This document shows, in pieces, positions 1-64,000 of a stretch of 64,000 bases of DNA. This DNA comes from Octopus sinensis. Lineage: Eukaryota. Where the stretch lies: assembly GCF_006345805.1 (NCBI RefSeq), contig NC_042998.1, forward strand, positions 49,042,001 through 49,106,000. The letters are read 5' to 3'. The notes beneath the pieces are model-generated. The model made no database searches. It saw only the letters and a program-made list of their open reading frames with translations, and had not been told where the DNA came from. The position numbers and the translations under genes are program-made. The stretch's first letter is position 1. The number at the start of each line of letters is the position of its first letter.

Positions 1-190
1 CACACACACGCATATATATATACATATATACGACGGGCTTCTTTCAGTTTCCATCTACCAAATCCACTCACAAGGCTTTGGTCGGACCGAGGCTATAGTA
101 GAAGACACTTGCCCAAGGTGCAACGCAGTGGGACTGAACCCGGAACGATGTGGTTGGTAAGCAAGCTACTTACCACCAGCCACTCCTACA
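1..190 (-). mobile_element. Family B SINE, 5' half
   Basis: Reverse complement of the 55502 head. Confidence 0.8.
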
Positions 191-1309
191 CCACTGTGTA
201 ACAATTCTTTTTTTTTTTTTTTTTAGGTCAGTAACTGTTATTTCCTATTTGTTTCTATCTAGAAATCAAAGGAAATCACTACAATCGCTGAGTTGCTGTA
301 GCAGAAATACCCTTATAGCAAATATCCTACGTAATACCACAGATTTACTTGTCAGTTGCTTGACCTTAACCACTTCAGCACGTCTTTTAGGGCTGACAAT
401 GTGTAACTCTGATCACAATTTGTATCTCTGATCATGGGCAGGAATGGTGGGGAAGCATCATAGCCATGTGTTGAGACGGATTCTTTGGGGGCTTGAATAA
501 ACGTTAACGAAAGTAAGGTTTGAAGGGAATATTAGCCATTTTTCATTATTTCTGAGGGTAAGCAAATAAGAAATAACCGTTGCTATCCAAGGACAAAAAT
601 CATGAGACACAGTGTTAGTTATTTATTTATATCTAAGTAATAATCACCACTTTTTTCAAAACTTTGAATAGTAAATCTGTTATTTCTGTTTAAAATGGCA
701 CAGTAGGTTTATAGGAGGAAACTCCGAGGCCGTAAATCACTATCGTTATTAACGGTTCTCTTACTGACCTAGAAACATTTATGATAGCAAAAAATAATTT
801 GACCTCGTAACTTCGTACTCTCGTTATTCTGTAACCATGTATTAAAATATTGTCTTCGTATACGCTAAAATTTTGACAATGATTCATAGAACGTCATTTG
901 CAATGATCTTTTACAACATTAAAAATGTGTTTCAAATCAGACTGGATGTTTTCCTCTGATGAAATTATCCTTATATCCTAAGTGAAAATTCCTTCTCGTG
1001 TTTCTGCCCATTACGCTATTTGGGTTTTTGTATACCCTTTCACCCCGTCACCTCTTGGCCGTATAAATTTCCGTTGCAAAATATAATTTGTACCTATACA
1101 CAATCACCGATGATGTGTTGGAGCAGCTGTAGTCTATTAAACTGAATATAGTAAATATTTCCTGCAGACCAACGGTGGGATAGAATACAATGTCGAAGAC
1201 GACTGCAAGATTTGAACTCGGTTACAAAATTAATTACTGCTCAGTGCGTTACCATCTGTGCCAAACTTACAAACTTGATAACTATATCAAAAATTGCATT
1301 ATAAAGAAT

Positions 1310-1740
1310 AATAATCCTTTCTACTATGGGCACAAGGCCTGAAATTTGTGGGGAGGGGGAAAATCGATCACGTCGACCCCAGTACTTGACTGATACTAAA
1401 TTTATCGACCCCGAAAGGATGAAAGGCAAAGTCAACCTCAATGGAATTTGAACTCAGAACGTGGCGACAGACGAAATACCGCTTGGCCCGGCGTGGTAGC
1501 GATTCCGGCAGCTCGCCGCCTCAATAATGATAATAACAATAATAATAATTATTATTATTATTATTTCAAATTTTTGCCATAAGGGTAGCTTATAACTAAT
1601 ACTTATTTTATCGACCCCGAAAGAATTACAAGCAAAGTCGACCTCGGTGGAATTTGAACTCAGAAAGTAACGACGGACGAAAAACCGTTAAGCATTTCGT
1701 CCAATGTGCTAACGATTCTGCCAGCTCGCCACCTCAATAA
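1310..1740 (-). mobile_element. Two tandem family A SINEs
   Basis: Reverse complement of the family A consensus, twice. Confidence 0.75.
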
Positions 1741-2676
1741 TAATAATAATTTCAAATTTTGGCACAATGCTAGTAATTCTTGGGCGTGACAATGCCAATA
1801 ATTCTAGGACGTGAGAGATAGTTGCATGATTATATATTTTATCACTGAAGTTTGCAGTTTTCGAAATAACTAAGGATTCAAGATCAGCGAAGTTTCATAT
1901 TATGTAGTTGAAAGGATTAATAAGGTTCCTTGATTAGTTGTCATTAGCTATGTTTATACAACCTCTTACAAGAAGCAAATCAATTCTATAAATGTTTCCC
2001 TAGTGCAGTATAGAACGTGAGCATGTTACTCTTTATTTACTCTTATAGTCGTCAGCTGCTCAGCTAATGTGGCTATCAAACCAAAAGACCGAACTAATTG
2101 CAGTTAATTCGCTTAAACATTTACTGTCTAAACACCATCAACATTTGCCTCTTTAACACATCAGTTTCAAGAGTAAATTATAGAGTCACTGTTAAGGGGT
2201 CTTCAATAGTGTGTACAGAATGACAACGAAACATTTGTTTTAAAGTATATATAGCAGTTTCCATGTTCTTCAGAGTTAACATATGCCTCTGTAAACAGTT
2301 TTTGGAACTCGTTATCAAAAGATATCGACCTCTTTCAGAAGATTGAGTATCATCGATCACCATCTCCATCTTTCGTATGTTGTTTTTATACATTCGCTGT
2401 ATTTTCTAAATCTGTCCAAATCTTGATATTTCCATCCACGTAATTCATGGTTTCCTTCATTATCTTCCCTATTTATTTTGTTTTGTATTTCTTTGGAAAC
2501 CATTATTTTTAGCTAATTAAGTGCTTCTCTTCATTTAGCTTTCGGCGTTTCGAATCAATCAAACCGAATTCTACTGATAATCATTTTATCAACAGACAAA
2601 GGAATACATACACACAAAGGCACGCCTGCCATGTATGAATTAAAATAATAACATATATCCCCTTTTGACTATCAAA

Positions 2677-3020
2677 GGCGGCGACCTGGCAAAAACGTTA
2701 GCATGCCGGGCGAAATGCGTAGCCGTATTTCGTCTGCCGTTACGTTCTGAGTTCCAGTTACGCACTGGGGTCGATGTAATCGACTTAATCCGTTTGTCTG
2801 TCCTTGCTTGTCCCCTCTGTGTTTAGCCCCTTGTGGGTAGTAAAGAAATGGGTATTTCGTCTGTCGTTACGTTCTGAGTTCAAATTCCGCCGAGGTCGAC
2901 TTTGCCTTTCATCCTTTCGGGGTCGATAAATAAAGTACCAGTTTCGCACTGGGGTTGATGTAATCGACTTAATCCCTTTGTCTGTCCTTGTTTGTCCCCT
3001 TTATGTTTAGCCCCTTGTGG
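2677..3020 (+). mobile_element. Family A SINE dimer
   Basis: Two partial monomers, each ending tttagccccttgtggg. Confidence 0.8.
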
Positions 3021-3716
3021 CAATGGTGTGAGGAGGATTGCAAGTTGCTCGGGGCTGCCGTTTGGTTGCCATGGCGAGGAACATGGGAAAAATTGAGTTT
3101 TATGGGATAGACAGGTTGCGCTGTTTGAATAATGGTGGCTTTTCGTGTTGCTGCAGGGGCTAGAGGCGGTTATCTTTAATTGTGGGTGTAAACATTTGGG
3201 GGATTTGGGAAGGGGGGGGGTAAAGAAGAGGGCAATAAAAAGAACCAAGCAAAGAAGAAAGGGAAAAGGAGACAACACGCACAAAACAACACCACCACCA
3301 AAACCCGAGCGACGCACGGGTCAAAATAGCTAGTATGTATATAAATTCTGAATTTGCGTGAATGTGTATAGAATAATATATCAGTTGAATAAGTTAAAAC
3401 GTGGTCTGGTTTTCACGTTTCTTTTATTATTGTATGTAACAAAATTTACTACAAGGTAGAAGTGTGTTAACCGTTAAAAAAATATTTTGTAATGTACATA
3501 AAATTCAATTAGCATTTTCATACGTTCATAGTAATCATCGGATTTCAAAGTGCAATTAACTGACAGTTGAGCCCTTGATGACTGTAGTAAAATGACTGGC
3601 TTCTTCCTTTTTATACCTCTCAGAAGGCTCTAACAAGCTGAATTTTTCGAATACGGTTTTGACCATTCCATATGCAGCTTAAACGTCACGATTTGACTGG
3701 CGTACCGATATTACTG

Positions 3717-3946
3717 GCGGTCACCTGGCAGAAACGTTAGCACGCCGAGCGAAATGCTAAGCGGTATTTCGTCTGCCGTTACGTTGTGAGTTCAAATTCC
3801 GCCGAGGTCGACTTTGCCTTTCATCCTTTCGGGGTCGATAAATTAAGTACCAGTTACGCACTGGGGTCGATGTAATCAACTTAATACCTATGTCTGTCCT
3901 TGATTGTCCCCTCTGTGTTTAGCCCCTTGTGGGTAATAAAGAAATA
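3717..3946 (+). mobile_element. SINE family A monomer with 12-bp TSD gatattactggc
   Basis: A-box-like tggcagaaacgtt and B-box gagttcaaattcc; TSD at 3707-3718 and 3947-3958. About 20 further copies or fragments in the window. Confidence 0.85.
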
Positions 3947-4411
3947 GATATTACTGGCATAGATCCCGCTTTTATTTTAACAAATTAGCTTGCGGTTTAC
4001 ATGTAAACGTATGAAAGTGCTAATTGAACTTTATGAACATTACAAAATATAATAATAAAAAACGTGAAAACTAGACTATGTTTTAACTTTATTCAACTGA
4101 TATATATATTCAATTAAATAATGACTTTTAAACACCAATGATCCACTTCTCATTGTTAATTATTGCTCCATTTCTTTTCTCGCTCTCTCTCCATATATAT
4201 ATATATATACAGAGAGAGAGAGAGAGTTAACAGAGGAGATTGGGAGAATCTCTATATAGAAAATACTTAGTAGCGCTCAAAAGATTTGAACTTACACTCC
4301 GAGGACCAAGTCAGTGGGGGTAAAGAGTGACTCTAAGGGTAATCCAAGTGCGCAGATATGGAGACAATGATGCAAATAAACAGATAAAACTTCTTGGGTT
4401 TGATATACAGA

Positions 4412-4447
<36 letters not shown>

Positions 4448-5996
4448 TCTATATCAAACCTAAAGAATTCTATCTGTTTATTTGCATCCTTCTCTCTCTC
4501 TCACAATGTGTGTGTGTGTGTGTGTGTGTGTAAAGCAAAAGTTATGGTCGTTTAAATCAACTCGATTATATATTATATTACTGTATTTAATCGCCTCTCT
4601 GGAAAATAGCCAGCAAAATCGATTCAGCATTAAATATTAGGAGACTTGCTATGAAACATTCAGTTCGATTGCCTACCGGTCGCGACGTTGATACCATTCT
4701 AATGATCGTAATGTTTTCGTACGTGAATACTTTCATCCATACATCGTCTCAGTGTCATAAGGAAGAGCGTTATAATTTAAATAAGTTCATCTAAATTTCA
4801 ATGCCCATAATTATATTGTAATACCAACTATTTCGTAAAACCATATATAAAGACTGTCATTCAGGTGCCATCGTTTTTGACTCTGCATTAGTTTTTCTGT
4901 AAAAATTACAAAAAAAAAAGAAAACGAAAATTTTTGTCGATAACCTCAGAAAAGATATAAAAGAATCTGTGACATTTATATCTTTTCAAAGAACATTACC
5001 GGTATAAAATGAAATGATTTCAAAGAGAGAATCTAAATCTGGTCTCCGATATCGATTTGAAGAGAAAATCGCATTGATTGGATGCGTACGTCACAAAAAT
5101 GATTTCTTCTATAAAAACAAAACCTCAAGTTTTTAGGAACATTTACTGCTTGGAATAGTAATCAAATTTCACTAAAATCACACATCTTAAAAATGTTATG
5201 ATACATTTGATAATGTAGTCCTAGGTATCTTTTGCTTGTTTCAGTCATTAAACTGCAGGTTACGGCTAGAACGTCTACCATCATGCTTACTTAGGGCTAA
5301 TCTGAGGATATGCAATAACAATGAAAAAGTGAGGTTAACCAAGTGATTGGCTCCGACTAAAATCGAAACCGTATTGCCAACCGAGAAACTACTTCTATTC
5401 TATGTTGACCAAAATAATAACAAACACTTTAACAACCCCAAAGTCATGGGGAAGTGCCATAGTCTATTAAATTTACTTCCAACGCATATCAGGTACTTAT
5501 CTAATACACCTTCCACTCTCCGTCAGTGAATGAACGGCAAAGCCAGCTCTGTGGTTCCTGTGGAGACCGATCTAAATGCTGAAAAGTAGGCATTCTCTTA
5601 TTTCTTTTACACTATCACACTCATCCTATTTATAACGTTTTCTAACATACGAGTACGTGCAAAGCTACATATTTTGAGAGAGGTAGGGAGCAGCCGATTG
5701 AATCTTTTGACTAATTCTTATTTTATCGGTCCTACGAAGGCTAAAGGGCCAAGTTTTAAAGGGAAATAAATGAATGCAAAATTTTTATTCGACAGTTTAA
5801 TGACTGTGGTAAACCACCGCCCTTCTTCGCCACTGTGATAATGGCTTCTTTTGAGTAAGCAATGAGTAAATTGTCCGAGAAGATTATAGCAATCAGACCA
5901 ACTGCAATAAATAACTGGTATTGACAATTGTTTTATCAAAAGAGCCGATAATAAACAAACTCGATGAAAACCTGTTGTTGTTACTACTATTATTAA

Positions 5997-7070
5997 GGAA
6001 GCAAGCTGGCAGAAACGTTAGCACGTCGGGCGAAATGCGTAGCCGTATTTCGTCTGCCGTTGCGTTCTGAGTTCAAATTCCGCCGAGGTCGACTTTGCCT
6101 TTCGGGGTCGATAAATTAAGTACCAATTACGCACTAATAATCGACTTAATCCGTTTGTCTGTCCTTGTTTGTCCCCTCTGTGTTTAGCCCCTTGTGGGTA
6201 GTAAAGAAATAGGTATTACGCCTGCCTCTACGTTCTAAGTTCAAATTACGCCGAGGTCGACTTTGCCTTTCATCCTTTCGGGGGGGGGGCGATAAATTTA
6301 GTACCAGTTAAGTACTGGGGTCGATATAATCGACTATCACCCTCCCCACAAATTTCAGGTTTTGTGCCTATAGTAGAAAAGATTATTATTATTATTCATT
6401 TCTTTATTGCCCACAAGGGGCTAAACATAGAGGAGACAGACAAAGGGATTAAGTCGATTACATCGACTCCAGTGTGTAACTGGTACTTGTTTAATCGACC
6501 CCGAAAGGATGAAAGGCAAAGTCGACCTCAGCGGAATTTGAACTCAGAACGTAATGGCAGGCGTGCTAACGATTCTGCCAGCTCGCCGACCTCTCCCACT
6601 AGCATTATTGGTCTTACGTCAAACTTTGAAATCATTAAAACTGCAGTGAGCTGCCAGAATTGGTAGCAGGTTAAGCAAAATGCTTAACGGCATTTCATCT
6701 GTCTTTACGTTCTGAGTTCAAATTCCGCCGAGATTAGGGGTCGATAAAATAAGTGCTAATTAAGAAATGAAGTCGATGTAATCGACTTTCCCTCTCTCAA
6801 AATGTCAAACCTTGTACCCGTTGTAAGAAGAATTATTTATTTAGTGAAAGGTGGTGAGCTGGCAAAATCATTAGCATGTCGGACAAAACGCTTAGCAGCA
6901 TTTCTTCCAGCCCTTTACGTTCTGGTTTCAAATTCCGACAAGGTCAGCTTTATCTTTCATCCTTTCTGGGTCGGTAAAATATGGTACCAATCAAGTACTA
7001 AGGTCAGTACAATGGACTATTTCCCTCCCACGTAATTTCAGACTTTGTGCCTATATTAGAAAGAATTATT
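5997..7070. mobile_element. Cluster of ~5 family A SINEs, including a tail-to-tail inverted pair (~5997-6385 +, ~6400-6590 -)
   Basis: Repeated aaattccgccgaggtcgactttgcctttc core on both strands. Confidence 0.8.
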
Positions 7071-8297
7071 TATTTATTTATTGAAGTTTGTTAGACTAAT
7101 TGCAAAAGTAGATCACCAGACAAAACGCTTTACAGTATTTAGTGACGGCTTTTTTTACGTACGGAATTCACCTCCCGTCTGGTCCAACTCTATTTATCTT
7201 GCTTCTGACCTTGATACTGCCCAGAATGTTAACATTATGGAATTCCTATTTTGTCGCGGTCTTTTGAGTCATTGACTTGCAGAACATCACCCTATCAATC
7301 TCGAAGAGCCCACTAAGGACATGAATACTGCCCCTTCTTCCTGACTGAACCGTAAAAAAGTTCCTATGAAGTAGCATGAGCAATAAAATTGACTATAGCC
7401 TTGCCCAGACATTTGAGGCTTTGTGCTTATGTTAAAAGATCATTACTTGTTTTTAATGTGATTCCTTAATTTGTTTATAAGAAAGAAGATAATTTTTTTC
7501 TTCTATATGGTTCATAGTCATTTCCTAAGTGAGATGAACAATTATTTCAATAAATCTGTGATTTATTGTCTTGTCTTTGTGGATGCAGGCGTGGTTGCGT
7601 GGTTAAGAACCAGATCACTTCGCAGTTATGTGGGTTTTGGGTTCGATCTTATTGCATGAATCCTGTGCAAGTGCCTCTTCTAGAGCCATTTGCAAGCTAT
7701 TTCAGTGAGTTAGCCGTTCAATCCCTCGAATAACTGAACGTTTCTACGTCGAAATAGACCCAAGTCTTGTCTTTGTAAAATTTTACCATCAACGTATAAA
7801 AAACATTTTGATATACTGATGTGTATAACAATGTGCATACAAACGTGGAATAGCACTAATATTTTACCTCAGACAAATTTCTCAGAGATTATTGTATTAA
7901 ATATGAATTTAAAAAGGTCTTCGTTCAGGATGTCGGGGAAAGGCCAAACAGTGTTTCGACATGATTTCATATCTTCAATATCGAATACCCACGACATTCT
8001 GAGTCAGGCCTGTCTTTTTCAGAAGTTTCTCTCGGACAAAATATGACAGCTAGTGCTGCTGCTCCACGTTTGTATACCTTATTTTATACATTTTGTATAC
8101 CGGTGTGTATAACCTGATGTTGTGTTATACACACGGGTATTTTAATATAAGGCTGTTTTAGTTTTTATTATTTTAATTCTATTTTAATACATTTAATTCT
8201 TTACTGCACTGATCCATTTTTATATAAGTTATAAAGCAAACAAGAGAAGAGTATCAGTAAGTCATACAAAAAATGTTCTTTCATCGTTCGTTCATGG

Positions 8298-8391
8298 TTG
8301 TGTGTGTGTATGTGTATATATAATATATATATGTGTGTGTGTGTGTGTATGTATATATATGTGTGTGTGTGTGTGTATATATGTATATATA

Positions 8392-8422
<31 letters not shown>

Positions 8423-9376
8423 TTATATATATATATGTGTGTATGTATGTATGTATTTATATATATATATGTGTGTATGTATGTATGTATTTATATATAT
8501 ATATGTGTGTATGTATGTATGTATATATATATATATGTGTGTGTGTATGTATGTATATATATATATGTGTGTGTGTATGTATGTATATATATATATGTGT
8601 GTGTGTATGTATGTATGTATATTATATATATATATATGTGTGTGTTGTATGTATATATAAATATATATATGTGTGTGGTGTGTGTGTGTATGTATATATA
8701 AATATATATATGTGTGTGTGTGTATGTATATATAAATATGTGTGTGTATGTATATATAAATATATATATATGTGTGTGTGGTGTGTGTGTGTGTATGTAT
8801 ATATAAATATATATATGTGTGTGTGTGTATGTATATATAAATATGTGTGTGTATGTATATATAAATATATATATATATGTGTGTATGTATGTATATATAT
8901 ATATATGTGTGTATGTATGTATATATATATATATGTGTGTGTATGTATGTATATATATATATGTGTGTGTATGTATGTATATATATATATATGTGTGTGT
9001 ATGTATGTATATATATATATATGTGTGTGTGTGTGTATGTATGTATATATATATATATGTGGTGTGTGTATGTATGTATGTATTATATATATCTTTGTGT
9101 GTGTGTGTGTATGTATGTATATTATATAGTGTGTGTGTGTATGTATGTATATATATATATATGTGTGTGGTGTAGTATATATATATATATATGTGTGTGT
9201 GTGTATGTATATATAATATTATATGTGTGTGTGTATGTATGTATGTATATATATATATAGTGTGTGTATGTATGTATGTATATATATATATATGTGTGTG
9301 TGTGTATGTATGTATATATATATATATGTGTGTGTGTATGTATGTATATATATATATATGTGTGTGTGTATGTATG

Positions 9377-9409
<33 letters not shown>

Positions 9410-9412
9410 ATG

Positions 9413-9443
<31 letters not shown>

Positions 9444-9450
9444 ATGTATG

Positions 9451-9483
<33 letters not shown>

Positions 9484-9518
9484 ATGTATGTATATATATA
9501 TATATGTGTGTATGTATG

Positions 9519-9567
<49 letters not shown>

Positions 9568-9574
9568 ATATATA

Positions 9575-9607
<33 letters not shown>

Positions 9608-9947
9608 ATATATATATATGTGTGTGTGTGTGTATGTATGTATGTATATATATATATATATGTGTGTGTGTGTATGTATGTATGTATATATATATATATG
9701 TGTGTGTGTGTATGTATGTATGTATGTATATATATATGTGTGTGTGTGTGTATGTATGTATGTATATATATATGTGTGTGTGTGTGTGTATGTATGTATA
9801 TATATATATGTGTGTGTATGTATGTATGTTTATATATATATGTGTGTATGTGTGTGTGTATGTATGTTTAATATATATGTGTGTATGTATGATGTTTATA
9901 TATATGTGTGTGTATGTATGTATGTATATATATATATATATATATAT
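8298..9947. repeat. 1.65-kb compound microsatellite (TG)n(TATG)n(TA)n
   Basis: Seen directly. Confidence 0.98.
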
Positions 9948-11833
9948 GGCCTGACTAGTCTTGAAGACCCGGCAAGACTAGTCAGGCCATAACCCGTGGC
10001 CCCTACCTAGGACGTAGTCAGTCCACCTGTGCATACCTTCCTTCTTGTGACACTTGTGAAGACCTGTTGAGGCAAGTGAAAATCAAACAAAATCAAAATA
10101 GATGAACATCAATGGAATTTGTATCTTTGTGGTACCAGTGCCGGTGGCACACAAGAATACCATCCGAACGTGGGCGTAGCCAGTACCGCACCGACTGGCC
10201 TCCATGCTGTGGGCACGTAACAATCACCATCCAATCGTGGCCGATCGCCAGCCTAATCTGGCTCCTGTGTCGGTGGCACATAAAAAACACCATCCGAGCG
10301 TGTGGTCGTCTGCTAGCCTTGTCTGGCACCTGTGTCGGTGCACATAAAAACACCATCCGAGCGTGGCCGTTCGCCAGCCTCGTCTGGCACCTGTGTCGGT
10401 GGCACATAAAAAAAACACATCCGAGCGTGGTCGTCTGCTAGCCTTGTCTGGCACCTGTGTCGGTGGCACATAAAAACACCATCCGAGCGTGGCCGTTCGC
10501 CAGCCTCGTCTGGCACCTGTGTCGGTGGCACATAAAAAAAAACACCATCCGAGGTGGTCGTCTGCTAGCCTTGTCTGGCACCTGTGTCGGTGGCACATAA
10601 AAACACCATCCGAGCGTGGCCGTTCGCCAGCCTCGTCGGCACCTGTGTCGGTGGCACATAAAAAACACCATCCGAGCGTGGTCGTCTGCTAGCCTTGTCT
10701 GGCACCTGTGTCGGTGGCACATAAAAACACCATCCGAGCGTGGCCGTTCGCCAGCCTCGTCTGGCACCTGTGTCGGTGGCACATAAAAACACCATCCGAG
10801 CGTGGTCGTCTGCTAGCCTTGTCTGGCACCTGTGTCGGTGGCACATAAAAACACCATCCGAGCGTGGCCGTTCGCCAGCCTCGTCTGGCACCTGTGTCGG
10901 TGGCACATAAAAAACACCATCCGAGCGTGGTCGTCTGCTAGCCTTGTCTGGCACCTGTGTCGGTGGCACATAAAAACACCATCCGAGCGTGGCCGTTCGC
11001 CAGCCTCGTCTGGCACCTGTGTCGGTGGCACATAAAAACCAATCCGAGCGTGGTCGTCTGCCACCTGTGTCGTGGCGTGGCACATAAAAACACCATCCGA
11101 GCGTGGCCGTTCGCCAGCCTCGTCTGGCACCTGTGTCGGTGGCACATAAAAAACACCATCCGAGCGTGGTCGTCTGCCAGCCTTGTCTGGCACCTGTGTC
11201 GGTGGCACCTGTGTCGGTGGCACATAAAAACACCATCCGAGCGTGGCCGTTCGCCAGCCTCGTCTGGCACCTGTGTCGGTGGCACATAAAAAAAACACCA
11301 TCCGAGCGTGGTCGTCTGCTAGCCTTGTCTGGCACCTGTGTCGGTGGCACATAAAAACACCATCCGAGCGTGGCCGTTCGCCAGCCTCGTCTGGCACCTG
11401 TGTCGGTGGCACATAAAACACCGCCGAGCGTGGTCGTCTGCCACTGTGTCGGTGGCACATAAAAAACACCATCCGAGCGTGGCCGTTCGCCAGCCTCGTC
11501 TGGCACCTGTGTCGGTGGCACATAAAAAACACCATCCGAGCGTGGTCGTCTGCCAGCCTTGTCTGGCACCTGTGTCGGTGGCACCTGTGTCGGTGGCACA
11601 TAAAAACACCATCCGAGCGTGGCCGTTCGCCAGCCTCGTCTGGCACCTGTGTCGGTGGCACATAAAATCACCCACTACACTCTCGGAGTGGTTGGCGTTA
11701 GGAAGGGCATCCAGCTGTAGAAACACTGCCAGATCTGACTGGCCTGGTGCAGCCTTCGGGCTCCCCAGACACCAGTTGAACCGTCCAACCCATGCTAGCA
11801 TGGAAAGCGGACGTTAAATGATGATGATGATGA
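9945..11833 (+). mobile_element. RTE-like non-autonomous retroelement (family D) with expanded internal tandem array and (ATG)n tail
   Basis: 3' module gttggcgttaggaagggcatccagctgtagaaac...ggacgttaaa(tga)n shared with 49530-49997, 54200-54535, 45170-45325. Confidence 0.75.
10265..11666 (+). repeat. Minisatellite of ~59-62-bp units (roughly two dozen), alternating A/B variants
   Basis: A: gtggccgttcgccagcctcgtctggcacctgtgtcggtggcacata(n)caccatccgagc; B: gtggtcgtctgctagccttgtctgg... Confidence 0.95.
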
Positions 11834-12657
11834 TATGTGTGTGTGTGTATGTATGTATATATATAAAACTATGAATGATGACAGAACATTTTTGACTAGA
11901 TTATGTAGGCTGAAAATATACTGGTTTATTTTTATTTTTTGTGCCTGTTGATAATATCAAACGTCATTTGACATGAGATGAATCACAAGGTTCGTTAATT
12001 ACAAAAGAAGCTGTCAAATTTACCGTGTGACATTTGTACATTTTCATTAGCAACTTGAAAAAAAAATTTAAGGAATGCATTTGAGAACAATTAAAGCTCA
12101 AGTAGCTTTCTGGGTTTTTTTTCCCTCTCAAATTTCTTTTTTTTTTTTTTCCTTATCACAATCCCATGTGTTGCATATGTAAAGTACATTTTTCAAAATT
12201 CAATTTTAATCCGTTTTTATCTTATTATCTATCGAAACAAAAAAATAAAACATAGCTAGTTATTCGCCAGTTTTAATTTTAAAAAATATTCTTATATTCA
12301 TTTTAATTTTTTGAATATTTTTTTTTTTAATTTTGACAATCCCCACCCCGACAGAATTGAATGAAGATGTGTAAATAAATCCTTTCGGTCCGCTGTACCT
12401 TTGGACACATAGCTAAGTGCTTATATATGACCTCAAGTACAAATGTGATTCAGACGTCTTGCTATAAAATGTCACGTTTTTTTATTATTCGTGCTACTTT
12501 CTCGTTTATTCAAAAGTGACGTCTACACTTCTTGCACAACTAACTATATCACACGATTTTGAACTATTGTTCTCGACATTGTTGTAGTTGTTACTGTTGT
12601 TTAACCCTAACTGAGTATATCTATGATCAAAACCATTCCGGTCATGACCATCTCGTC

Positions 12658-12696
<39 letters not shown>

Positions 12697-12958
12697 CACG
12701 ATCATATTGTCCAATATGTCTGTCTTTTTTTTAAGACCGCAATGTGTGAAAGAATTTGGCTTCTATTTCTAGTAAGTAGAACGATTGCATAAAAGCGCCG
12801 TGGTCCACCTTTTTGCAGTTGCTATTTAATCCGGGCCAGTCCTGATTGAAAAGACCTAACACCACCAGGTATTCCAACAACGACGTTTCGTCTTTTCAAG
12901 CATAATCTTAGATTACGTTATCCAAGGTCATTTTTAGTTCTTTTTTGTTCCTTTAGAC

Positions 12959-13256
12959 CAGGCCTGGCCGACTCGAATTACATTAATCACAGAAAGTTTT
13001 TTTGAAGGCCGCTTGTATACTTTATGCACTAATAGTCAAATAATCAAATTACAGAACCAAGAATTTTTCATACTTTTCATTTGTTTAAAATTATAAAACT
13101 GTAGGCTGTTGCTTTATTGCCACTTATAAACTTTAAATTTATTTTGAAACAAATGTTTTACACAAATAATTTTATTTTGAAATTAACCACAATACTTCAA
13201 GAAAGTATCAAGTGGGCCGCAAGATAAGTCTGTGGGCCTCAGGTTGGCCAGCCCTG
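12959..13256. mobile_element. hAT-type MITE with 8-bp TSD ctttagac
   Basis: TIR caggcctggccgac / gttggccagccctg; TSD at 12951-12958 and 13257-13264; a second hAT-like end (cagtgattct) starts at 13265. Confidence 0.8.
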
Positions 13257-14216
13257 CTTTAGACCAGTGATTCTGAACCGGGGTTCATGTGATCCCTGGG
13301 AGACCGTGTAAGATTTTTGAGGGTCCACGCAAGAAAAATAGCAAGTTGTAGATCCACAGTAGTATTCTAAGGATTCATGAAAAATGTTGCTTTTGATGTA
13401 TTTATTGCAGGAAACGGTTAGGTTTCTTTCTCTAGTGTTTTATATAGTTCAACTTACACACGTTCTTGTATGAAAAACAAAAGCCGCTATAAAACTAGTG
13501 GTATTCGTTCCGTCTCTTTACGTCCTTGAGTTGTTGGATGGTAGGCATAAACCATCGCTCGGTTTATCACCACCACTTGGTTTTCAGGTGCTTTTAGCGG
13601 AGTTCCTTGTTGCTCACATTCGATTTTGGTTTCCGATTTGAGGATAACCTTCTCTGCTCTTTCCCCTAGTCTCGAAAGCTTTGTAAAAAGAAAGTAATGG
13701 TTGTTACGTCCCCCTCTCTTTAACGAAGCTTTAAATATAATCTTAAAAAAGGGTTCGCCACTTTATCACTATATGGTTTATTCACCTTATTCTGGGTGAG
13801 GATTCTAATTTCGTCTTCAACTTAAGGTTTATTGTGTTCTAGTTATTTCGTTTCCTGTCGTCGATGAGTCCAACATTCTAGCCTAGTAGTTAGGGGTGTT
13901 GGACGTGTTGTGTTCTTGAGCAAGACACTTTGTTTCACGTTGTTCCTACCTACTCGGCTGAAATGATCACTAGCTGAGTGTTGTTGCAACCCTTTCTTCC
14001 TTCAGTTATGTCGTTCCGGTTTTGACTCCGACGCAATACTTTGGCCAGATGTCATCTACCATATTCTTGACGTTGTTGTTGGAAAGGCAATAATTTGATT
14101 GACTCATCGAAACATATTTCGTTAGAAGTGTTATTTTATCCTTCTCTGCATTTGTCATATAGATAAGTTAAAGCATTTAACGCATTTTTAAAAGACCAGT
14201 GTGCTACAATATATAT

Positions 14217-14536
14217 AAGGCCCGTGGCTTAGTGGTTAGGGGAATTCGACTCGTGATCGTAAGGTTGTGAGTTCAATTCCCGGCGGCGCGTTGTGTCCTT
14301 GAGCAAGACACTTTGTTTCCCGTTACTTCAGTCCACTCAGCTGACAAAAATGAGTAGTACCTATATTTCAAAGGGTCAGTTCTTGTCACACTCTGTGTCA
14401 CGCTGAATCTCCCCGAGAACTACGTTAAGAGTACACGTGTTTGTGGAGTGCTCAGCCACTTGCACGTTAATTTCATGAGCAAGCTGTTCCGTTGATCGTA
14501 TCAGCTTGGACCCTCGTCGTCGCAACCGACGGGGTG

Positions 14537-14537
<1 letters not shown>
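14217..14537 (+). mobile_element. tRNA-derived SINE family C
   Basis: gtggcttagtggttaggg A-box, gagttcaattccc B-box, gtccttgagcaagacactt...ccactcagctg core. Confidence 0.8.
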
Positions 14538-14574
<37 letters not shown>

Positions 14575-15231
14575 ATATATATATATATAGGCATGACTAA
14601 TAGATTGAACACGTAAAACGAGTCAAAAAGACTTTGCACTGTCATTCGACTTTCAAGAAATGGCAACCAAATCTCTCTACCTCCTTCTTGATAAGAGGAG
14701 GTAACACTTTGAATAATGTAATCCTAGATACGCCATGACTGGGGAAAAGACATGTTTGTTATGAATGGAACGCCTTTGATTATAGTACTGCTTGATCAGC
14801 GTTGACTTAGGACTAAACAACAGCAACAAGTAAAATATTTGTTTATCTCTTCTAACCTGTTCAGGTCACATTGGCTCTTTGGTGATAAGTTTCTTTTATT
14901 TCTATCACCCCCAGTTAACTGGTTGGCATTACTTTAATCAAGAAACCTTCGTACAAGTGTGAGCGTGTCAGTGAATTTATGAACACGATATGTTTATTTG
15001 CATGCATTTATATATGTTTGCTTTCCTACGAAAATTTGTACGTATAGGAGTGCGTGCTTATATTCATTTTCCGATAAATAAAAGACACTCTTATCTAGAG
15101 ACTTGAAAAATGACTATACATACGGTCATAGTTCTGTCTCTCTATCTCTCAAATATTCTCGTCTTTTTTTTTTCTTTAACCTCTTAACACATTTTTTTTT
15201 TCAATGTCCATGCAGAATATATCATTTTTTA

Positions 15232-15641
15232 GGATCTTTTCGGTTTGAACGGCAGTTTTTTAAAAAATAATTTCACGTAACTAAAAACTTTTAAACTTCG
15301 CATACTAGTAGAATGTGTTTATAAAACATCTTTTTCTCTTAGCTTTATTGAGAAAATTCTATAGTTTGTAAGATATTTGTTGTTGTTTTTCTTCAATTTC
15401 TGCAATTTCAACCAATCAATGACGTCTATTGAGGTGAAAACATTCTGTGCCGTAAGAAACATATTGGGTTTATTTACATTTATGAAGAAAAAAATACCCT
15501 CCCCTCCCCCTACCCCTAACCCTAACTAACCCTAACCCTAAAACAGATTGAAATGCAATAGATCGATAGTAGGGTCATAATTATGGGTGACAATTTCATA
15601 TGACACCGCTAGAAAAACTGCCGTTCAAACCGAAAAGATCC
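15232..15641. mobile_element. MITE, Merlin-like (GG..CC ends), 9-bp TSD catttttta
   Basis: TIR ggatcttttcggtttgaacggcagttttt / aaaaactgccgttcaaaccgaaaagatcc; TSD at 15223-15231 and 15642-15650; internal (ccctaa)n. Confidence 0.85.
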
Positions 15642-16602
15642 CATTTTTTATTATTATTTATTTTCAATCTGTATGTAAGGAAGAATAAGTACACAAATTA
15701 TTTTGGATCAGTTATGATTTATTATGAAGTTACTGATAGAAATGATAGTTACTGATAGTTAATCATAACAGGAATAACGTCATGAACGAAGTATTTCGGG
15801 TTAGAAATAAGTGAGATATAATTCAGAGTACAGTGAACGTACATTTTCGTTCAAATATATATATATTTACTAGACATCCCTCAACGAAAATATACGGGAT
15901 TGTATGTTAAGATGTTAACCAATTTATTCTGCACCTCAGCGCCCTCTTTCACTCAATTGTATTTTACCAACACCCTCTTCCCCCCATATTTTGTGGAAGA
16001 AAATAAAAATCATTATTTTAATCGAACAGAAGCTAGTTTTATACAGTAGATTATCTCGATTTCCTTATGTTATTCCATCCATTATGTGCCATTTTTAGTA
16101 AGTTACGTAGGTTAATTTGTTGAATTTAACATGTTTAATGTTAAAGATTCCTGGATATTACTAACGAAGTTGAGGACTTATATAATGAAATCATACTAGC
16201 TTTTTACGCATCATCATTCATGTCTCTGCTCACTGATAGCACAACGTCCTACACATATTCTAATCCCAACAAAAATTTGCTTAGAAAATATATTTAAATA
16301 AGTATTGTACTTGGTTTAAATATCTTATTTCTAAGAAAAAGCATGACCTTCTAAATACCAAGAGCACTCATAGCGCTTCCTTAATATTTGTCTTCCTCTT
16401 GTAAGCTCATAATGCCCCTGGGTGGTCGTTAACTTCTGGGTCATTGGTTCTCAATCGGAATCCATATCGACCTTGGGGATCCATATAAGATTTTGTTGTT
16501 AAAGTTGATGTGCAATAAATTGCTGATACTTCTATAATACACATAATATTTTTTTTACACAATTCCTAATAATATTTAATTTATATACAGTAGGATATAT
16601 AT

Positions 16603-16681
<79 letters not shown>

Positions 16682-16683
<2 letters not shown>

Positions 16684-16895
16684 ACCCTTCTGTCCGAGTT
16701 AGACGCCATGATAGATCGTTAGCCACTACACACATTTTTTTTCTCTCCTTGTTTTTTCTGTGTCCCTTTCTGTAGAAGAGCGTAGGCTCGAAACATAAAA
16801 GACTTTTTCTATTCCTGAGCGTTATACTAATACATCTGTTTGTTTTGTACATCACCTGTCTTCGTCTTTTGTTTTTTTTTTTCGTAAACTCTCCC
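16682..16895 (+). mobile_element. Short hammerhead-bearing Penelope-like element (family E) in microsatellite
   Basis: Homologous to 18891-19100 (-), 30271-30427 and ~32400-32626; bounded by (TA)n/(TG)n. Confidence 0.65.
16766..16801 (+). ncRNA. Minimal hammerhead-like motif, CUGUAGA core, stem III mutated
   Basis: cttt-CTGTAGA-a-GAGC gtag GCTC-GAAA-CAT-A-aaag (G>A at 16795 relative to the 18981 copy). Confidence 0.45.
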
Positions 16896-17160
16896 TATAT
16901 ATATATATATATATATAACATGTAGTGAGGGATTATAAATCCGTGCAAAATACTTCATAAGCTTTCTGTTGGCACACCAGGCTAACAATGTTACTAAGAT
17001 TAGTGAAAAACTCCAAGTAATCTTTTGGTAGGATCCCAAGTTATGGTTCATCACAATTTTATATTGTAAATCCGTGGATGAACTTCAAATAAATTGGTTT
17101 TTACAGAGTGATATTTAAGAAACAAGTTTAAATAATGACCATTATTTTTAACTTGTTTCA

Positions 17161-17201
<41 letters not shown>

Positions 17202-17210
17202 ATATATATA

Positions 17211-17253
<43 letters not shown>

Positions 17254-18856
17254 CACAATGGCTATGGTGGTCCAGTAGAGTAAAATAGGAGCCAAAGGGA
17301 TCCATAGTTAAAGAATGATTGAGAAACACTGCTCTAGTTGTTGCTCTTTAGCCCAAGGTCAGCCTTGATCGAGTGGACATATGATGAAAGACATCCCAGT
17401 CGTTTTAAGTTGTTCCCATAGCATTTCTGCCATTAGAGCACTTTAATTCTTTTACTAATATTTTTCACCCCAAGTAAGGCAATTTACGTTCTGAGTTCAA
17501 ATTTCACCGAGATCGACTTTGCCTTTCATTCTTCGCGATCGATAAATTAAGTACCAGTCGAGCTCTAGGGTTGATGTAATTAACTTACCCCCCCCTCCTC
17601 AGGACCTTTGTAGTCCTTGTTCCCAAAATTTGAAACCAATATTTTTCACATCAAGTTTACTGAGCCAATCTGTTTTTTAACCCTTTTCTTTTACTTTCCA
17701 TTTTCCCTAACTCCATTCTTTTCTTCTCTAGACACAAGGACCGAAACTTTTGGGGAGGGAGCCAGTCGATTAGATCGACCCCAGTACGCACTGGTACTTA
17801 ATTTATCGAATCCGAAAGGATGAAAGGCAAAGTCGACCTCGGCGTAATTTGAACTCAGAATGTAAATTGCCTTACTCTAACTCCATTGTACTTTCAAGTG
17901 ATCCACCCATTCCTCTGATGGAACGAAACCATTCACTGCATTTTTTTTTTTTTTTGTTTCTCTAAACCTCTTTCTCTCTTCCTGACCAACAACAAAAAGT
18001 TGTTCTGAGAATGACTGTCTCATTCATTTCTCTCCCTTTCTCTCTCATTTTTCTTTTTCTCTGTCTCTCTCTCCCTCCCTGCCGTTCCTCTCTATCTTCC
18101 CCCTTTCTCTCTTATAAAGTTAAAACATTTCATAAGAGCCTCTTTGGAAGGTTTGCCATGTCCTTCCTGTCACTAACCACTTCACAGCATACAATGGGTC
18201 TTCTCACACGTGTCAAGGATTTCGTGTCTATTTTTGTCTGGTTTTCTAGTATGCTTATGTCGCACATCTGTTATACAGTACAGTCGCACTCATCATATGT
18301 CTTTGTCCCATGAGCAAGGAACATGAGACTACATTACTTAACGTATTCTTTGCTAAGACGGTGAAACAATATGATTTGAAAGAATTTTGTTGCTATTTCT
18401 AGCAGGTCAAGCGATCACATACAGGTTTCATCGTTGGCTCGAAATCAAGTTTAAGTCGTTTGTAAAGCAACATGTTTTGTTGATAAGATCGTTTTAAAAT
18501 ATTATCCTTTTGTAGGTCACATAACTAATAATTGTCTTCGTTGGCAAGCAGGACTTTACACAAATAGAAAACAGTGCAGCAAATACAAAACAGCAATACG
18601 CAATTCAGTATTGTGGCTTAAATCTAATACAGCAAATAAAAGTTAATGATAGAGAATTTTAAAAAAAAAGTAAAGGTGTTTAGAGGAAGGGAAAGCAGAC
18701 ACAGCTTGGGAAATTAACCTATTTTAATACAGAGCATTTCAATTTATTAAATTAACTGATAGAAAATGTTTCGTATACATGCACACACACACACACGTGT
18801 GTGTATGTACACGAAACACTTTTTTTATACTCTCTCGTTCATTTTACATACGGAAA

Positions 18857-18890
<34 letters not shown>

Positions 18891-18894
<4 letters not shown>

Positions 18895-19098
18895 AAAGTT
18901 TACGAAAAAACAAAAGACGAAGACAGGTGGTGTACAAAACAAGTAGATGTATTAGTGTAACGCTCAGGAATAGAAAAAGTCTTTTACGTTTCGAGCCTAC
19001 GCTCTTCTACAGAAAGGTATAGAGAAAAAACAAAGAGAAAAAAATGTGTGTAGTGGCTAACGATCTATCATGGCGACTAGTGCCGGACAGAGGGATCA

Positions 19099-19100
<2 letters not shown>
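18891..19100 (-). mobile_element. Family E element, inverted relative to the 16682 copy
   Basis: Near reverse complement of 16682-16895, flanked by (TA)n. Confidence 0.65.
18981..19016 (-). ncRNA. Minimal hammerhead-like motif, CUGUAGA core
   Basis: Minus strand reads cttt-CTGTAGA-a-GAGC gtag GCTC-GAAA-CGT-A-aaag. Confidence 0.55.
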
Positions 19101-19137
<37 letters not shown>

Positions 19138-19314
19138 AAGCAAACTTGCTACTTAAAATCTGAGGCGAAAGTAGTACATGTACCGAGAAGCAATGTTTAG
19201 CACCACCTGAATACCTGAATACCCGGGGTTAAAATGTAGTATCATCTGTTCTTGTTGAACATCCGTATTTAGGTGGCGATAAATAAATAAATACATATAT
19301 ATATATATATGAGA

Positions 19315-19530
19315 GATTTCAATATGTGACCGCGTGTGTATCGCTGGTGATTTTCTTTCTCCGTCTTCCCTTCCTTGGACTTTTCCTTTTTTCTATATTT
19401 CTGACGAAGAGCTCCTCTCGAAACGTTAAATCCTCCTCCTTTCTTTCCTTTCCTGAGCGTCCAATAACACTATACTTGTTCTACGTCCTCGCGTTGTTGT
19501 GTTTTCTCTTTGTTCGTGTTTGGATTAACT
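19315..19530 (+). mobile_element. Related hammerhead-bearing element (family E-like)
   Basis: Shares the hammerhead and the downstream ttcctgagcg...taa(t/c)ac motif with family E. Confidence 0.55.
19397..19431 (+). ncRNA. Minimal type I hammerhead ribozyme motif (canonical CUGACGA core)
   Basis: attt-CTGACGA-a-GAG ctcct CTC-GAAA-CGT-T-aaat; palindromic ACGT stem III as in minimal, dimer-type Penelope hammerheads. Confidence 0.65.
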
Positions 19531-20363
19531 ATATGAGAGAGAGGTGGTTAGGGTAAATCCCAGCTGTTTTCTCTTGAAGTACATCTGCTTATTCCATTAT
19601 TACAATCCAATATGTGGTCTCCGTTGCTGCTGTATTTTAACCAAAATACATATTAAATGTCACGGAGATATACTTGCATAGCGAATGGTATTATATTTAT
19701 TCTGTCAGAAGAATTTCTAATAGGAAATTACTTAGATGTCTACATAACATGGAAAACTTTGTAATTCCTGTTAGCAAAGGGAACACGTGTAATGGAGAAG
19801 AAATAACACCAAAACATTTCCACTTTCCTGTTTTGTAATATATATTTTCTTTATTGCGCTAACGCAATTAGTGGAAAGTGATTTAAATTATAAGCGAAGC
19901 TTTTCCATATTTGAGAGTTCGAGACCTTATTACGATCCCATTTGTAGCTATTTTCATGTCAGTTTTATAGCTAATGTTCTCGAGAATAACATGCCCTAAT
20001 TACCGGTTCCCGTTTCCCCATCCGCCTCTTTCGAAGGAAATGATTATCTGTGATACATATTGCTCTCTCAAGTTATAAGTTATTGTTTCAAATTTTGGTA
20101 CATGGTCGGCCATTTTAGTGGGAGGCGGTTAATTGATACCATCGATTTCAATACTAAAGTAGTTCTTTATTTTATCAACCACGAAAGAATGAGAGAGAAA
20201 GTCGACCTCGCCGAAATTTGAATTCAGAATATAATGAATCAAAAGAACTACCGCGCATAATTTTTGCCCAATGTTGAAGTAATTCTGCCGGCATTAAATG
20301 TCTGTTTGATGACTATTTTTGATCAATGGGATTCATCAAAGAGCAAATGACTTTATTGGTTTC

Positions 20364-20581
20364 TATTTCTTTACTACCCACAAGGGGCTAAAAAACAAGG
20401 ACAAACAGATTAAGTCGATTATATCGACCCCAGTGCGTAACTGGTACTTATCTAATCGACCCCCGAAAGGTTGAAAGGCAAAGTCGACCTCGACGGATTT
20501 TGAACTCAGAACGTAACGGCAGACGAAATACGGCTACGCATTTCGCCCGACGTGCTAATGTTTCTGCCAGCTCGCCGCCTT
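20364..20581 (-). mobile_element. Family A SINE with ~16-bp TSD atgacttt(t)attggttt
   Basis: Full monomer flanked by direct repeats. Confidence 0.85.
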
Positions 20582-20673
20582 ATGACTTTATTGGTTTCGT
20601 CATAAAGATGAGAAATAGCTATAAGTAATTTATTTATTCGTTTATTTGTTATATTGTATTTTGTAATTAATTA

Positions 20674-20848
20674 CCGTATTTACACGTGTGTAAGTTGCAA
20701 CCTTAATTTCGTGTTAAATCTTGATATAAATTTGTTTCCCTTAATAATTTTATCTTTGCCCCGTGTATAAGTGGTACCCCAGTTTTTTCTTTTTTTTTTT
20801 TCTTTCAGTAAATATAAAACAGTGTGTCTTATACACGAGTAAATACAA
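20674..20848. mobile_element. Small pogo-like MITE
   Basis: ta|ccgtatttacacgtgtgtaag ... cttatacacgagtaaatacaa|ta, imperfect TIRs. Confidence 0.5.
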
Positions 20849-21194
20849 TACGTCGTTGGTCATAGGATTTCTTTTGGGACCAGTCATTGATCTACTGCAT
20901 TTATGGTGGCGATAATAACGAGTGACTGTACGTGAAACTCGGGCGGAAAAAACATGACAAGGGATATTCGATTGAAAGTGCTGATTTACCGATATTTTTC
21001 ACCTATTGTTTGCAGCTTCTTGCATTCTGATCACTGTCAGATGTAAAGCTTATTTATTCACGTTGTTTTGATTTAATCATGCATTATCTTGTAGCTTTGA
21101 GATTTCAGTTATGTAATTTATCTTTTATTCTTGGCACTACCTTGAGGAAATTTTAGTTGAATGTCTCGTCCCTAGTATTTACATTTTTAAAAGC

Positions 21195-21318
21195 CTGGTA
21201 CTTATTCTATCGTTCTGTTTTACCGAACCGTTAAGTTACAGGGGAGTAAACACACCAACACCGGTTGTCAAGCGGTGTGGGGGGACAAACACAGATAGAA
21301 AGACATGCGCGCGCACAC

Positions 21319-21367
<49 letters not shown>

Positions 21368-21850
21368 CACCGTGACTGACCAGGCTATCAGATGTTGCTA
21401 CACATCGCTGGTCACAATGCACTTCGCATTGTTATAGCCTTCAAATGACGCCACCCCGTTGGCTAAGCGAGTAGGCCAACAAAAGAAAGAGTGAGAGAAA
21501 GTTGTGGCGGAAGAGTACAGCAGGTATCGCCACCACCCCCTGTCGGAGCCTCGTGGAGCTTTAGGTGTTTTCGCTCAATAAACACTCACAACGCCTGGTC
21601 TTGGAATCGAAACCGCGATCCTACGACCGCGAGTCCGCTGCCCTAGCCACCGGGCCATTACACTTCCACACATACACACACACACACACACATGACGGGC
21701 TTCTTTCAGTTTCCGCATATCAAATCCACTCACAAGGCTTTGGTCAGCTCGAGGCGATAGCAGACGACACTTGCGCAAGGTGTCACGCAGTGGGACTGAA
21801 CCCCGAACTATGTGGTTGGGAAGCAAACTTTTTACCACACAACTACGCCT
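21195..21850 (-). mobile_element. Family B SINE with a different tRNA-SINE (~21366-21662, -) nested in its microsatellite
   Basis: Nested head on minus strand: tggcccggtggctagggcagcggactc...ggtttcgattcc. Confidence 0.75.
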
Positions 21851-22479
21851 GATTGTGTATTTAGAATGATTTTGTAGGGTACATGTGACGGATCGAATCT
21901 GGCCGGCTTGACCATCAAACAGAATATAAGGGCCAAATATGGCTTATTTAAATCTCAAAGAGTTAAGCAAGCAAGAAACTAGACTACAATAGTTGCAATA
22001 ATCTTTTCTACTCTAGGCACAATTTTCCCCTCTTTTTTTCATATTCTGTTTTTACTTTTATTTTGTCAGTTGAAAAATGTGTGAAACTTGTAGGCGATTT
22101 TAAGAAGTATTGTCCTTATTTCTATAAAGAATTTATTACAGAGGATGAAAGGTTTCTCTGCTGGTATCTAAACGACTTTCGATTTTCAGAATAAATTTTT
22201 TCCGCACCCCCTTACCATATCTTCTTATAATAACTCTCTGTTCTTTCTTCACTAATATTTTCTCAGTATATTTCTTCGTTTTTTTTTGTTTTTGTTTTTT
22301 TTTATATCTAAATAATTCACCATCTGTCTCTTTTAACCTTTTCCTTGTCGGGTTTATATGGGGAGGGGAAACGCATGTACCATAGAGATTAAAGACGAAG
22401 TAAAAGAAGTCATCAGTAAAATACATTTGTTAGAATTCATTAAAATTCTTTTATTCATTTTTTTTTTTTTTTTTTTTTA

Positions 22480-22770
22480 CTTATTTCGGTCATTAGACTG
22501 CCGCCATGCTGGGACACCGCCTTAAAGAATTTTAGTCGAACGAATTGACTTCAGTACATATTCTATCGGTTTCTTTTGCCTAACCGCTAAGTTACGGGGA
22601 CGTAAACAGGTTTTTACGACAGGATCCTTTCACTTTCCGTCTACTAGATCCACTCACAGTTTGGGTCATCGAGGAGGCTAGTAGAAGATACTTGCCCAAA
22701 ATGCCACGCAGTGGGACTGAACCCGGGCCATGCAGCTGAAAACCAAACTTCTAACCACACAACCACACCT
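22480..22770 (-). mobile_element. Family B SINE, internally deleted
   Basis: Consensus match. Confidence 0.7.
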
Positions 22771-24687
22771 GGTGAATAGAAATAGATTTATGAAGTAAAT
22801 TTTTTATATATATAGGTGTGCACAATCATATTTATATTTCATTCGGCGCTGCTTTGTGCGGATCTAGTTAATTAATCTCTAAATTCTATAAAAAAAAAAA
22901 CTTATCTCGCAAAACCCCAGGATTTCTTTCACGGGGTCCATTTTGAGAAATATTAGCATACAGAGTAGAATTTTCATTTCGAGAAATTTAATAGAATTAT
23001 TATTATTATTCCCATATCTCAGAGTTACAGACATTCATAGATTATGGCGAACAAAGGGATTTTACTTTGTGCTTTTTCAATGAATACTTGGCTGTGATCA
23101 TTGTCAGCATGATGACATTAATTTGATGTTGAAGCAGCATCGATTATGTTACTAGTTTTGTGAGCGGGTTTGCCAACTGCCTGGCGCCTGAAGAATCTGG
23201 CATGTCAATGTGTTGATGTCATTACAAATATTGAAATTAATGTGGCTATAAAAAAAAAACTACGCTAATAGTGTTTTCTCCTCACTGCAGATTAAATTTT
23301 GACTAATTAAAATGTTTTGGCTCATTACAGTATCTTAAGACCCATACATCATTTTTATTTTGTTCATTTTTTTATTTTTTCTCTGGTGTCCTTTTGTAAA
23401 TCCCCTTTGCCACCGCTCATTTAGTCCTTATTACAATGGTCATCAACAGTTATATTACTATGGCTGGTTTGTTAACAAAATCTAATTATATTTGTGGCGA
23501 GCGCTATGCGATAAAGGAGAAAACTTTGAGAGAGATGAGTACTTGACACCGAGAATCCTGTTCAGTAGACCATAAGTTTGGGTTTCTAATCAGGCCTGAA
23601 CTCCTTCCACAACCAAATGTCCAGTCGTAGATATTTCAAACGTCTCTTACATTGAAAATGTACTTAATTTCCCATTAATGAGCGACTTCTATTTGGTCAC
23701 CCGATATGCTATAGGTAGCTGCTAAGTTTCTTCTCTGAAACATGCCCCACTTCTATCTTCAATATAGGAAGGGTACATTAGATCAGTGTTTCTCGTAGAT
23801 AGATGGAGGGCTATGGGGACTAAAAAAAGGAGTGGACAGATATTCATGTTTTAATGCAAAAAAAAAAAATGGTTTCCAATTTTTTTAATTTATCAAACAT
23901 TATGGAAAAGAAACGAAAATTTTATGGATGCAAACCCTTATTTATCGTCTCATTAATAAAGAAAGTAGTATGGAAACCGCGAGCGCGAGCCCGGATGGGG
24001 CCAACTGCGAGTGCACATCTCGGTAGTAGTGGCAAGTATCCGAACGAGACCTTCGAAGACCAACATGGAGAAAGGTTCGAAGAATTTCATTAGTATTTTG
24101 CGGGTAGGGGGCTTGCATTAGATAACATAGTCTTAGATAGCTCTTTGAAGGCACATGATGTAGTGGTGTGGGTATTGGGCTCACAATCGTTAAGTGGTGA
24201 GCTCGATTCTTGACCCAGCCAATACATTGTATCTCTGAGCAAGGCATTTCATTTCGCATTGCTTCAGTTCACACAACAAATATTGAGCACCAGCAACAAC
24301 TGGGATGGGGAAAGTTCAACCTAAAGGAATGGTGCCTAGTTCAGATGTAGAGTCGTGTACTCTCAGTCGTTTAAACGCCATGGAAACTGGGGTAAACTCC
24401 GGCCAATACACTCGAGTCCACCTTTAAACAACAACTCTTAAAGTACTTTTGATCATATGCTTGCTTGAGATCAAAGCTGACTCGGGGTTAAAAAAGAGCA
24501 TGAACTTATTTAAGAGGGAAAAACTTCTAATTACTCCTTACTGATCATCTGTGAATTCCAAGGAATTCTGGAGTTCCACGAGATAAGCTGTCTTTTAATA
24601 AAAAAAATAATTAAAATCCCTTTTTTATAAAATAAATGAATTCCCCATTTACAGAAAAACGGCTCATATTTAATGAATGAACTAAAT

Positions 24688-25030
24688 ACGGTGAGCTGGC
24701 AGAATCGTTAGCACGCTGGGCGAAATGAGTAGCCGTATTTCGTCTGCTGTTACGTTCTGAGTTCAAATAACGCCGAGGTCGACTTTGCCTTTCATCCTTT
24801 CGGGGTCGATATAATCGACTTAATCCATTTGTCTGTCCTTGTTTGTCATCTCTGCGTTTAGCCCCTTGTGGGTAGTAAAGAAATAGAAATGCTTATCGGC
24901 GTTTTGTCTGTCTACGTTCTGAGTTCAAATTCCACCGAGGACGACATTGCATTTCATCCTTTCAGGGACGATGTAATCGACTTAGCCCCTTCCCCGAAAT
25001 TACTGGCCTTGTGCTAAAACGTGAAACCAC
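24688..25030 (+). mobile_element. Family A SINE dimer
   Basis: Consensus match. Confidence 0.75.
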
Positions 25031-25960
25031 TTAATGAATGAACTCTGTTTCACTCTTGCTGGTTACTGTCATTGGATTAACCGTGCTGAAGCAACGGGCA
25101 CCACCTTGAAGGGTTTAGTTCAAACAAATCCACTTAAGCACTTATTCTAGCGTTCTCTTTTACCGAACCGATAAGTTAAGGGGGACATAAACAAACCAAT
25201 GATGGTTGATAGGTGGTGTGGGAACAAGCACACATATATACGACTTGCTCCTACACAGTTTTCGTTGCTAAATTCTGTTTCAAAAAAACATTGGTCGACT
25301 CAGGGCTTTAATAGAAGTCACTTGCCCAAGTTCCGCGTAACGGGACTGAACCCGAAACCATGTGGTTGCGAAGCATCTTCCTAACCACACAACCACGCTT
25401 ACGCCTTGAAACAATTTTTGTTTCGCTTAATATATCCATATTAAAATTGGAGTGGTGGGTGATGTCTGTAAAATATAGGCGTGGATTCTTGTGTTTCTTG
25501 TTGTTGGTGGTTTGTACTTTTTTCAGAAACTGTATCATGGTTTCCTCACCAAAATAAGTTTTGGAACCGCTGGTTTGTGCCTAATCCTGTCCATAATATA
25601 ATTACAGCAACAGTTAATGACACCGATACTTGAGTCGTTGTTTTGTTGATGTATAATAATTGCCTTGACCTACATCTCATTAAAGGCCACATTCGGTGCA
25701 GTTTTATTTGATTTGTTTTGTTTTTCTTTTCTTTCTTTCTTACTAGAATATTGGTCGCTGACTTACATTTCTCTTCTCTCACATTGCCAGTGATGTTAGT
25801 GTTGTAGGTGTAGTTTTGGAGGCGGTGGAAGGGGGGGGGGAAGATTCTGCTTTTAAAGAATTTCACCGACAAATACTCCATACCAATGTTTCAGTTTTAC
25901 AAACAGCATAATATAAACCCAAATACCTAAATAATCTTTTTCAAGTTGGATCTATTTCTG

Positions 25961-26016
<56 letters not shown>

Positions 26017-26058
26017 TATATTGTGTGTGTGGTGTGTTTGTGTATATATATGTGTGTG

Positions 26059-26089
<31 letters not shown>

Positions 26090-26453
26090 ATATATGTGTG
26101 TGTGTGTGTGTATATATGTGTGTGTGTGTGTGTGTGTTATATGTGTGTGTGTGTGTATATATGTGTGTGTGTATATATAATATATATATATATATATATG
26201 TGTGTGTGTATATATATATGTGTGTTGTGTGTATATATATGTGTTGTGTGTGTGTGTATATATAATATGTGTGTGTGTGTGTGTATATATATATGTGTGT
26301 GTGTGTATATATATATGTGTGTGTGGTGTGTATATATATATATGTGGTGTGTGTGTATATATATATATGTGTGTGTGTGTGTGTATATATATATATGTGT
26401 GTGTGTGTGTGTATTATATATATATGTGTGTGTGTGTGTGTATATTATATATA

Positions 26454-26485
<32 letters not shown>

Positions 26486-26928
26486 GGTAACAGTAAAATA
26501 ATTACAGACATTGACAAGAACATGAAAACACCACAGAGACGACACAAGAACCACAGGACGGGACATTCGAAGCCCTCAGTCATCAGTCAAGAACCAGATC
26601 ATCTTAGCAATTTCGGCTGATTAATCTTAGTTGCTCCGATATGGCCAGCCCGCCAAGGGAAATCTAAGCCAAGCGCATTAGATCCCCTGGAAGAAAGCTT
26701 CGAATGTATACAACACGAGGACGGAAAACGAACGAAGTACACGAACAAAAATACAGAATACAAAAACGTAAAAACAATAACGGTAAAAATAAAAAATAAA
26801 CAACAAAACAAAACCAGGACGTAGGACAAGGGTATGTGTGTGTGTGTGTATATATATATATATTTGTGTGTGTGTATATATATATGTGTGTGTGTATATA
26901 TATATATGTGTGTGTATATATATATATA

Positions 26929-26971
<43 letters not shown>

Positions 26972-27725
26972 ATATATATATATATGTGTGTGTGTGTATA
27001 TATATATGTGTGTGTGTATATATATGTGTGTGTGTGTATATATATATGTATGTGTGTGTGTATATATATATGTGTGTGTATGTATATATATATATGTGTG
27101 TGTGTATATATATATGTGTGTGTGTGTATATATGTATGTGTGTGTGTATATATATATGTGTGTGTGTGTATATATGTATGTGTGTGTGTATATATGTGTG
27201 TGTATATATATGTGTGTGTGTGTGTATATATATATGTGTGTGTGTATATAGATATATATATATATATGTGTGTATATGTATATGTATATATATATGTGTG
27301 TGTGTGTATGTATATATATGTGTGTGTGTGTGTATATATATATGTGTGTGTGTGTGTATATTTATATATATGTGTGTGTGTATGTGTATATTTATATATA
27401 TGTGTGTGTGTGTGTATATTTATATATGTGTGTGTGTGTGTATATGTATATATATATATATGTATATATGTGTGTGTATATATATGTATGTGTATATGTG
27501 TGTGTATATATATGTATGTGTATATGTGTGTGTATATATATGGATGTGTATATGTGTGTGTATATATATGTATGTGTATATGTGTGTGTATATATATGTA
27601 TGTGTATATGTGTGTGTATATATATGTATGTGTATGTGTGTGTGTGTGTATATATGTGTGTGTATATATATGTATATGTGTATGTGTGTGTATATATATA
27701 TGTGTGTGTGTGTGTGTGTTTGTAT
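25961..27725. repeat. Compound (TG)n(TA)n microsatellite, interrupted at 26487-26832
   Basis: Seen directly. Confidence 0.97.
26487..26832 (-). mobile_element. Non-coding element embedded in the compound microsatellite, possibly Penelope-like
   Basis: Complex 350-nt island between (TA/TG)n tracts; minus strand shares cttgt(c/t)ctacgtcct and cgtcctcg(c/t)gttgt with the 19315 element. Confidence 0.4.
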
Positions 27726-27809
27726 ATTTGCGTATCAGCGCACGCAAGACAAATAATGGCTTCAAATCAACAAAAAATGGCACAAGGCCAACAATTTTGA
27801 AATATCATC

Positions 27810-28022
27810 CTTTTCTACTCTAGGCACAAGGCCCGAAATGTTTGGGGAGGGAGCCAGTCGAACAGATCGACTCCAGCGCGCAACTGGTACTTAATTTATC
27901 GACCCAGAAAGGATGAAAGGCAAAGTCGACCTCGGCATAATTTGAACTCAGAACGTAAAGACAGACGAAATACTGCGACGCATTTCGTCCGGCGTGCTAA
28001 CGTTTCTGCCAGCTCGTCGCCT
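27810..28022 (-). mobile_element. Family A SINE, head-to-head with the 28061 trimer
   Basis: Consensus match. Confidence 0.8.
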
Positions 28023-28060
28023 TTTTGTCGATATCATCGACACCAATATTTGATCTCCGA

Positions 28061-28607
28061 AGGCGGCGAGCTGGCAGAAACGGTAGCATGCCGGACGAAA
28101 TGCTTTACAGTACGTCTGCCGTTACGTTCTGAGTTCGACTTTGCCTTTCATCCTTTCAGGGTCGATAAATTAAGTACCAGTTACTCACTGGGGGGTCAAT
28201 GTAATCGATTTATTTAATCCGTTTGTCTGTCCTTGTTTGTACCCTCTGTGTTTAGCTCCTTGTGGGCAATAAAGAAATAAGAAACGTTAGCACGCCGGGC
28301 GAAATGCTTAGCAGTATTTCGTCTGCCCCTAAGTTCTGAGTTCAAATTCCGCCGAGGTCGACTTTGCCTTTCATTGTTTCGGGGTCGATTAAATAACTAC
28401 CAGTTACGCACTGGGGTGGATATAATCGACTTAATCCGTTTGTCTGTCCTTGTTTGTCCTCTCTGTGTTTAGCCTCTTGTGGGTAGTAAAGAAATAAGAA
28501 ACGTTAATCGGGTGTCAATAAATTAAATACCAGTTGCGTATTAGGGTTGATCTAATCGACTGGCTCCCTCCCCAAAAATTTCGGGCCTTGTGCCTAAAGA
28601 AGAAAAG
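28061..28607 (+). mobile_element. Trimeric family A SINE with a single 17-bp TSD aatatttgatctccgaa
   Basis: TSD at 28045-28061 and 28608-28624. Confidence 0.85.
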
Positions 28608-29124
28608 AATATTTGATCTCCGAAAAGATGAATATGGAAAGTAAAGTTGACCTCGGCGAGATTTAAACTCTGAACTTACTGAGCCGGAAGAAATACCGCA
28701 GAACATTTTTTTCGACGCTCTAAAAATTCTGTATTTTCACCGCCCTTCCGCCAGACAAATAACGGAGGCTTCTTTGTATTGCTTTGTTTTCTTCTTTCTT
28801 TTTCATATAAATACATGTATGTGGGTGGGGAAATGAGATATAGACACTTTGCATAATTTAGCAAAAACATAGTTACTATCGGCGTAGGCGTAGCTGTGTT
28901 GAAAGAAACTTGCTTCCCAACCGCGTGGTTCCGAGTTCAGTCTCACTGTGTGGCACATTGGGCAAATGTCTTCTACTATAGCTATGAGCTGGCAAAGCCC
29001 TGTGAGAAGATTTAATAGACGGAAACTGAAAGAAGCTCGTCACGTATGTGTGTACGCACACACACAACACACACACACACACACATTCAATAACGAATTA
29101 AGAGCAGCGCTAGTGGTGTGAATG

Positions 29125-29488
29125 TTATCGATCGCACGTACTCATTGTATGTGTTTTTGTTTGTTCGACGGAATTGCTGTGAGAGAGCGCTTAGGAATAA
29201 CCCCTAATAACGCAGGGTGTTTAAAACACCTGAAAATCATAGGCAGGTGAGGCAACTCGCCCCGGGGGTGTCATAGACTGGGTATTCAATTCGTCTTCGG
29301 TTCCACTGAGGTATGTGATGTTGCTAAGCCACAAAAATGGCGAAAAACCGATATTCGTCAGTCTTAAATTCGATCCGGGGTGGGAGTTGTCTCTCCTGTG
29401 TCTGACTTTCGGGTCGTTCCCAAGCATCATCTCACAGCGAATCCGGTGAACAAACAAAATAGAAACACTGAGTGTGTGCGATCGATAA
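29125..29488. repeat. Long imperfect fold-back (rod-like hairpin or old long-TIR MITE)
   Basis: Arms 29125-29203 and 29411-29488 pair almost continuously; inner segments ~29232-29280 and ~29359-29410 also pair. Confidence 0.75.
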
Positions 29489-29507
29489 TATATATATATA
29501 TATATAT

Positions 29508-30003
29508 AGCAATAATAAATCTCTGAACGAGATGTAACCAGATAGTGTGCCTAAAGCCAGCTGGAGACGATGATCTCCTGGGGCTAAAAGCTACAGTAAC
29601 ACCCACCCTTAGTGGCTAGCCATACTGAGATGGCTATTATACTTTACGTTGTCGAGCGGTTACCGTTTACATCTCGTTCAGAGATTTATTATTGCTTGCA
29701 GACAGTTTTTCGAAATCAGTGACGGAAGTTACTAGAAAAAAACTTAAGTATTTGCATACAGGTCTTCCTTTTCATCGTAAACCGGTGATTACCGCGTGTT
29801 GACAAGAGGCAACTACCTCGAAACTGCGGTCCGTGCGTATCACTTAGGCTTACGAGAGAGGGATGACCACCTTTTGCAAATACCATAAGGGCACAGATAG
29901 TGTGCCTAAAGCCAGCTGGAAACGATGATCTCCTGGGGCTAAAAGCTACAGTAACGCCCACCCTTAGTGGTTAGCCATATTGAGATGGCTATTATACTTT
30001 ACG

Positions 30004-30005
<2 letters not shown>
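29508..30005 (+). mobile_element. Retrozyme-/Penelope-pLTR-like non-autonomous element inserted in (TA)n
   Basis: 112-bp direct repeats 29539-29650 and 29894-30005 (4 mismatches, 355-nt period), perfect 30-bp inverted repeat 29508-29537/29667-29696, internal hammerhead, (TA)n on both sides. Confidence 0.7.
29785..29843 (+). ncRNA. Type I hammerhead ribozyme motif, U3-A8 core variant
   Basis: cgcgtg-TTGACAA-GAGG caacta CCTC-GAAA-C tgcg G-TC^-cgtgcg, with outer gtgat/atcac pairing; predicted GUC cleavage after 29831. Confidence 0.75.
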
Positions 30006-30041
<36 letters not shown>

Positions 30042-30270
30042 GCACGCACGCACACATTTAAAAACTTCTTTGAAATGTTCTGAAGAAGGTTTACGTAATT
30101 CTTTTATTCATTTATTTGTTTCAGTTGATTTGACTGTGGCCATAGTGGAGCACCGCCTTTAGTCGAGCAAATCGACCCCAGGACTTATTCTTTGTAAGCC
30201 TAGCACTTATTCTATCGGTCTCTCTCAAACAGAGACACAGAAACATATACATAAATACATATATATATAT

Positions 30271-30427
30271 GTTTTTCTCTCCCTGTGTATCTTTCTGTTG
30301 AAGAGCGTAGGCTCGAAACGTTAAAGACTTGTTTTATTTATATTTCCTGAGCGCCATACTAATACAATTGTTCGTTTGTTTTCCACCTGCCTTCGTCTTT
30401 TGTTTATTTTCATAAAGCTTCCCGTTA
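30271..30427 (+). mobile_element. Family E element nested in the internal microsatellite of a family B SINE
   Basis: gagcgtaggctcgaaacg...ttcctgagcgcc...cccgtta(ta)n, inside the SINE at ~30110-30628. Confidence 0.6.
30290..30327 (+). ncRNA. Minimal hammerhead-like motif, CUGUUGA core
   Basis: tcttt-CTGTTGA-a-GAGC gtag GCTC-GAAA-CGT-T-aaaga. Confidence 0.55.
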
Positions 30428-30431
30428 TATA

Positions 30432-30466
<35 letters not shown>

Positions 30467-32399
30467 CGACGGGCTTCTTTCAGTTTACATCTACCAAGTC
30501 CACTCTCAAGGCTTTGGTCGGCCCAAGGCTTAGTAGAAGACATTTGTCAAAGGTGCCACGCGGTTTGACTCAACTCGGAACCATTTGGTTCATAAGCAAG
30601 CTACTTACCACACAGTCATTCCTGCGCCTGGATGCATTTCCTATTACATATTATACGAACCTGAAACGTATTAGATGATTTCAAAATCTTACTATTTGAT
30701 TTTTGACTTCTTTATTACAGTTTGTACGAGTCGATGCCAGTACTCAACATATGCGTTGCTCAAACAGTGATTTTGTAGTAGTTTAATACGCGCGTGCGCG
30801 TTAAAGTAAAAAAAAAAAGAGCACTCAGCGCATACCTATTGGTTTGAGTCTCTCTGACGAAAATTCCATGTATATTTTCATATATATATATATATATATC
30901 ACCTTGATCACCCAGTCCGTCGGGCGTCCATTTGACACCGCTGGTCACAGCACGCTGTCCACTCCTCTCTGGATCGCGCCTTCCTCATCCACGTTGTCCC
31001 AATCGCCACGTGAATTAGGAGGGCGATTGGGACCACGTGGATACACACACACACACAAAATGTGTCTGTGTTTGTCCATCACCACCGCTTGACAACTGGT
31101 GTTGGTTTGCTTATATCCCCATACTTTAACGGTTAGAGACCGATGGAATAAGTACGGGGCTTTTTTTTTTTAAATTAAGTACTGGAGTCGATTCATTCAA
31201 CTAAAACCCTTCAACGCGATGCCCCAACATGGCCGCAATTCAGTGACCGAGACACGTAAAAGCTAAAAGATATATAAACTTACAGGGAAATATGGTATTA
31301 TAACAATTTTTATTTTACAGATGTTCTTAATCACTGGGGATAAATTTCGGTAATGTGTTTCTTAAAAAAAACCTGTTCAAGTTAGGCATTTTTTCATCCA
31401 TGTGGAGATCGTTTCATTTCGTTACTTGATCCACTTTCATATTTGATCCGTCTTTTGATCCACACCCAGATGATTCCTCGTTATCAGTGCAAAATACCAG
31501 TGATAGTCAATGAAATGACGAGAATAGCTCATCGTCCTTTTTTCTTTTCTTTTTCAATTTTCGCTTGCACCTTTAATTTTTTTTCAATTCGTTTTCTTTT
31601 TTTTTAATTCTTTGGTTTGCATATTTAAAGCAGAAAAACGGATATTGCCATTCTACAAAATAAATAAATCAATAATAATTTCAAAATAACATAAGTCGAA
31701 AATAAATCAATGAGAAGATTGCTGTAACTCGGTCGGCCCCGGTAATATATGTTTTCTATAATAGCCTGTAGTGTAATTATCTCTTGTGGAAAAAATTATT
31801 TAAATCGAACCCTAAATTCGATGGAACAAGTTAGTGTTTAGATTTTTTCTTTCGGAATTAGCTACACTAAGAATGAAATAATTGAAGAAATTACAGAAAA
31901 TATAGGTTTTAGGCGTGTGTGGTTCAGAAGCTCGCTTTGTAACCATGTGGTTTCAGGTTCAGTTTCACTGTTCGGCTCTGGCCGATCAATGCCCTGGAGT
32001 GATTTCGTAGACGAAAACTTGTGTGTATGTATGTATATATATATATATATATATATATTATTATAATATATAATATATTATAAACCCTATACATACACAC
32101 GTCCAGACCCGCTCGCTTATCTCTCAACACACACACACATATACCTATACATACCAATACGTACTAATACATCAATACATATAATACATACTAATACATA
32201 CACCACCCCATACTACGCATGTCCAGACCAATCTTACGCACTAATACTCTCTCTCACACACACACACACACCCTTTATACATACTAATACATACACCAAC
32301 CCTATACATACACACATCCGACCCCTCCCACGCACTTTTAGCTGTCCCTCAACCTTTTTATCAACCCTATTATCTCCCCTTTTTCGCTCTCGCGTCTCA

Positions 32400-32625
32400 T
32401 GTTTGATCTTTGACCTCTGGCCGAACAGATCGCCATGTTGATCGTTAGCTACTGCACGCATTTTTTTCTCTCCTTCTTTCTGTGTTTTTCTCTGTGTATC
32501 TTTCTTGGAGCGTAGGCTCGAAACGTTAAGAGACTTGTTTTATTATATTTCCTGAGCGCCATACGAATACATTGTTCGTTTGTTTTCCACCTGTCGTCGT
32601 TTGTCTATTTTCATAAAGCTTCCCG

Positions 32626-32626
<1 letters not shown>
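32400..32626 (+). mobile_element. Family E element with partly deleted hammerhead core
   Basis: Homology to the other copies; core reads cttggagcgtaggctcgaaacgtt. Confidence 0.55.
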
Positions 32627-32683
<57 letters not shown>

Positions 32684-32975
32684 GAACCCTTCGGTCACGA
32701 ATGACCGTAGGATTGCACCTAGAAAGTTCCCCTCTGAGGCACAAATCCGGAAAGGTTGTTTGTGGAAGACCAGCAGTTGCCCATGCATAAGTTTCCCCTC
32801 TCTAGACCACCATTGTTGTCCAAGGGAAAAGCAAAAGCCGATACAGTTTCACATTAGTAACCTCGCAACTCATTTCCACAGTTGAGTGAAATGAACACAG
32901 TCCTATTTGAGAATCGAACTTACAGCCTCACGATTGTAAGCCCAGCGCTCTAACCACTGATTCATGCGCCTTCAC

Positions 32976-33019
<44 letters not shown>

Positions 33020-33604
33020 TAGCTGGACCTGGCGTTGCTCGTGTTTTCTGTGTTGAAGTTAAGCTCACCTCTGACCGTTGAAATTTTACACGAATTATAG
33101 TTCATATCTATTATTTGATGCCCGCTCTGGAATTAAATTAAAACCTTTACCGTCTCCCCTACCACAAAATTTACCTAAATCTCAAATTTCGTTAAAATCG
33201 GATGAAAAATATAAAGTTACTGCCCAAAATAAAATCTCTACGGGTATTTGCACGCAAATAGCCAATTGATTTTATAAAACCACTACTCAGGCGCAATTAT
33301 CGATTTTTTGTCAACGCCATATACTGACATCAATTCATTGTTATGAACCTCGCTCACTCATCGATTTTCATCAAAATCGGACAGAAAATGCGGAAGCCGC
33401 AGGAAAAATAGCATCATTATGGGAATTTCCATTCAAACACCCGATTGAGCTCACAAAAATCTATGCCAACTGAGCATTATCGAGTTTTTGAAAAATTCCC
33501 GCCTTATTTGAACTTCAGGGCATGTGATCTACCTATGTGCCAAAAATCATTAAAATCGGTTGGACGGTGTGGGAGGAGTTAGAGTAAACCCCAAAACACA
33601 CACA

Positions 33605-33640
<36 letters not shown>
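33020..33640 (-). mobile_element. Non-autonomous Helitron-like element with ~180-bp internal repeats
   Basis: Minus strand ends cacgagcaacgccaggtccagCTAG|T; aaaatcgg motif recurs at ~33193, ~33372 and ~33552. Confidence 0.5.
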
Positions 33641-33701
<61 letters not shown>

Positions 33702-34769
33702 CGTGGCCGTGTGGTAAGAAGTTTGCTTCCTAACCACATAGTTCCATGTTCAGTCCCACTGCATGGCACCTTGGGCAAGTGTCTTCCATTATAGCCTCGG
33801 GCCGACCAATGCCTTGTGAGGGAATTTGGTAAACGGAAACTCAAAGAAGCTCGTCATGTATGTGTGTATGTGTTAATAATAATATGATAAATGCGAAAAC
33901 TAATTTATGCGTCAGTGTGTCACACTTCGACCCCCTCTCTTACTGTAAGAGTAGGCAGAAAGACGATGAGGGCGGTGACGAAGAGAAAGAGAAAGAAAGA
34001 AATTTAGGGAGAGTTGACGATGTTTTTATTAAAAGTAGCTGTGTTAATGATGGCAGTGCGAGTGATAATAACAGAGAGAGAGATAGAGAGTGGGTTGTGG
34101 GTGGGTGGGTATGTGAGAGAAAGGACTGAACACTGAACCAGCATGCTGAATTAACATACTGTACACTGATGGTAATGGGGGTGATAGTAGTAGTATAGTA
34201 TGAGCTGTAGTTGTGATAGAGACGGTGGTGGTCAAGGCTGTCAGGGATGACGGTGAGAGTAAGTGATGGGAAAGACAGTAGTGATGGTGGTGGAAGGGAA
34301 GGCGGCGAAGTCAAAGGTATTGATGGTGGTGGTGTCAGAAGTCTGAATGGTGTGTGTATGTTAAATGTTGTGGCAATTGTGGTGGTACTGTTGTTTATCA
34401 TGCAGCTTTGCAATAAGTTCCAAGTCGACAAATTATATCATTGTTTTGATGAAAATTGTTCTTTGCTTGAAAAATATTGTTCATGATTAATAAAATTTAA
34501 TGTGTACTCAATGCATGAAGTATCACTGTTGGGCCCAATGCCTAATGAAGAGCCCTCAACAGGAGCTAGCTTAAAAGCTGCCCGTATGTGTCTGTTTGTC
34601 CCCACCACCGCTTGACAATCAGTGCGGGTGTTTACTTAGCGGTTCGACAAAAGACCGATAGAATAAGTATCAGGCTTATAATTATGTGATACCACTGTCG
34701 CAATTTACATCTATTGTTTTTCGGACAAGTTGCAGTAATGAGAGAAAAACTTCAGTAGCCCGAATATCA

Positions 34770-34983
34770 TTTCTAATTCTGGAACAAGAACAGAACTTTT
34801 GAAGGAAAGGTACAAGTCGATTACATCGACCCTAGTACTCAACTAGTACTTATTTTATCGACCCCGAATGGATGAAAAGGAACTCGACTTCGGCGGAATT
34901 TGAACTGAGAACGTTAAGACGGACGAAACGCCGCTAAGCAAATTTTGCCTGGCGTGCTAACGTTCCTATCAGCTCGCCGCCTT
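34770..34983 (-). mobile_element. Family A SINE
   Basis: Consensus match. Confidence 0.7.
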
Positions 34984-35319
34984 CATTAGTAAGTATATTG
35001 GCAATAAATTTGTACGGAGGAAATACTAAACGATAAAGGCAACCGGATGGTCCTAACCATCAAGTCAGTATGATGAAAGTGTTATGTTTTAAAGTAAGAA
35101 TTTTAGAAACGGATTAAATATCAGTGTGTATGTAATAAGCGACAAGACGAAGGATCTTACATTGACGGCGTAATGTATAGAAAGTAATACTGTGTGACCT
35201 GTAACGGATCTGTTGGTTTGACTCGGCTCACAGCCAAACTGAACAGATCCCCTGTAACAAAACTACGTCTAATCCCAACACGTTTTTTTTTTCGTCACAT
35301 TTTTTTTATTTACTTGTTT

Positions 35320-35683
35320 CAGTCATTTGACAGCGGCAATGCTGGAGCACCGCCTTTAGTCGAGCAAATCGACCCCGGGACTTATTCTTTGTAAGCCCAG
35401 TACTTATTCTATCGGTCTCTTTTGCCGAACCGTAAACATACCAGCATCGGTTGTCAAGCAATGCTAGGGGGACAAACACAGACACACATACATATATATA
35501 TATATATATACATATATACGACGGGCTTCTTTGAGTTTCCGTCTACCAAATCCACTCACAAGGCATTGGTCGGCCCGGGGCTATAGCAGAAGACACTTGC
35601 CCAAGATGCCACGCAGTGGGACTGAACCCGGAACCAGGTGGTTGGTTAGCAAGCTACTTACCACACAGCCACTCCTGCGCCTA
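35320..35683 (-). mobile_element. Family B SINE
   Basis: Near full-length consensus match. Confidence 0.85.
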
Positions 35684-35796
35684 TACATTGTTGAAATTTA
35701 TTTCCAATGATATAAAAAAAATGTAAAATAAATCTTGTAATGTCATATAATCTGTGTAGCTTTTGATTAGGAACTATATGCTTCTACTAAATTATG

Positions 35797-35831
<35 letters not shown>

Positions 35832-35833
35832 TT

Positions 35834-35879
<46 letters not shown>

Positions 35880-37040
35880 CATCAAAAGAAGTTTCAATTA
35901 TCTTCCTCGCATCGCGCTCTTGCGCGAAAATATTCGTAACCTTTTTCATTTTCGACTTCTAATTTTATATTTTTTTAATTTAATTTTATTTATTTTTGTC
36001 TTTTAAGAATTGTGATCTCTTTTTTTTTTTTTATAAGTTTTTTCTTTTTTTAACCACTCCAAACCTGCAAAGCAAAAACAACTTTCGAAACAAACGGGTC
36101 AGAAATTAAAAAGTTAAGAGAGGGGGCAAAAAGCTTTTAGAAGTTGAAATTTGAGGCTAAAAAAAAAAAAACATGTCTTCCCCAGGCAGAATTGTAATAT
36201 TCCATGTATAAAGCCGAAGATATTGTTGAAAGAAAAAAAAATGAATAAAATTTTGAAAACAACCGGTTAAGTATTACGCTTATTCCAAAACACGATACAT
36301 CATCATCATCATCTTTTTCTCTCTATTTCTATCTCAATAACGCCAAAGAAAGATGAGTTTTATCAACATCTGCGTTTTAAAATATCAACTAAACGTCAAT
36401 ATGGTTTATACTTGCATTAACGATGACTTAGTTATAAATAAAAGCCAAATGTCCATAAAATCATAATCTCTCTTCAAAAAACAAAGCGTTGTGAAGAGAA
36501 AATCAGGGTATGAGACGTTTTGCCAACACCTGTTTGGCGTCGCTCATTCGACGCTGAATTATTCGATACGTTGTAATCTCTTTTTGCTTCCCCCCACTTT
36601 CTCTCTCTCTCTATGAACATCTATGTATGTTTGCACCTATGTGTAAAGTCTTTCTCTCTCCCTCCCACTGTGTGTGTATGTGTTTACCTCCAGCGCAACA
36701 ACTACAACCAATCAGGAGAAAATTTGGGATAGTATTCTTGTAAGCTGGGTTACATTGTGCCTATAAAATAAAAAAAAAAAAGGTGGGGGGCCTAAAGAAC
36801 AACTTTAACTCAAAACAAATAACAGCAAATTAACTGTCAGTTATTGTAGTTATTAACCCATTTGAGAAATTATGCTTTAAATTTCAATGCTATTAGTATT
36901 AAAAAAAAATTAAATTAGCCTGAACTGTTTGAACTCAAAATCGTTAGCAGTGATCTAAGCAGGTCAACTGATGATAGTAAATTCATTTTTCCTTCAATGC
37001 TATCAATTTACTACGAAATTGTTTCGATGCAGCAAGTACC

Positions 37041-37451
37041 GGATCTTTTCGGTTTGAATGGCAGTTTTTTCTAGCGGTGTCATATGAAATTGTCACCCAT
37101 AATTATGACCCTAGTATCGATCTATTGCATTTCAATCTCTTTTAGGGTTAGGGGTGGGGGGAAGGGTATCTTTTTTTCTTCAGAAATGTAAATAAACCCA
37201 ATCTGTTTCTTAAACGAAGGACATATTCATACGGCACAGAATGTTTTCACCTCAATAGACGTCATTGATTGGTTGAAATTGCAGAAATTGAAGAAAAAAA
37301 CAACAAATATCTTACAAACTATAGAATTTTCTCAAGAAAGCCAAGAGAAAAAGATGTTTTATAAACACATTCTACTAAGTATACGAAGTTTAAAAGTGTT
37401 TAGTTTTATGGGAATTATTTTTAAAAACTGCCGTTCAAACCGAAAAGATCC
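37041..37451. mobile_element. Second copy of the same MITE in opposite orientation, 8-bp TSD caagtacc
   Basis: Same TIRs; interior is the reverse complement of 15232-15641; TSD at 37033-37040 and 37452-37459. Confidence 0.85.
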
Positions 37452-37860
37452 CAAGTACCAAGTATTATCAGTAAGTATCAAGTATTAAGGTTGATGTTAC
37501 ATTTATTCCCCAAATTTGCGGACCTTATTCCTAAACATTAGAATCAAGGGAAGTAACTCCCAATATAGGTAACGACGAGTTATGTTCCGTAGTTTTTTGA
37601 CATTTTTGGCTTGTGCAATTGTAGAAGTCGAAATATTTTCTCTTTCACTCAAGCAGTCGAGAATTAAAATTGAGCTGCGAATTTGGTATACACTTTTTGT
37701 ATTAGTAACAGTCTGAAAATTTTTTTTTAAAAATGAAACTCCAAAAATGATGGAGAGGAACTCCAGTTTCGAATAAATGGTTAAAGTCTTCTATACATCT
37801 TGAGTACTTTTTCTGCAGCTTGTAAAAAGCAAACACACATGTGCAGACATGCATTTCGTT

Positions 37861-37926
<66 letters not shown>

Positions 37927-38292
37927 ACCATTCCAAAAACATGGTATGCACGACAGAAAAATAGGCTGGGTACTCAGTCGCTGTGTGTGCCGCCAGATGA
38001 CAAAAACTCGCGACAAGTGATTAATAGCGAAATCCGTTCAGCATTAAGCAAGCATAGAAACGCGGACGTAAAACTCACGTACACGTAAAATATCCTATCA
38101 TCCGTTCGTAGATATCATGCGTTCAACTCTGTTGTTTATAATCAGAACTATTGGAGATTGGTAGCAGAGTAGTTGCAGGCTAAAAGTTGATGTGTACTCA
38201 TTATGCACGTTTAAGAAAGAGATGGAATTGTAATAGGCATGCTGTTCTCATGCATTATTAGTTAAACAAATTGCCTAAATGGCACTCCACTA

Positions 38293-38507
38293 GCGGCGAG
38301 CTGGTGGAAACGTTAGCACGCCGGGCGAAATGCTTAGTGGTATTTCGTCTGCGGTTACGTTCTGAGTTCAAATTCCGCCGAGGTCGACTTTGCCTTTCAT
38401 CCTTTCGGGGTCGATGAATTAAGTACCAGTTTCGCACTGGGGTCGATGTAATCGACTTAATCCGTTTGTCTGTCCTTGTTTGGCCCCTTGTGGGTAGTAA
38501 AGAAATA
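38293..38507 (+). mobile_element. Family A SINE with ~13-15-bp TSD ggcactccactag
   Basis: Direct repeats at 38281 and 38508; inserted into the end of the 38515 MITE. Confidence 0.85.
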
Positions 38508-38514
38508 GGCACTC

Positions 38515-38651
38515 CACTAGCGTAGCTAGGGGGGGGGGTACCGCACAGGGCCGCACTTTTGGGTGTGCTGTAGGCAATGTGTTTTTTGTTGGGTCCGGAG
38601 GCGGCAACTGAAGGGCTGTCCCGAGCAGCACACACTCCAGCTACACTAGTG
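38515..38651. mobile_element. Tiny MITE (13-bp TIR cactagcgtagct / agctacactagtg)
   Basis: 12/13 inverted match, GC-rich interior; TSD not clear. Confidence 0.5.
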
Positions 38652-39248
38652 TGACATCCCTCCACATTTATTTTAAATTATGATTTAAAAGCTACAACTG
38701 TTACCAAGAGATGGGTGTTAGATGATTAAGATTGACCTCGATACTTGGCTGTTTGTTAGTTAAGTAACTCTAAAAGTAAACTTCACCTCAATCTGATTTG
38801 AGCCTAGAATGCAAAGTAACAATTTTCAGTTTAAATGTTTAGCATTAGTTAGTTGTTGTATATTTGCGTATCGTGACAGCTATGTTGAAAGAGGTTTGGA
38901 GAGCCGACGAATTCACGTTGAAAACAATTTATAATGAAGCTACCGTTTTAAAAGAGCAAGTTGGACTTCCATGATGAGAGCATACACTTTATTTGTTGTA
39001 TTATTTACAAAATCCTCTTTTATCTTCTTCAGTTAAGTCACCTTTTTTTAAATTGATATTTGGACTTTCAGATTACTGTACTCTAGAACTTTATTTTCCT
39101 ATTCTAATAATCTCTATATAAAAGGTTACAATAATTTACTTTTACATCCAAGTCTTAAGTCTAGAAACTGTAGAGTCATAGTCACGTAAAAAAATGTCAA
39201 AAGGAAGACAGTTCAAAGTAATCGTAACTCAATTACTGAAATTGTATT

Positions 39249-39646
39249 AAGGCGGTAAGCTGGTAGAAACGTTAGCACGCCGGGCGAAATGCTTAGCAGA
39301 ATTTCGTCTGCCGTTACGTTCTGAGTTCAAATTCCGCCGAGGTCGACTTTGCCTTTCATCCTTTCCAGGTCGATAAATTAAGTACCAGTTGCGTACTGGA
39401 GTCGATGTAATCGACTTAATCCCTTTGTCTGTCCTTGCTCATCCCCTCTGTGTTTAGCCCCTTGTGAGTAGTAAAGAAATAGGTATTATGTCTGCCGTTA
39501 CATTCTGAGTTCAAATTCCGCCGAGGTCGACTTTGCCTTTCATCCTTTCAGGGTCGATGAATTAAGTACCAGTAGCGTACTGGAATCGATCTAATCGACT
39601 GGCCCCTCCCCCAAAAATTTCGGGCCTTTTGCCTAGAGTAGAAAAG
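39249..39646 (+). mobile_element. Dimeric family A SINE with a single 17-bp TSD aattactgaaattgtat
   Basis: TSD at 39231-39247 and 39647-39663. Confidence 0.85.
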
Positions 39647-40189
39647 AATTACTGAAATTGTATAAGCCCCGGAGGTTTGGGAATAAGAAGTCATTGTTCA
39701 AGTATCAAGGAGACGCGGAAAATGCGAACAGTGATCGATGAAGTGAGCTGCATTTGATCAAGACGATAGGATCAGGCTGCATGGCTAAAGTATCAGCGTC
39801 CAGCATGTTTCATTAATCCTCAGCAATGCGGTCTTTCGTTGTTACAATCTACCAAACAAAAAAATGTGGATACTGTACTTAGTGGTGACACAATATTGCT
39901 GACTAGTGTTTAGCTTACAACGCTAAGCCCAAATCCTTTCACTCCAGTTTGTGTATCTTGAAAGTCATGAAGGTGAAAAATATATTGAGGTTTTCCAACG
40001 AACCAAATTGTAACAAGGCCATTAATTCGTTAAATAGTTGAAAGAAGTTAAGATAAACAGAAGCCGTTATATTAATGACAGCAAAGACAAAGCGAGAAGA
40101 TATTTGATAAATATTTGCCCCTTGTGAGGGTTTCTGAAAACTAAATCTATTTTTCTCTAATTTAAAAATGAATGGACACTTAGAGAAAT

Positions 40190-40407
40190 ATTGGTTTCAA
40201 ATTTTGGCACAGGGCCATCAAGCTTGGAAGGAAACGTAAGTCGATTACAGCGATCCCCAGTGCTCAACTGGTACTTAATTTTTCGACCCCGAAAGGGTGA
40301 AAGGCAAAGTCGACCTCAGCAGAGTTTGAACTCAGAACGTAAAGACGGACGAAATGCCGCTAAGCTTTTTGCCTGGGCTGCTAACGATTCTACTAGCTAG
40401 CTGCTTT
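40190..40407 (-). mobile_element. Family A SINE
   Basis: Consensus match. Confidence 0.7.
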
Positions 40408-40869
40408 CACTTAAAGAAATGTTGATATTGTAGAAAAAAAGCGTTCTCTTGGGTTCATCAGTGAAGCAGTCAATGTTCAACAGTTAGATAGAAATTGACA
40501 GTACAATCTCTACAACATACAATGACGAAACAGACTCAGAATAAAGCAATGCACTTTACATTCATCCAGTAAAATCCAATTTAGTGCGACGAATTTAATA
40601 ATTGCTTGCTTCACCTTCTTCAATTTCCGGATTCTTTGTTACGAGATAGCCACCTACGAAATAAGAGCAAACTACTTCCGGGACATACCACCTTTAGTGA
40701 TTAACACATTAAGAAGAAATCTTGTCACCTTTAACCTTTCAGCTCGTCAAACGAGGTGGTATCATAATGTCGTGGCCCAAATTCTGATAAAATTATTTCA
40801 GCTCATTAAAGTATTTAACGATGTTTCTTGTTTAATGTTACTCCATATGGTGATTCTCATCACCTCAGC

Positions 40870-42480
40870 GACAGCCTCTTCCTCTCATTTGTGTTCTTTT
40901 CTCCCTTTTCTTCAGTTTTGCTCCTTCAATTATCTCAGTCTCCCCCTCTCTGTCTTTTTCTCTCTCTTCCTTTCTCGATCTCTTCGTTTCTTTTTCTTTT
41001 CCTTCTACTTAGTTTTTTTTTCTTCATTTATTGCTTCGTCCTCTCTCTTTCTCTTTTACTCATTCCCCCTATTTCCTCAAACGTCACCTTCCATCTTCAC
41101 CCACCTCTCTCCCACTTCTTTCTCACCCTCTCTCTCTTTTATCCAAACTTAAGATATCTCTCTTTTTTTTTATTACTTTACTGTTGTAACCTTTATTCTT
41201 TTCTTCTCGCCTTATACTTGCCGTACTTTCTTGTAATTTCCTTCACTATTTTTTCACATTTCTATCTTACCTGTTTTATTTATCTTACTTTTTTTGTTCT
41301 ACTCATTCATTTACGCTTCTCTCCCTCTCTCTTTCTCCTCTCTCTCTCTCTCTCTCGTTCTTTCTCTCTTCATTCATACTTTCTTTTCATATTCCTTTTG
41401 ACTCCATCTCTTTCAATATTTTTCTCGTTCTCTTTACTCATCTTTATCACCAGTCTTAGAATTATCATTTCTCCACTCTCTCGACCATTAAGTTTTTATC
41501 ATCTTTTTCACCTTTCCTTTCTTATTCCTACATCTATTTTCTTCTCCCTTACATTTTTTTTTTGTCACCAACTTTTACTTCACGTTCGTTTTTCTTTCTT
41601 TTTACTATCCATTTTTTCCCCATTCCAATTTCTTTTTTTCAGCCTCTTTACCCAATCTCTCTTTATTATGTCTCTTCTCTGTTTTCTCCCTATATTTCTT
41701 CCCATCTCTTCGATATTCATTTTTTTTTTACTCTTTATTTCCTTTGCGCCATTTTCCTCTCATGTCTCTCCACCATCTCTATTTCCCTTCAGTTTCTCCG
41801 CACGTCACCCACCACCACCACTCTAAACCTACGCTAACCTCAGCAAGGGACCGCCAACGTAGCAATCCACACAGCAAGAAATAGCAGCCAAATATCCCTC
41901 AGATTACTTTCTTTCTTTCTTTTTTTTTTTAGAAAAAACACTACATATTGCACAATGTAGTTTGACATGTGTACAAAAAAGACGGTGTCAGCTGGAGCAC
42001 TCTGATTTGGGCCAAACAACCAACAATTCTAATCTATTCTTTATATACGGCTCTCTCTCTCTCACACACACACCACATTGTCACTACATCTCTCTCCTGT
42101 CGTCTGTTCCTCTTCATTTTATGTTCCTTTTACACACACTCTCCATCTTCCTATTCGTCTTTTCCTTTCACACTGTTTCTCCCATTCTTTCTTCTTTTCT
42201 CCTACCTTCAATTAAATTTGATCAAACTTCCGTCGCATCTATCTTCGCTCATCTCCCTGTCTCCTGTTTTTCTTCTCTCTCTCTCTCTCTCTCTGTTGTC
42301 ATTTTTATCATCACCCTTCTCTCCAAATTCACACGTTCTTTCTTCACCCTTCCTTGCACCTTTACATGTCATTGACTGTCCCTTACCCTCTTCTTCACTT
42401 TCCCACCATCTGCAACTTTTCTGAACCTTCTACCTATCCACACAATATGTCCTCGTTCGTTTTCCTTCAACTTCCCTCTA
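40870..42480. repeat. ~1.6-kb pyrimidine-rich low-complexity tract
   Basis: Plus strand overwhelmingly C/T; source of the spurious F/L/S-rich ORFs. Confidence 0.9.
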
Positions 42481-43158
42481 ACACTACCGCCACTGCTGTC
42501 ACTTTCATCTCTCTAATAATACTTCACCACTACTAGAGGTGGTGAGGTAGTAAAATACCTCGTCACTATCAGCATCGCCATCAAAGCTTACCCCCACCGA
42601 TACGACCACCATTTGTAACCACTGTTTGTATTAATTCACTAACCCCGCCCCCGATAATCTCACTGTCTCCATCACTTATAACTACCACTACCTCCTTTGC
42701 CATCACCAATGCCGCCTCCATACCAATATCACCCTTCAGCACCACCATGATTTGTTTCACCTCAACACCACTTACAACCTCCATAGTCTTAAGTATTTGA
42801 CTAACTTTGACATTTCTCTCTTATGTCTATGTATTCCCTCACGTTCTATAATTTAGCTTGTTTCTCGTGTCACAAAGTAGAAGAAAAAAAAGGAACATTA
42901 AATAACAAAAAATAAAAACTGTAGACATTGAAATATCAAAACTGAACGTCTGCAAGTCCAGTGTCGTCTGCTGGTTATGTAAAAGTTTTATAACTTGAAC
43001 TAAAACGATAACTTTATTTTAAAAAATTTCAAAGGAAATTTCATTGAAAAAAATTTTACAAGCAAAAAGCTAATAACAATCTCAAAAATTGAAACTACAT
43101 ATAATACAATAACTTTTGTAATTATTATAAAGACGATAAAACGTCCCTGTTAGAAATA

Positions 43159-43216
43159 ATGGAGAATTATCCAGACAAATGGCGAAATGTCCCCTGCAAA
43201 TCACAGATGATAACTG
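43159..43216 (+). CDS. Candidate distal first coding exon of the Kir gene (MENYPDKWRNVPCKSQMIT-)
   Basis: ataATGg start, 19 codons + 1 nt, then consensus donor G|GTAAGT at 43217; phase 1 matches the acceptor at 51882/51885 and the open Kir frame. Confidence 0.5.
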
Positions 43217-45879
43217 GTAAGTTGCATGTTAATTAAAACAGAAATTTTTCAGTGAATTAAAGTTAAGACAAGGCGGTTTTTTATTCTTTTGAAATATTTT
43301 ATTGCTGCATTCGAGGGTAACAGGCAAATTTTAAAAATTTTAGTCGGTCATAACGGCTAACGATGTTGTGATGAGTGCAAAGAAAGAATTTTGTTTTTTT
43401 AGGAGGGATTTTAATGTTATTTTTACAACTTCTACTCCTCAATCATTTGGTTTTGATTTTGCACTTCTTGTTTAGCCCCTGATCGACTCAAATCAAACCG
43501 AGAGATAATCAGACGTGTCCCAACTCTGACGATTCCAACTTTTTTCTGCCAAAGTGTATCTAGAGATTACTTTTCATTTTTTTTTTTAATGTATCCATTT
43601 TTAAAGAGGCTTGGTTAAGATCGGATAAAGATTTGACTTCTATTTCTAGCAAGCTCAGTCAGCATATAGAAAATCTCTTGTTGGATTGTTGCTGTTTAGC
43701 CCCAGGTCAACCATGCTCGAACAAACTTATAATCGAAAACATTCCAGCTGTGATCACCCCATCTTTTACCCTTTGTGAAGGGATTCCAGAACTACACTGT
43801 CTTTTTTTTTCTTTTTTTTTTTTTTTGTAATTTTGTAATTTAATGTAAGATTTGGGTGTTAATTCTAGCAAGTCGAATGACCCCGTCGGGACTCCTTCTA
43901 TGGCAGGTTGTTGATGGTGATGGCTGTGATAGTGTTGAGTGCTCTCGTAAACATACCTTCACAAGTGTGCTCCACATCCCAGCAACTTTGTTTCTTCATA
44001 ACTTTCAGAAGAATGGATATTTTTTTTAATGAAATCTTCTATAAATACGCTTCAGAATTCGTTGTGAAAAATATTTTCCGAGTTTCGGAAAATTCCCATG
44101 AGTTGGCATTGTTTCCTCATAACTTTCAAAAAAAAAAAAGGGTTATCTTTTTTTTACATTTTCTACAAATATCTTTCAGATAATGTAGATTATAATGCAC
44201 ACTTGTGTAGGTATGCCACCATATTTTCAGTTTAAATAATGTTCAAAACCTTTAAAGTTTATATAAAATTTAATTTTTCATTATTAGCGGACTTTCAGAA
44301 TAGCTGACCCATATAAATCGGAATTTCTCCGGTCTTTTTTTTTATCGTAATTATTTTGAGGCGGGTGAGGGGATTTTTCCAATTTTTTTATATTTAACAT
44401 TTCAAAAGAATGGAAATTAAATGGATTTTTTTTTTTTTTTACCATGGATTAAAGTCATGTTTCTTTAAATACTTTAATGCATGTTTCTCAAGCGTCTCGT
44501 CCGTCCCTTCATCATGCTTTCGGAACAGAATTTTTATTCATTTTTTTTTTGTACTTGTTCATTTTTTTAATTGTTATTTTCGTCATTTTATTCCACATTC
44601 TTAAATACTCGTAATTTTCATTTTAAAAAGTCTTAATACTTCTCCTTTTCATCGCTATTTTCACGATTAAAGTGAATTTTGTTTCTCCACCCACTCCTTT
44701 GTTTTGCATGTTTTTTATTGTTTTTTGCAAGTTATTTCTTTTTCTTTCACAATTTTACCATCCCGTAAAACTTTTTTCATTTTTACCTCATTCATTACCT
44801 CACTTATTAATTTTTTACTCCAAAATAACAGTTTTTTTTCTTCCCTTCTACGACATGAAAATTAAATGAATTTAGAGAGAAACAAGAATTTATGAACATT
44901 TGGCATATTTCACCATAGTTTGCATAAAAGGCGAACTCGAACGACTTTTTTTTTTCCATTAAAATATTGCACGCATCTGCGATTTGCCACCAGCGCACAG
45001 AAATTAATGTGCACGAAAGGTTAATTGCCTAGTATCTGCATCAAGTATGTGCATACTCTTATTGTAGGAAAGAAAAAAAATTGCACTGCATGAAATTTTT
45101 GTGTACGAGACTATAAAAAAATTAGTTGAAATAAATTAGTTGAAATAATGAATCACAGTAAAAGGCATTCACTACACTTTATGGAATGGTTGGCGTTGGG
45201 AAGGGCATCCAGCCATAGAAACTAAGCCTGGAGCCTGGTGCAGCTCTCTGGTTTACCAATTCCAGTCAAACTGTCTAACCCATGCCAGCATGGAAAACGG
45301 ACATTAAGGGATGATGATGATGACAGAAAACAGTGTTGGTGGATTATTTGGTGACCTCATTAGTGCTGGTGTCACAAAAAATACCCAGTACACTCTGTAA
45401 TGGTGTACTATACATATACTCTCAACTTTCTTTGCTGTCTTTATTTGATTTGATTTATTGCCACTTTCTGTCCTCTCTTACCATTTTCCGGTGAGTTGTA
45501 AAGCACCTGAGCACTGTACACAACAAACTCACTATTATTAATTTTTCCACACCCTGGGGTGAAGATGGCATTTCAGTGGGTTGTGTCTGATTTTTCTTAA
45601 AATGATAAAGTATCGTTTGAAAGAGATTTGACTGCCATTTCTAGCATAGCAAGTTGCTAGGAAGTATCTATTGGATAAGACAGATGTAGAGATACTGTAT
45701 CTGAAAAAAAAAATTAAACTAGACGATTACAGCTAGAACACTTTTGATTAAAAGTCTGTTTAACACTTTAGCATTTAATCTGGCCATATCGAACCCAAAT
45801 ATTCTACCTGTATTATGTTCAAACTGACCAAATCCAACCACTCAAACCTACCCTACAATGTCATTCTAAAAATATACAA

Positions 45880-46290
45880 ACAGAAGTGGCTGTGTAGTAA
45901 GTAGCTTGCTTATCAACCACATGGTTCCAGGTTCAGTCCCACTGCGTAGCCCCTTGGACAAGTGTCTTCTACTATAGCCTTGGGCCGACCAAAACCTTGT
46001 GAGTGGATTTGGTAGACGGAAACTGAAAGAAGCCCATCGTGTATATATATATATATATGTGTGTGTGTGTATGTTTGTGCGTCTGTGTTTGTCCCCCCAA
46101 TATCACTTGACAACTGATGCTGGTGTGTTTACGTCCAATTAACTTAGCAGTTCGGCAAAAGAAATCAATAGAATAGGTACTAGGCCTACAAAGAATAAGT
46201 CCTAGGGTAGATTTGCTTGACTAAAGGCAGTGCTCCAGCATGACCACAGTCAAATGACTGAAACAAATAAAAGAATAAAACAAAAGAATA
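45880..46290 (+). mobile_element. Family B SINE
   Basis: Full-length consensus match, CpG-decayed. Confidence 0.85.
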
Positions 46291-46689
46291 AACCACACTG
46301 TTGAAATCTTGAAGCTACAAGATAATGCATGATTAATTTGAAGCAAGGTGAATAAATAAACAAGACATTTGACAAAGAAGCCTGAATGTTAAAGGTTTGA
46401 TCAGAGATGATTTGAAGGCTAAACAGCAGCTTTGAATATGTGGTCTTATCTCAGTGTTAAAAGTTAAGTGGTGATGGTGGTAGCAGCAATGGTAGTTGTC
46501 ATACTATCGTTGCTTGTTGCACTCACTGTTATTATTGATGCTGGTAGTATATTGGTGATAAAATGTTAAGTAATGAAGCCCTGATGCTGGTACATTCCAG
46601 CTCTTTGTGTTCTAATTTCAAGCCTTCCTAAAGTAAACTTTACCTTTCATCCCACCGAGGTCAATTAGATAAAGTGCCAATCTAATACC

Positions 46690-46921
46690 TATTTCTTTAC
46701 TACCCACAAGGGGCTAAACAGAGAGGGAACAAACAAGGATAGACACACGGATTAAGTTGATTACATCGACCCCAGTGCATAACTGGTACTTATTTAATCG
46801 ACCCCAAAAGATGAAAGGCAAAGTCGACCTCGGTGGAATTTGAACTCAGAACATAACGGCAGATGAAATACCGCCAAGCATTTCGCCCAGTGTGCTCACA
46901 ATTCTGCCAGTTCGCCGCCTT
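46690..46921 (-). mobile_element. Family A SINE, CpG-decayed
   Basis: Consensus match with several CG>TG/CA changes. Confidence 0.8.
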
Positions 46922-47209
46922 AGTACCAATCTAATGCTGGGACTAGAATCAATGTAATCAACTAATCCCCTCTTGGTGAAATTGCAAGCCTTTTGCCTAA
47001 ATAGGACACATTTATTATTGTTGTTGTTGTTCTTGTTAGTGATGATGTTGATAATGTTGATGATGATGATGATATTTGTGTTAAAACAGAAAGGAAAGAA
47101 AAATGAGAAAGAACTTTTCTATTTTTTAATTTTTTATTTTATATATTTTTTTCTTATTTTTAAGGATTGGATTTCATCAAAAGACTTGTGAAAATATGGA
47201 AGGTTTTTA

Positions 47210-47279
<70 letters not shown>

Positions 47280-47794
47280 AATTTTTTATCCCATAGTTGA
47301 TCTCATATCCTCACTGAAATATATCCACAATCACCCAGAGTGGATCATTACATTAATGATTCTCTCTCCCCACCTATAGTTTTACCTGGCTACATAAAGT
47401 ACCTTTCTATTTAGTTTTCATGCAGAGTCTGTCCCTAGATATGCTTCCTCCCTGCTCCTTATTCCAAGTTATCACATTACTCAGTATTTATTGACAAATA
47501 TATAATATATATAGCAATAAGAAAATGGAAGAGATCAATAGGTGGTTCATCAACTTTTAGTCATAGTATTATGTTAACTTATTTATTTATTTACCGAACT
47601 GATAATTACAATAATATAATATATAACATATTCTTTACATATAAGAATATGTAATATATAAAGATACCAGTAATTATTATAAAAAACATAGATATAAATT
47701 GGGGGGAAAACTTACAGCTGTTTCAGCCAATAGATAAAAATACCTCATTCTACCTTTATTACTCAAGTGGATTGAAGTAATAGGTAGATGAACA

Positions 47795-47858
<64 letters not shown>

Positions 47859-47897
47859 ACGAAGGCAGCAATATGCAATATAAACCCAAAAAGGAAA

Positions 47898-48296
47898 AAT
47901 TCAATTGTCACTTATTGTAACTGAGGGTATCTATTTTGCTAGAAATAAGAGTTAAAAACCCTTAGAGCTGCAAGAAAGCACCTCTTCATATACTGACAAG
48001 GGAGATAACCACCCCACAGCAAGCAAGATCACTATACTAGTCTAGTTTTGTTTGAAAATTACAAACTCATCAGTAGTAATTACTTCATCACTGGATGGTT
48101 TAGCTAAATCCTGACTGTCAGTATATATATTTTCCATATGAATTTATGACTGATTCAGCAAAATGCTAATGTAAAAATTATAAAATGATGAGGCAGCTAT
48201 AGATGCTTTCTTGCAGCTCTAAGGGTTTTTAACTCTCATTTCTAGCAATATAGGTGCTACCCAGCACCCTTAATCACACTTAGTAACAATTGAATT
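47898..48296. repeat. Nested inverted-repeat element between (TA)n tracts
   Basis: 45-bp arms 47936-47980/48204-48248 (1 mismatch) and 15-bp outer arms 47898-47912/48282-48296 (1 mismatch). Confidence 0.8.
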
Positions 48297-49529
48297 AATT
48301 ATATATATATAAATATAGTCACACACACGCACACACACAAGTGAGTGAACAAACAAAATACATAGGCACTCAACACATTTAGTAGGAGTTATATATATTA
48401 TTTGTGGAGGCGCGTGGCTTAGTGGTTAGGGTGACAGCATCACGATCATAAGATTGTGGTTTCAATTCCTGGACTGGGCAACGCATTGTGTTCTTGAGCA
48501 AAACACTTCATTTCACGTTGCTCCAGTATACTACTGGAAGGTCTAATAAGACCAAAATTATGCCTGTAGCTGTCACCATATGTCAAGCTTAAACTCACTT
48601 CCCACTATATTAAGTAATTTTGATCAATTATAAATTTGGGATTATCTCCCCTGTCTTTCTTGACCAGAGTTACTAAGTAAGCTAATGATGCTTTCTTTTC
48701 ATTTATATAACTTAAAATGATTAAAACATTATTGCTGACTACATTATATATGTTAGCATTAAATACAAACTGAACAGATTAAAAGAACAAATCAACTATG
48801 GAATAGTTTACCATTTTTTGCTTTTTTTTTAAGCTGTTCTTTATATTTATTTTCTCTTTTACCATCCAACCTTTATAAAGCCTTCCTTATTGAAAGACTT
48901 CCCATCATTTGTTGACCCTTGTCATTCTGTATCATTTCTTTCTCTCTGCCTCACTTCTTTAACCAAGTCTTAAAAAGCTGACTGGGGTAGCACATTACCT
49001 TCACTCAAATTCACTATTTACACCTCTGTCCCTTTTACTGACACTCCCACATTCTCTCCCTATTTCTGTGTTTTTCGCATATTTTATTAATCTGCTCTTA
49101 TTCTATTGATTTTATTTAACATTCTGTTCACACTGTTTATCCTCTTCAACTTACATTTGTTATCTTGTTCACTTTGTTATCCCATTCACTTTATATTTGT
49201 ATTCTGTTCACCTTATGTTTCTTATCTTGTTCACCCTATGTTTGCCATCCTGTTCACCTTATGTTATCCAACTGACCTTATATCACAATATCTTGATACC
49301 ATTGAAACATTTCTTGTCACTTTGCAATATTGTAGATATCAGTACTTGGCAAGGTTTTTTCTTGACAAGTGTAGCTGTGGTAAGAAGTTTTCTTTCCAAC
49401 CACATGGTTCTTGGTTCAGTCCTACTACATGACACCATAGCCCTGGGCCAACTAAAGCTTTGTGAGTGGATTTGGTAGGCAGAAACTGAAAGAGGCTTGT
49501 CATATATATGTATGTGTGTGTGTGTATGT

Positions 49530-49997
49530 AATGGAATTTGTATCCTTGTGGTACCAGTGCCGGTGGCACATAAGAAAACCATCCGAACGTGACCGTAGCC
49601 AGTACCGCAACGACTGGCCTCCGTGCTGAGGGCACGTAACAAACACCATCCGAGCGTGGCCGTCCGCCAGCCTCGTCTGTAACCTGTGTCGGTGACACAT
49701 AAGAAAACACCATCCGAGCGTGGCCGTCAGCCAGCCTCGTCTGGCACCTGTGTCGGTGGCACATAAAAAACACCATCCGAGCGTGGCCGTCTGCCAGCCT
49801 CGTCTGGCACCTGCGTCGGTGGCACATAAAATCACCCACTACACTCTCGGAGTGGTTGGCATTAGGAAGGGCATCCAGCTGTAGAAACACTGCCATATCT
49901 GACTGGCCTGGTGCAGCCTTCGGGCTTGCCAGACCCCAGTTGAACCGTCCAACCCATGCTAGCATGGAAAGTGGACGTTAAACGATGATGATGATGA
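49530..49997 (+). mobile_element. Family D element with only ~3-4 internal units
   Basis: Colinear with 10111-11833 apart from unit number. Confidence 0.8.
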
Positions 49998-50325
49998 TAT
50001 ATATATATATATAACTAAAGTTTAGGTTAGTTAGAAAAGTTTGATATATTTCAACTGCTAAAAGCCAAATTCACTGTAGTTACCATGGAGAAAAATTCTC
50101 TTGTATAGTAAAAAAGTAACTATTATATCTATGTGCATGTGTTCATATCTCCCCCACCACTGCTTGACTACCAGACTTGGTTTGTTTATGTCCTCATCTT
50201 TTAGCAGTTCAGCAAAAAGTGACCTATAGAATTAGTACCAGGTTTAGGGAATTAAAAAAATAAGTACGGGAGTTGATTTTTTTTTTTTTTTTTTTTTTTA
50301 CTATTCAGGGCAAGTAAAAGTAAGT

Positions 50326-50658
50326 GAAGGTGCATGGCTCAGTGGTTAGAGTGTCGAGCTTATAATCATGAGGTTGTGAGTTTGAATCCCTGATCAGGCT
50401 GTGTGATTTGTTCTTGAGCAAGACACTTTATTTTACGTTGCTCCAGTTCACTCAACTGTGGAAATGAGTAGCGACGTCACTGGTGCCAAGTTGTATCGGC
50501 CTTTGCCTTTCCCTTGGATAACACTGGTGGCATGGAGAGGGGAGGCCGGTATGCTTGGGCGACTGCTTGTCTTCCGTAAACAACCTTGCCCAGACTTGTG
50601 CCTGGGAGGGTAACTTTCTAGGTGTAATCCTATGTTCAGTCATGACCGAAGGGGGTCT
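50326..50658 (+). mobile_element. SINE family C
   Basis: Colinear with 56455-56797 (-), 58298-58620 (+), 32681-32975 (-). Confidence 0.8.
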
Positions 50659-51606
50659 CAGCTCAACTGCTAGCAGTAATCAGAATGGTTGAATGTTCAG
50701 ATGAACCATTTCATTGTACTTAATTATGCTTATGATTTCTACCTGTATGCAATGGGCTCCCTTCGTTAAATTACTCTCAAAATAGTATTAGAAAACAAAA
50801 CTGATTACCTGTACCCGTATTCAATCTTTACTTTATAAATTTCATAGGGAAAACATGAATACCAAATGGGGATAATTGGTTGCTATTTCGAGCAGGTCAC
50901 TTGACATGCTTGAAATAACAGCCAAATCTCTCTGAAATCACAACCTGCATCTTAAAAAAAAAAATAGGACACCTTTATTCATGTCATCCTAGATATACTA
51001 TGAATGGAGAAAAAGCAACTGATCACAGCCAGAGCAAGTGCCTTTGATCATAGGTCTGCTCAATCTGGACTGTCCTGAGACTTCTTAATGCTTTTTTTTT
51101 TATTGCTTATTGGTGAGAGCTGGATGCAGTTTAGCAAACAAGAAGGATTGAAGATTATTTTTGGGGTTCATTTTCGTTCCCTTTTCCAGTTTTGCATTAT
51201 CAGAGTGAATTCTAAACAGGACTGGATACTTTGAAGAAATTTCTTGCTTCTGTCCAAACTTTGACAATCTTTTATGCCAGTTCTTATCTAGGAGCTGCCA
51301 ATCATCAGTTACTCACCAGTTCTTATCACTCTTCCCCAATTGTTGAAAGGCTTATAAAGTTTGTGCTGGACCACAAAACAAAGACACTTGTGCATATCTA
51401 TTGAATGTGTATTTGATGTTGTTCTCTTAGAAGACACACTGCTTTACAGATCGTCCAACTAAATCCAGTCGTTAATAAAATTAAGATGATTAGAACAGTT
51501 GCCGCCTTCCTTCACTGTCACTTCCACTGCTTTCAAGATAAAGTTATCTGCTTGATCTACCATTGAATACTCAACTTTGCCACTATGGATATCCTACTAG
51601 AAGATA

Positions 51607-51700
51607 ATGCTTTTAACAACAAGCATGGGGAACACAACCTCTTTACCTCAAGATAGGCAACCTGTAGATGAGACTTCTACTGCATATTATCAGAAGAATA
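51607..51700 (+). CDS. Candidate proximal first coding exon of the Kir gene (MLLTTS-MGNTTSLPQDRQPVDETSTAYYQKN-)
   Basis: In-frame ATGs at 51607 and 51625; possible weak donor GTGTGT at 51701 in phase 1; 182-nt intron ending in a long pyrimidine tract and AG at 51881-51882. Confidence 0.35.
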
Positions 51701-51834
51701 GTGTGTTTAGGGGAGTTTGTAATAATTTGTTGAAAAGAATTGTTCTTTTTTTCTCTACTGAATTGTAATGCAGAGAATTATTTTGATTTTTTTTTTTTTT
51801 TATAAGAATTCTCCAAGAATATTTCACTAATCTA

Positions 51835-51885
51835 TTTCTTTTTCTTTTCTCTTTTTTTCTCTCTTTCATTATGCTACGCAAGAAG
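51835..51885 (+). promoter_or_regulatory. 3' splice site of the Kir main exon, tandem AAG/AAG (NAGNAG) acceptor
   Basis: Pyrimidine tract tttcttttctctttttttctctctttc followed by ...acgcAAGAAGacg; frame open from here (EDVSSEWSRSGSLE) into the ORF ATG. Confidence 0.55.
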
Positions 51886-51923
51886 ACGTATCAAGTGAGT
51901 GGAGCAGAAGTGGCTCGCTCGAG

Positions 51924-53069
51924 ATGCGCAATTTCCTTCGACCAGGTAAACAATTCCGATTAGTCAGTCGAGGTGGTCATGTAAACATCAAGCAAACCGG
52001 AATCAGCAAACGCAACCAGAAATTTCTGTCAGATTTCTTCACGACACTCATTGATGTCAAGTGGCGATGGAACCTTTTAATATTTGTGGTGTCATTTATT
52101 TCATCCTGGTTACTTTTTGCTAGTTATTTCTATGTTTTGGCTCATTTACATGGAGACTTTGAAGACGACAATCCAGAAAATTGGGTGCCATGCATAGAAA
52201 GTGTCCACTCTTTTACAACTGCTTACTTATTTTCAATTGAAACTATGACAACAATTGGATATGGCTCACGTTATGTATCAGAGGAATGTCCAGGCGCAGT
52301 TCTTGGAGTACTTTTTGAATCTATTCTTGGAGCAGCTATGCAAGCAGCATTCTGTGGTTTGGTCATAGCAAAAGTGAAACGTGGTAAAAAGCGTTCTTGC
52401 ACGATATTGTTCAGTAAGGTAGCTTGTATCATGGAAGAAGATTTGCAATACAAGTTTGTATTTCGTGTGGGTGATATGCGAAAATCTCATCTGATCACTG
52501 CCAGTGCTCGAGGTTTATTTATTAAAAAAAGTTTCTCAAAATCTGGCAATAATATTCCAGTGGAATATTTCAATGTGAATTTCAAAGCTGAAGATGGACA
52601 CAACAATTTATTTTTGGTCTGGCCAACCAACGTTTACCATGAAATAGATGAAAAATCACCGTTTTATAATATTTCACGGGATAGTTTACGTCACGAGAAC
52701 TTTGAAATAATTGTGATGTTACAGGCTGTAGTCTCAACAACTGGTCGAACTGTACAAGCAAAAACTTCTTACTTGCCTTGGGATATCATTTGGGGACATC
52801 GTCTAGAACCATTAACAACATCCATTGATATTAATGGTTCACATATCGTAGATTTTACTCACTTTGACACCACATATCCAGTTCCTACCCCTTGGTGTAG
52901 TGCTCAGACTTTCAATTACATCATAAAATCAGGTCGATATACACCAGAACTGCTGCTAAACAGAGACGATATGGGTGAACTGATCAAAGAAACTGAAAGC
53001 ACCTCAGCCAAAAAGACATATACATTATTTGGCTCTATACCCGATCTAACACATCGAAATTGGATGTAG
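51924..53069 (+). CDS. Inward-rectifier potassium channel (Kir/KCNJ family), 381 aa from first ATG; probably the main coding exon, extending 5' to a splice acceptor at ~51883
   Basis: Slide helix FTTLIDVKWRW, M1, conserved Cys pair (WVPC...EECP), filter ETMTTIGYGSR, M2 ending AKVKRGKKR, cytoplasmic motifs RVGDMRKSHL, HEIDEKSPF, FEIIVML, TSYLPWDIIWGHR. Subfamily not assignable by eye. Confidence 0.97.
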   Translation: MRNFLRPGKQFRLVSRGGHVNIKQTGISKRNQKFLSDFFTTLIDVKWRWNLLIFVVSFISSWLLFASYFYVLAHLHGDFEDDNPENWVPCIESVHSFTTAYLFSIETMTTIGYGSRYVSEECPGAVLGVLFESILGAAMQAAFCGLVIAKVKRGKKRSCTILFSKVACIMEEDLQYKFVFRVGDMRKSHLITASARGLFIKKSFSKSGNNIPVEYFNVNFKAEDGHNNLFLVWPTNVYHEIDEKSPFYNISRDSLRHENFEIIVMLQAVVSTTGRTVQAKTSYLPWDIIWGHRLEPLTTSIDINGSHIVDFTHFDTTYPVPTPWCSAQTFNYIIKSGRYTPELLLNRDDMGELIKETESTSAKKTYTLFGSIPDLTHRNWM

Positions 53070-53296
53070 AGCATGAAAGAAGATTGTAGACTTAACATTC
53101 ATGATTAATCTTCATAATCACTTGCAGACTTAAACTTCATGATTGCAAGGAGTAAAAGTTTAGCTCAAGTTCCAGTGTTTCAAGTGACCAAATTGACAAT
53201 TTGAAGAAGAAAGTGTACCTCTACCAGTTTTGACAAAAAGTCAATGAGTTTATTTTACATACTGTAGAGATCAACAATTTATGCTCTGTTCCTTAA

Positions 53297-53302
53297 AATA
53301 AA
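53297..53302 (+). terminator. Possible polyadenylation signal for the Kir gene
   Basis: AATAAA ~230 nt after the stop codon; the hexamer is common in this AT-rich DNA. Confidence 0.2.
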
Positions 53303-54199
53303 AGTAGCAATCGTATGTTCATATGTTCAAAGAACAATCAACAAAAAAAATGGACTGGTAGGTAAAAAAAAAACAACAAAAAAAAAACAGTGCCAGGACA
53401 AAAATATTCCATGAAGGTGATCAAATAAGAGAGAGAAGAGGGAGGTTATTGACTCTCTAACAAGGAACAAATAGAAATGAGAACTCCACTCAACTAGTAT
53501 ACTATTCAATACTAGTTATCAGAAATGAAGATTGTTTATGATATGAGAGCTGTATTGATTAACAGTGTATGTTAGTGACACCTATATATTTGTATTAATT
53601 CAGAGTCACTGAGAGACAAGCTGCACTTTCCTTTTATATAAAACAAAACTATATTTTCTCATTGTTTGAAATTGTTGTGACATCTGTTGTTTATATGTTA
53701 GCACATGGCACACACACACACCACACCACACCATACATAGAATGGTTGCCAAACGTCTAAAACCATTGAGCAGATTTTTTTCAATTTTTTTTTATTTCCT
53801 TTAGTTCTGAAATGAAACTGATAACCAATACATAGGTAGGTAAAGGTGAAGTTAACTTCTCAAGTTATACCAACTCATAAGGGCCCATTTCTTGGTTTCC
53901 TTGGCATATATATTCTCCACCTGGACATGATGATGGTCTGTTGCAGCTGAGTGGACTGGAACAACATGAAATGAAGTGTTTGACTCAAGAACACAACACC
54001 TCATCCAGTCCAGGAATCAAAACCACAATCTTACAATCATAAGTCCAACACCCTAACCACTAAGCCACTCACCTCCACAAATACATATAGTAGCATGAAG
54101 AAATAAATGCTTGAAATATTTGTTCAATAATACCTTCATTTGAATTATTTTAAATAAAGTGAATGATCATTCTCTCCCTCCCCCTAGTAAATATGAGTA

Positions 54200-54535
54200 A
54201 CCAGCTTCCGTGTCAGTGGCACATAAAAAGCACCATCCGAATCGTGGCCGAAGCCAGTGCCACCTCGACTGGCTTCCATGCCGGTGGCACGTAAAATGCA
54301 CCAATCCGACCATGGCCGATGCCAGCCTCGCCTGGCACCAGTGCAGGTGGCATGTAAAAAGCACCCACTACACTCACGGAGTGGTTGGCGTTAGGAAGGG
54401 CATCCAGCTGTAGAAACATTGCCAGATAAGACCGGAGCCTGGTGCAGCCTTCTCGCTTCCCAGATCCCCAGTCGAACTGTCCAACCCATGCTAGCATGGA
54501 GAACGGACGTTAAACGATGATGATGATGAGGATGA
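54200..54535 (+). mobile_element. Diverged family D element
   Basis: ggtggcacgtaaaa units, then ggcgttaggaagggcatccagctg and (atg)n tail. Confidence 0.7.
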
Positions 54536-55501
54536 TGCAGTTTTCCTATAAGAACCTAGTCTGCACATTCCCTGCTCTCTCACACTTTAAACCCTTTTTC
54601 TCTTGCATAAAGCTGATTCCTAATTCCTGCATCAGGGTTCATTGTCTTGCAAGCTGCATGGCAACCTCAATAGTGCAAGTGGTACATAAAAAGGCACCTA
54701 GTACTTGCTGTAAAGTGATTGATATTAAGAGGGAAATCCAGCTGTAGAAACCATGCCAAAATGAACATTGGATCACAATGCAATCCTTGGACCCAACAGA
54801 TCTTGTCAAACCATCCAATCCATGCCATCATCGAACATGGGCATTAAATGATGTCATGATACATTAGGCTTACAACTGAATTTACAAAATTGCAAAGTTT
54901 GATCAAATCTGTGATTTCAGGTGAGTCCATGGTGTTTTATAGTATTTTGTTAGTTGGAACATTTTAGATAGGAAAGCGGCCTTGTTTATTACAAAGTAGC
55001 AATGCATTGTTTAGCTATATGTGGTGGAGTGTTTACTTCAAGGACATTGTTATAGAACTGGACTGAATGAAGGTTGTTGTCACCCACAGAAGGAGTTTGC
55101 ATTCTATCATCACTGTCCATGAAACAGTGGACCTATCTAAACATTCCGAGAGAGGACGGTGTTTTACAGACTGTCAGAAATCAACTGTTGAAAGAATCAG
55201 CATCAAGCAGAGTCTGGATATGCCCAACAGACTTGGACTATCAATGGAAGTGTTTGCAGATAACTCAAGCAGTTTGGATTAAATGAGCACATTCCTTCCA
55301 AAAAGTTGTTCATTTCTATGAAAAACTAAAAAGTATACTTTGAACATACAAGGGATCACTTAGATTGAACCTTTACCTTCTCTAAATCCAACCAGTTTTA
55401 ATCTAATAGCATAATTTACTTGAAGGCATCATACTATCCAGCAACTGAATCTCAGTTCAAGATCTTAAGAGAATAAACGCATTATAAATAAGATATTTTA
55501 T

Positions 55502-55900
55502 AGGCGCAGGAGTGGCTGTGTGGTAAGTATCTTGCTTACCAACCACATGGTTCCGGGTTCAGTCCCACTGCGTGGCACCTTGGGCAAGTGTCTTCTACTA
55601 TAGCCTTGGGCCAACCAAAGCCTGGTGAGTGGATTTGGTAGACAGAAACTGAAAGAAGCCAGTCATATATATGTATATGTGTGTGTGTGTCTGTGTTTGT
55701 TCCCGCAACATCGCTTGACAACCGATGCTGGTGTGTTTACATCCCCATAACTTAGCAGTTCGGCAAAAGAGACCAATAGAATAAGTACTAGGCTTACAAA
55801 GAACAAGTCCTGGGGTCGATTTGCTAGACTAAAAGACGTTGCTCCAGCATGGCCGCAGTCAAATGACTGAAATAAGTAAGAGTTTCAAAGAGTAAAAGAG
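55502..55900 (+). mobile_element. tRNA-derived SINE family B, full length, with internal (TA)(TG) microsatellite
   Basis: Head gtggctgtgtggtaag...ggttcagtccc, ccttgggcaagt core, tail cagtcaaatgactgaaa(gtaaaaga)n. Confidence 0.85.
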
Positions 55901-56051
55901 TTTATGTAATAAATAGGTTTTTTTTTTGTAGATTGCTTAATGGAGATTAATACAGGTTAAGCGCAGCCATTCAATTCTTAAGCCATACAGTTATACATAT
56001 TTCAAAAATCTGCTCACTTGTTCTAAGCATGGCTTCCAGAATACATAAATA

Positions 56052-56876
56052 CAGTAATCCCTTGACTATCGCAGGTGTTACGTTCCAAACTCCCCGCAAT
56101 AGGGGAAAATCTGCAAAGTAGAAACTACTGTACTGTATATGTTTTTTCATTTTTATAATTTGTATATATTTATTTTATTATAAATGCAAAACAATACCAC
56201 ACACTCGCCTCCCGGGTTTCATTTTCCATACAGTATGTGCAATTCTTTGTTTACTCATCTACGGTACACTAGGTACTTTCTTTTAATACATTTCAATTAA
56301 TGTGTTATACAGTGCAGTACTGTACTGCATCTTCCTTTATTAATCTATTAAATTTTAGGTGTGAAAATGCTTATTTTACCACAGAAATAATTAAAATCTA
56401 AAAAAACTATAAATACCTATCGGCTGCAGAAACCCGCGATATAAATTTACATATGGTGGTGACCCCCTTCAGTCAGACACTGACCATGGGTTTGCACCTA
56501 GAGAGTTACCCTCTGAGGCACAAGTCTGGGCGAGGTTGTTTTATGGAAGACCAGCAGTCGCCCATGCATACCGGCCTCCCCTCTCCACGTCACCGATGTT
56601 GTCCAAGGGAAAGGCAAGGGCCGATACAGCTTGGCACCTGTGACGTCGCAACTCATTTCTACAGCTGAGTGAACTGGAGCAACGTGAAATAAAGTGTCTT
56701 GCTCAAGAACATAACACGCAGCCCCGGTCCAGGATTCGAGCTCACAACCTCACAATTGTAAGCTCGACGCTCTAACCACTGAGCCACGCGCCTTCACATT
56801 TACATATATTAGCCAGAAAAATCTGCAATGTACTGAGGGCGTGATAGGTGAACTGAAATATGGTGAGTGATTACTG
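56052..56876. mobile_element. Tc1/mariner-pogo(Tigger)-like MITE with TA TSD and a nested SINE
   Basis: TA|cagtaatc ... gattactg|TA. Confidence 0.7.
56455..56797 (-). mobile_element. SINE family C with 10-bp TSD atttacatat, nested in the pogo-like MITE
   Basis: TSD at 56445-56454 and 56798-56807. Confidence 0.85.
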
Positions 56877-57279
56877 TATAATTGTTATTATTCTTTTGGT
56901 TGTGGCATCAGCATTATGTTCACTGCAAGTCACTTGTAAGTTTTGTTTTATTTTACCCATCTTTCAAAGATTTGTTTTCAAAAATTGTGCTGTATGTGTC
57001 ACACATAAAAACAAGAGTTGTGGGAGCTGCTTGGCATGGGTTTATTTTTGTTCTTCAGAACAGACTTTGTGGATTACTTTCTGACATTTACCCATTTATT
57101 TTATACATATCAAGAAAACATGAGTGAGATCAGAGATTGGAAGAGCTGTTTTGATGCTGTCTTCCCACCTTTAAAACAAAGCACCAGTGTTGAGTGAAAG
57201 AACAACAATAAGGAAAATGAGAACAAAGACCAGAAAAACAAAATTCCATCTCCACTGTTGCCACCACTACTATTTACAC

Positions 57280-57513
57280 TCTTTTTTTACTCGTTTCAGT
57301 CATTTGACTGTGGCCATGCTGGAGCACCACCTTTAGTCGAGCAAATCGACCCCAGGACTTATTCTTTGTAAGCCTAGTACTTATTCTATCGGTCTCTTTT
57401 GCCGAACCACTAAGTTACAGGGACGTAAACACACCAGCATCAGTTGTCAAGCGATGCTGGGGGGTGGGGACAAACACAGACACACAAATATATTCACACA
57501 CACACACATATAT

Positions 57514-57562
<49 letters not shown>

Positions 57563-57728
57563 GTACATATATACGACAAGCTTCTTTCAGTTTCCGTCAA
57601 GCAAATCCACTCACAAGGCTTTGGTCGGTATAGTAGCTATAGTAGAAGACACTTGCCCAAGGTACCATGCAGTGGGACTGAACCTGGAACCATGTGGTTC
57701 GTAAGCAAGCTACTTACCACACAGCTAC
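57280..57728 (-). mobile_element. Family B SINE
   Basis: Full-length consensus match, inverted relative to 55502. Confidence 0.85.
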
Positions 57729-58297
57729 TAACACAAAAAAAATTATGACACTACAGCTTGAAAATCTAGTGTTGCCAGATTTACCAGTGCCATCTACTAG
57801 AAGTCTACAGAAGAATTAAAAAATGCAAAAAATATATATATATATCTAAATACTGATGAGACCTGGTCAAAATGTGTTAAACACATCATAATACATCTAG
57901 CAAGAAAGTAACCTCTAGACTGTGGTATACAAATTCTTCGCAACAAAAAGTAAGAAAATAGAGCAGGCAACAGAACAGTAAATAAAAAAGTACCTCAGAC
58001 CCATCTGAGGTACCAAAATATGTTGCAAGGAGGGAAAAAAAGTATGGTATAGTGGAGATGAGTCACTACAAAGGAGGAGACCTGGAACCACTCAACAACG
58101 ACCCTAAGGTCTTCAAATCAATCTACTTTGGCTGTAGGGTAGTAAAATTAGTTGACATGCCTCCCACTCTCAAAAGTAAACATCTACTGGTTGATGACAG
58201 CTTTAGCTTTAAAATTTGAATGTTTTATTATTATATAAAAAGATAATAAAACATTCAAATTTTAAAACTAAATCTATTGTTATATAAAAGATTGATG

Positions 58298-58620
58298 CGA
58301 AGGCACATGGCTCAGTGATTAGAGCATTGGGCTCACAATCACGAGGTAGTGAGTTTGATTCCTTGGCCGTGTTGTGTTCTTGAGCAAGACACTTTATTTC
58401 ACGTTGCTCCAGTTCACTCAGCTGTACAAATGAGTTGCAAAGTCACTCGTATGAAGCTGTACCGGCCTTTGCCTTACCCTTGGATAACATTAGTAGTGTG
58501 GAGAGGGAAGGCTGGTATGCCTGGACGACTGCTGGTCTTCCATAAACAAACTTGCCCAGACTTGTGCTTTGGAAAGGAACTTTCTAAGTGCAATCCCATG
58601 GTCATTCATGACCAAAGGAG
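58298..58620 (+). mobile_element. SINE family C
   Basis: Consensus match. Confidence 0.8.
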
Positions 58621-59401
58621 ATCTTTCCTTTTTAAAAGGACGATAAAATAATATTTGGACTGTAGGTATATTCATAAGTTATTGTCCGGTAATGCTCAGA
58701 TTAAACACTCCAAACCCTAAAGAAAACAAAGGCAAAGTTCATATGAAATTTGAACATCTTATTGATGACATAGGTGCAGTTGTGCCTGTGAGGTTTGGGA
58801 TGCTTGTTTCACAATCATGTGGTTCCAGGTTTGATCCCACTGCATGAAGAAGCTTGCTTCCCAATCACAAAGTTCAGAGTTCAGTCCTACTGCATGGCAT
58901 CTTGAGCCAGTGTCTTCTACTGTATCTTTTGCCTGACCAAAGCCTTGTGAGTGGTCTTGGTAGATGGAAACTGAAAGAATCCCATCACATATGCATATAT
59001 ACATATATGTGTGTGTGTGTGTGTGTGTTTGTTCCCCCCACCACTGCTTGACAACTGGTACTAGTCTGTTTGCATCTCAATAACTTAGCAGTTCAGCAAA
59101 AGAAATAGAATAAGTACTAGGGTTAATACTTTGACAAATCATTCTTCAAGGTGGTGCCCCATCATGGCTGCAGTCTGAAACAAGTAAAAGATAATGTGCA
59201 CACACACACACACACACACATTTATATATTTATATAAGACAGGCTGCTTTCAGTTTTCTGCTTTCCAAATCCACTTGCAAAGCTTTGGTAAACTCGGGAT
59301 TACAGTAGAAGACCAAGATACCTTGCAATAGGATTGAACACAAAATCACATTGTTGAGAAATTAATTTCTCAATGACACAGCCACGACTGCACACAAAAA
59401 A

Positions 59402-59886
59402 TCTCTATATATAAAACTCAACTTGTGTGTCTGTGTGTTTAACTTCCCGGCACATCTCCTCCTAGCCAACAAATCGTAGAACCACCAAAAATGGGTCACT
59501 TAAAGTTTAGGCGAATGAAAATTGAACTGCGCTATTTCTGTTCCAAAATTCATCTCGCAAGTGCAAAAATCGATAATGTGTTTGTTTAGGCCTTATCCCA
59601 TGCATTGAATAGTGAACTTTACTCAGTCAGCTGTTTGACGTGAACTGTGTTCACCACGCATGCAAGCATGCGTAAATTGCTTGAAAAATAAAAAATCAAG
59701 ATATAAAAACGAATCGCCGTAAACATTGTAGAAATTCGGCAAAGAAATGAATTTTCAGGATGTTGCTTGGAGGGTTCTTTCGTATTAATCATTTGGACTT
59801 TGTGAACACATACCAATTGTTTTTATAACATTTTTAACGCTTTGAATTAAATGTGACCATTTTGCAAAGCCGGGCAATACTGCTAG
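59402..59886 (+). mobile_element. Non-autonomous Helitron-like element
   Basis: A|TCtctatatataaa 5' end; GC-rich gcaaagccgggc (partial hairpin) then CTAG|T 3' end; no TSD. Confidence 0.65.
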
Positions 59887-60575
59887 TGTTCATATAAGAG
59901 CCATACAAAACTAAAAAATATATTAACAAAAACAAGGCAAATGGTTATATTTTTTTCTTTATTTACAAACATGATTGGTCCCAGTAGGAGCACAGTTTCC
60001 AAGATTTACAATACTCTCTTTACAATTTAATATAAGCAATTAATAAAACAAAATGAAGTTATTTCCAATATTTGGGGATACTAGTGATGTCACTAGAAGG
60101 GTATCAATATGATACCTCACTGGTATCAATGGGACTTACAAACTTGAACATAAAGATTTCAGTCACACATATAGTTATGTAATAATGTCTTGTCGATGTG
60201 TGTATTTATGTATCTGCATACGTACAATGACTGCGTGAGTATGTTTATGTACATGTACTCATCTGTATCTATATGGGCTTTACTCGCATACACACATACC
60301 AACAAATATCAAGGTGTGGAAATGATGCAAATCATTTGAAAAGAAATTTTTTTAACATGAACATCTCAAAACCCCTTGAAGCTGTCATTTCAATACCTCA
60401 GGATATCTTTCATAACAAAACATCCTTCATTTGGCATGTTACAAAATAAATGGGGAAGAGACTTCTTTCACTCTCTCTCTCTCAAAATTAACAAATCTAA
60501 TCTCTTTTACCAAGAAATGAGCCCATTTATAGAGGTTTCCACAAAGAGTTTTCTGATGAGATTACTTTACTTTAA

Positions 60576-60783
60576 CCCTTGAGCATTGAAACTGGCTATA
60601 TCCAGCTTAAATATTCTACCTGCTTTATGTTCCACCTATCTACTCACACTTTCCATATAATGTCCTTCCAAAAATAAGCAATCCCATCATCAAAACCTTG
60701 CCTCAACATAATGCATAAATGAATTCAAAGTAGAGTGAATAAATAAGTATTACATTTGGTAGAGTAATCTGAATGCTAAAGGG
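60576..60783. mobile_element. piggyBac-like MITE
   Basis: TTAA|cccttgagcatt ... aatgctaaaggg; related SINE-interrupted copies at ~45763-46396 and ~21035-21962 (opposite orientation). Confidence 0.5.
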
Positions 60784-61659
60784 TTTGAGTTCATGTTTAA
60801 TTTAGTTTGGGGAATGAATAATAATTACAAAAAAAAAAAAAAAATTAATGGGTATCAATGAGTGATTTCAATAATATCTTCCTTAATTAAGAGTACTAAA
60901 AAGTTAGAAATTATTACTCAGAATTCTTTAATTAGCATTTCCAGTCAGACTTACACTAGGATAACTAATCAAACAATACAAGCACTATTTCTGTTTAATT
61001 TCTGTTTAATTTTCCTGAAGATTTAGATTCATCATTATTTAGATGAACGGTTTGCATTAGCAGGGACATGTGGTTGCAGGGTATCTTAAATTTTGTTCTT
61101 CGGGCTAAGATAAATCTCAATCTTTATTAGAATGTAATTTCATTCTGCAGGAAGTTGGAAATATTAGCACTGTGCAACACTTTACTCAAGTAACATTTAC
61201 CTGAAGAAATACTAAGCTATTCATTCTTTATTGTTAACAAATTCAGAATTTTGATGTTTAAAGCTAAAGGGGCTTTTTAAAGATTTTATTTAGTTTGAGA
61301 TCTGAGACAAACAAATTTTAAGAGTGTTATGTAGAACAAAATAATGCAAAGCAATAATGGATTTCTGAGGGAAGACTGAAGTATCCAGTACTTCATCTAC
61401 TCAGCTTTTGCACTAAGAGACAAAAATATTACTTTCTAAATATTTTCAAGACCCTATTTCTAATCAAATATACTACTAATATATTTAAATTAATCTTGAA
61501 ATTGAAGTATTTCATAAAATGACTAAATTAAGCATTATTAAGCTGATATTTGAAATATAACAGAAGGTTCTTGCATAATAAAATATAAGGTATTGTATCA
61601 GAGACCTAAGGGCAATATCAGGTAGCTTGATATTGAAAGAATTAATTTTTGACAATGCT

Positions 61660-61714
<55 letters not shown>

Positions 61715-64000
61715 TTAGTATCCATACACACATATATCTATACACATATTTATGTATGTATATCAGGATAAATATATTAAATAAGATACCTCCATACATA
61801 CATATATACACTATATATGTTTGAGTGTGTGTTTCTAAATGGTTCTTGTGCTTCAAATTATTGTAATTAGTTAGAGACATGGATGGTAAATGTTTGCTTC
61901 ACTTTCTTTTGTGCTAACCCCCACTCCACCAAGCATAAATCAAATTTAATAATCTACCAATTTTTTTGTTAAGATACTCAAAAACTAGGGCCTCACTATT
62001 GTTAAGACACTCCCAAAAATGCAAAGACCCAGCAAGTGTCTCAGCACCACATCACTATAAATATTTAAGTTACAATAAGCTTCCAGTTGTGAATATATCT
62101 GTCCTGAAGCAAACAGAAAGGAGGTGGGGAAAACTACCTAGTATCATTTTTTTAGTTTTTAGCATACAACTCCCTGCCTCTATTACTGTCAAAATAAGCG
62201 ACCCTTATTGGGTTAGGGCCAAAACACACCGGGGTGAAAAGGTTGCAACAAATGTATAAATTAGCTGTCACAATATTTTCTATCAGGATAAATTATATTT
62301 TTTTCTTAAATGACTCCATGATTAATAAATATCACATGTGATTGTCCAATAAATAAAAGAATTATACAGAGAAACTAATATTCAAATGGACAGGGTGACT
62401 TAAGTTGTTTAAGTGTTGGGCTGTAGACTTAAAAGGGTAAAAAGTTCCTGTGTAATGAACATGGTTACAATCATTCTTATTTAGGTGATTGGTTTGCATA
62501 AGCAAGGAAATGTGGTTGTAGAGTACCTTAAATCTAGCATTTCATGCAAATATCAACATTTGCAGATCCATCCAACCAATGCTAGCAAGAGAAAAATCAC
62601 ATTCAAACATGAAGGAAAGCAAGAACAGTACCAAAAATAAAAGGTATTGTAAATGAGAGTAAAACAAAAATAGGTGATTAAATGTTTCATCTCTGAACAA
62701 GGTAACCACATGTCCTTGTCAGCATATAACTAAGACCAATATTTTACGCTTAATTTTTTTTTTAAAGTAAGCCCTGAGAAAATTGGGACTTTAGTATCCT
62801 ATTGCAGGAGGATATGATGTTCAGCTCTCAAACAAGTCACCATTTTACCATAAAGCTAGCATTGACTACTTCAGTGTGTACTAGAGCAAGTAATGACTGT
62901 GTAAGTAGAATTAGTTACATTACACAGAACAACCCAGCTATCAGACAAAGCACCAAAAATTTACTTCAATGCAAAGAAAATTATTAAATTCTTTTCTTTT
63001 TTTTTTCTGTTTAAGTTTCATTTTACTTGAACAAAATATATTTTTAGCTTTCTTTTTCAAAATATATTTTTATTTTACATTTGTTTTTGTCTTGACATGT
63101 ATTTCACTTTTAAACTTCTAGATACTAATAAAGCATATTTAGTAATTCAAGAGAAATTACTAACATTAGAACAGTCAACAGAAGCTGCATCACCAGGTAA
63201 TTTAAACATTCAAACTGAAATAATTTTACAATGGATAACATTAATATCACCAGCTACACACAAAAGGACAAGAAATCATTCTTTTCTTTTAAGTTGTCTT
63301 CTTCAAACCCTTCTTAAATGGAATAATCACATTTGACAGTGAATATTTATGTGAACTCTTGCATGTAACATTTTCATTCCCTTAGGAAGCAATATGATTA
63401 TAAACTGGTTAGTTACAGTAGTCTAAAAATATTACACATTCATATTTGGAAGTCATTATTTGTACTTTTTTTTTTTTTTTACATAGACATAAAATCTAAG
63501 ATTTTTACAGAAAAATTTGGAATTTGTGGCAATCATGCACTTTATATGGCAATAAGTATGGCAATAAAAGAAAATAGTGGACTTCTGACATAAAGTCATA
63601 TAATTTACAAGGACACTGTTGATTATACTAAGCCCAGTAAGTGACTGGAACTTTAATATATCAACTCTGAAAGGATGAAAAGCAAAACTGACATTGGTGA
63701 GATGTGGATTCAAAATTTAAATATCACTAGACATGAAGCCCAATGCTCTACTGATACTATCAACATTGGCACAAGGTTCAAAATTTATATAGCAGTAGTA
63801 AAGTTGATACTCTGAGTACTTATTTTATTGGCCATCGCCAAGGAGAAATGGAAAGTAAAGCTGAGCCCAGCAACATTAGCACTCAGACCAATAAAGTGAC
63901 AAAACCAAGTACATCTATCCTCATCTATCATAGATTCATTCAGCTCTGATCCAGGATAACATGGCGCACTCACTGTGGACTATGTTAGACTTATCATGAA

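What the first reader, a model, noticed from the sequence alone, without database searches (positions are those of the whole stretch)
16682..19100. Microsatellite-associated element family with a recurrent non-canonical hammerhead core (U at position 6)
Three copies (16766, 18981 minus, 30290) keep the full minimal type I hammerhead architecture: stem I cttt/aaag, stem II GAGC-gtag-GCTC, GAAA, palindromic ACGU stem III (mutated in the 16766 copy) and a GUA/GUU triplet. All read CUGUAGA or CUGUUGA instead of CUGANGA. A6 is near-invariant in hammerheads, so U6 shared by two diverged subfamilies suggests a tolerated variant or a repurposed fold, not random decay. All copies abut (TA)n. Minimal hammerheads in Penelope-like elements are established; whether this variant has been described I cannot check.
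Basis: partly seen in the sequence, partly recalled or inferred. Interest (0 to 1): 0.7.

Follow-up and report, generated by a model that had tools for sequence, protein, structure and literature searches.

The report
Octopus retroelement hammerhead with fixed U6
A very abundant short repeat in an octopus genome, likely the end of a Penelope-type jumping gene, carries a hammerhead self-cutting RNA motif in which one normally fixed core letter (A6) is U across the family while the rest of the motif is kept, so it is predicted to cut slowly at best, and cutting is untested.

Summary
Three copies read CUGU(A/U)GA in a minimal type I hammerhead. The host is Octopus.

U6 is family-wide, not decay. 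In 4,364-20,114 contigs per run, A6 stays under 1% in the 2 of 4 runs where this can be bounded, while N7 takes all four letters. Two subfamilies differ at 0 of 30 constrained positions against 23 of 108 flank positions (p=0.004). Outside the family, 0 of 54 valid metagenome motifs have U6. The A6 sister family shows 2.7-3.9 times less depth.

Published data say position-6 changes cripple cleavage, and that a Penelope element inserts without cleavage in vitro. Best reading: a slowed, dimer- or protein-assisted hammerhead still under selection (0.5). Rivals are a non-cutting fold (0.25) and drift (0.15). No autonomous partner and no stem covariation within the U6 family were shown. Verdict: new variant of a known kind.

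The parts
16682..16896 (+). U6-family copy 1 (subfamily 1), about 215 nt, between microsatellites
   Evidence: 88% identical to copy 2
16766..16801 (+). Minimal hammerhead of copy 1: C3 16770, U6 16773, extra A 16777, G12 16790, stem III palindrome broken at 16795 (G16.2 read as A, a CpG-type change), predicted cut after 16797
18892..19098 (-). U6-family copy 2 (subfamily 1), (TA)n on both sides
   Evidence: reference for read laying
18981..19016 (-). Minimal hammerhead of copy 2: C3 19012, U6 19009, N7 19008, H17 18985; intact apart from U6
30270..30425 (+). U6-family copy 3 (subfamily 2), 5'-truncated, (TA)n on both sides
   Evidence: 77-80% identical to copies 1 and 2
30290..30327 (+). Minimal hammerhead of copy 3: C3 30295, U6 30298, U7, H17 (U) 30322, 5-bp stem I
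32430..32626 (+).
19311..19534 (+).
19397..19431 (+). Canonical minimal hammerhead: C3 19401, A6 19404, C7, extra A, 3-nt loop II, ACGU, H17 (U) 19427, stem I AUUU/AAAU
16812..16821 (+). Conserved 10-nt box TTCCTGAGCG, 14-22 nt 3' of the predicted cut; also at 18961-18970(-), 19450, 30344, 32549
   Evidence: 5 matches, 0.03 expected

Best explanation
These copies belong to a high-copy octopus repeat, likely the pseudo-LTR end of a (TA)n-targeting Penelope-like retroelement, whose minimal type I hammerhead has U at core position 6 across the family and is predicted to cut only slowly, as a dimer or with help from protein. Shown: the architecture, the fixation of U6, free variation at N7, two states at H17, a common 3' end at (TA)n, and a sister family with A6. 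Inferred: A6 is ancestral and changed once in the founder of this family. Inferred: the transcript is copied by a Penelope RT/GIY-YIG protein that nicks (TA)n and starts reverse transcription about 92-103 nt downstream of the cleavage site. Inferred: two motifs pair through the ACGU palindrome to build stem III. Inferred: U6 weakens the CUGA turn, but selection on master copies kept the rest of the core because residual cleavage still matters, while fast cleavage is not needed to spread.
For: Fixation: no row at position 6 among 40 rows shown (23 hidden). Runs X1 and X9 list one A>T and two A>C places in all, each shown elsewhere, so A6 and G6 are under 1% there. N7 is A 44-51%, U 24-34%, C 12-19%, G 2-14% of depth in 4 of 4 runs, and U17 is 11-22%. 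G17 and C17, and changes of A9, A9.1, A13, A14 or A15.1 to G or C, are under 1% in 4 of 4 runs (tallies). Copy 2 against copy 3: 0 of 30 constrained positions differ, 2 of 6 free ones (N7, H17) and 23 of 108 flank positions, p=0.004. The motif matches the published min-HHR consensus, U-rich/CUGANGAH/G..C/GAAAN-palindrome-NUH, except at position 6 (PMC4209133). The same stem II/ACGU layout with A6 lies next to Penelope-type ORFs in L071 (RT) and L079 (GIY-YIG) (both Pfam hits just below the curated cut-off). The cut-to-3'-end distance is 92-103 nt; in anole Poseidon it is 85-92 nt by my subtraction from PMC11167929. Loose ends at 18897 give (TA)n as consensus in 38-93 contigs per run. A natural A6C hammerhead keeps low activity, below 0.1/min (PMC3088659). 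The Poseidon hammerhead cuts only with protein and is dispensable for insertion in vitro.
Against: No cleavage data. In a pairwise mutagenesis study all CUGA-region mutants had low activity, with no rescue except the C3/G8 swap (PMC9901934, passages). U6 pairs with A15.1 in the predicted lowest-energy fold, and the double-hammerhead fold scores about 10-13 kcal/mol worse than the dimer minimum for copies 2 and 3; the A6 copy scores worse still, so this does not single out U6. CpG-type changes in stem III are 7-9% in the U6 family against about 1% in the A6 family. G1.4 of stem I reads U in 6-9% of depth with no compensation seen. A6 above 1% is not excluded in X2 and X5, nor C6 in any run. No covariation within the U6 family. 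No intact same-strand tandem pair and no PLE ORF in the window. The p-value rests on one pair of copies, with T-rich flanks that may mutate faster.
Confidence: 0.5

Rival explanations
1. Repurposed fold: U6 abolished cleavage, and the stem-loop is kept as a recognition or assembly element for the Penelope protein or a host protein, perhaps together with the downstream 10-nt box.
For: Catalytic mutants of the Poseidon hammerhead do not affect insertion in vitro, and no RNA-seq reads ended at its cut site. U6 creates a U6-A15.1 pair in a rod-like fold. A 10-nt box outside the ribozyme is as conserved as the core. The U6 family out-amplified its A6 sister by depth.
Against: The positions that vary between subfamilies are exactly the two that hammerhead chemistry leaves free, N7 and H17. 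Loop II is unchanged between the subfamilies, so this pattern fits a catalytic core at least as well as a protein site. A6/C7 relatives form similar rods.
Confidence: 0.25
2. Founder effect and drift: the ribozyme died in one master that happened to amplify, and the apparent conservation reflects limited time and slow change in a G+C-richer patch.
For: Higher CpG decay in stem III than in the A6 family. Two of four window copies have further lesions, G16.2 to A and a core deletion. No stem covariation inside the family. Naiad elements spread without canonical hammerheads (PMC8557442, passages).
Against: At least three substitutions reached high frequency at N7 while no non-CpG core change did among the rows and tallies seen. 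0 of 30 against 23 of 108 differences.
Confidence: 0.15
3. Fully active variant: in this dimeric context, with the extra A9.1 or a bound protein, U6 supports cleavage at the same rate as A6.
For: Core otherwise fixed and family very successful. Unchecked notes of this scan report position-6 variants in shark and ray PLEs (leads only).
Against: A6 in 53 of 54 valid metagenome motifs that also carry A9.1 and in 44 of 44 alignment rows seen in PMC4209133. Mutagenesis literature.
Confidence: 0.1

Closest known systems
Minimal hammerheads (min-HHR) in pseudo-LTRs of metazoan Penelope-like elements (Cervera and de la Pena 2014, PMC4209133; read: main-text parts 1-2 of 4, part 2 of 3 of supplementary file 2)
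   Same: Type I, short stem I, unpaired nucleotide between 9 and 10.1, G10.1-C11.1, palindromic 15.2-16.2 with no loop III, NUH, U-rich upstream, mostly solo copies.
   Different: U at position 6. All 44 rows seen have A6. The core changes described in what I read are U3-A8 and insertions, and no cephalopod is among those rows.
Anolis Poseidon (PAc) hammerhead (Frangieh et al. 2024, PMC11167929; read: parts 1-2 of 4)
   Same: Hammerhead about 90 nt before the 3' end of insertions; AT-rich targets.
   Different: PAc has a linked ORF and shown protein-assisted cleavage; neither is shown here.
Natural A6C hammerhead of phage Bcep176 (Perreault et al. 2011, PMC3088659; read: parts 2-3 of 8)
   Same: Natural substitution at position 6; there it leaves low activity (below 0.1/min).
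   Different: A single phage locus with C6; here U6 is fixed in a very large animal repeat family.
Dimeric PLE-associated hammerheads with reduced stem III (Lunse et al. 2017; not held, seen only as cited in PMC6765202 passages and reference lists)
   Same: Palindromic, near-absent stem III; dimer cleavage proposed.
   Different: Could not check whether octopus or U6 forms are in that set.
Metazoan non-LTR retrozymes (Li et al., bioRxiv 10.64898/2026.07.22.740005, read: part 1 of 5; PMC7229834, listing only)
   Same: Short, non-coding, type I hammerhead, likely moved by PLE proteins.
   Different: Retrozymes are tandem arrays with a hammerhead in each unit; all copies in this window are solo.
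Neptune and Naiad PLE clades (Craig et al. 2021, PMC8557442; passages and supplementary metadata rows)
   Same: Microsatellite, (TA)n-type insertion bias.
   Different: Naiads are reported to lack canonical hammerheads, so a Neptune-type partner is more likely; the clade is untested because no ORF is linked.

Membership tests
Minimal type I hammerhead of PLEs | Stems I and II around the core, G10.1-C11.1 | tested here: met
   38 of 40 cells paired
Minimal type I hammerhead of PLEs | Unpaired nucleotide between A9 and G10.1 | tested here: met
   A in 3 of 3 U6 motifs and in the A6 copy
Minimal type I hammerhead of PLEs | Palindromic 15.1-16.1 and NUH triplet | tested here: met
   ACGU in 2 of 3 U6 motifs, ACAU in one; H17 is A or U, G and C under 1%
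Minimal type I hammerhead of PLEs | Core CUGANGA with A6 | tested here: not met
   U6 in 3 of 3 window motifs; A6 under 1% in runs X1 and X9. Filed as a variant, not as a canonical member.
Minimal type I hammerhead of PLEs | Self-cleavage after H17 as a dimer | not testable with these tools
   needs a bench assay; only contigs, no raw RNA reads, were offered
Minimal type I hammerhead of PLEs | Covariation in stems | tested here: inconclusive
   one two-sided change, C-G to A-U, between families; 112 of 500 shuffles reach it
Penelope-like element (EN+) | ORF with RT and GIY-YIG linked to the repeat | tested here: inconclusive
   none in the window; no genome held; contigs too short to link
Penelope-like element (EN+) | Hammerhead near a defined 3' end; AT-rich or microsatellite target | tested here: met
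   92-103 nt to the end; (TA)n follows in 4 of 4 U6-family copies
Penelope-like element (EN+) | Partial tandems, inverted pLTR, 30-40 bp tail | not tested
   needs the assembly; no such structure among the five window copies
Non-LTR retrozyme | Tandem units, each with a hammerhead | tested here: not met
   solo copies; no tandem array of this unit

The most novel reading that the evidence does not exclude
Position 6 is the one core position that dimeric Penelope hammerheads can give up. The octopus U6 RNA is a natural, protein-assisted ribozyme that cleaves at useful rates inside a ribonucleoprotein, possibly braced by a kink-turn formed by the conserved downstream CUGA-GCG box and an upstream CGC-NNN-GAU strand. 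CUGANGA-based searches would then miss whole high-copy ribozyme families.
Probability: 0.15. Interest if true: 0.65.

Novelty: new variant of a known kind. Interest (0 to 1): 0.42.

Why it matters
What PLE hammerheads are for is open: they cut poorly in vitro, and one is dispensable for insertion. This genome offers a natural paired test, with two homologous families sharing stem II and the downstream box, one with A6 and one with U6, and the U6 one the more abundant. If U6 cuts, the hammerhead core rules loosen in dimers or RNPs and standard descriptors undercount ribozymes. If it does not, it shows a hammerhead fold kept by selection for a non-catalytic job. It stays a one-letter variant of a known motif, so the interest is moderate.

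Tried and rejected
Rfam scan: no hammerhead model hit; all 113 matches are below their gathering scores and look like microsatellite noise. Exact family patterns gave 0 loci in JGI metagenomes, GTDB genomes and IMG/VR. tblastn of locus ORFs, including the L071 RT and L079 GIY-YIG, against the window gave no hit at E<=1. The 355 nt upstream of the 32430 copy has no PLE ORF and only low-complexity matches in the window. Relatives of the L079 protein (56 hits) named no cephalopod. An alternative register with the extra A as A9 was rejected because it leaves no G8. The downstream CUGAGCG as a second core strand was rejected because it has no G8-A9. Loop II-upstream pseudoknot: weak (per-copy p 0.03-0.47 in a 20-nt window; 17 metagenome loop types, upstream against downstream p=0.13). 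Run X20 (organism E, RNA, small share) laid 0 contigs on the A6 copy, which is no evidence either way. Run X9 is RNA only by guess, so transcription is not shown. The 20-nt family motif was not found in the supplements searched for PMC8557442 and PMC13282606; these may not hold the repeat libraries. Folding energies do not separate U6 from A6/C7 motifs.

Full report
Observation. A minimal-hammerhead descriptor with one core mismatch allowed gave 4 hits in 64 kb: 16770(+), 19012(-) and 30295(+), all with U6, and 19401(+) with the canonical CUGACGA. Block shuffles gave 0.04 hits per window, none with a palindromic stem III (25 shuffles). Each motif has an unpaired A between A9 and G10.1, which Cervera and de la Pena list as a conserved trait of PLE minimal hammerheads (PMC4209133). 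A fourth family copy near 32430-32626 has a 4-nt deletion in the core. Copies 1 and 2 are 88% identical, and copy 3 is 77-80% identical to them. The A6 element (19311-19534) is collinear with the family and shares the downstream box TTCCTGAGCG, exact in 5 of 5 copies against 0.03 expected. The Kir protein of the window is 100% identical to an Octopus protein, in a cluster whose named members are O. bimaculoides, O. sinensis and O. vulgaris. The genus is therefore Octopus; the species is not resolved.

Is U6 a family trait? No assembly is held, so contigs of four public runs (labels A, B, C, A) were laid on copy 2 at 80% likeness: 13,954, 12,346, 20,114 and 4,364 records. Depth there is not copy number, and 23 of 63 difference rows were hidden. 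Position 7 shows all four letters in 4 of 4 runs (A 44-51%, U 24-34%, C 12-19%, G 2-14%), and H17 is U in 11-22%. Position 6 has no row. The per-run tallies bound it: X1 and X9 list one A>T place and two A>C places, all shown at other positions, so A6 and G6 are below 1%. X2 and X5 have one and two unshown A>T places, so A6 is not excluded there, and C6 is not excluded in any run. The T>C and T>G tallies are fully shown in all four runs, so G17, C17 and changes of A9, A9.1, A13, A14 or A15.1 to G or C are below 1%. The visible core changes are at CpG sites: G12 2.5-4.4%, C11.1 2-3%, C15.2 and G16.2 7-9% in X1 and X5. One stem I position, G1.4, reads U in 6-9% with no partner change seen. Between copies 2 and 3, 0 of 30 constrained positions differ, 2 of 6 free positions (N7, H17) and 23 of 108 flank positions (Fisher p=0.004). 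Copy 1 against copy 3 gives p=0.047, and copy 1 against copy 2 is uninformative.

Controls. The A6 sister is also a high-copy family: 2,879, 3,923 and 1,555 contigs in X1, X5 and X6, and none in X20. All 17 rows were shown and none lies at A6 or C7. Its majority stem II is GAGC/GCUC, as in the U6 family, with a UCC loop. Peak depth of the U6 family is 2.7 (X1) and 3.9 (X5) times higher, in line with 4 copies against 1 in the window. Of 125 matches, 54 have U16.1 and at least 3 bp of stem I: 53 are A6, 1 is C6 and 0 are U6. All 10 U6 matches lack U16.1. These hits fall into a few families and are not independent. In two loci the motif flanks Penelope-type ORFs: L071 has an RT ORF just downstream (PF00078, E=5e-5) and L079 a GIY-YIG ORF ending about 100 nt upstream (PF01541, E=2e-4), both just under the curated cut-offs. 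In the published alignment, 44 of 44 rows that I saw have A6. A6 is therefore most likely ancestral and U6 derived (inference).

What the element is. It is a unit of about 210 nt with a common 3' end followed by (TA)n in 4 of 4 U6-family copies; loose ends at that place give (TA)n as consensus in 38-93 contigs per run. The predicted cut lies 92-103 nt from that end. In anole Poseidon, reverse transcription starts 111-118 nt into the ORF and the hammerhead cuts at 26, a gap of 85-92 nt (PMC11167929; my subtraction). Microsatellite targeting is described for Neptune and Naiad PLEs, and Naiads are reported to lack canonical hammerheads (PMC8557442). PLEs make up 6.83% of the O. vulgaris genome in a recent annotation (PMC13282606 supplement row; main text part 1 of 3 read). 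I read the element as a solo pseudo-LTR or non-autonomous derivative of a Neptune-type PLE. No ORF is linked, so this is inferred.

How it most likely works. The literature predicts damage. A natural A6C hammerhead cuts at under 0.1/min (PMC3088659), and CUGA-region mutants were low and not rescued by second changes except the C3/G8 swap (PMC9901934, passages; I did not see a value for A6U itself). Even canonical min-HHRs were inactive as monomers and weak as dimers. The Poseidon hammerhead cuts only with the element's protein, and its catalytic mutants still insert in vitro. A family can thus spread with a weakened core. Yet after U6 was fixed, master lineages went on changing at N7 and H17 and kept the rest. 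I put 0.5 on slow, dimer- or protein-assisted cleavage still under selection, 0.25 on a non-cutting fold kept for protein recognition, 0.15 on drift and 0.1 on full activity. Folding does not decide: U6 pairs with A15.1 in a rod-like minimum, but A6/C7 motifs form similar rods, and the double-hammerhead fold is not the minimum for any window copy. Covariation is too thin to count, with one C-G to A-U change between families, reached by 112 of 500 shuffles.

Novelty. Nine literature searches listed no paper whose title or abstract start describes a U6 minimal hammerhead or octopus PLE hammerheads; several listings were partial (20 of 56, 20 of 35). Lunse et al. 2017 is not held and could contain such forms. 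Supplementary file 1 of PMC4209133 was not searchable, and the repeat library of PMC13282606 and the per-mutant data of PMC9901934 were not seen. PMC11014351, PMC6765202, PMC6155905 and PMC4176186 were read as passages only, and those passages describe no position-6 variant. Unchecked notes of this scan report the same A6U family elsewhere in this genome and position-6 variants in shark and ray PLEs. These are leads, not support; if true, position-6 relaxation recurs in PLEs. Verdict: a real, family-wide variant of a known motif, function untested; interest 0.42.

Noticed in passing
window 16812, 18961-18970(-), 19450, 30344, 32549: The 10-nt box TTCCTGAGCG is exact in 5 of 5 copies of both families, 14-22 nt after the predicted cut. 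An upstream CGC-N3/4-GAU could form a kink-turn with it in 3 of the 4 copies that keep the upstream part (about 2% per copy in shuffles, but chosen after the fact). Its GAGC could instead pair with the 3' strand of stem II.
   Followed up: partly
window 19311-19534: Canonical A6 sister family, high-copy, A6 and C7 fixed. Stem I position 1.4 is split between U and C (37-65% C); loose ends hint at a G partner in one subfamily. A GGA upstream could pair with loop UCC.
   Followed up: partly
window 32076-32430: The fourth copy is not bounded by (TA)n at its 5' side and runs into about 350 nt of C/A-rich sequence, possibly a longer 3' UTR of the parent element.
   Followed up: partly
L003, L007, L079 and related metagenome loci: In two A6 min-HHR families, loop II can pair over 5-6 bp with sequence upstream of stem I in most copies, a possible pseudoknot; over 17 loop types the trend is not significant.
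   Followed up: partly
L038: One metagenome motif with C6, U16.1 and a 3-bp stem I.
   Followed up: no
window 10212-11667 and 49549-49831: Tandem arrays of a 62-63 bp GC-rich unit at two distant places, apparently part of another repeat family.
   Followed up: no
window 51831-53069: Single long exon of an inward-rectifier potassium channel, identical to Octopus proteins.
   Followed up: yes
window 8299-9948 and 26832-27727: Long compound (TG)n/(TA)n arrays with higher-order periods of 26-34 nt.
   Followed up: no

Follow-up and report, generated by a model that had tools for sequence, protein, structure and literature searches.

The element and its surroundings

The window analyzed here is a stretch of 64,000 nucleotides of the Octopus sinensis genome (contig NC_042998.1, positions 49,042,001 to 49,106,000), numbered from its first letter. 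At positions 29508 to 30005 it carries a non-coding element that lies between two microsatellites, the left of which masks any target duplication (Table 1). The element is a partial tandem with a period of 355 nt, in which a 112-nt segment occurs twice in direct orientation (96% identity, 4 differences, spacing 355) and which holds one hammerhead motif and a perfect inverted repeat of 30 nt. A first-pass annotation had described these parts, and coordinate re-check and repeat comparison found each of them where it had been placed. The description as a retrozyme-type non-coding partial tandem with a type I hammerhead is likewise upheld by the 355-nt period, stop codons in all six frames of the unit and the descriptor match reported below, and the 355-nt unit fits the size class of non-LTR retrozymes (about 170-400 nt, non-coding, one type I hammerhead). 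The element has the retrozyme features examined, save that most copies, the present one among them, hold a single hammerhead.

The surroundings contain several other features. An uninterrupted frame of 412 codons, located about 22 kb from the element, encodes an inward-rectifier potassium channel (Pfam IRK and IRK_C, E<1e-50), and a MITE-like sequence adjoins the element on the left. Nested SINE-like repeats comprise a tandem of about 210-220 nt that has inverted arms; they also include a 173-nt repeat, of which two copies in opposite orientation lie around the element. A GC-rich tandem repeat gives rise to long spurious open frames.

Table 1. Features of the element and of the window around it. 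E1 and E2 are the two fixed 3' end sites of the family.
Feature	Position	Strand	Basis or remark
GC-rich tandem repeat	10224-11817 and 49339-49977
Nested SINE-like repeats	28045-28680, 28881-29053 and 30456-30628
MITE-like element, 305 nt	29155-29459		49-nt imperfect terminal inverted repeats
Left target microsatellite, (AT)10	29488-29507	.	(TA)n flanks both ends in 17/76 family loci
30-nt second copy, inverted and 5'-truncated, with its 3' end at E2	29508-29537	-	matches 29667-29696 as reverse complement, 100% identity
First copy of the 112-nt terminal segment, with conserved hairpins, ending at E1	29539-29650	+	repeat comparison and end mapping
46-nt tail between E1 and E2	29651-29696	+	3' end counts at E1 and E2 (see text)
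Non-coding spacer of the 355-nt unit	29697-29784	+	all six frames of the unit contain stops
Type I hammerhead motif, predicted cut after C29831	29785-29843	+	descriptor match and covariation
Remainder of the unit, hammerhead to terminal segment	29844-29893	+	sequence common to other copies
112-nt segment, second copy, with which the insertion ends (3') at E1	29894-30005	+	repeat comparison and end mapping
Right target microsatellite, (TA)n	30006-30040	.	sequence
Inward-rectifier potassium channel frame	51831-53069	+	Pfam IRK and IRK_C

The hammerhead motif is probably of the dimer type

The type I descriptor matched only once on both strands of the 64-kb window, and not at all in 30 block-shuffled windows. 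Core positions 3 to 9, GAAA, UH and stems I to III are all present in type I order, together with a Watson-Crick 3-8 pair. The core UUGACAA at 29799-29805 corresponds to U3-U4-G5-A6-C7-A8-A9, and is accompanied by GAAA and by GUC before the predicted cut. Stem I is formed by CGCGUG/CGUGCG (6 bp, two of them G-U) with the extension GUGAU/AUCAC, and stem II by GAGG/CCUC (4 bp). In its most stable fold the monomer reaches -16.3 kcal/mol (z = -0.84), compared to -11.0 kcal/mol for the hammerhead fold, and an Rfam scan returned no hammerhead family at E<=1, its only matches being (TA)n-driven and of miRNA type.

All stems had initially been described as intact. This is correct for stems I and II and for GUC, but stem III is weak and palindromic, since it consists of 2 bp and a 4-nt loop only (ACUGCGGU, a near-palindrome). 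The variants of stem III in the family are self-complementary throughout, namely ACUGCAGU (58; duplex energy -11.1 kcal/mol), ACUGCGGU (19, as in the window; -9.7 kcal/mol) and ACCCGGGU (8; -14.9 kcal/mol). Because stem III is a short palindrome, the ribozyme is likely to be of the dimer type, and its self-complementarity matches the published design of dimer-type hammerheads with a palindromic stem III (PMC4209133). Self-cleavage is predicted for the family hammerhead, and poor cleavage for a lone copy because of its weak and palindromic stem III.

The element belongs to an abundant dispersed family

In the 2.7-Gb genome, a search with the 498-nt element gave 3681 first-look candidates, the best 40 of which were scored. 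The best 30 loci, the window copy itself excepted, are 90-95% identical and spread over many contigs. Exact patterns were found 178 times for the U3-A8 hammerhead, 151 times for the C3-G8 hammerhead of a sister subfamily and at least 450 times for a 30-nt tail motif, all three counts being lower bounds and all reversed controls giving 0. The element at 29508 to 30005 is therefore an ordinary copy of an abundant, dispersed non-coding family with hundreds of copies. Among the first 100 of the 178 exact U3-A8 motifs there were nine head-to-head pairs, two same-strand pairs and no long tandem array. One of the same-strand pairs is a true dimer (L011); the other, a 680-bp pair at L174, was rejected as a dimer since it is a local duplication that includes flanking sequence. 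Two tandem hammerheads occur at L010 and L011, most copies holding one. Beside one family copy (L109) lies an open frame, the start of which we take to be Hsp90-like.

Several related families were noted. Families D and E (L057:43-418, L121-L150; L171:1452-1771; L178:152-666) are about 70% identical to the unit, have the same tail and carry a C3-G8 core. The more distant family F (L173:1750-2290, minus strand, and L236-L265) has a period of 360 nt and 2699 first-look candidates, its best copies being 93-97% identical. We found no account of such a family from cephalopods in the open-access literature, and the accessible text of PMC13282606 is without the word 'ribozyme'; the family may already be named in a repeat library such as Repbase or Dfam.

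The 3-8 pair of the core covaries

The first-pass annotation considered U3-A8 to be a compensatory change, which the family comparison bears out. From 87 loci, after 15 duplicates had been dropped, 104 hammerhead motifs were extracted by pattern, comprising 52 with U3-A8, 44 with C3-G8 and 8 others; as the loci were picked by similarity, these proportions are not genome-wide. The Watson-Crick 3-8 pair is kept in 96 of the 104, C3-G8 sisters included, and the stems and this pair covary. For the 97 indel-free motifs (74 distinct) the covariation score was 0.278 against 0.176 +/- 0.006, a value reached by none of 500 shuffles, although such counts stem from few evolutionary events that were inherited by many copies. 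In the same motifs 91.9% of cells pair in the hammerhead structure, compared to at most 53.5% in slid structures, while two of five structure measures were no better than shuffles (102/500 and 347/500). Between the cut site and the tail, two-sided changes were observed in 6 of 38 consensus pairs (10 sequences).

The C3-G8 sister subfamily is about 90% identical to the U3-A8 group. When 21 natural copies were placed in a tree, those with U3-A8 formed a group (support 0.97) nested among C3-G8 copies, with the C3-G8 families D and E outside, so that the U3-A8 state is probably derived in this family. The closing pair of stem II varies as well, being a C-A mismatch in families C and D and G-C in the U3-A8 group, with mixed states in a few copies (L022, L084, L113, L118). 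The earlier view of U3-A8 as an uncommon variant does not hold: the core reads UUGAUAA in all 33 family F motifs extracted, UUGAUAA and UUGACAA also occur at protein-coding loci of Penelope-like elements (PLEs) in the same genome, and U3-A8 has been published for about 1,300 PLE motifs of Schistosoma mansoni (Cervera & de la Pena 2014, PMC4209133). The U3-A8 core is a genuine, conserved variant, but it is neither new nor rare.

Insertions mostly end at two fixed sites and pair one of each

For the analysis of ends, 14 duplicates were dropped from 90 loci, which left 76 loci with 115 segments. The 3' ends fall at E1 (29641-29653) in 66 segments, at E2 (29690-29703) in 38 and elsewhere in 11, so that 104 of the 115 end at one of two sites 46 nt apart, whereas the 5' ends are scattered. 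An inverted partner was present in 38 of the 76 loci, and was joined head to head every time. By hand count, 28 of these loci combine E1 with E2 and one combines E1 with E1; none combines E2 with E2, and nine were unclassifiable. Independent ends would be mixed in about half of the pairs, which is hardly compatible with 28 one-of-each pairs out of 29 (p = 5e-8). The 29 include 16 pairs from sets picked without regard to ends, and all 16 were E1+E2. Selection by the tail motif gave 24 loci, 18 of them head to head, with 13 E1+E2 pairs, one that is nearly so, one that is possibly E2+E2 (L230) and three that are neither. Family F has its own two 3' sites, which lie 59 nt apart and account for 38 of 49 ends, and its pairs include ten one-of-each and none same-same.

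This pairing across the family gives a simple account of the 30-bp inverted sequence at the left end of the window copy, which had been taken for a 5' 'cap'. What lies there is a second copy of the 3' tail of the unit itself, inverted and 5'-truncated: an E2 product of 30 nt, joined to an E1 product of 467 nt that spans the intact cleavage site. Across copies the inverted partner ranges from 30 to several hundred nt, so that a 'cap' is no feature of the family. The same observations bear on a further idea, namely that the family is DNA-based and resembles MITEs or rolling-circle elements, its inverted repeats being terminal and its hammerhead incidental. At 29508 to 30005 a perfect 30-bp inverted repeat at a (TA)n site does resemble such an element. 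However, the second inverted arm is internal rather than terminal, inverted parts vary in length and are absent from 38 of the 76 loci, fixed 3' ends contrast with scattered 5' ends, and the hammerhead pairs covary. End mapping has largely refuted this explanation, to which we attach hardly any probability.

The targets are AT-rich, with duplications of about 10 bp. Insertions inside (TA)n account for 17 of the 76 loci, and the flanks share at least 8 nt in 28 of the 59 remaining loci, compared to 3 controls. Published PLE insertions are partial tandems with an inverted 5'-truncated copy, a tail of 30-40 bp that is often found at one end only and a bias for microsatellites (PMC8557442), and are associated with duplications of 8-10 bp (PMC3846280). 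The fixed 3' ends, 5' truncation, head-to-head partners and AT-rich targets of the octopus family correspond to this signature, and likely reflect mobilization by such machinery. The two-start-site signature is unusually clean in these insertions, and the rule of a tail at one end only is here quantified (28 of 29 pairs, and again in the distant family F), which constrains two-strand priming.

No autonomous partner among the sampled Penelope-like elements

We examined 80 PLE-protein loci (30 from a GIY-YIG search, 20 further ones and 30 of a second PLE family) plus 5 follow-up regions; the searches had given 5029 and 8019 candidates, of which the 80 are a small fraction. The unit was the terminal repeat at none of these 80 loci, and the only matches of unit profiles were to a relative close by at four of them, each time an independent insertion (L057, L047/L173, L151/L171, L178). 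Conversely, when 150 unit loci and 27 family F loci were searched by tblastn with two PLE proteins, matches were obtained only at L121, L022 and L249, all of them apart from the unit, and neither the unit, with its stops in all frames, nor these loci yielded an RT plus GIY-YIG frame between repeats. The first-pass annotation had raised the prospect that the unit is merely the end of an autonomous Penelope element, and this was not so at any locus examined.

In a related explanation, an autonomous PLE has gone unsampled in its ORF-bearing copies, and the copies found are its terminal repeats (pLTRs) in truncated form; each search scored only the best 40 or 150 candidates. Such an end structure is indeed also produced by autonomous PLEs, which are mostly represented by 5'-truncated copies (PMC8557442). 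We nevertheless regard this as improbable, because in long copies it is the unit itself, with its 355-nt period, and no ORF that lies upstream of the terminal segment, and because of the tblastn outcome.

PLEs with long open RT-GIY-YIG frames are present in the genome. L038 has RVT_1 and GIY-YIG, and L151 has an open frame of 775 aa; from the cysteine linker we take PLEs of this type to be Neptune-like. The families L038, L151/L172 and L044 have open frames of 775-883 codons and 3' hammerhead-like motifs with the cores UUGAUAA, UUGACAA or CCGAAGA. A further abundant RT-GIY-YIG family (L176-L205; 8019 candidates) shows about 80% amino-acid identity and microsatellite-rich 3' UTRs. No sequence link between the octopus unit and the sampled Neptune-like families of the genome was found.

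A circular RNA intermediate is possible

Contigs from four runs, the RNA type of which was guessed, cover the unit. In one contig of run X10 (depth 12.9), 27 loose letters are joined just before 29833, at most 1 nt from the predicted cut; these presumably represent a template-switch adapter plus two bases. As X10 also contains a second adapter-like join near 29543 and 80 further loose ends, and as the data consist of contigs only, the join at the cut site is a weak hint at most. A joint of 29893 to 29539, which is the 355-nt back-joint, was found in all four runs, but genomic tandems give the same joint, which makes it no evidence of a circle.

These data relate to the first-pass model in its strong form, in which hammerhead cleavage and ligation produce a 355-nt circle, and the 112-nt redundancy results from reverse transcription past one turn; this model would be compatible with mobilization by PLEs. 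The 350-390-nt retrozymes of mussels accumulate in circular form (PMC7229834), the octopus copies span the cleavage site, and the natural L011 monomer folds compactly as a circle (-121.8 kcal/mol, compared to -84.0 +/- 5.5 kcal/mol for base shuffles). On the other hand, the same DNA would arise from uncleaved dimer transcripts, no one-strand segment observed exceeds 843 nt (about 2.4 units), and only 1 of 24 distinct main copies of one locus set (hand count) starts at the cut site. Hammerhead mutants were moreover without effect on PLE insertion in vitro (PMC11167929). Nor do 5' ends accumulate convincingly at the cut site: the 6 of 115 segment starts at 29826-29833 are too few, and lie mostly 3-6 nt upstream, to serve as evidence. 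On balance a circular RNA intermediate, as modelled, is possible, and we give this explanation somewhat less than even chances.

Probable mobilization in trans and comparison with known systems

Based on the present data, the family has probably been mobilized in trans by the RT-endonuclease of a PLE, an assessment that takes into account several observations against it. No partner was found at 80 loci, the 46-nt tail exceeds the published 30-40 bp, two of the five structure measures were no better than shuffles, nine inverted loci were unclassifiable and L230 is possibly E2+E2, and of the predicted retrozyme dimers in another study only 1 of 9 cleaved in vitro (bioRxiv 10.64898/2026.07.22.740005). 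RNA of more than one unit would be transcribed, and a PLE protein would bind its hairpin region and nick both strands of an AT-rich target. cDNA synthesis would then start internally on the RNA, at E1 for one strand and at E2 for the other, and the two truncated cDNAs would be joined head to head. Cleavage would take place mainly in hammerhead dimers, giving 355-nt monomers that are perhaps circularized. In published work, the PLE protein nicks AT-rich DNA on both strands, cDNA synthesis begins within the RNA at two sites that mark the limits of the tail, and hammerhead cleavage is unneeded (PMC11167929); pLTRs alone suffice for mobilization in trans (PMC3846280). The former study saw the strands start alike in vitro, with no difference in start site, which counts against the model.

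The features shared with endonuclease-bearing (EN+) PLEs and their pLTRs (PMC8557442, PMC3846280, PMC11167929) comprise the partial tandem, the 5' truncation, the inverted 5' copy, the tail at one end, AT-rich or (TA)n targets, duplications of 8-12 bp and a hammerhead in the repeat. Unlike these, the octopus unit is without an RT/GIY-YIG ORF, in addition to its longer tail. With the metazoan non-LTR retrozymes, the mussel representatives of which (350-390 bp) are expressed as circles and have been proposed to be mobilized by PLEs (Cervera & de la Pena 2020, PMC7229834), it shares a non-coding unit of about 350 nt, one type I hammerhead per unit, a short stem III, low GC, long target duplications and co-existing PLEs. 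It differs from them in its mostly dispersed partial copies and its U3-A8 core, and the fixed double 3' end and head-to-head inversions are unreported in the accessible text of that paper ('inverted': 0 matches). The PLE hammerheads of Schistosoma mansoni have the same core covariation and are also predicted to be of the dimer type, whereas in the octopus U3-A8 occurs in a canonical-sized hammerhead of a non-autonomous family with its C3-G8 sister. Animal retrozymes have been derived from PLE pLTRs, with 1 of 9 predicted dimers cleaved in vitro (bioRxiv 10.64898/2026.07.22.740005). The Xenopus retrozymes of that study and non-autonomous Chlamys elements such as MRC1 (PMC8557442) resemble the octopus family in proposed origin and mobilization, but the Xenopus link consists of sequence similarity and co-occurrence, and the octopus link of insertion structure with no parent found. 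Retrozymes of this size have been published before, and so have U3-A8 cores and the end structure of PLEs.

The present data add structural, not phylogenetic, evidence that animal retrozymes use PLE machinery, as well as natural C3-G8 and U3-A8 versions of a near-identical ribozyme that are fit for a side-by-side assay. Quite tentatively, and with the odds rather against it, the insertions might be read as a record of PLE integration in which an enzyme dimer is obliged to start E1 and E2 cDNAs on a hammerhead-processed, possibly circular, ORF-less 355-nt RNA, the same lineage having switched its 3-8 pair from C-G to U-A while mobile. If true, the octopus family would provide both matched natural ribozyme variants and a natural view of the PLE integration step.
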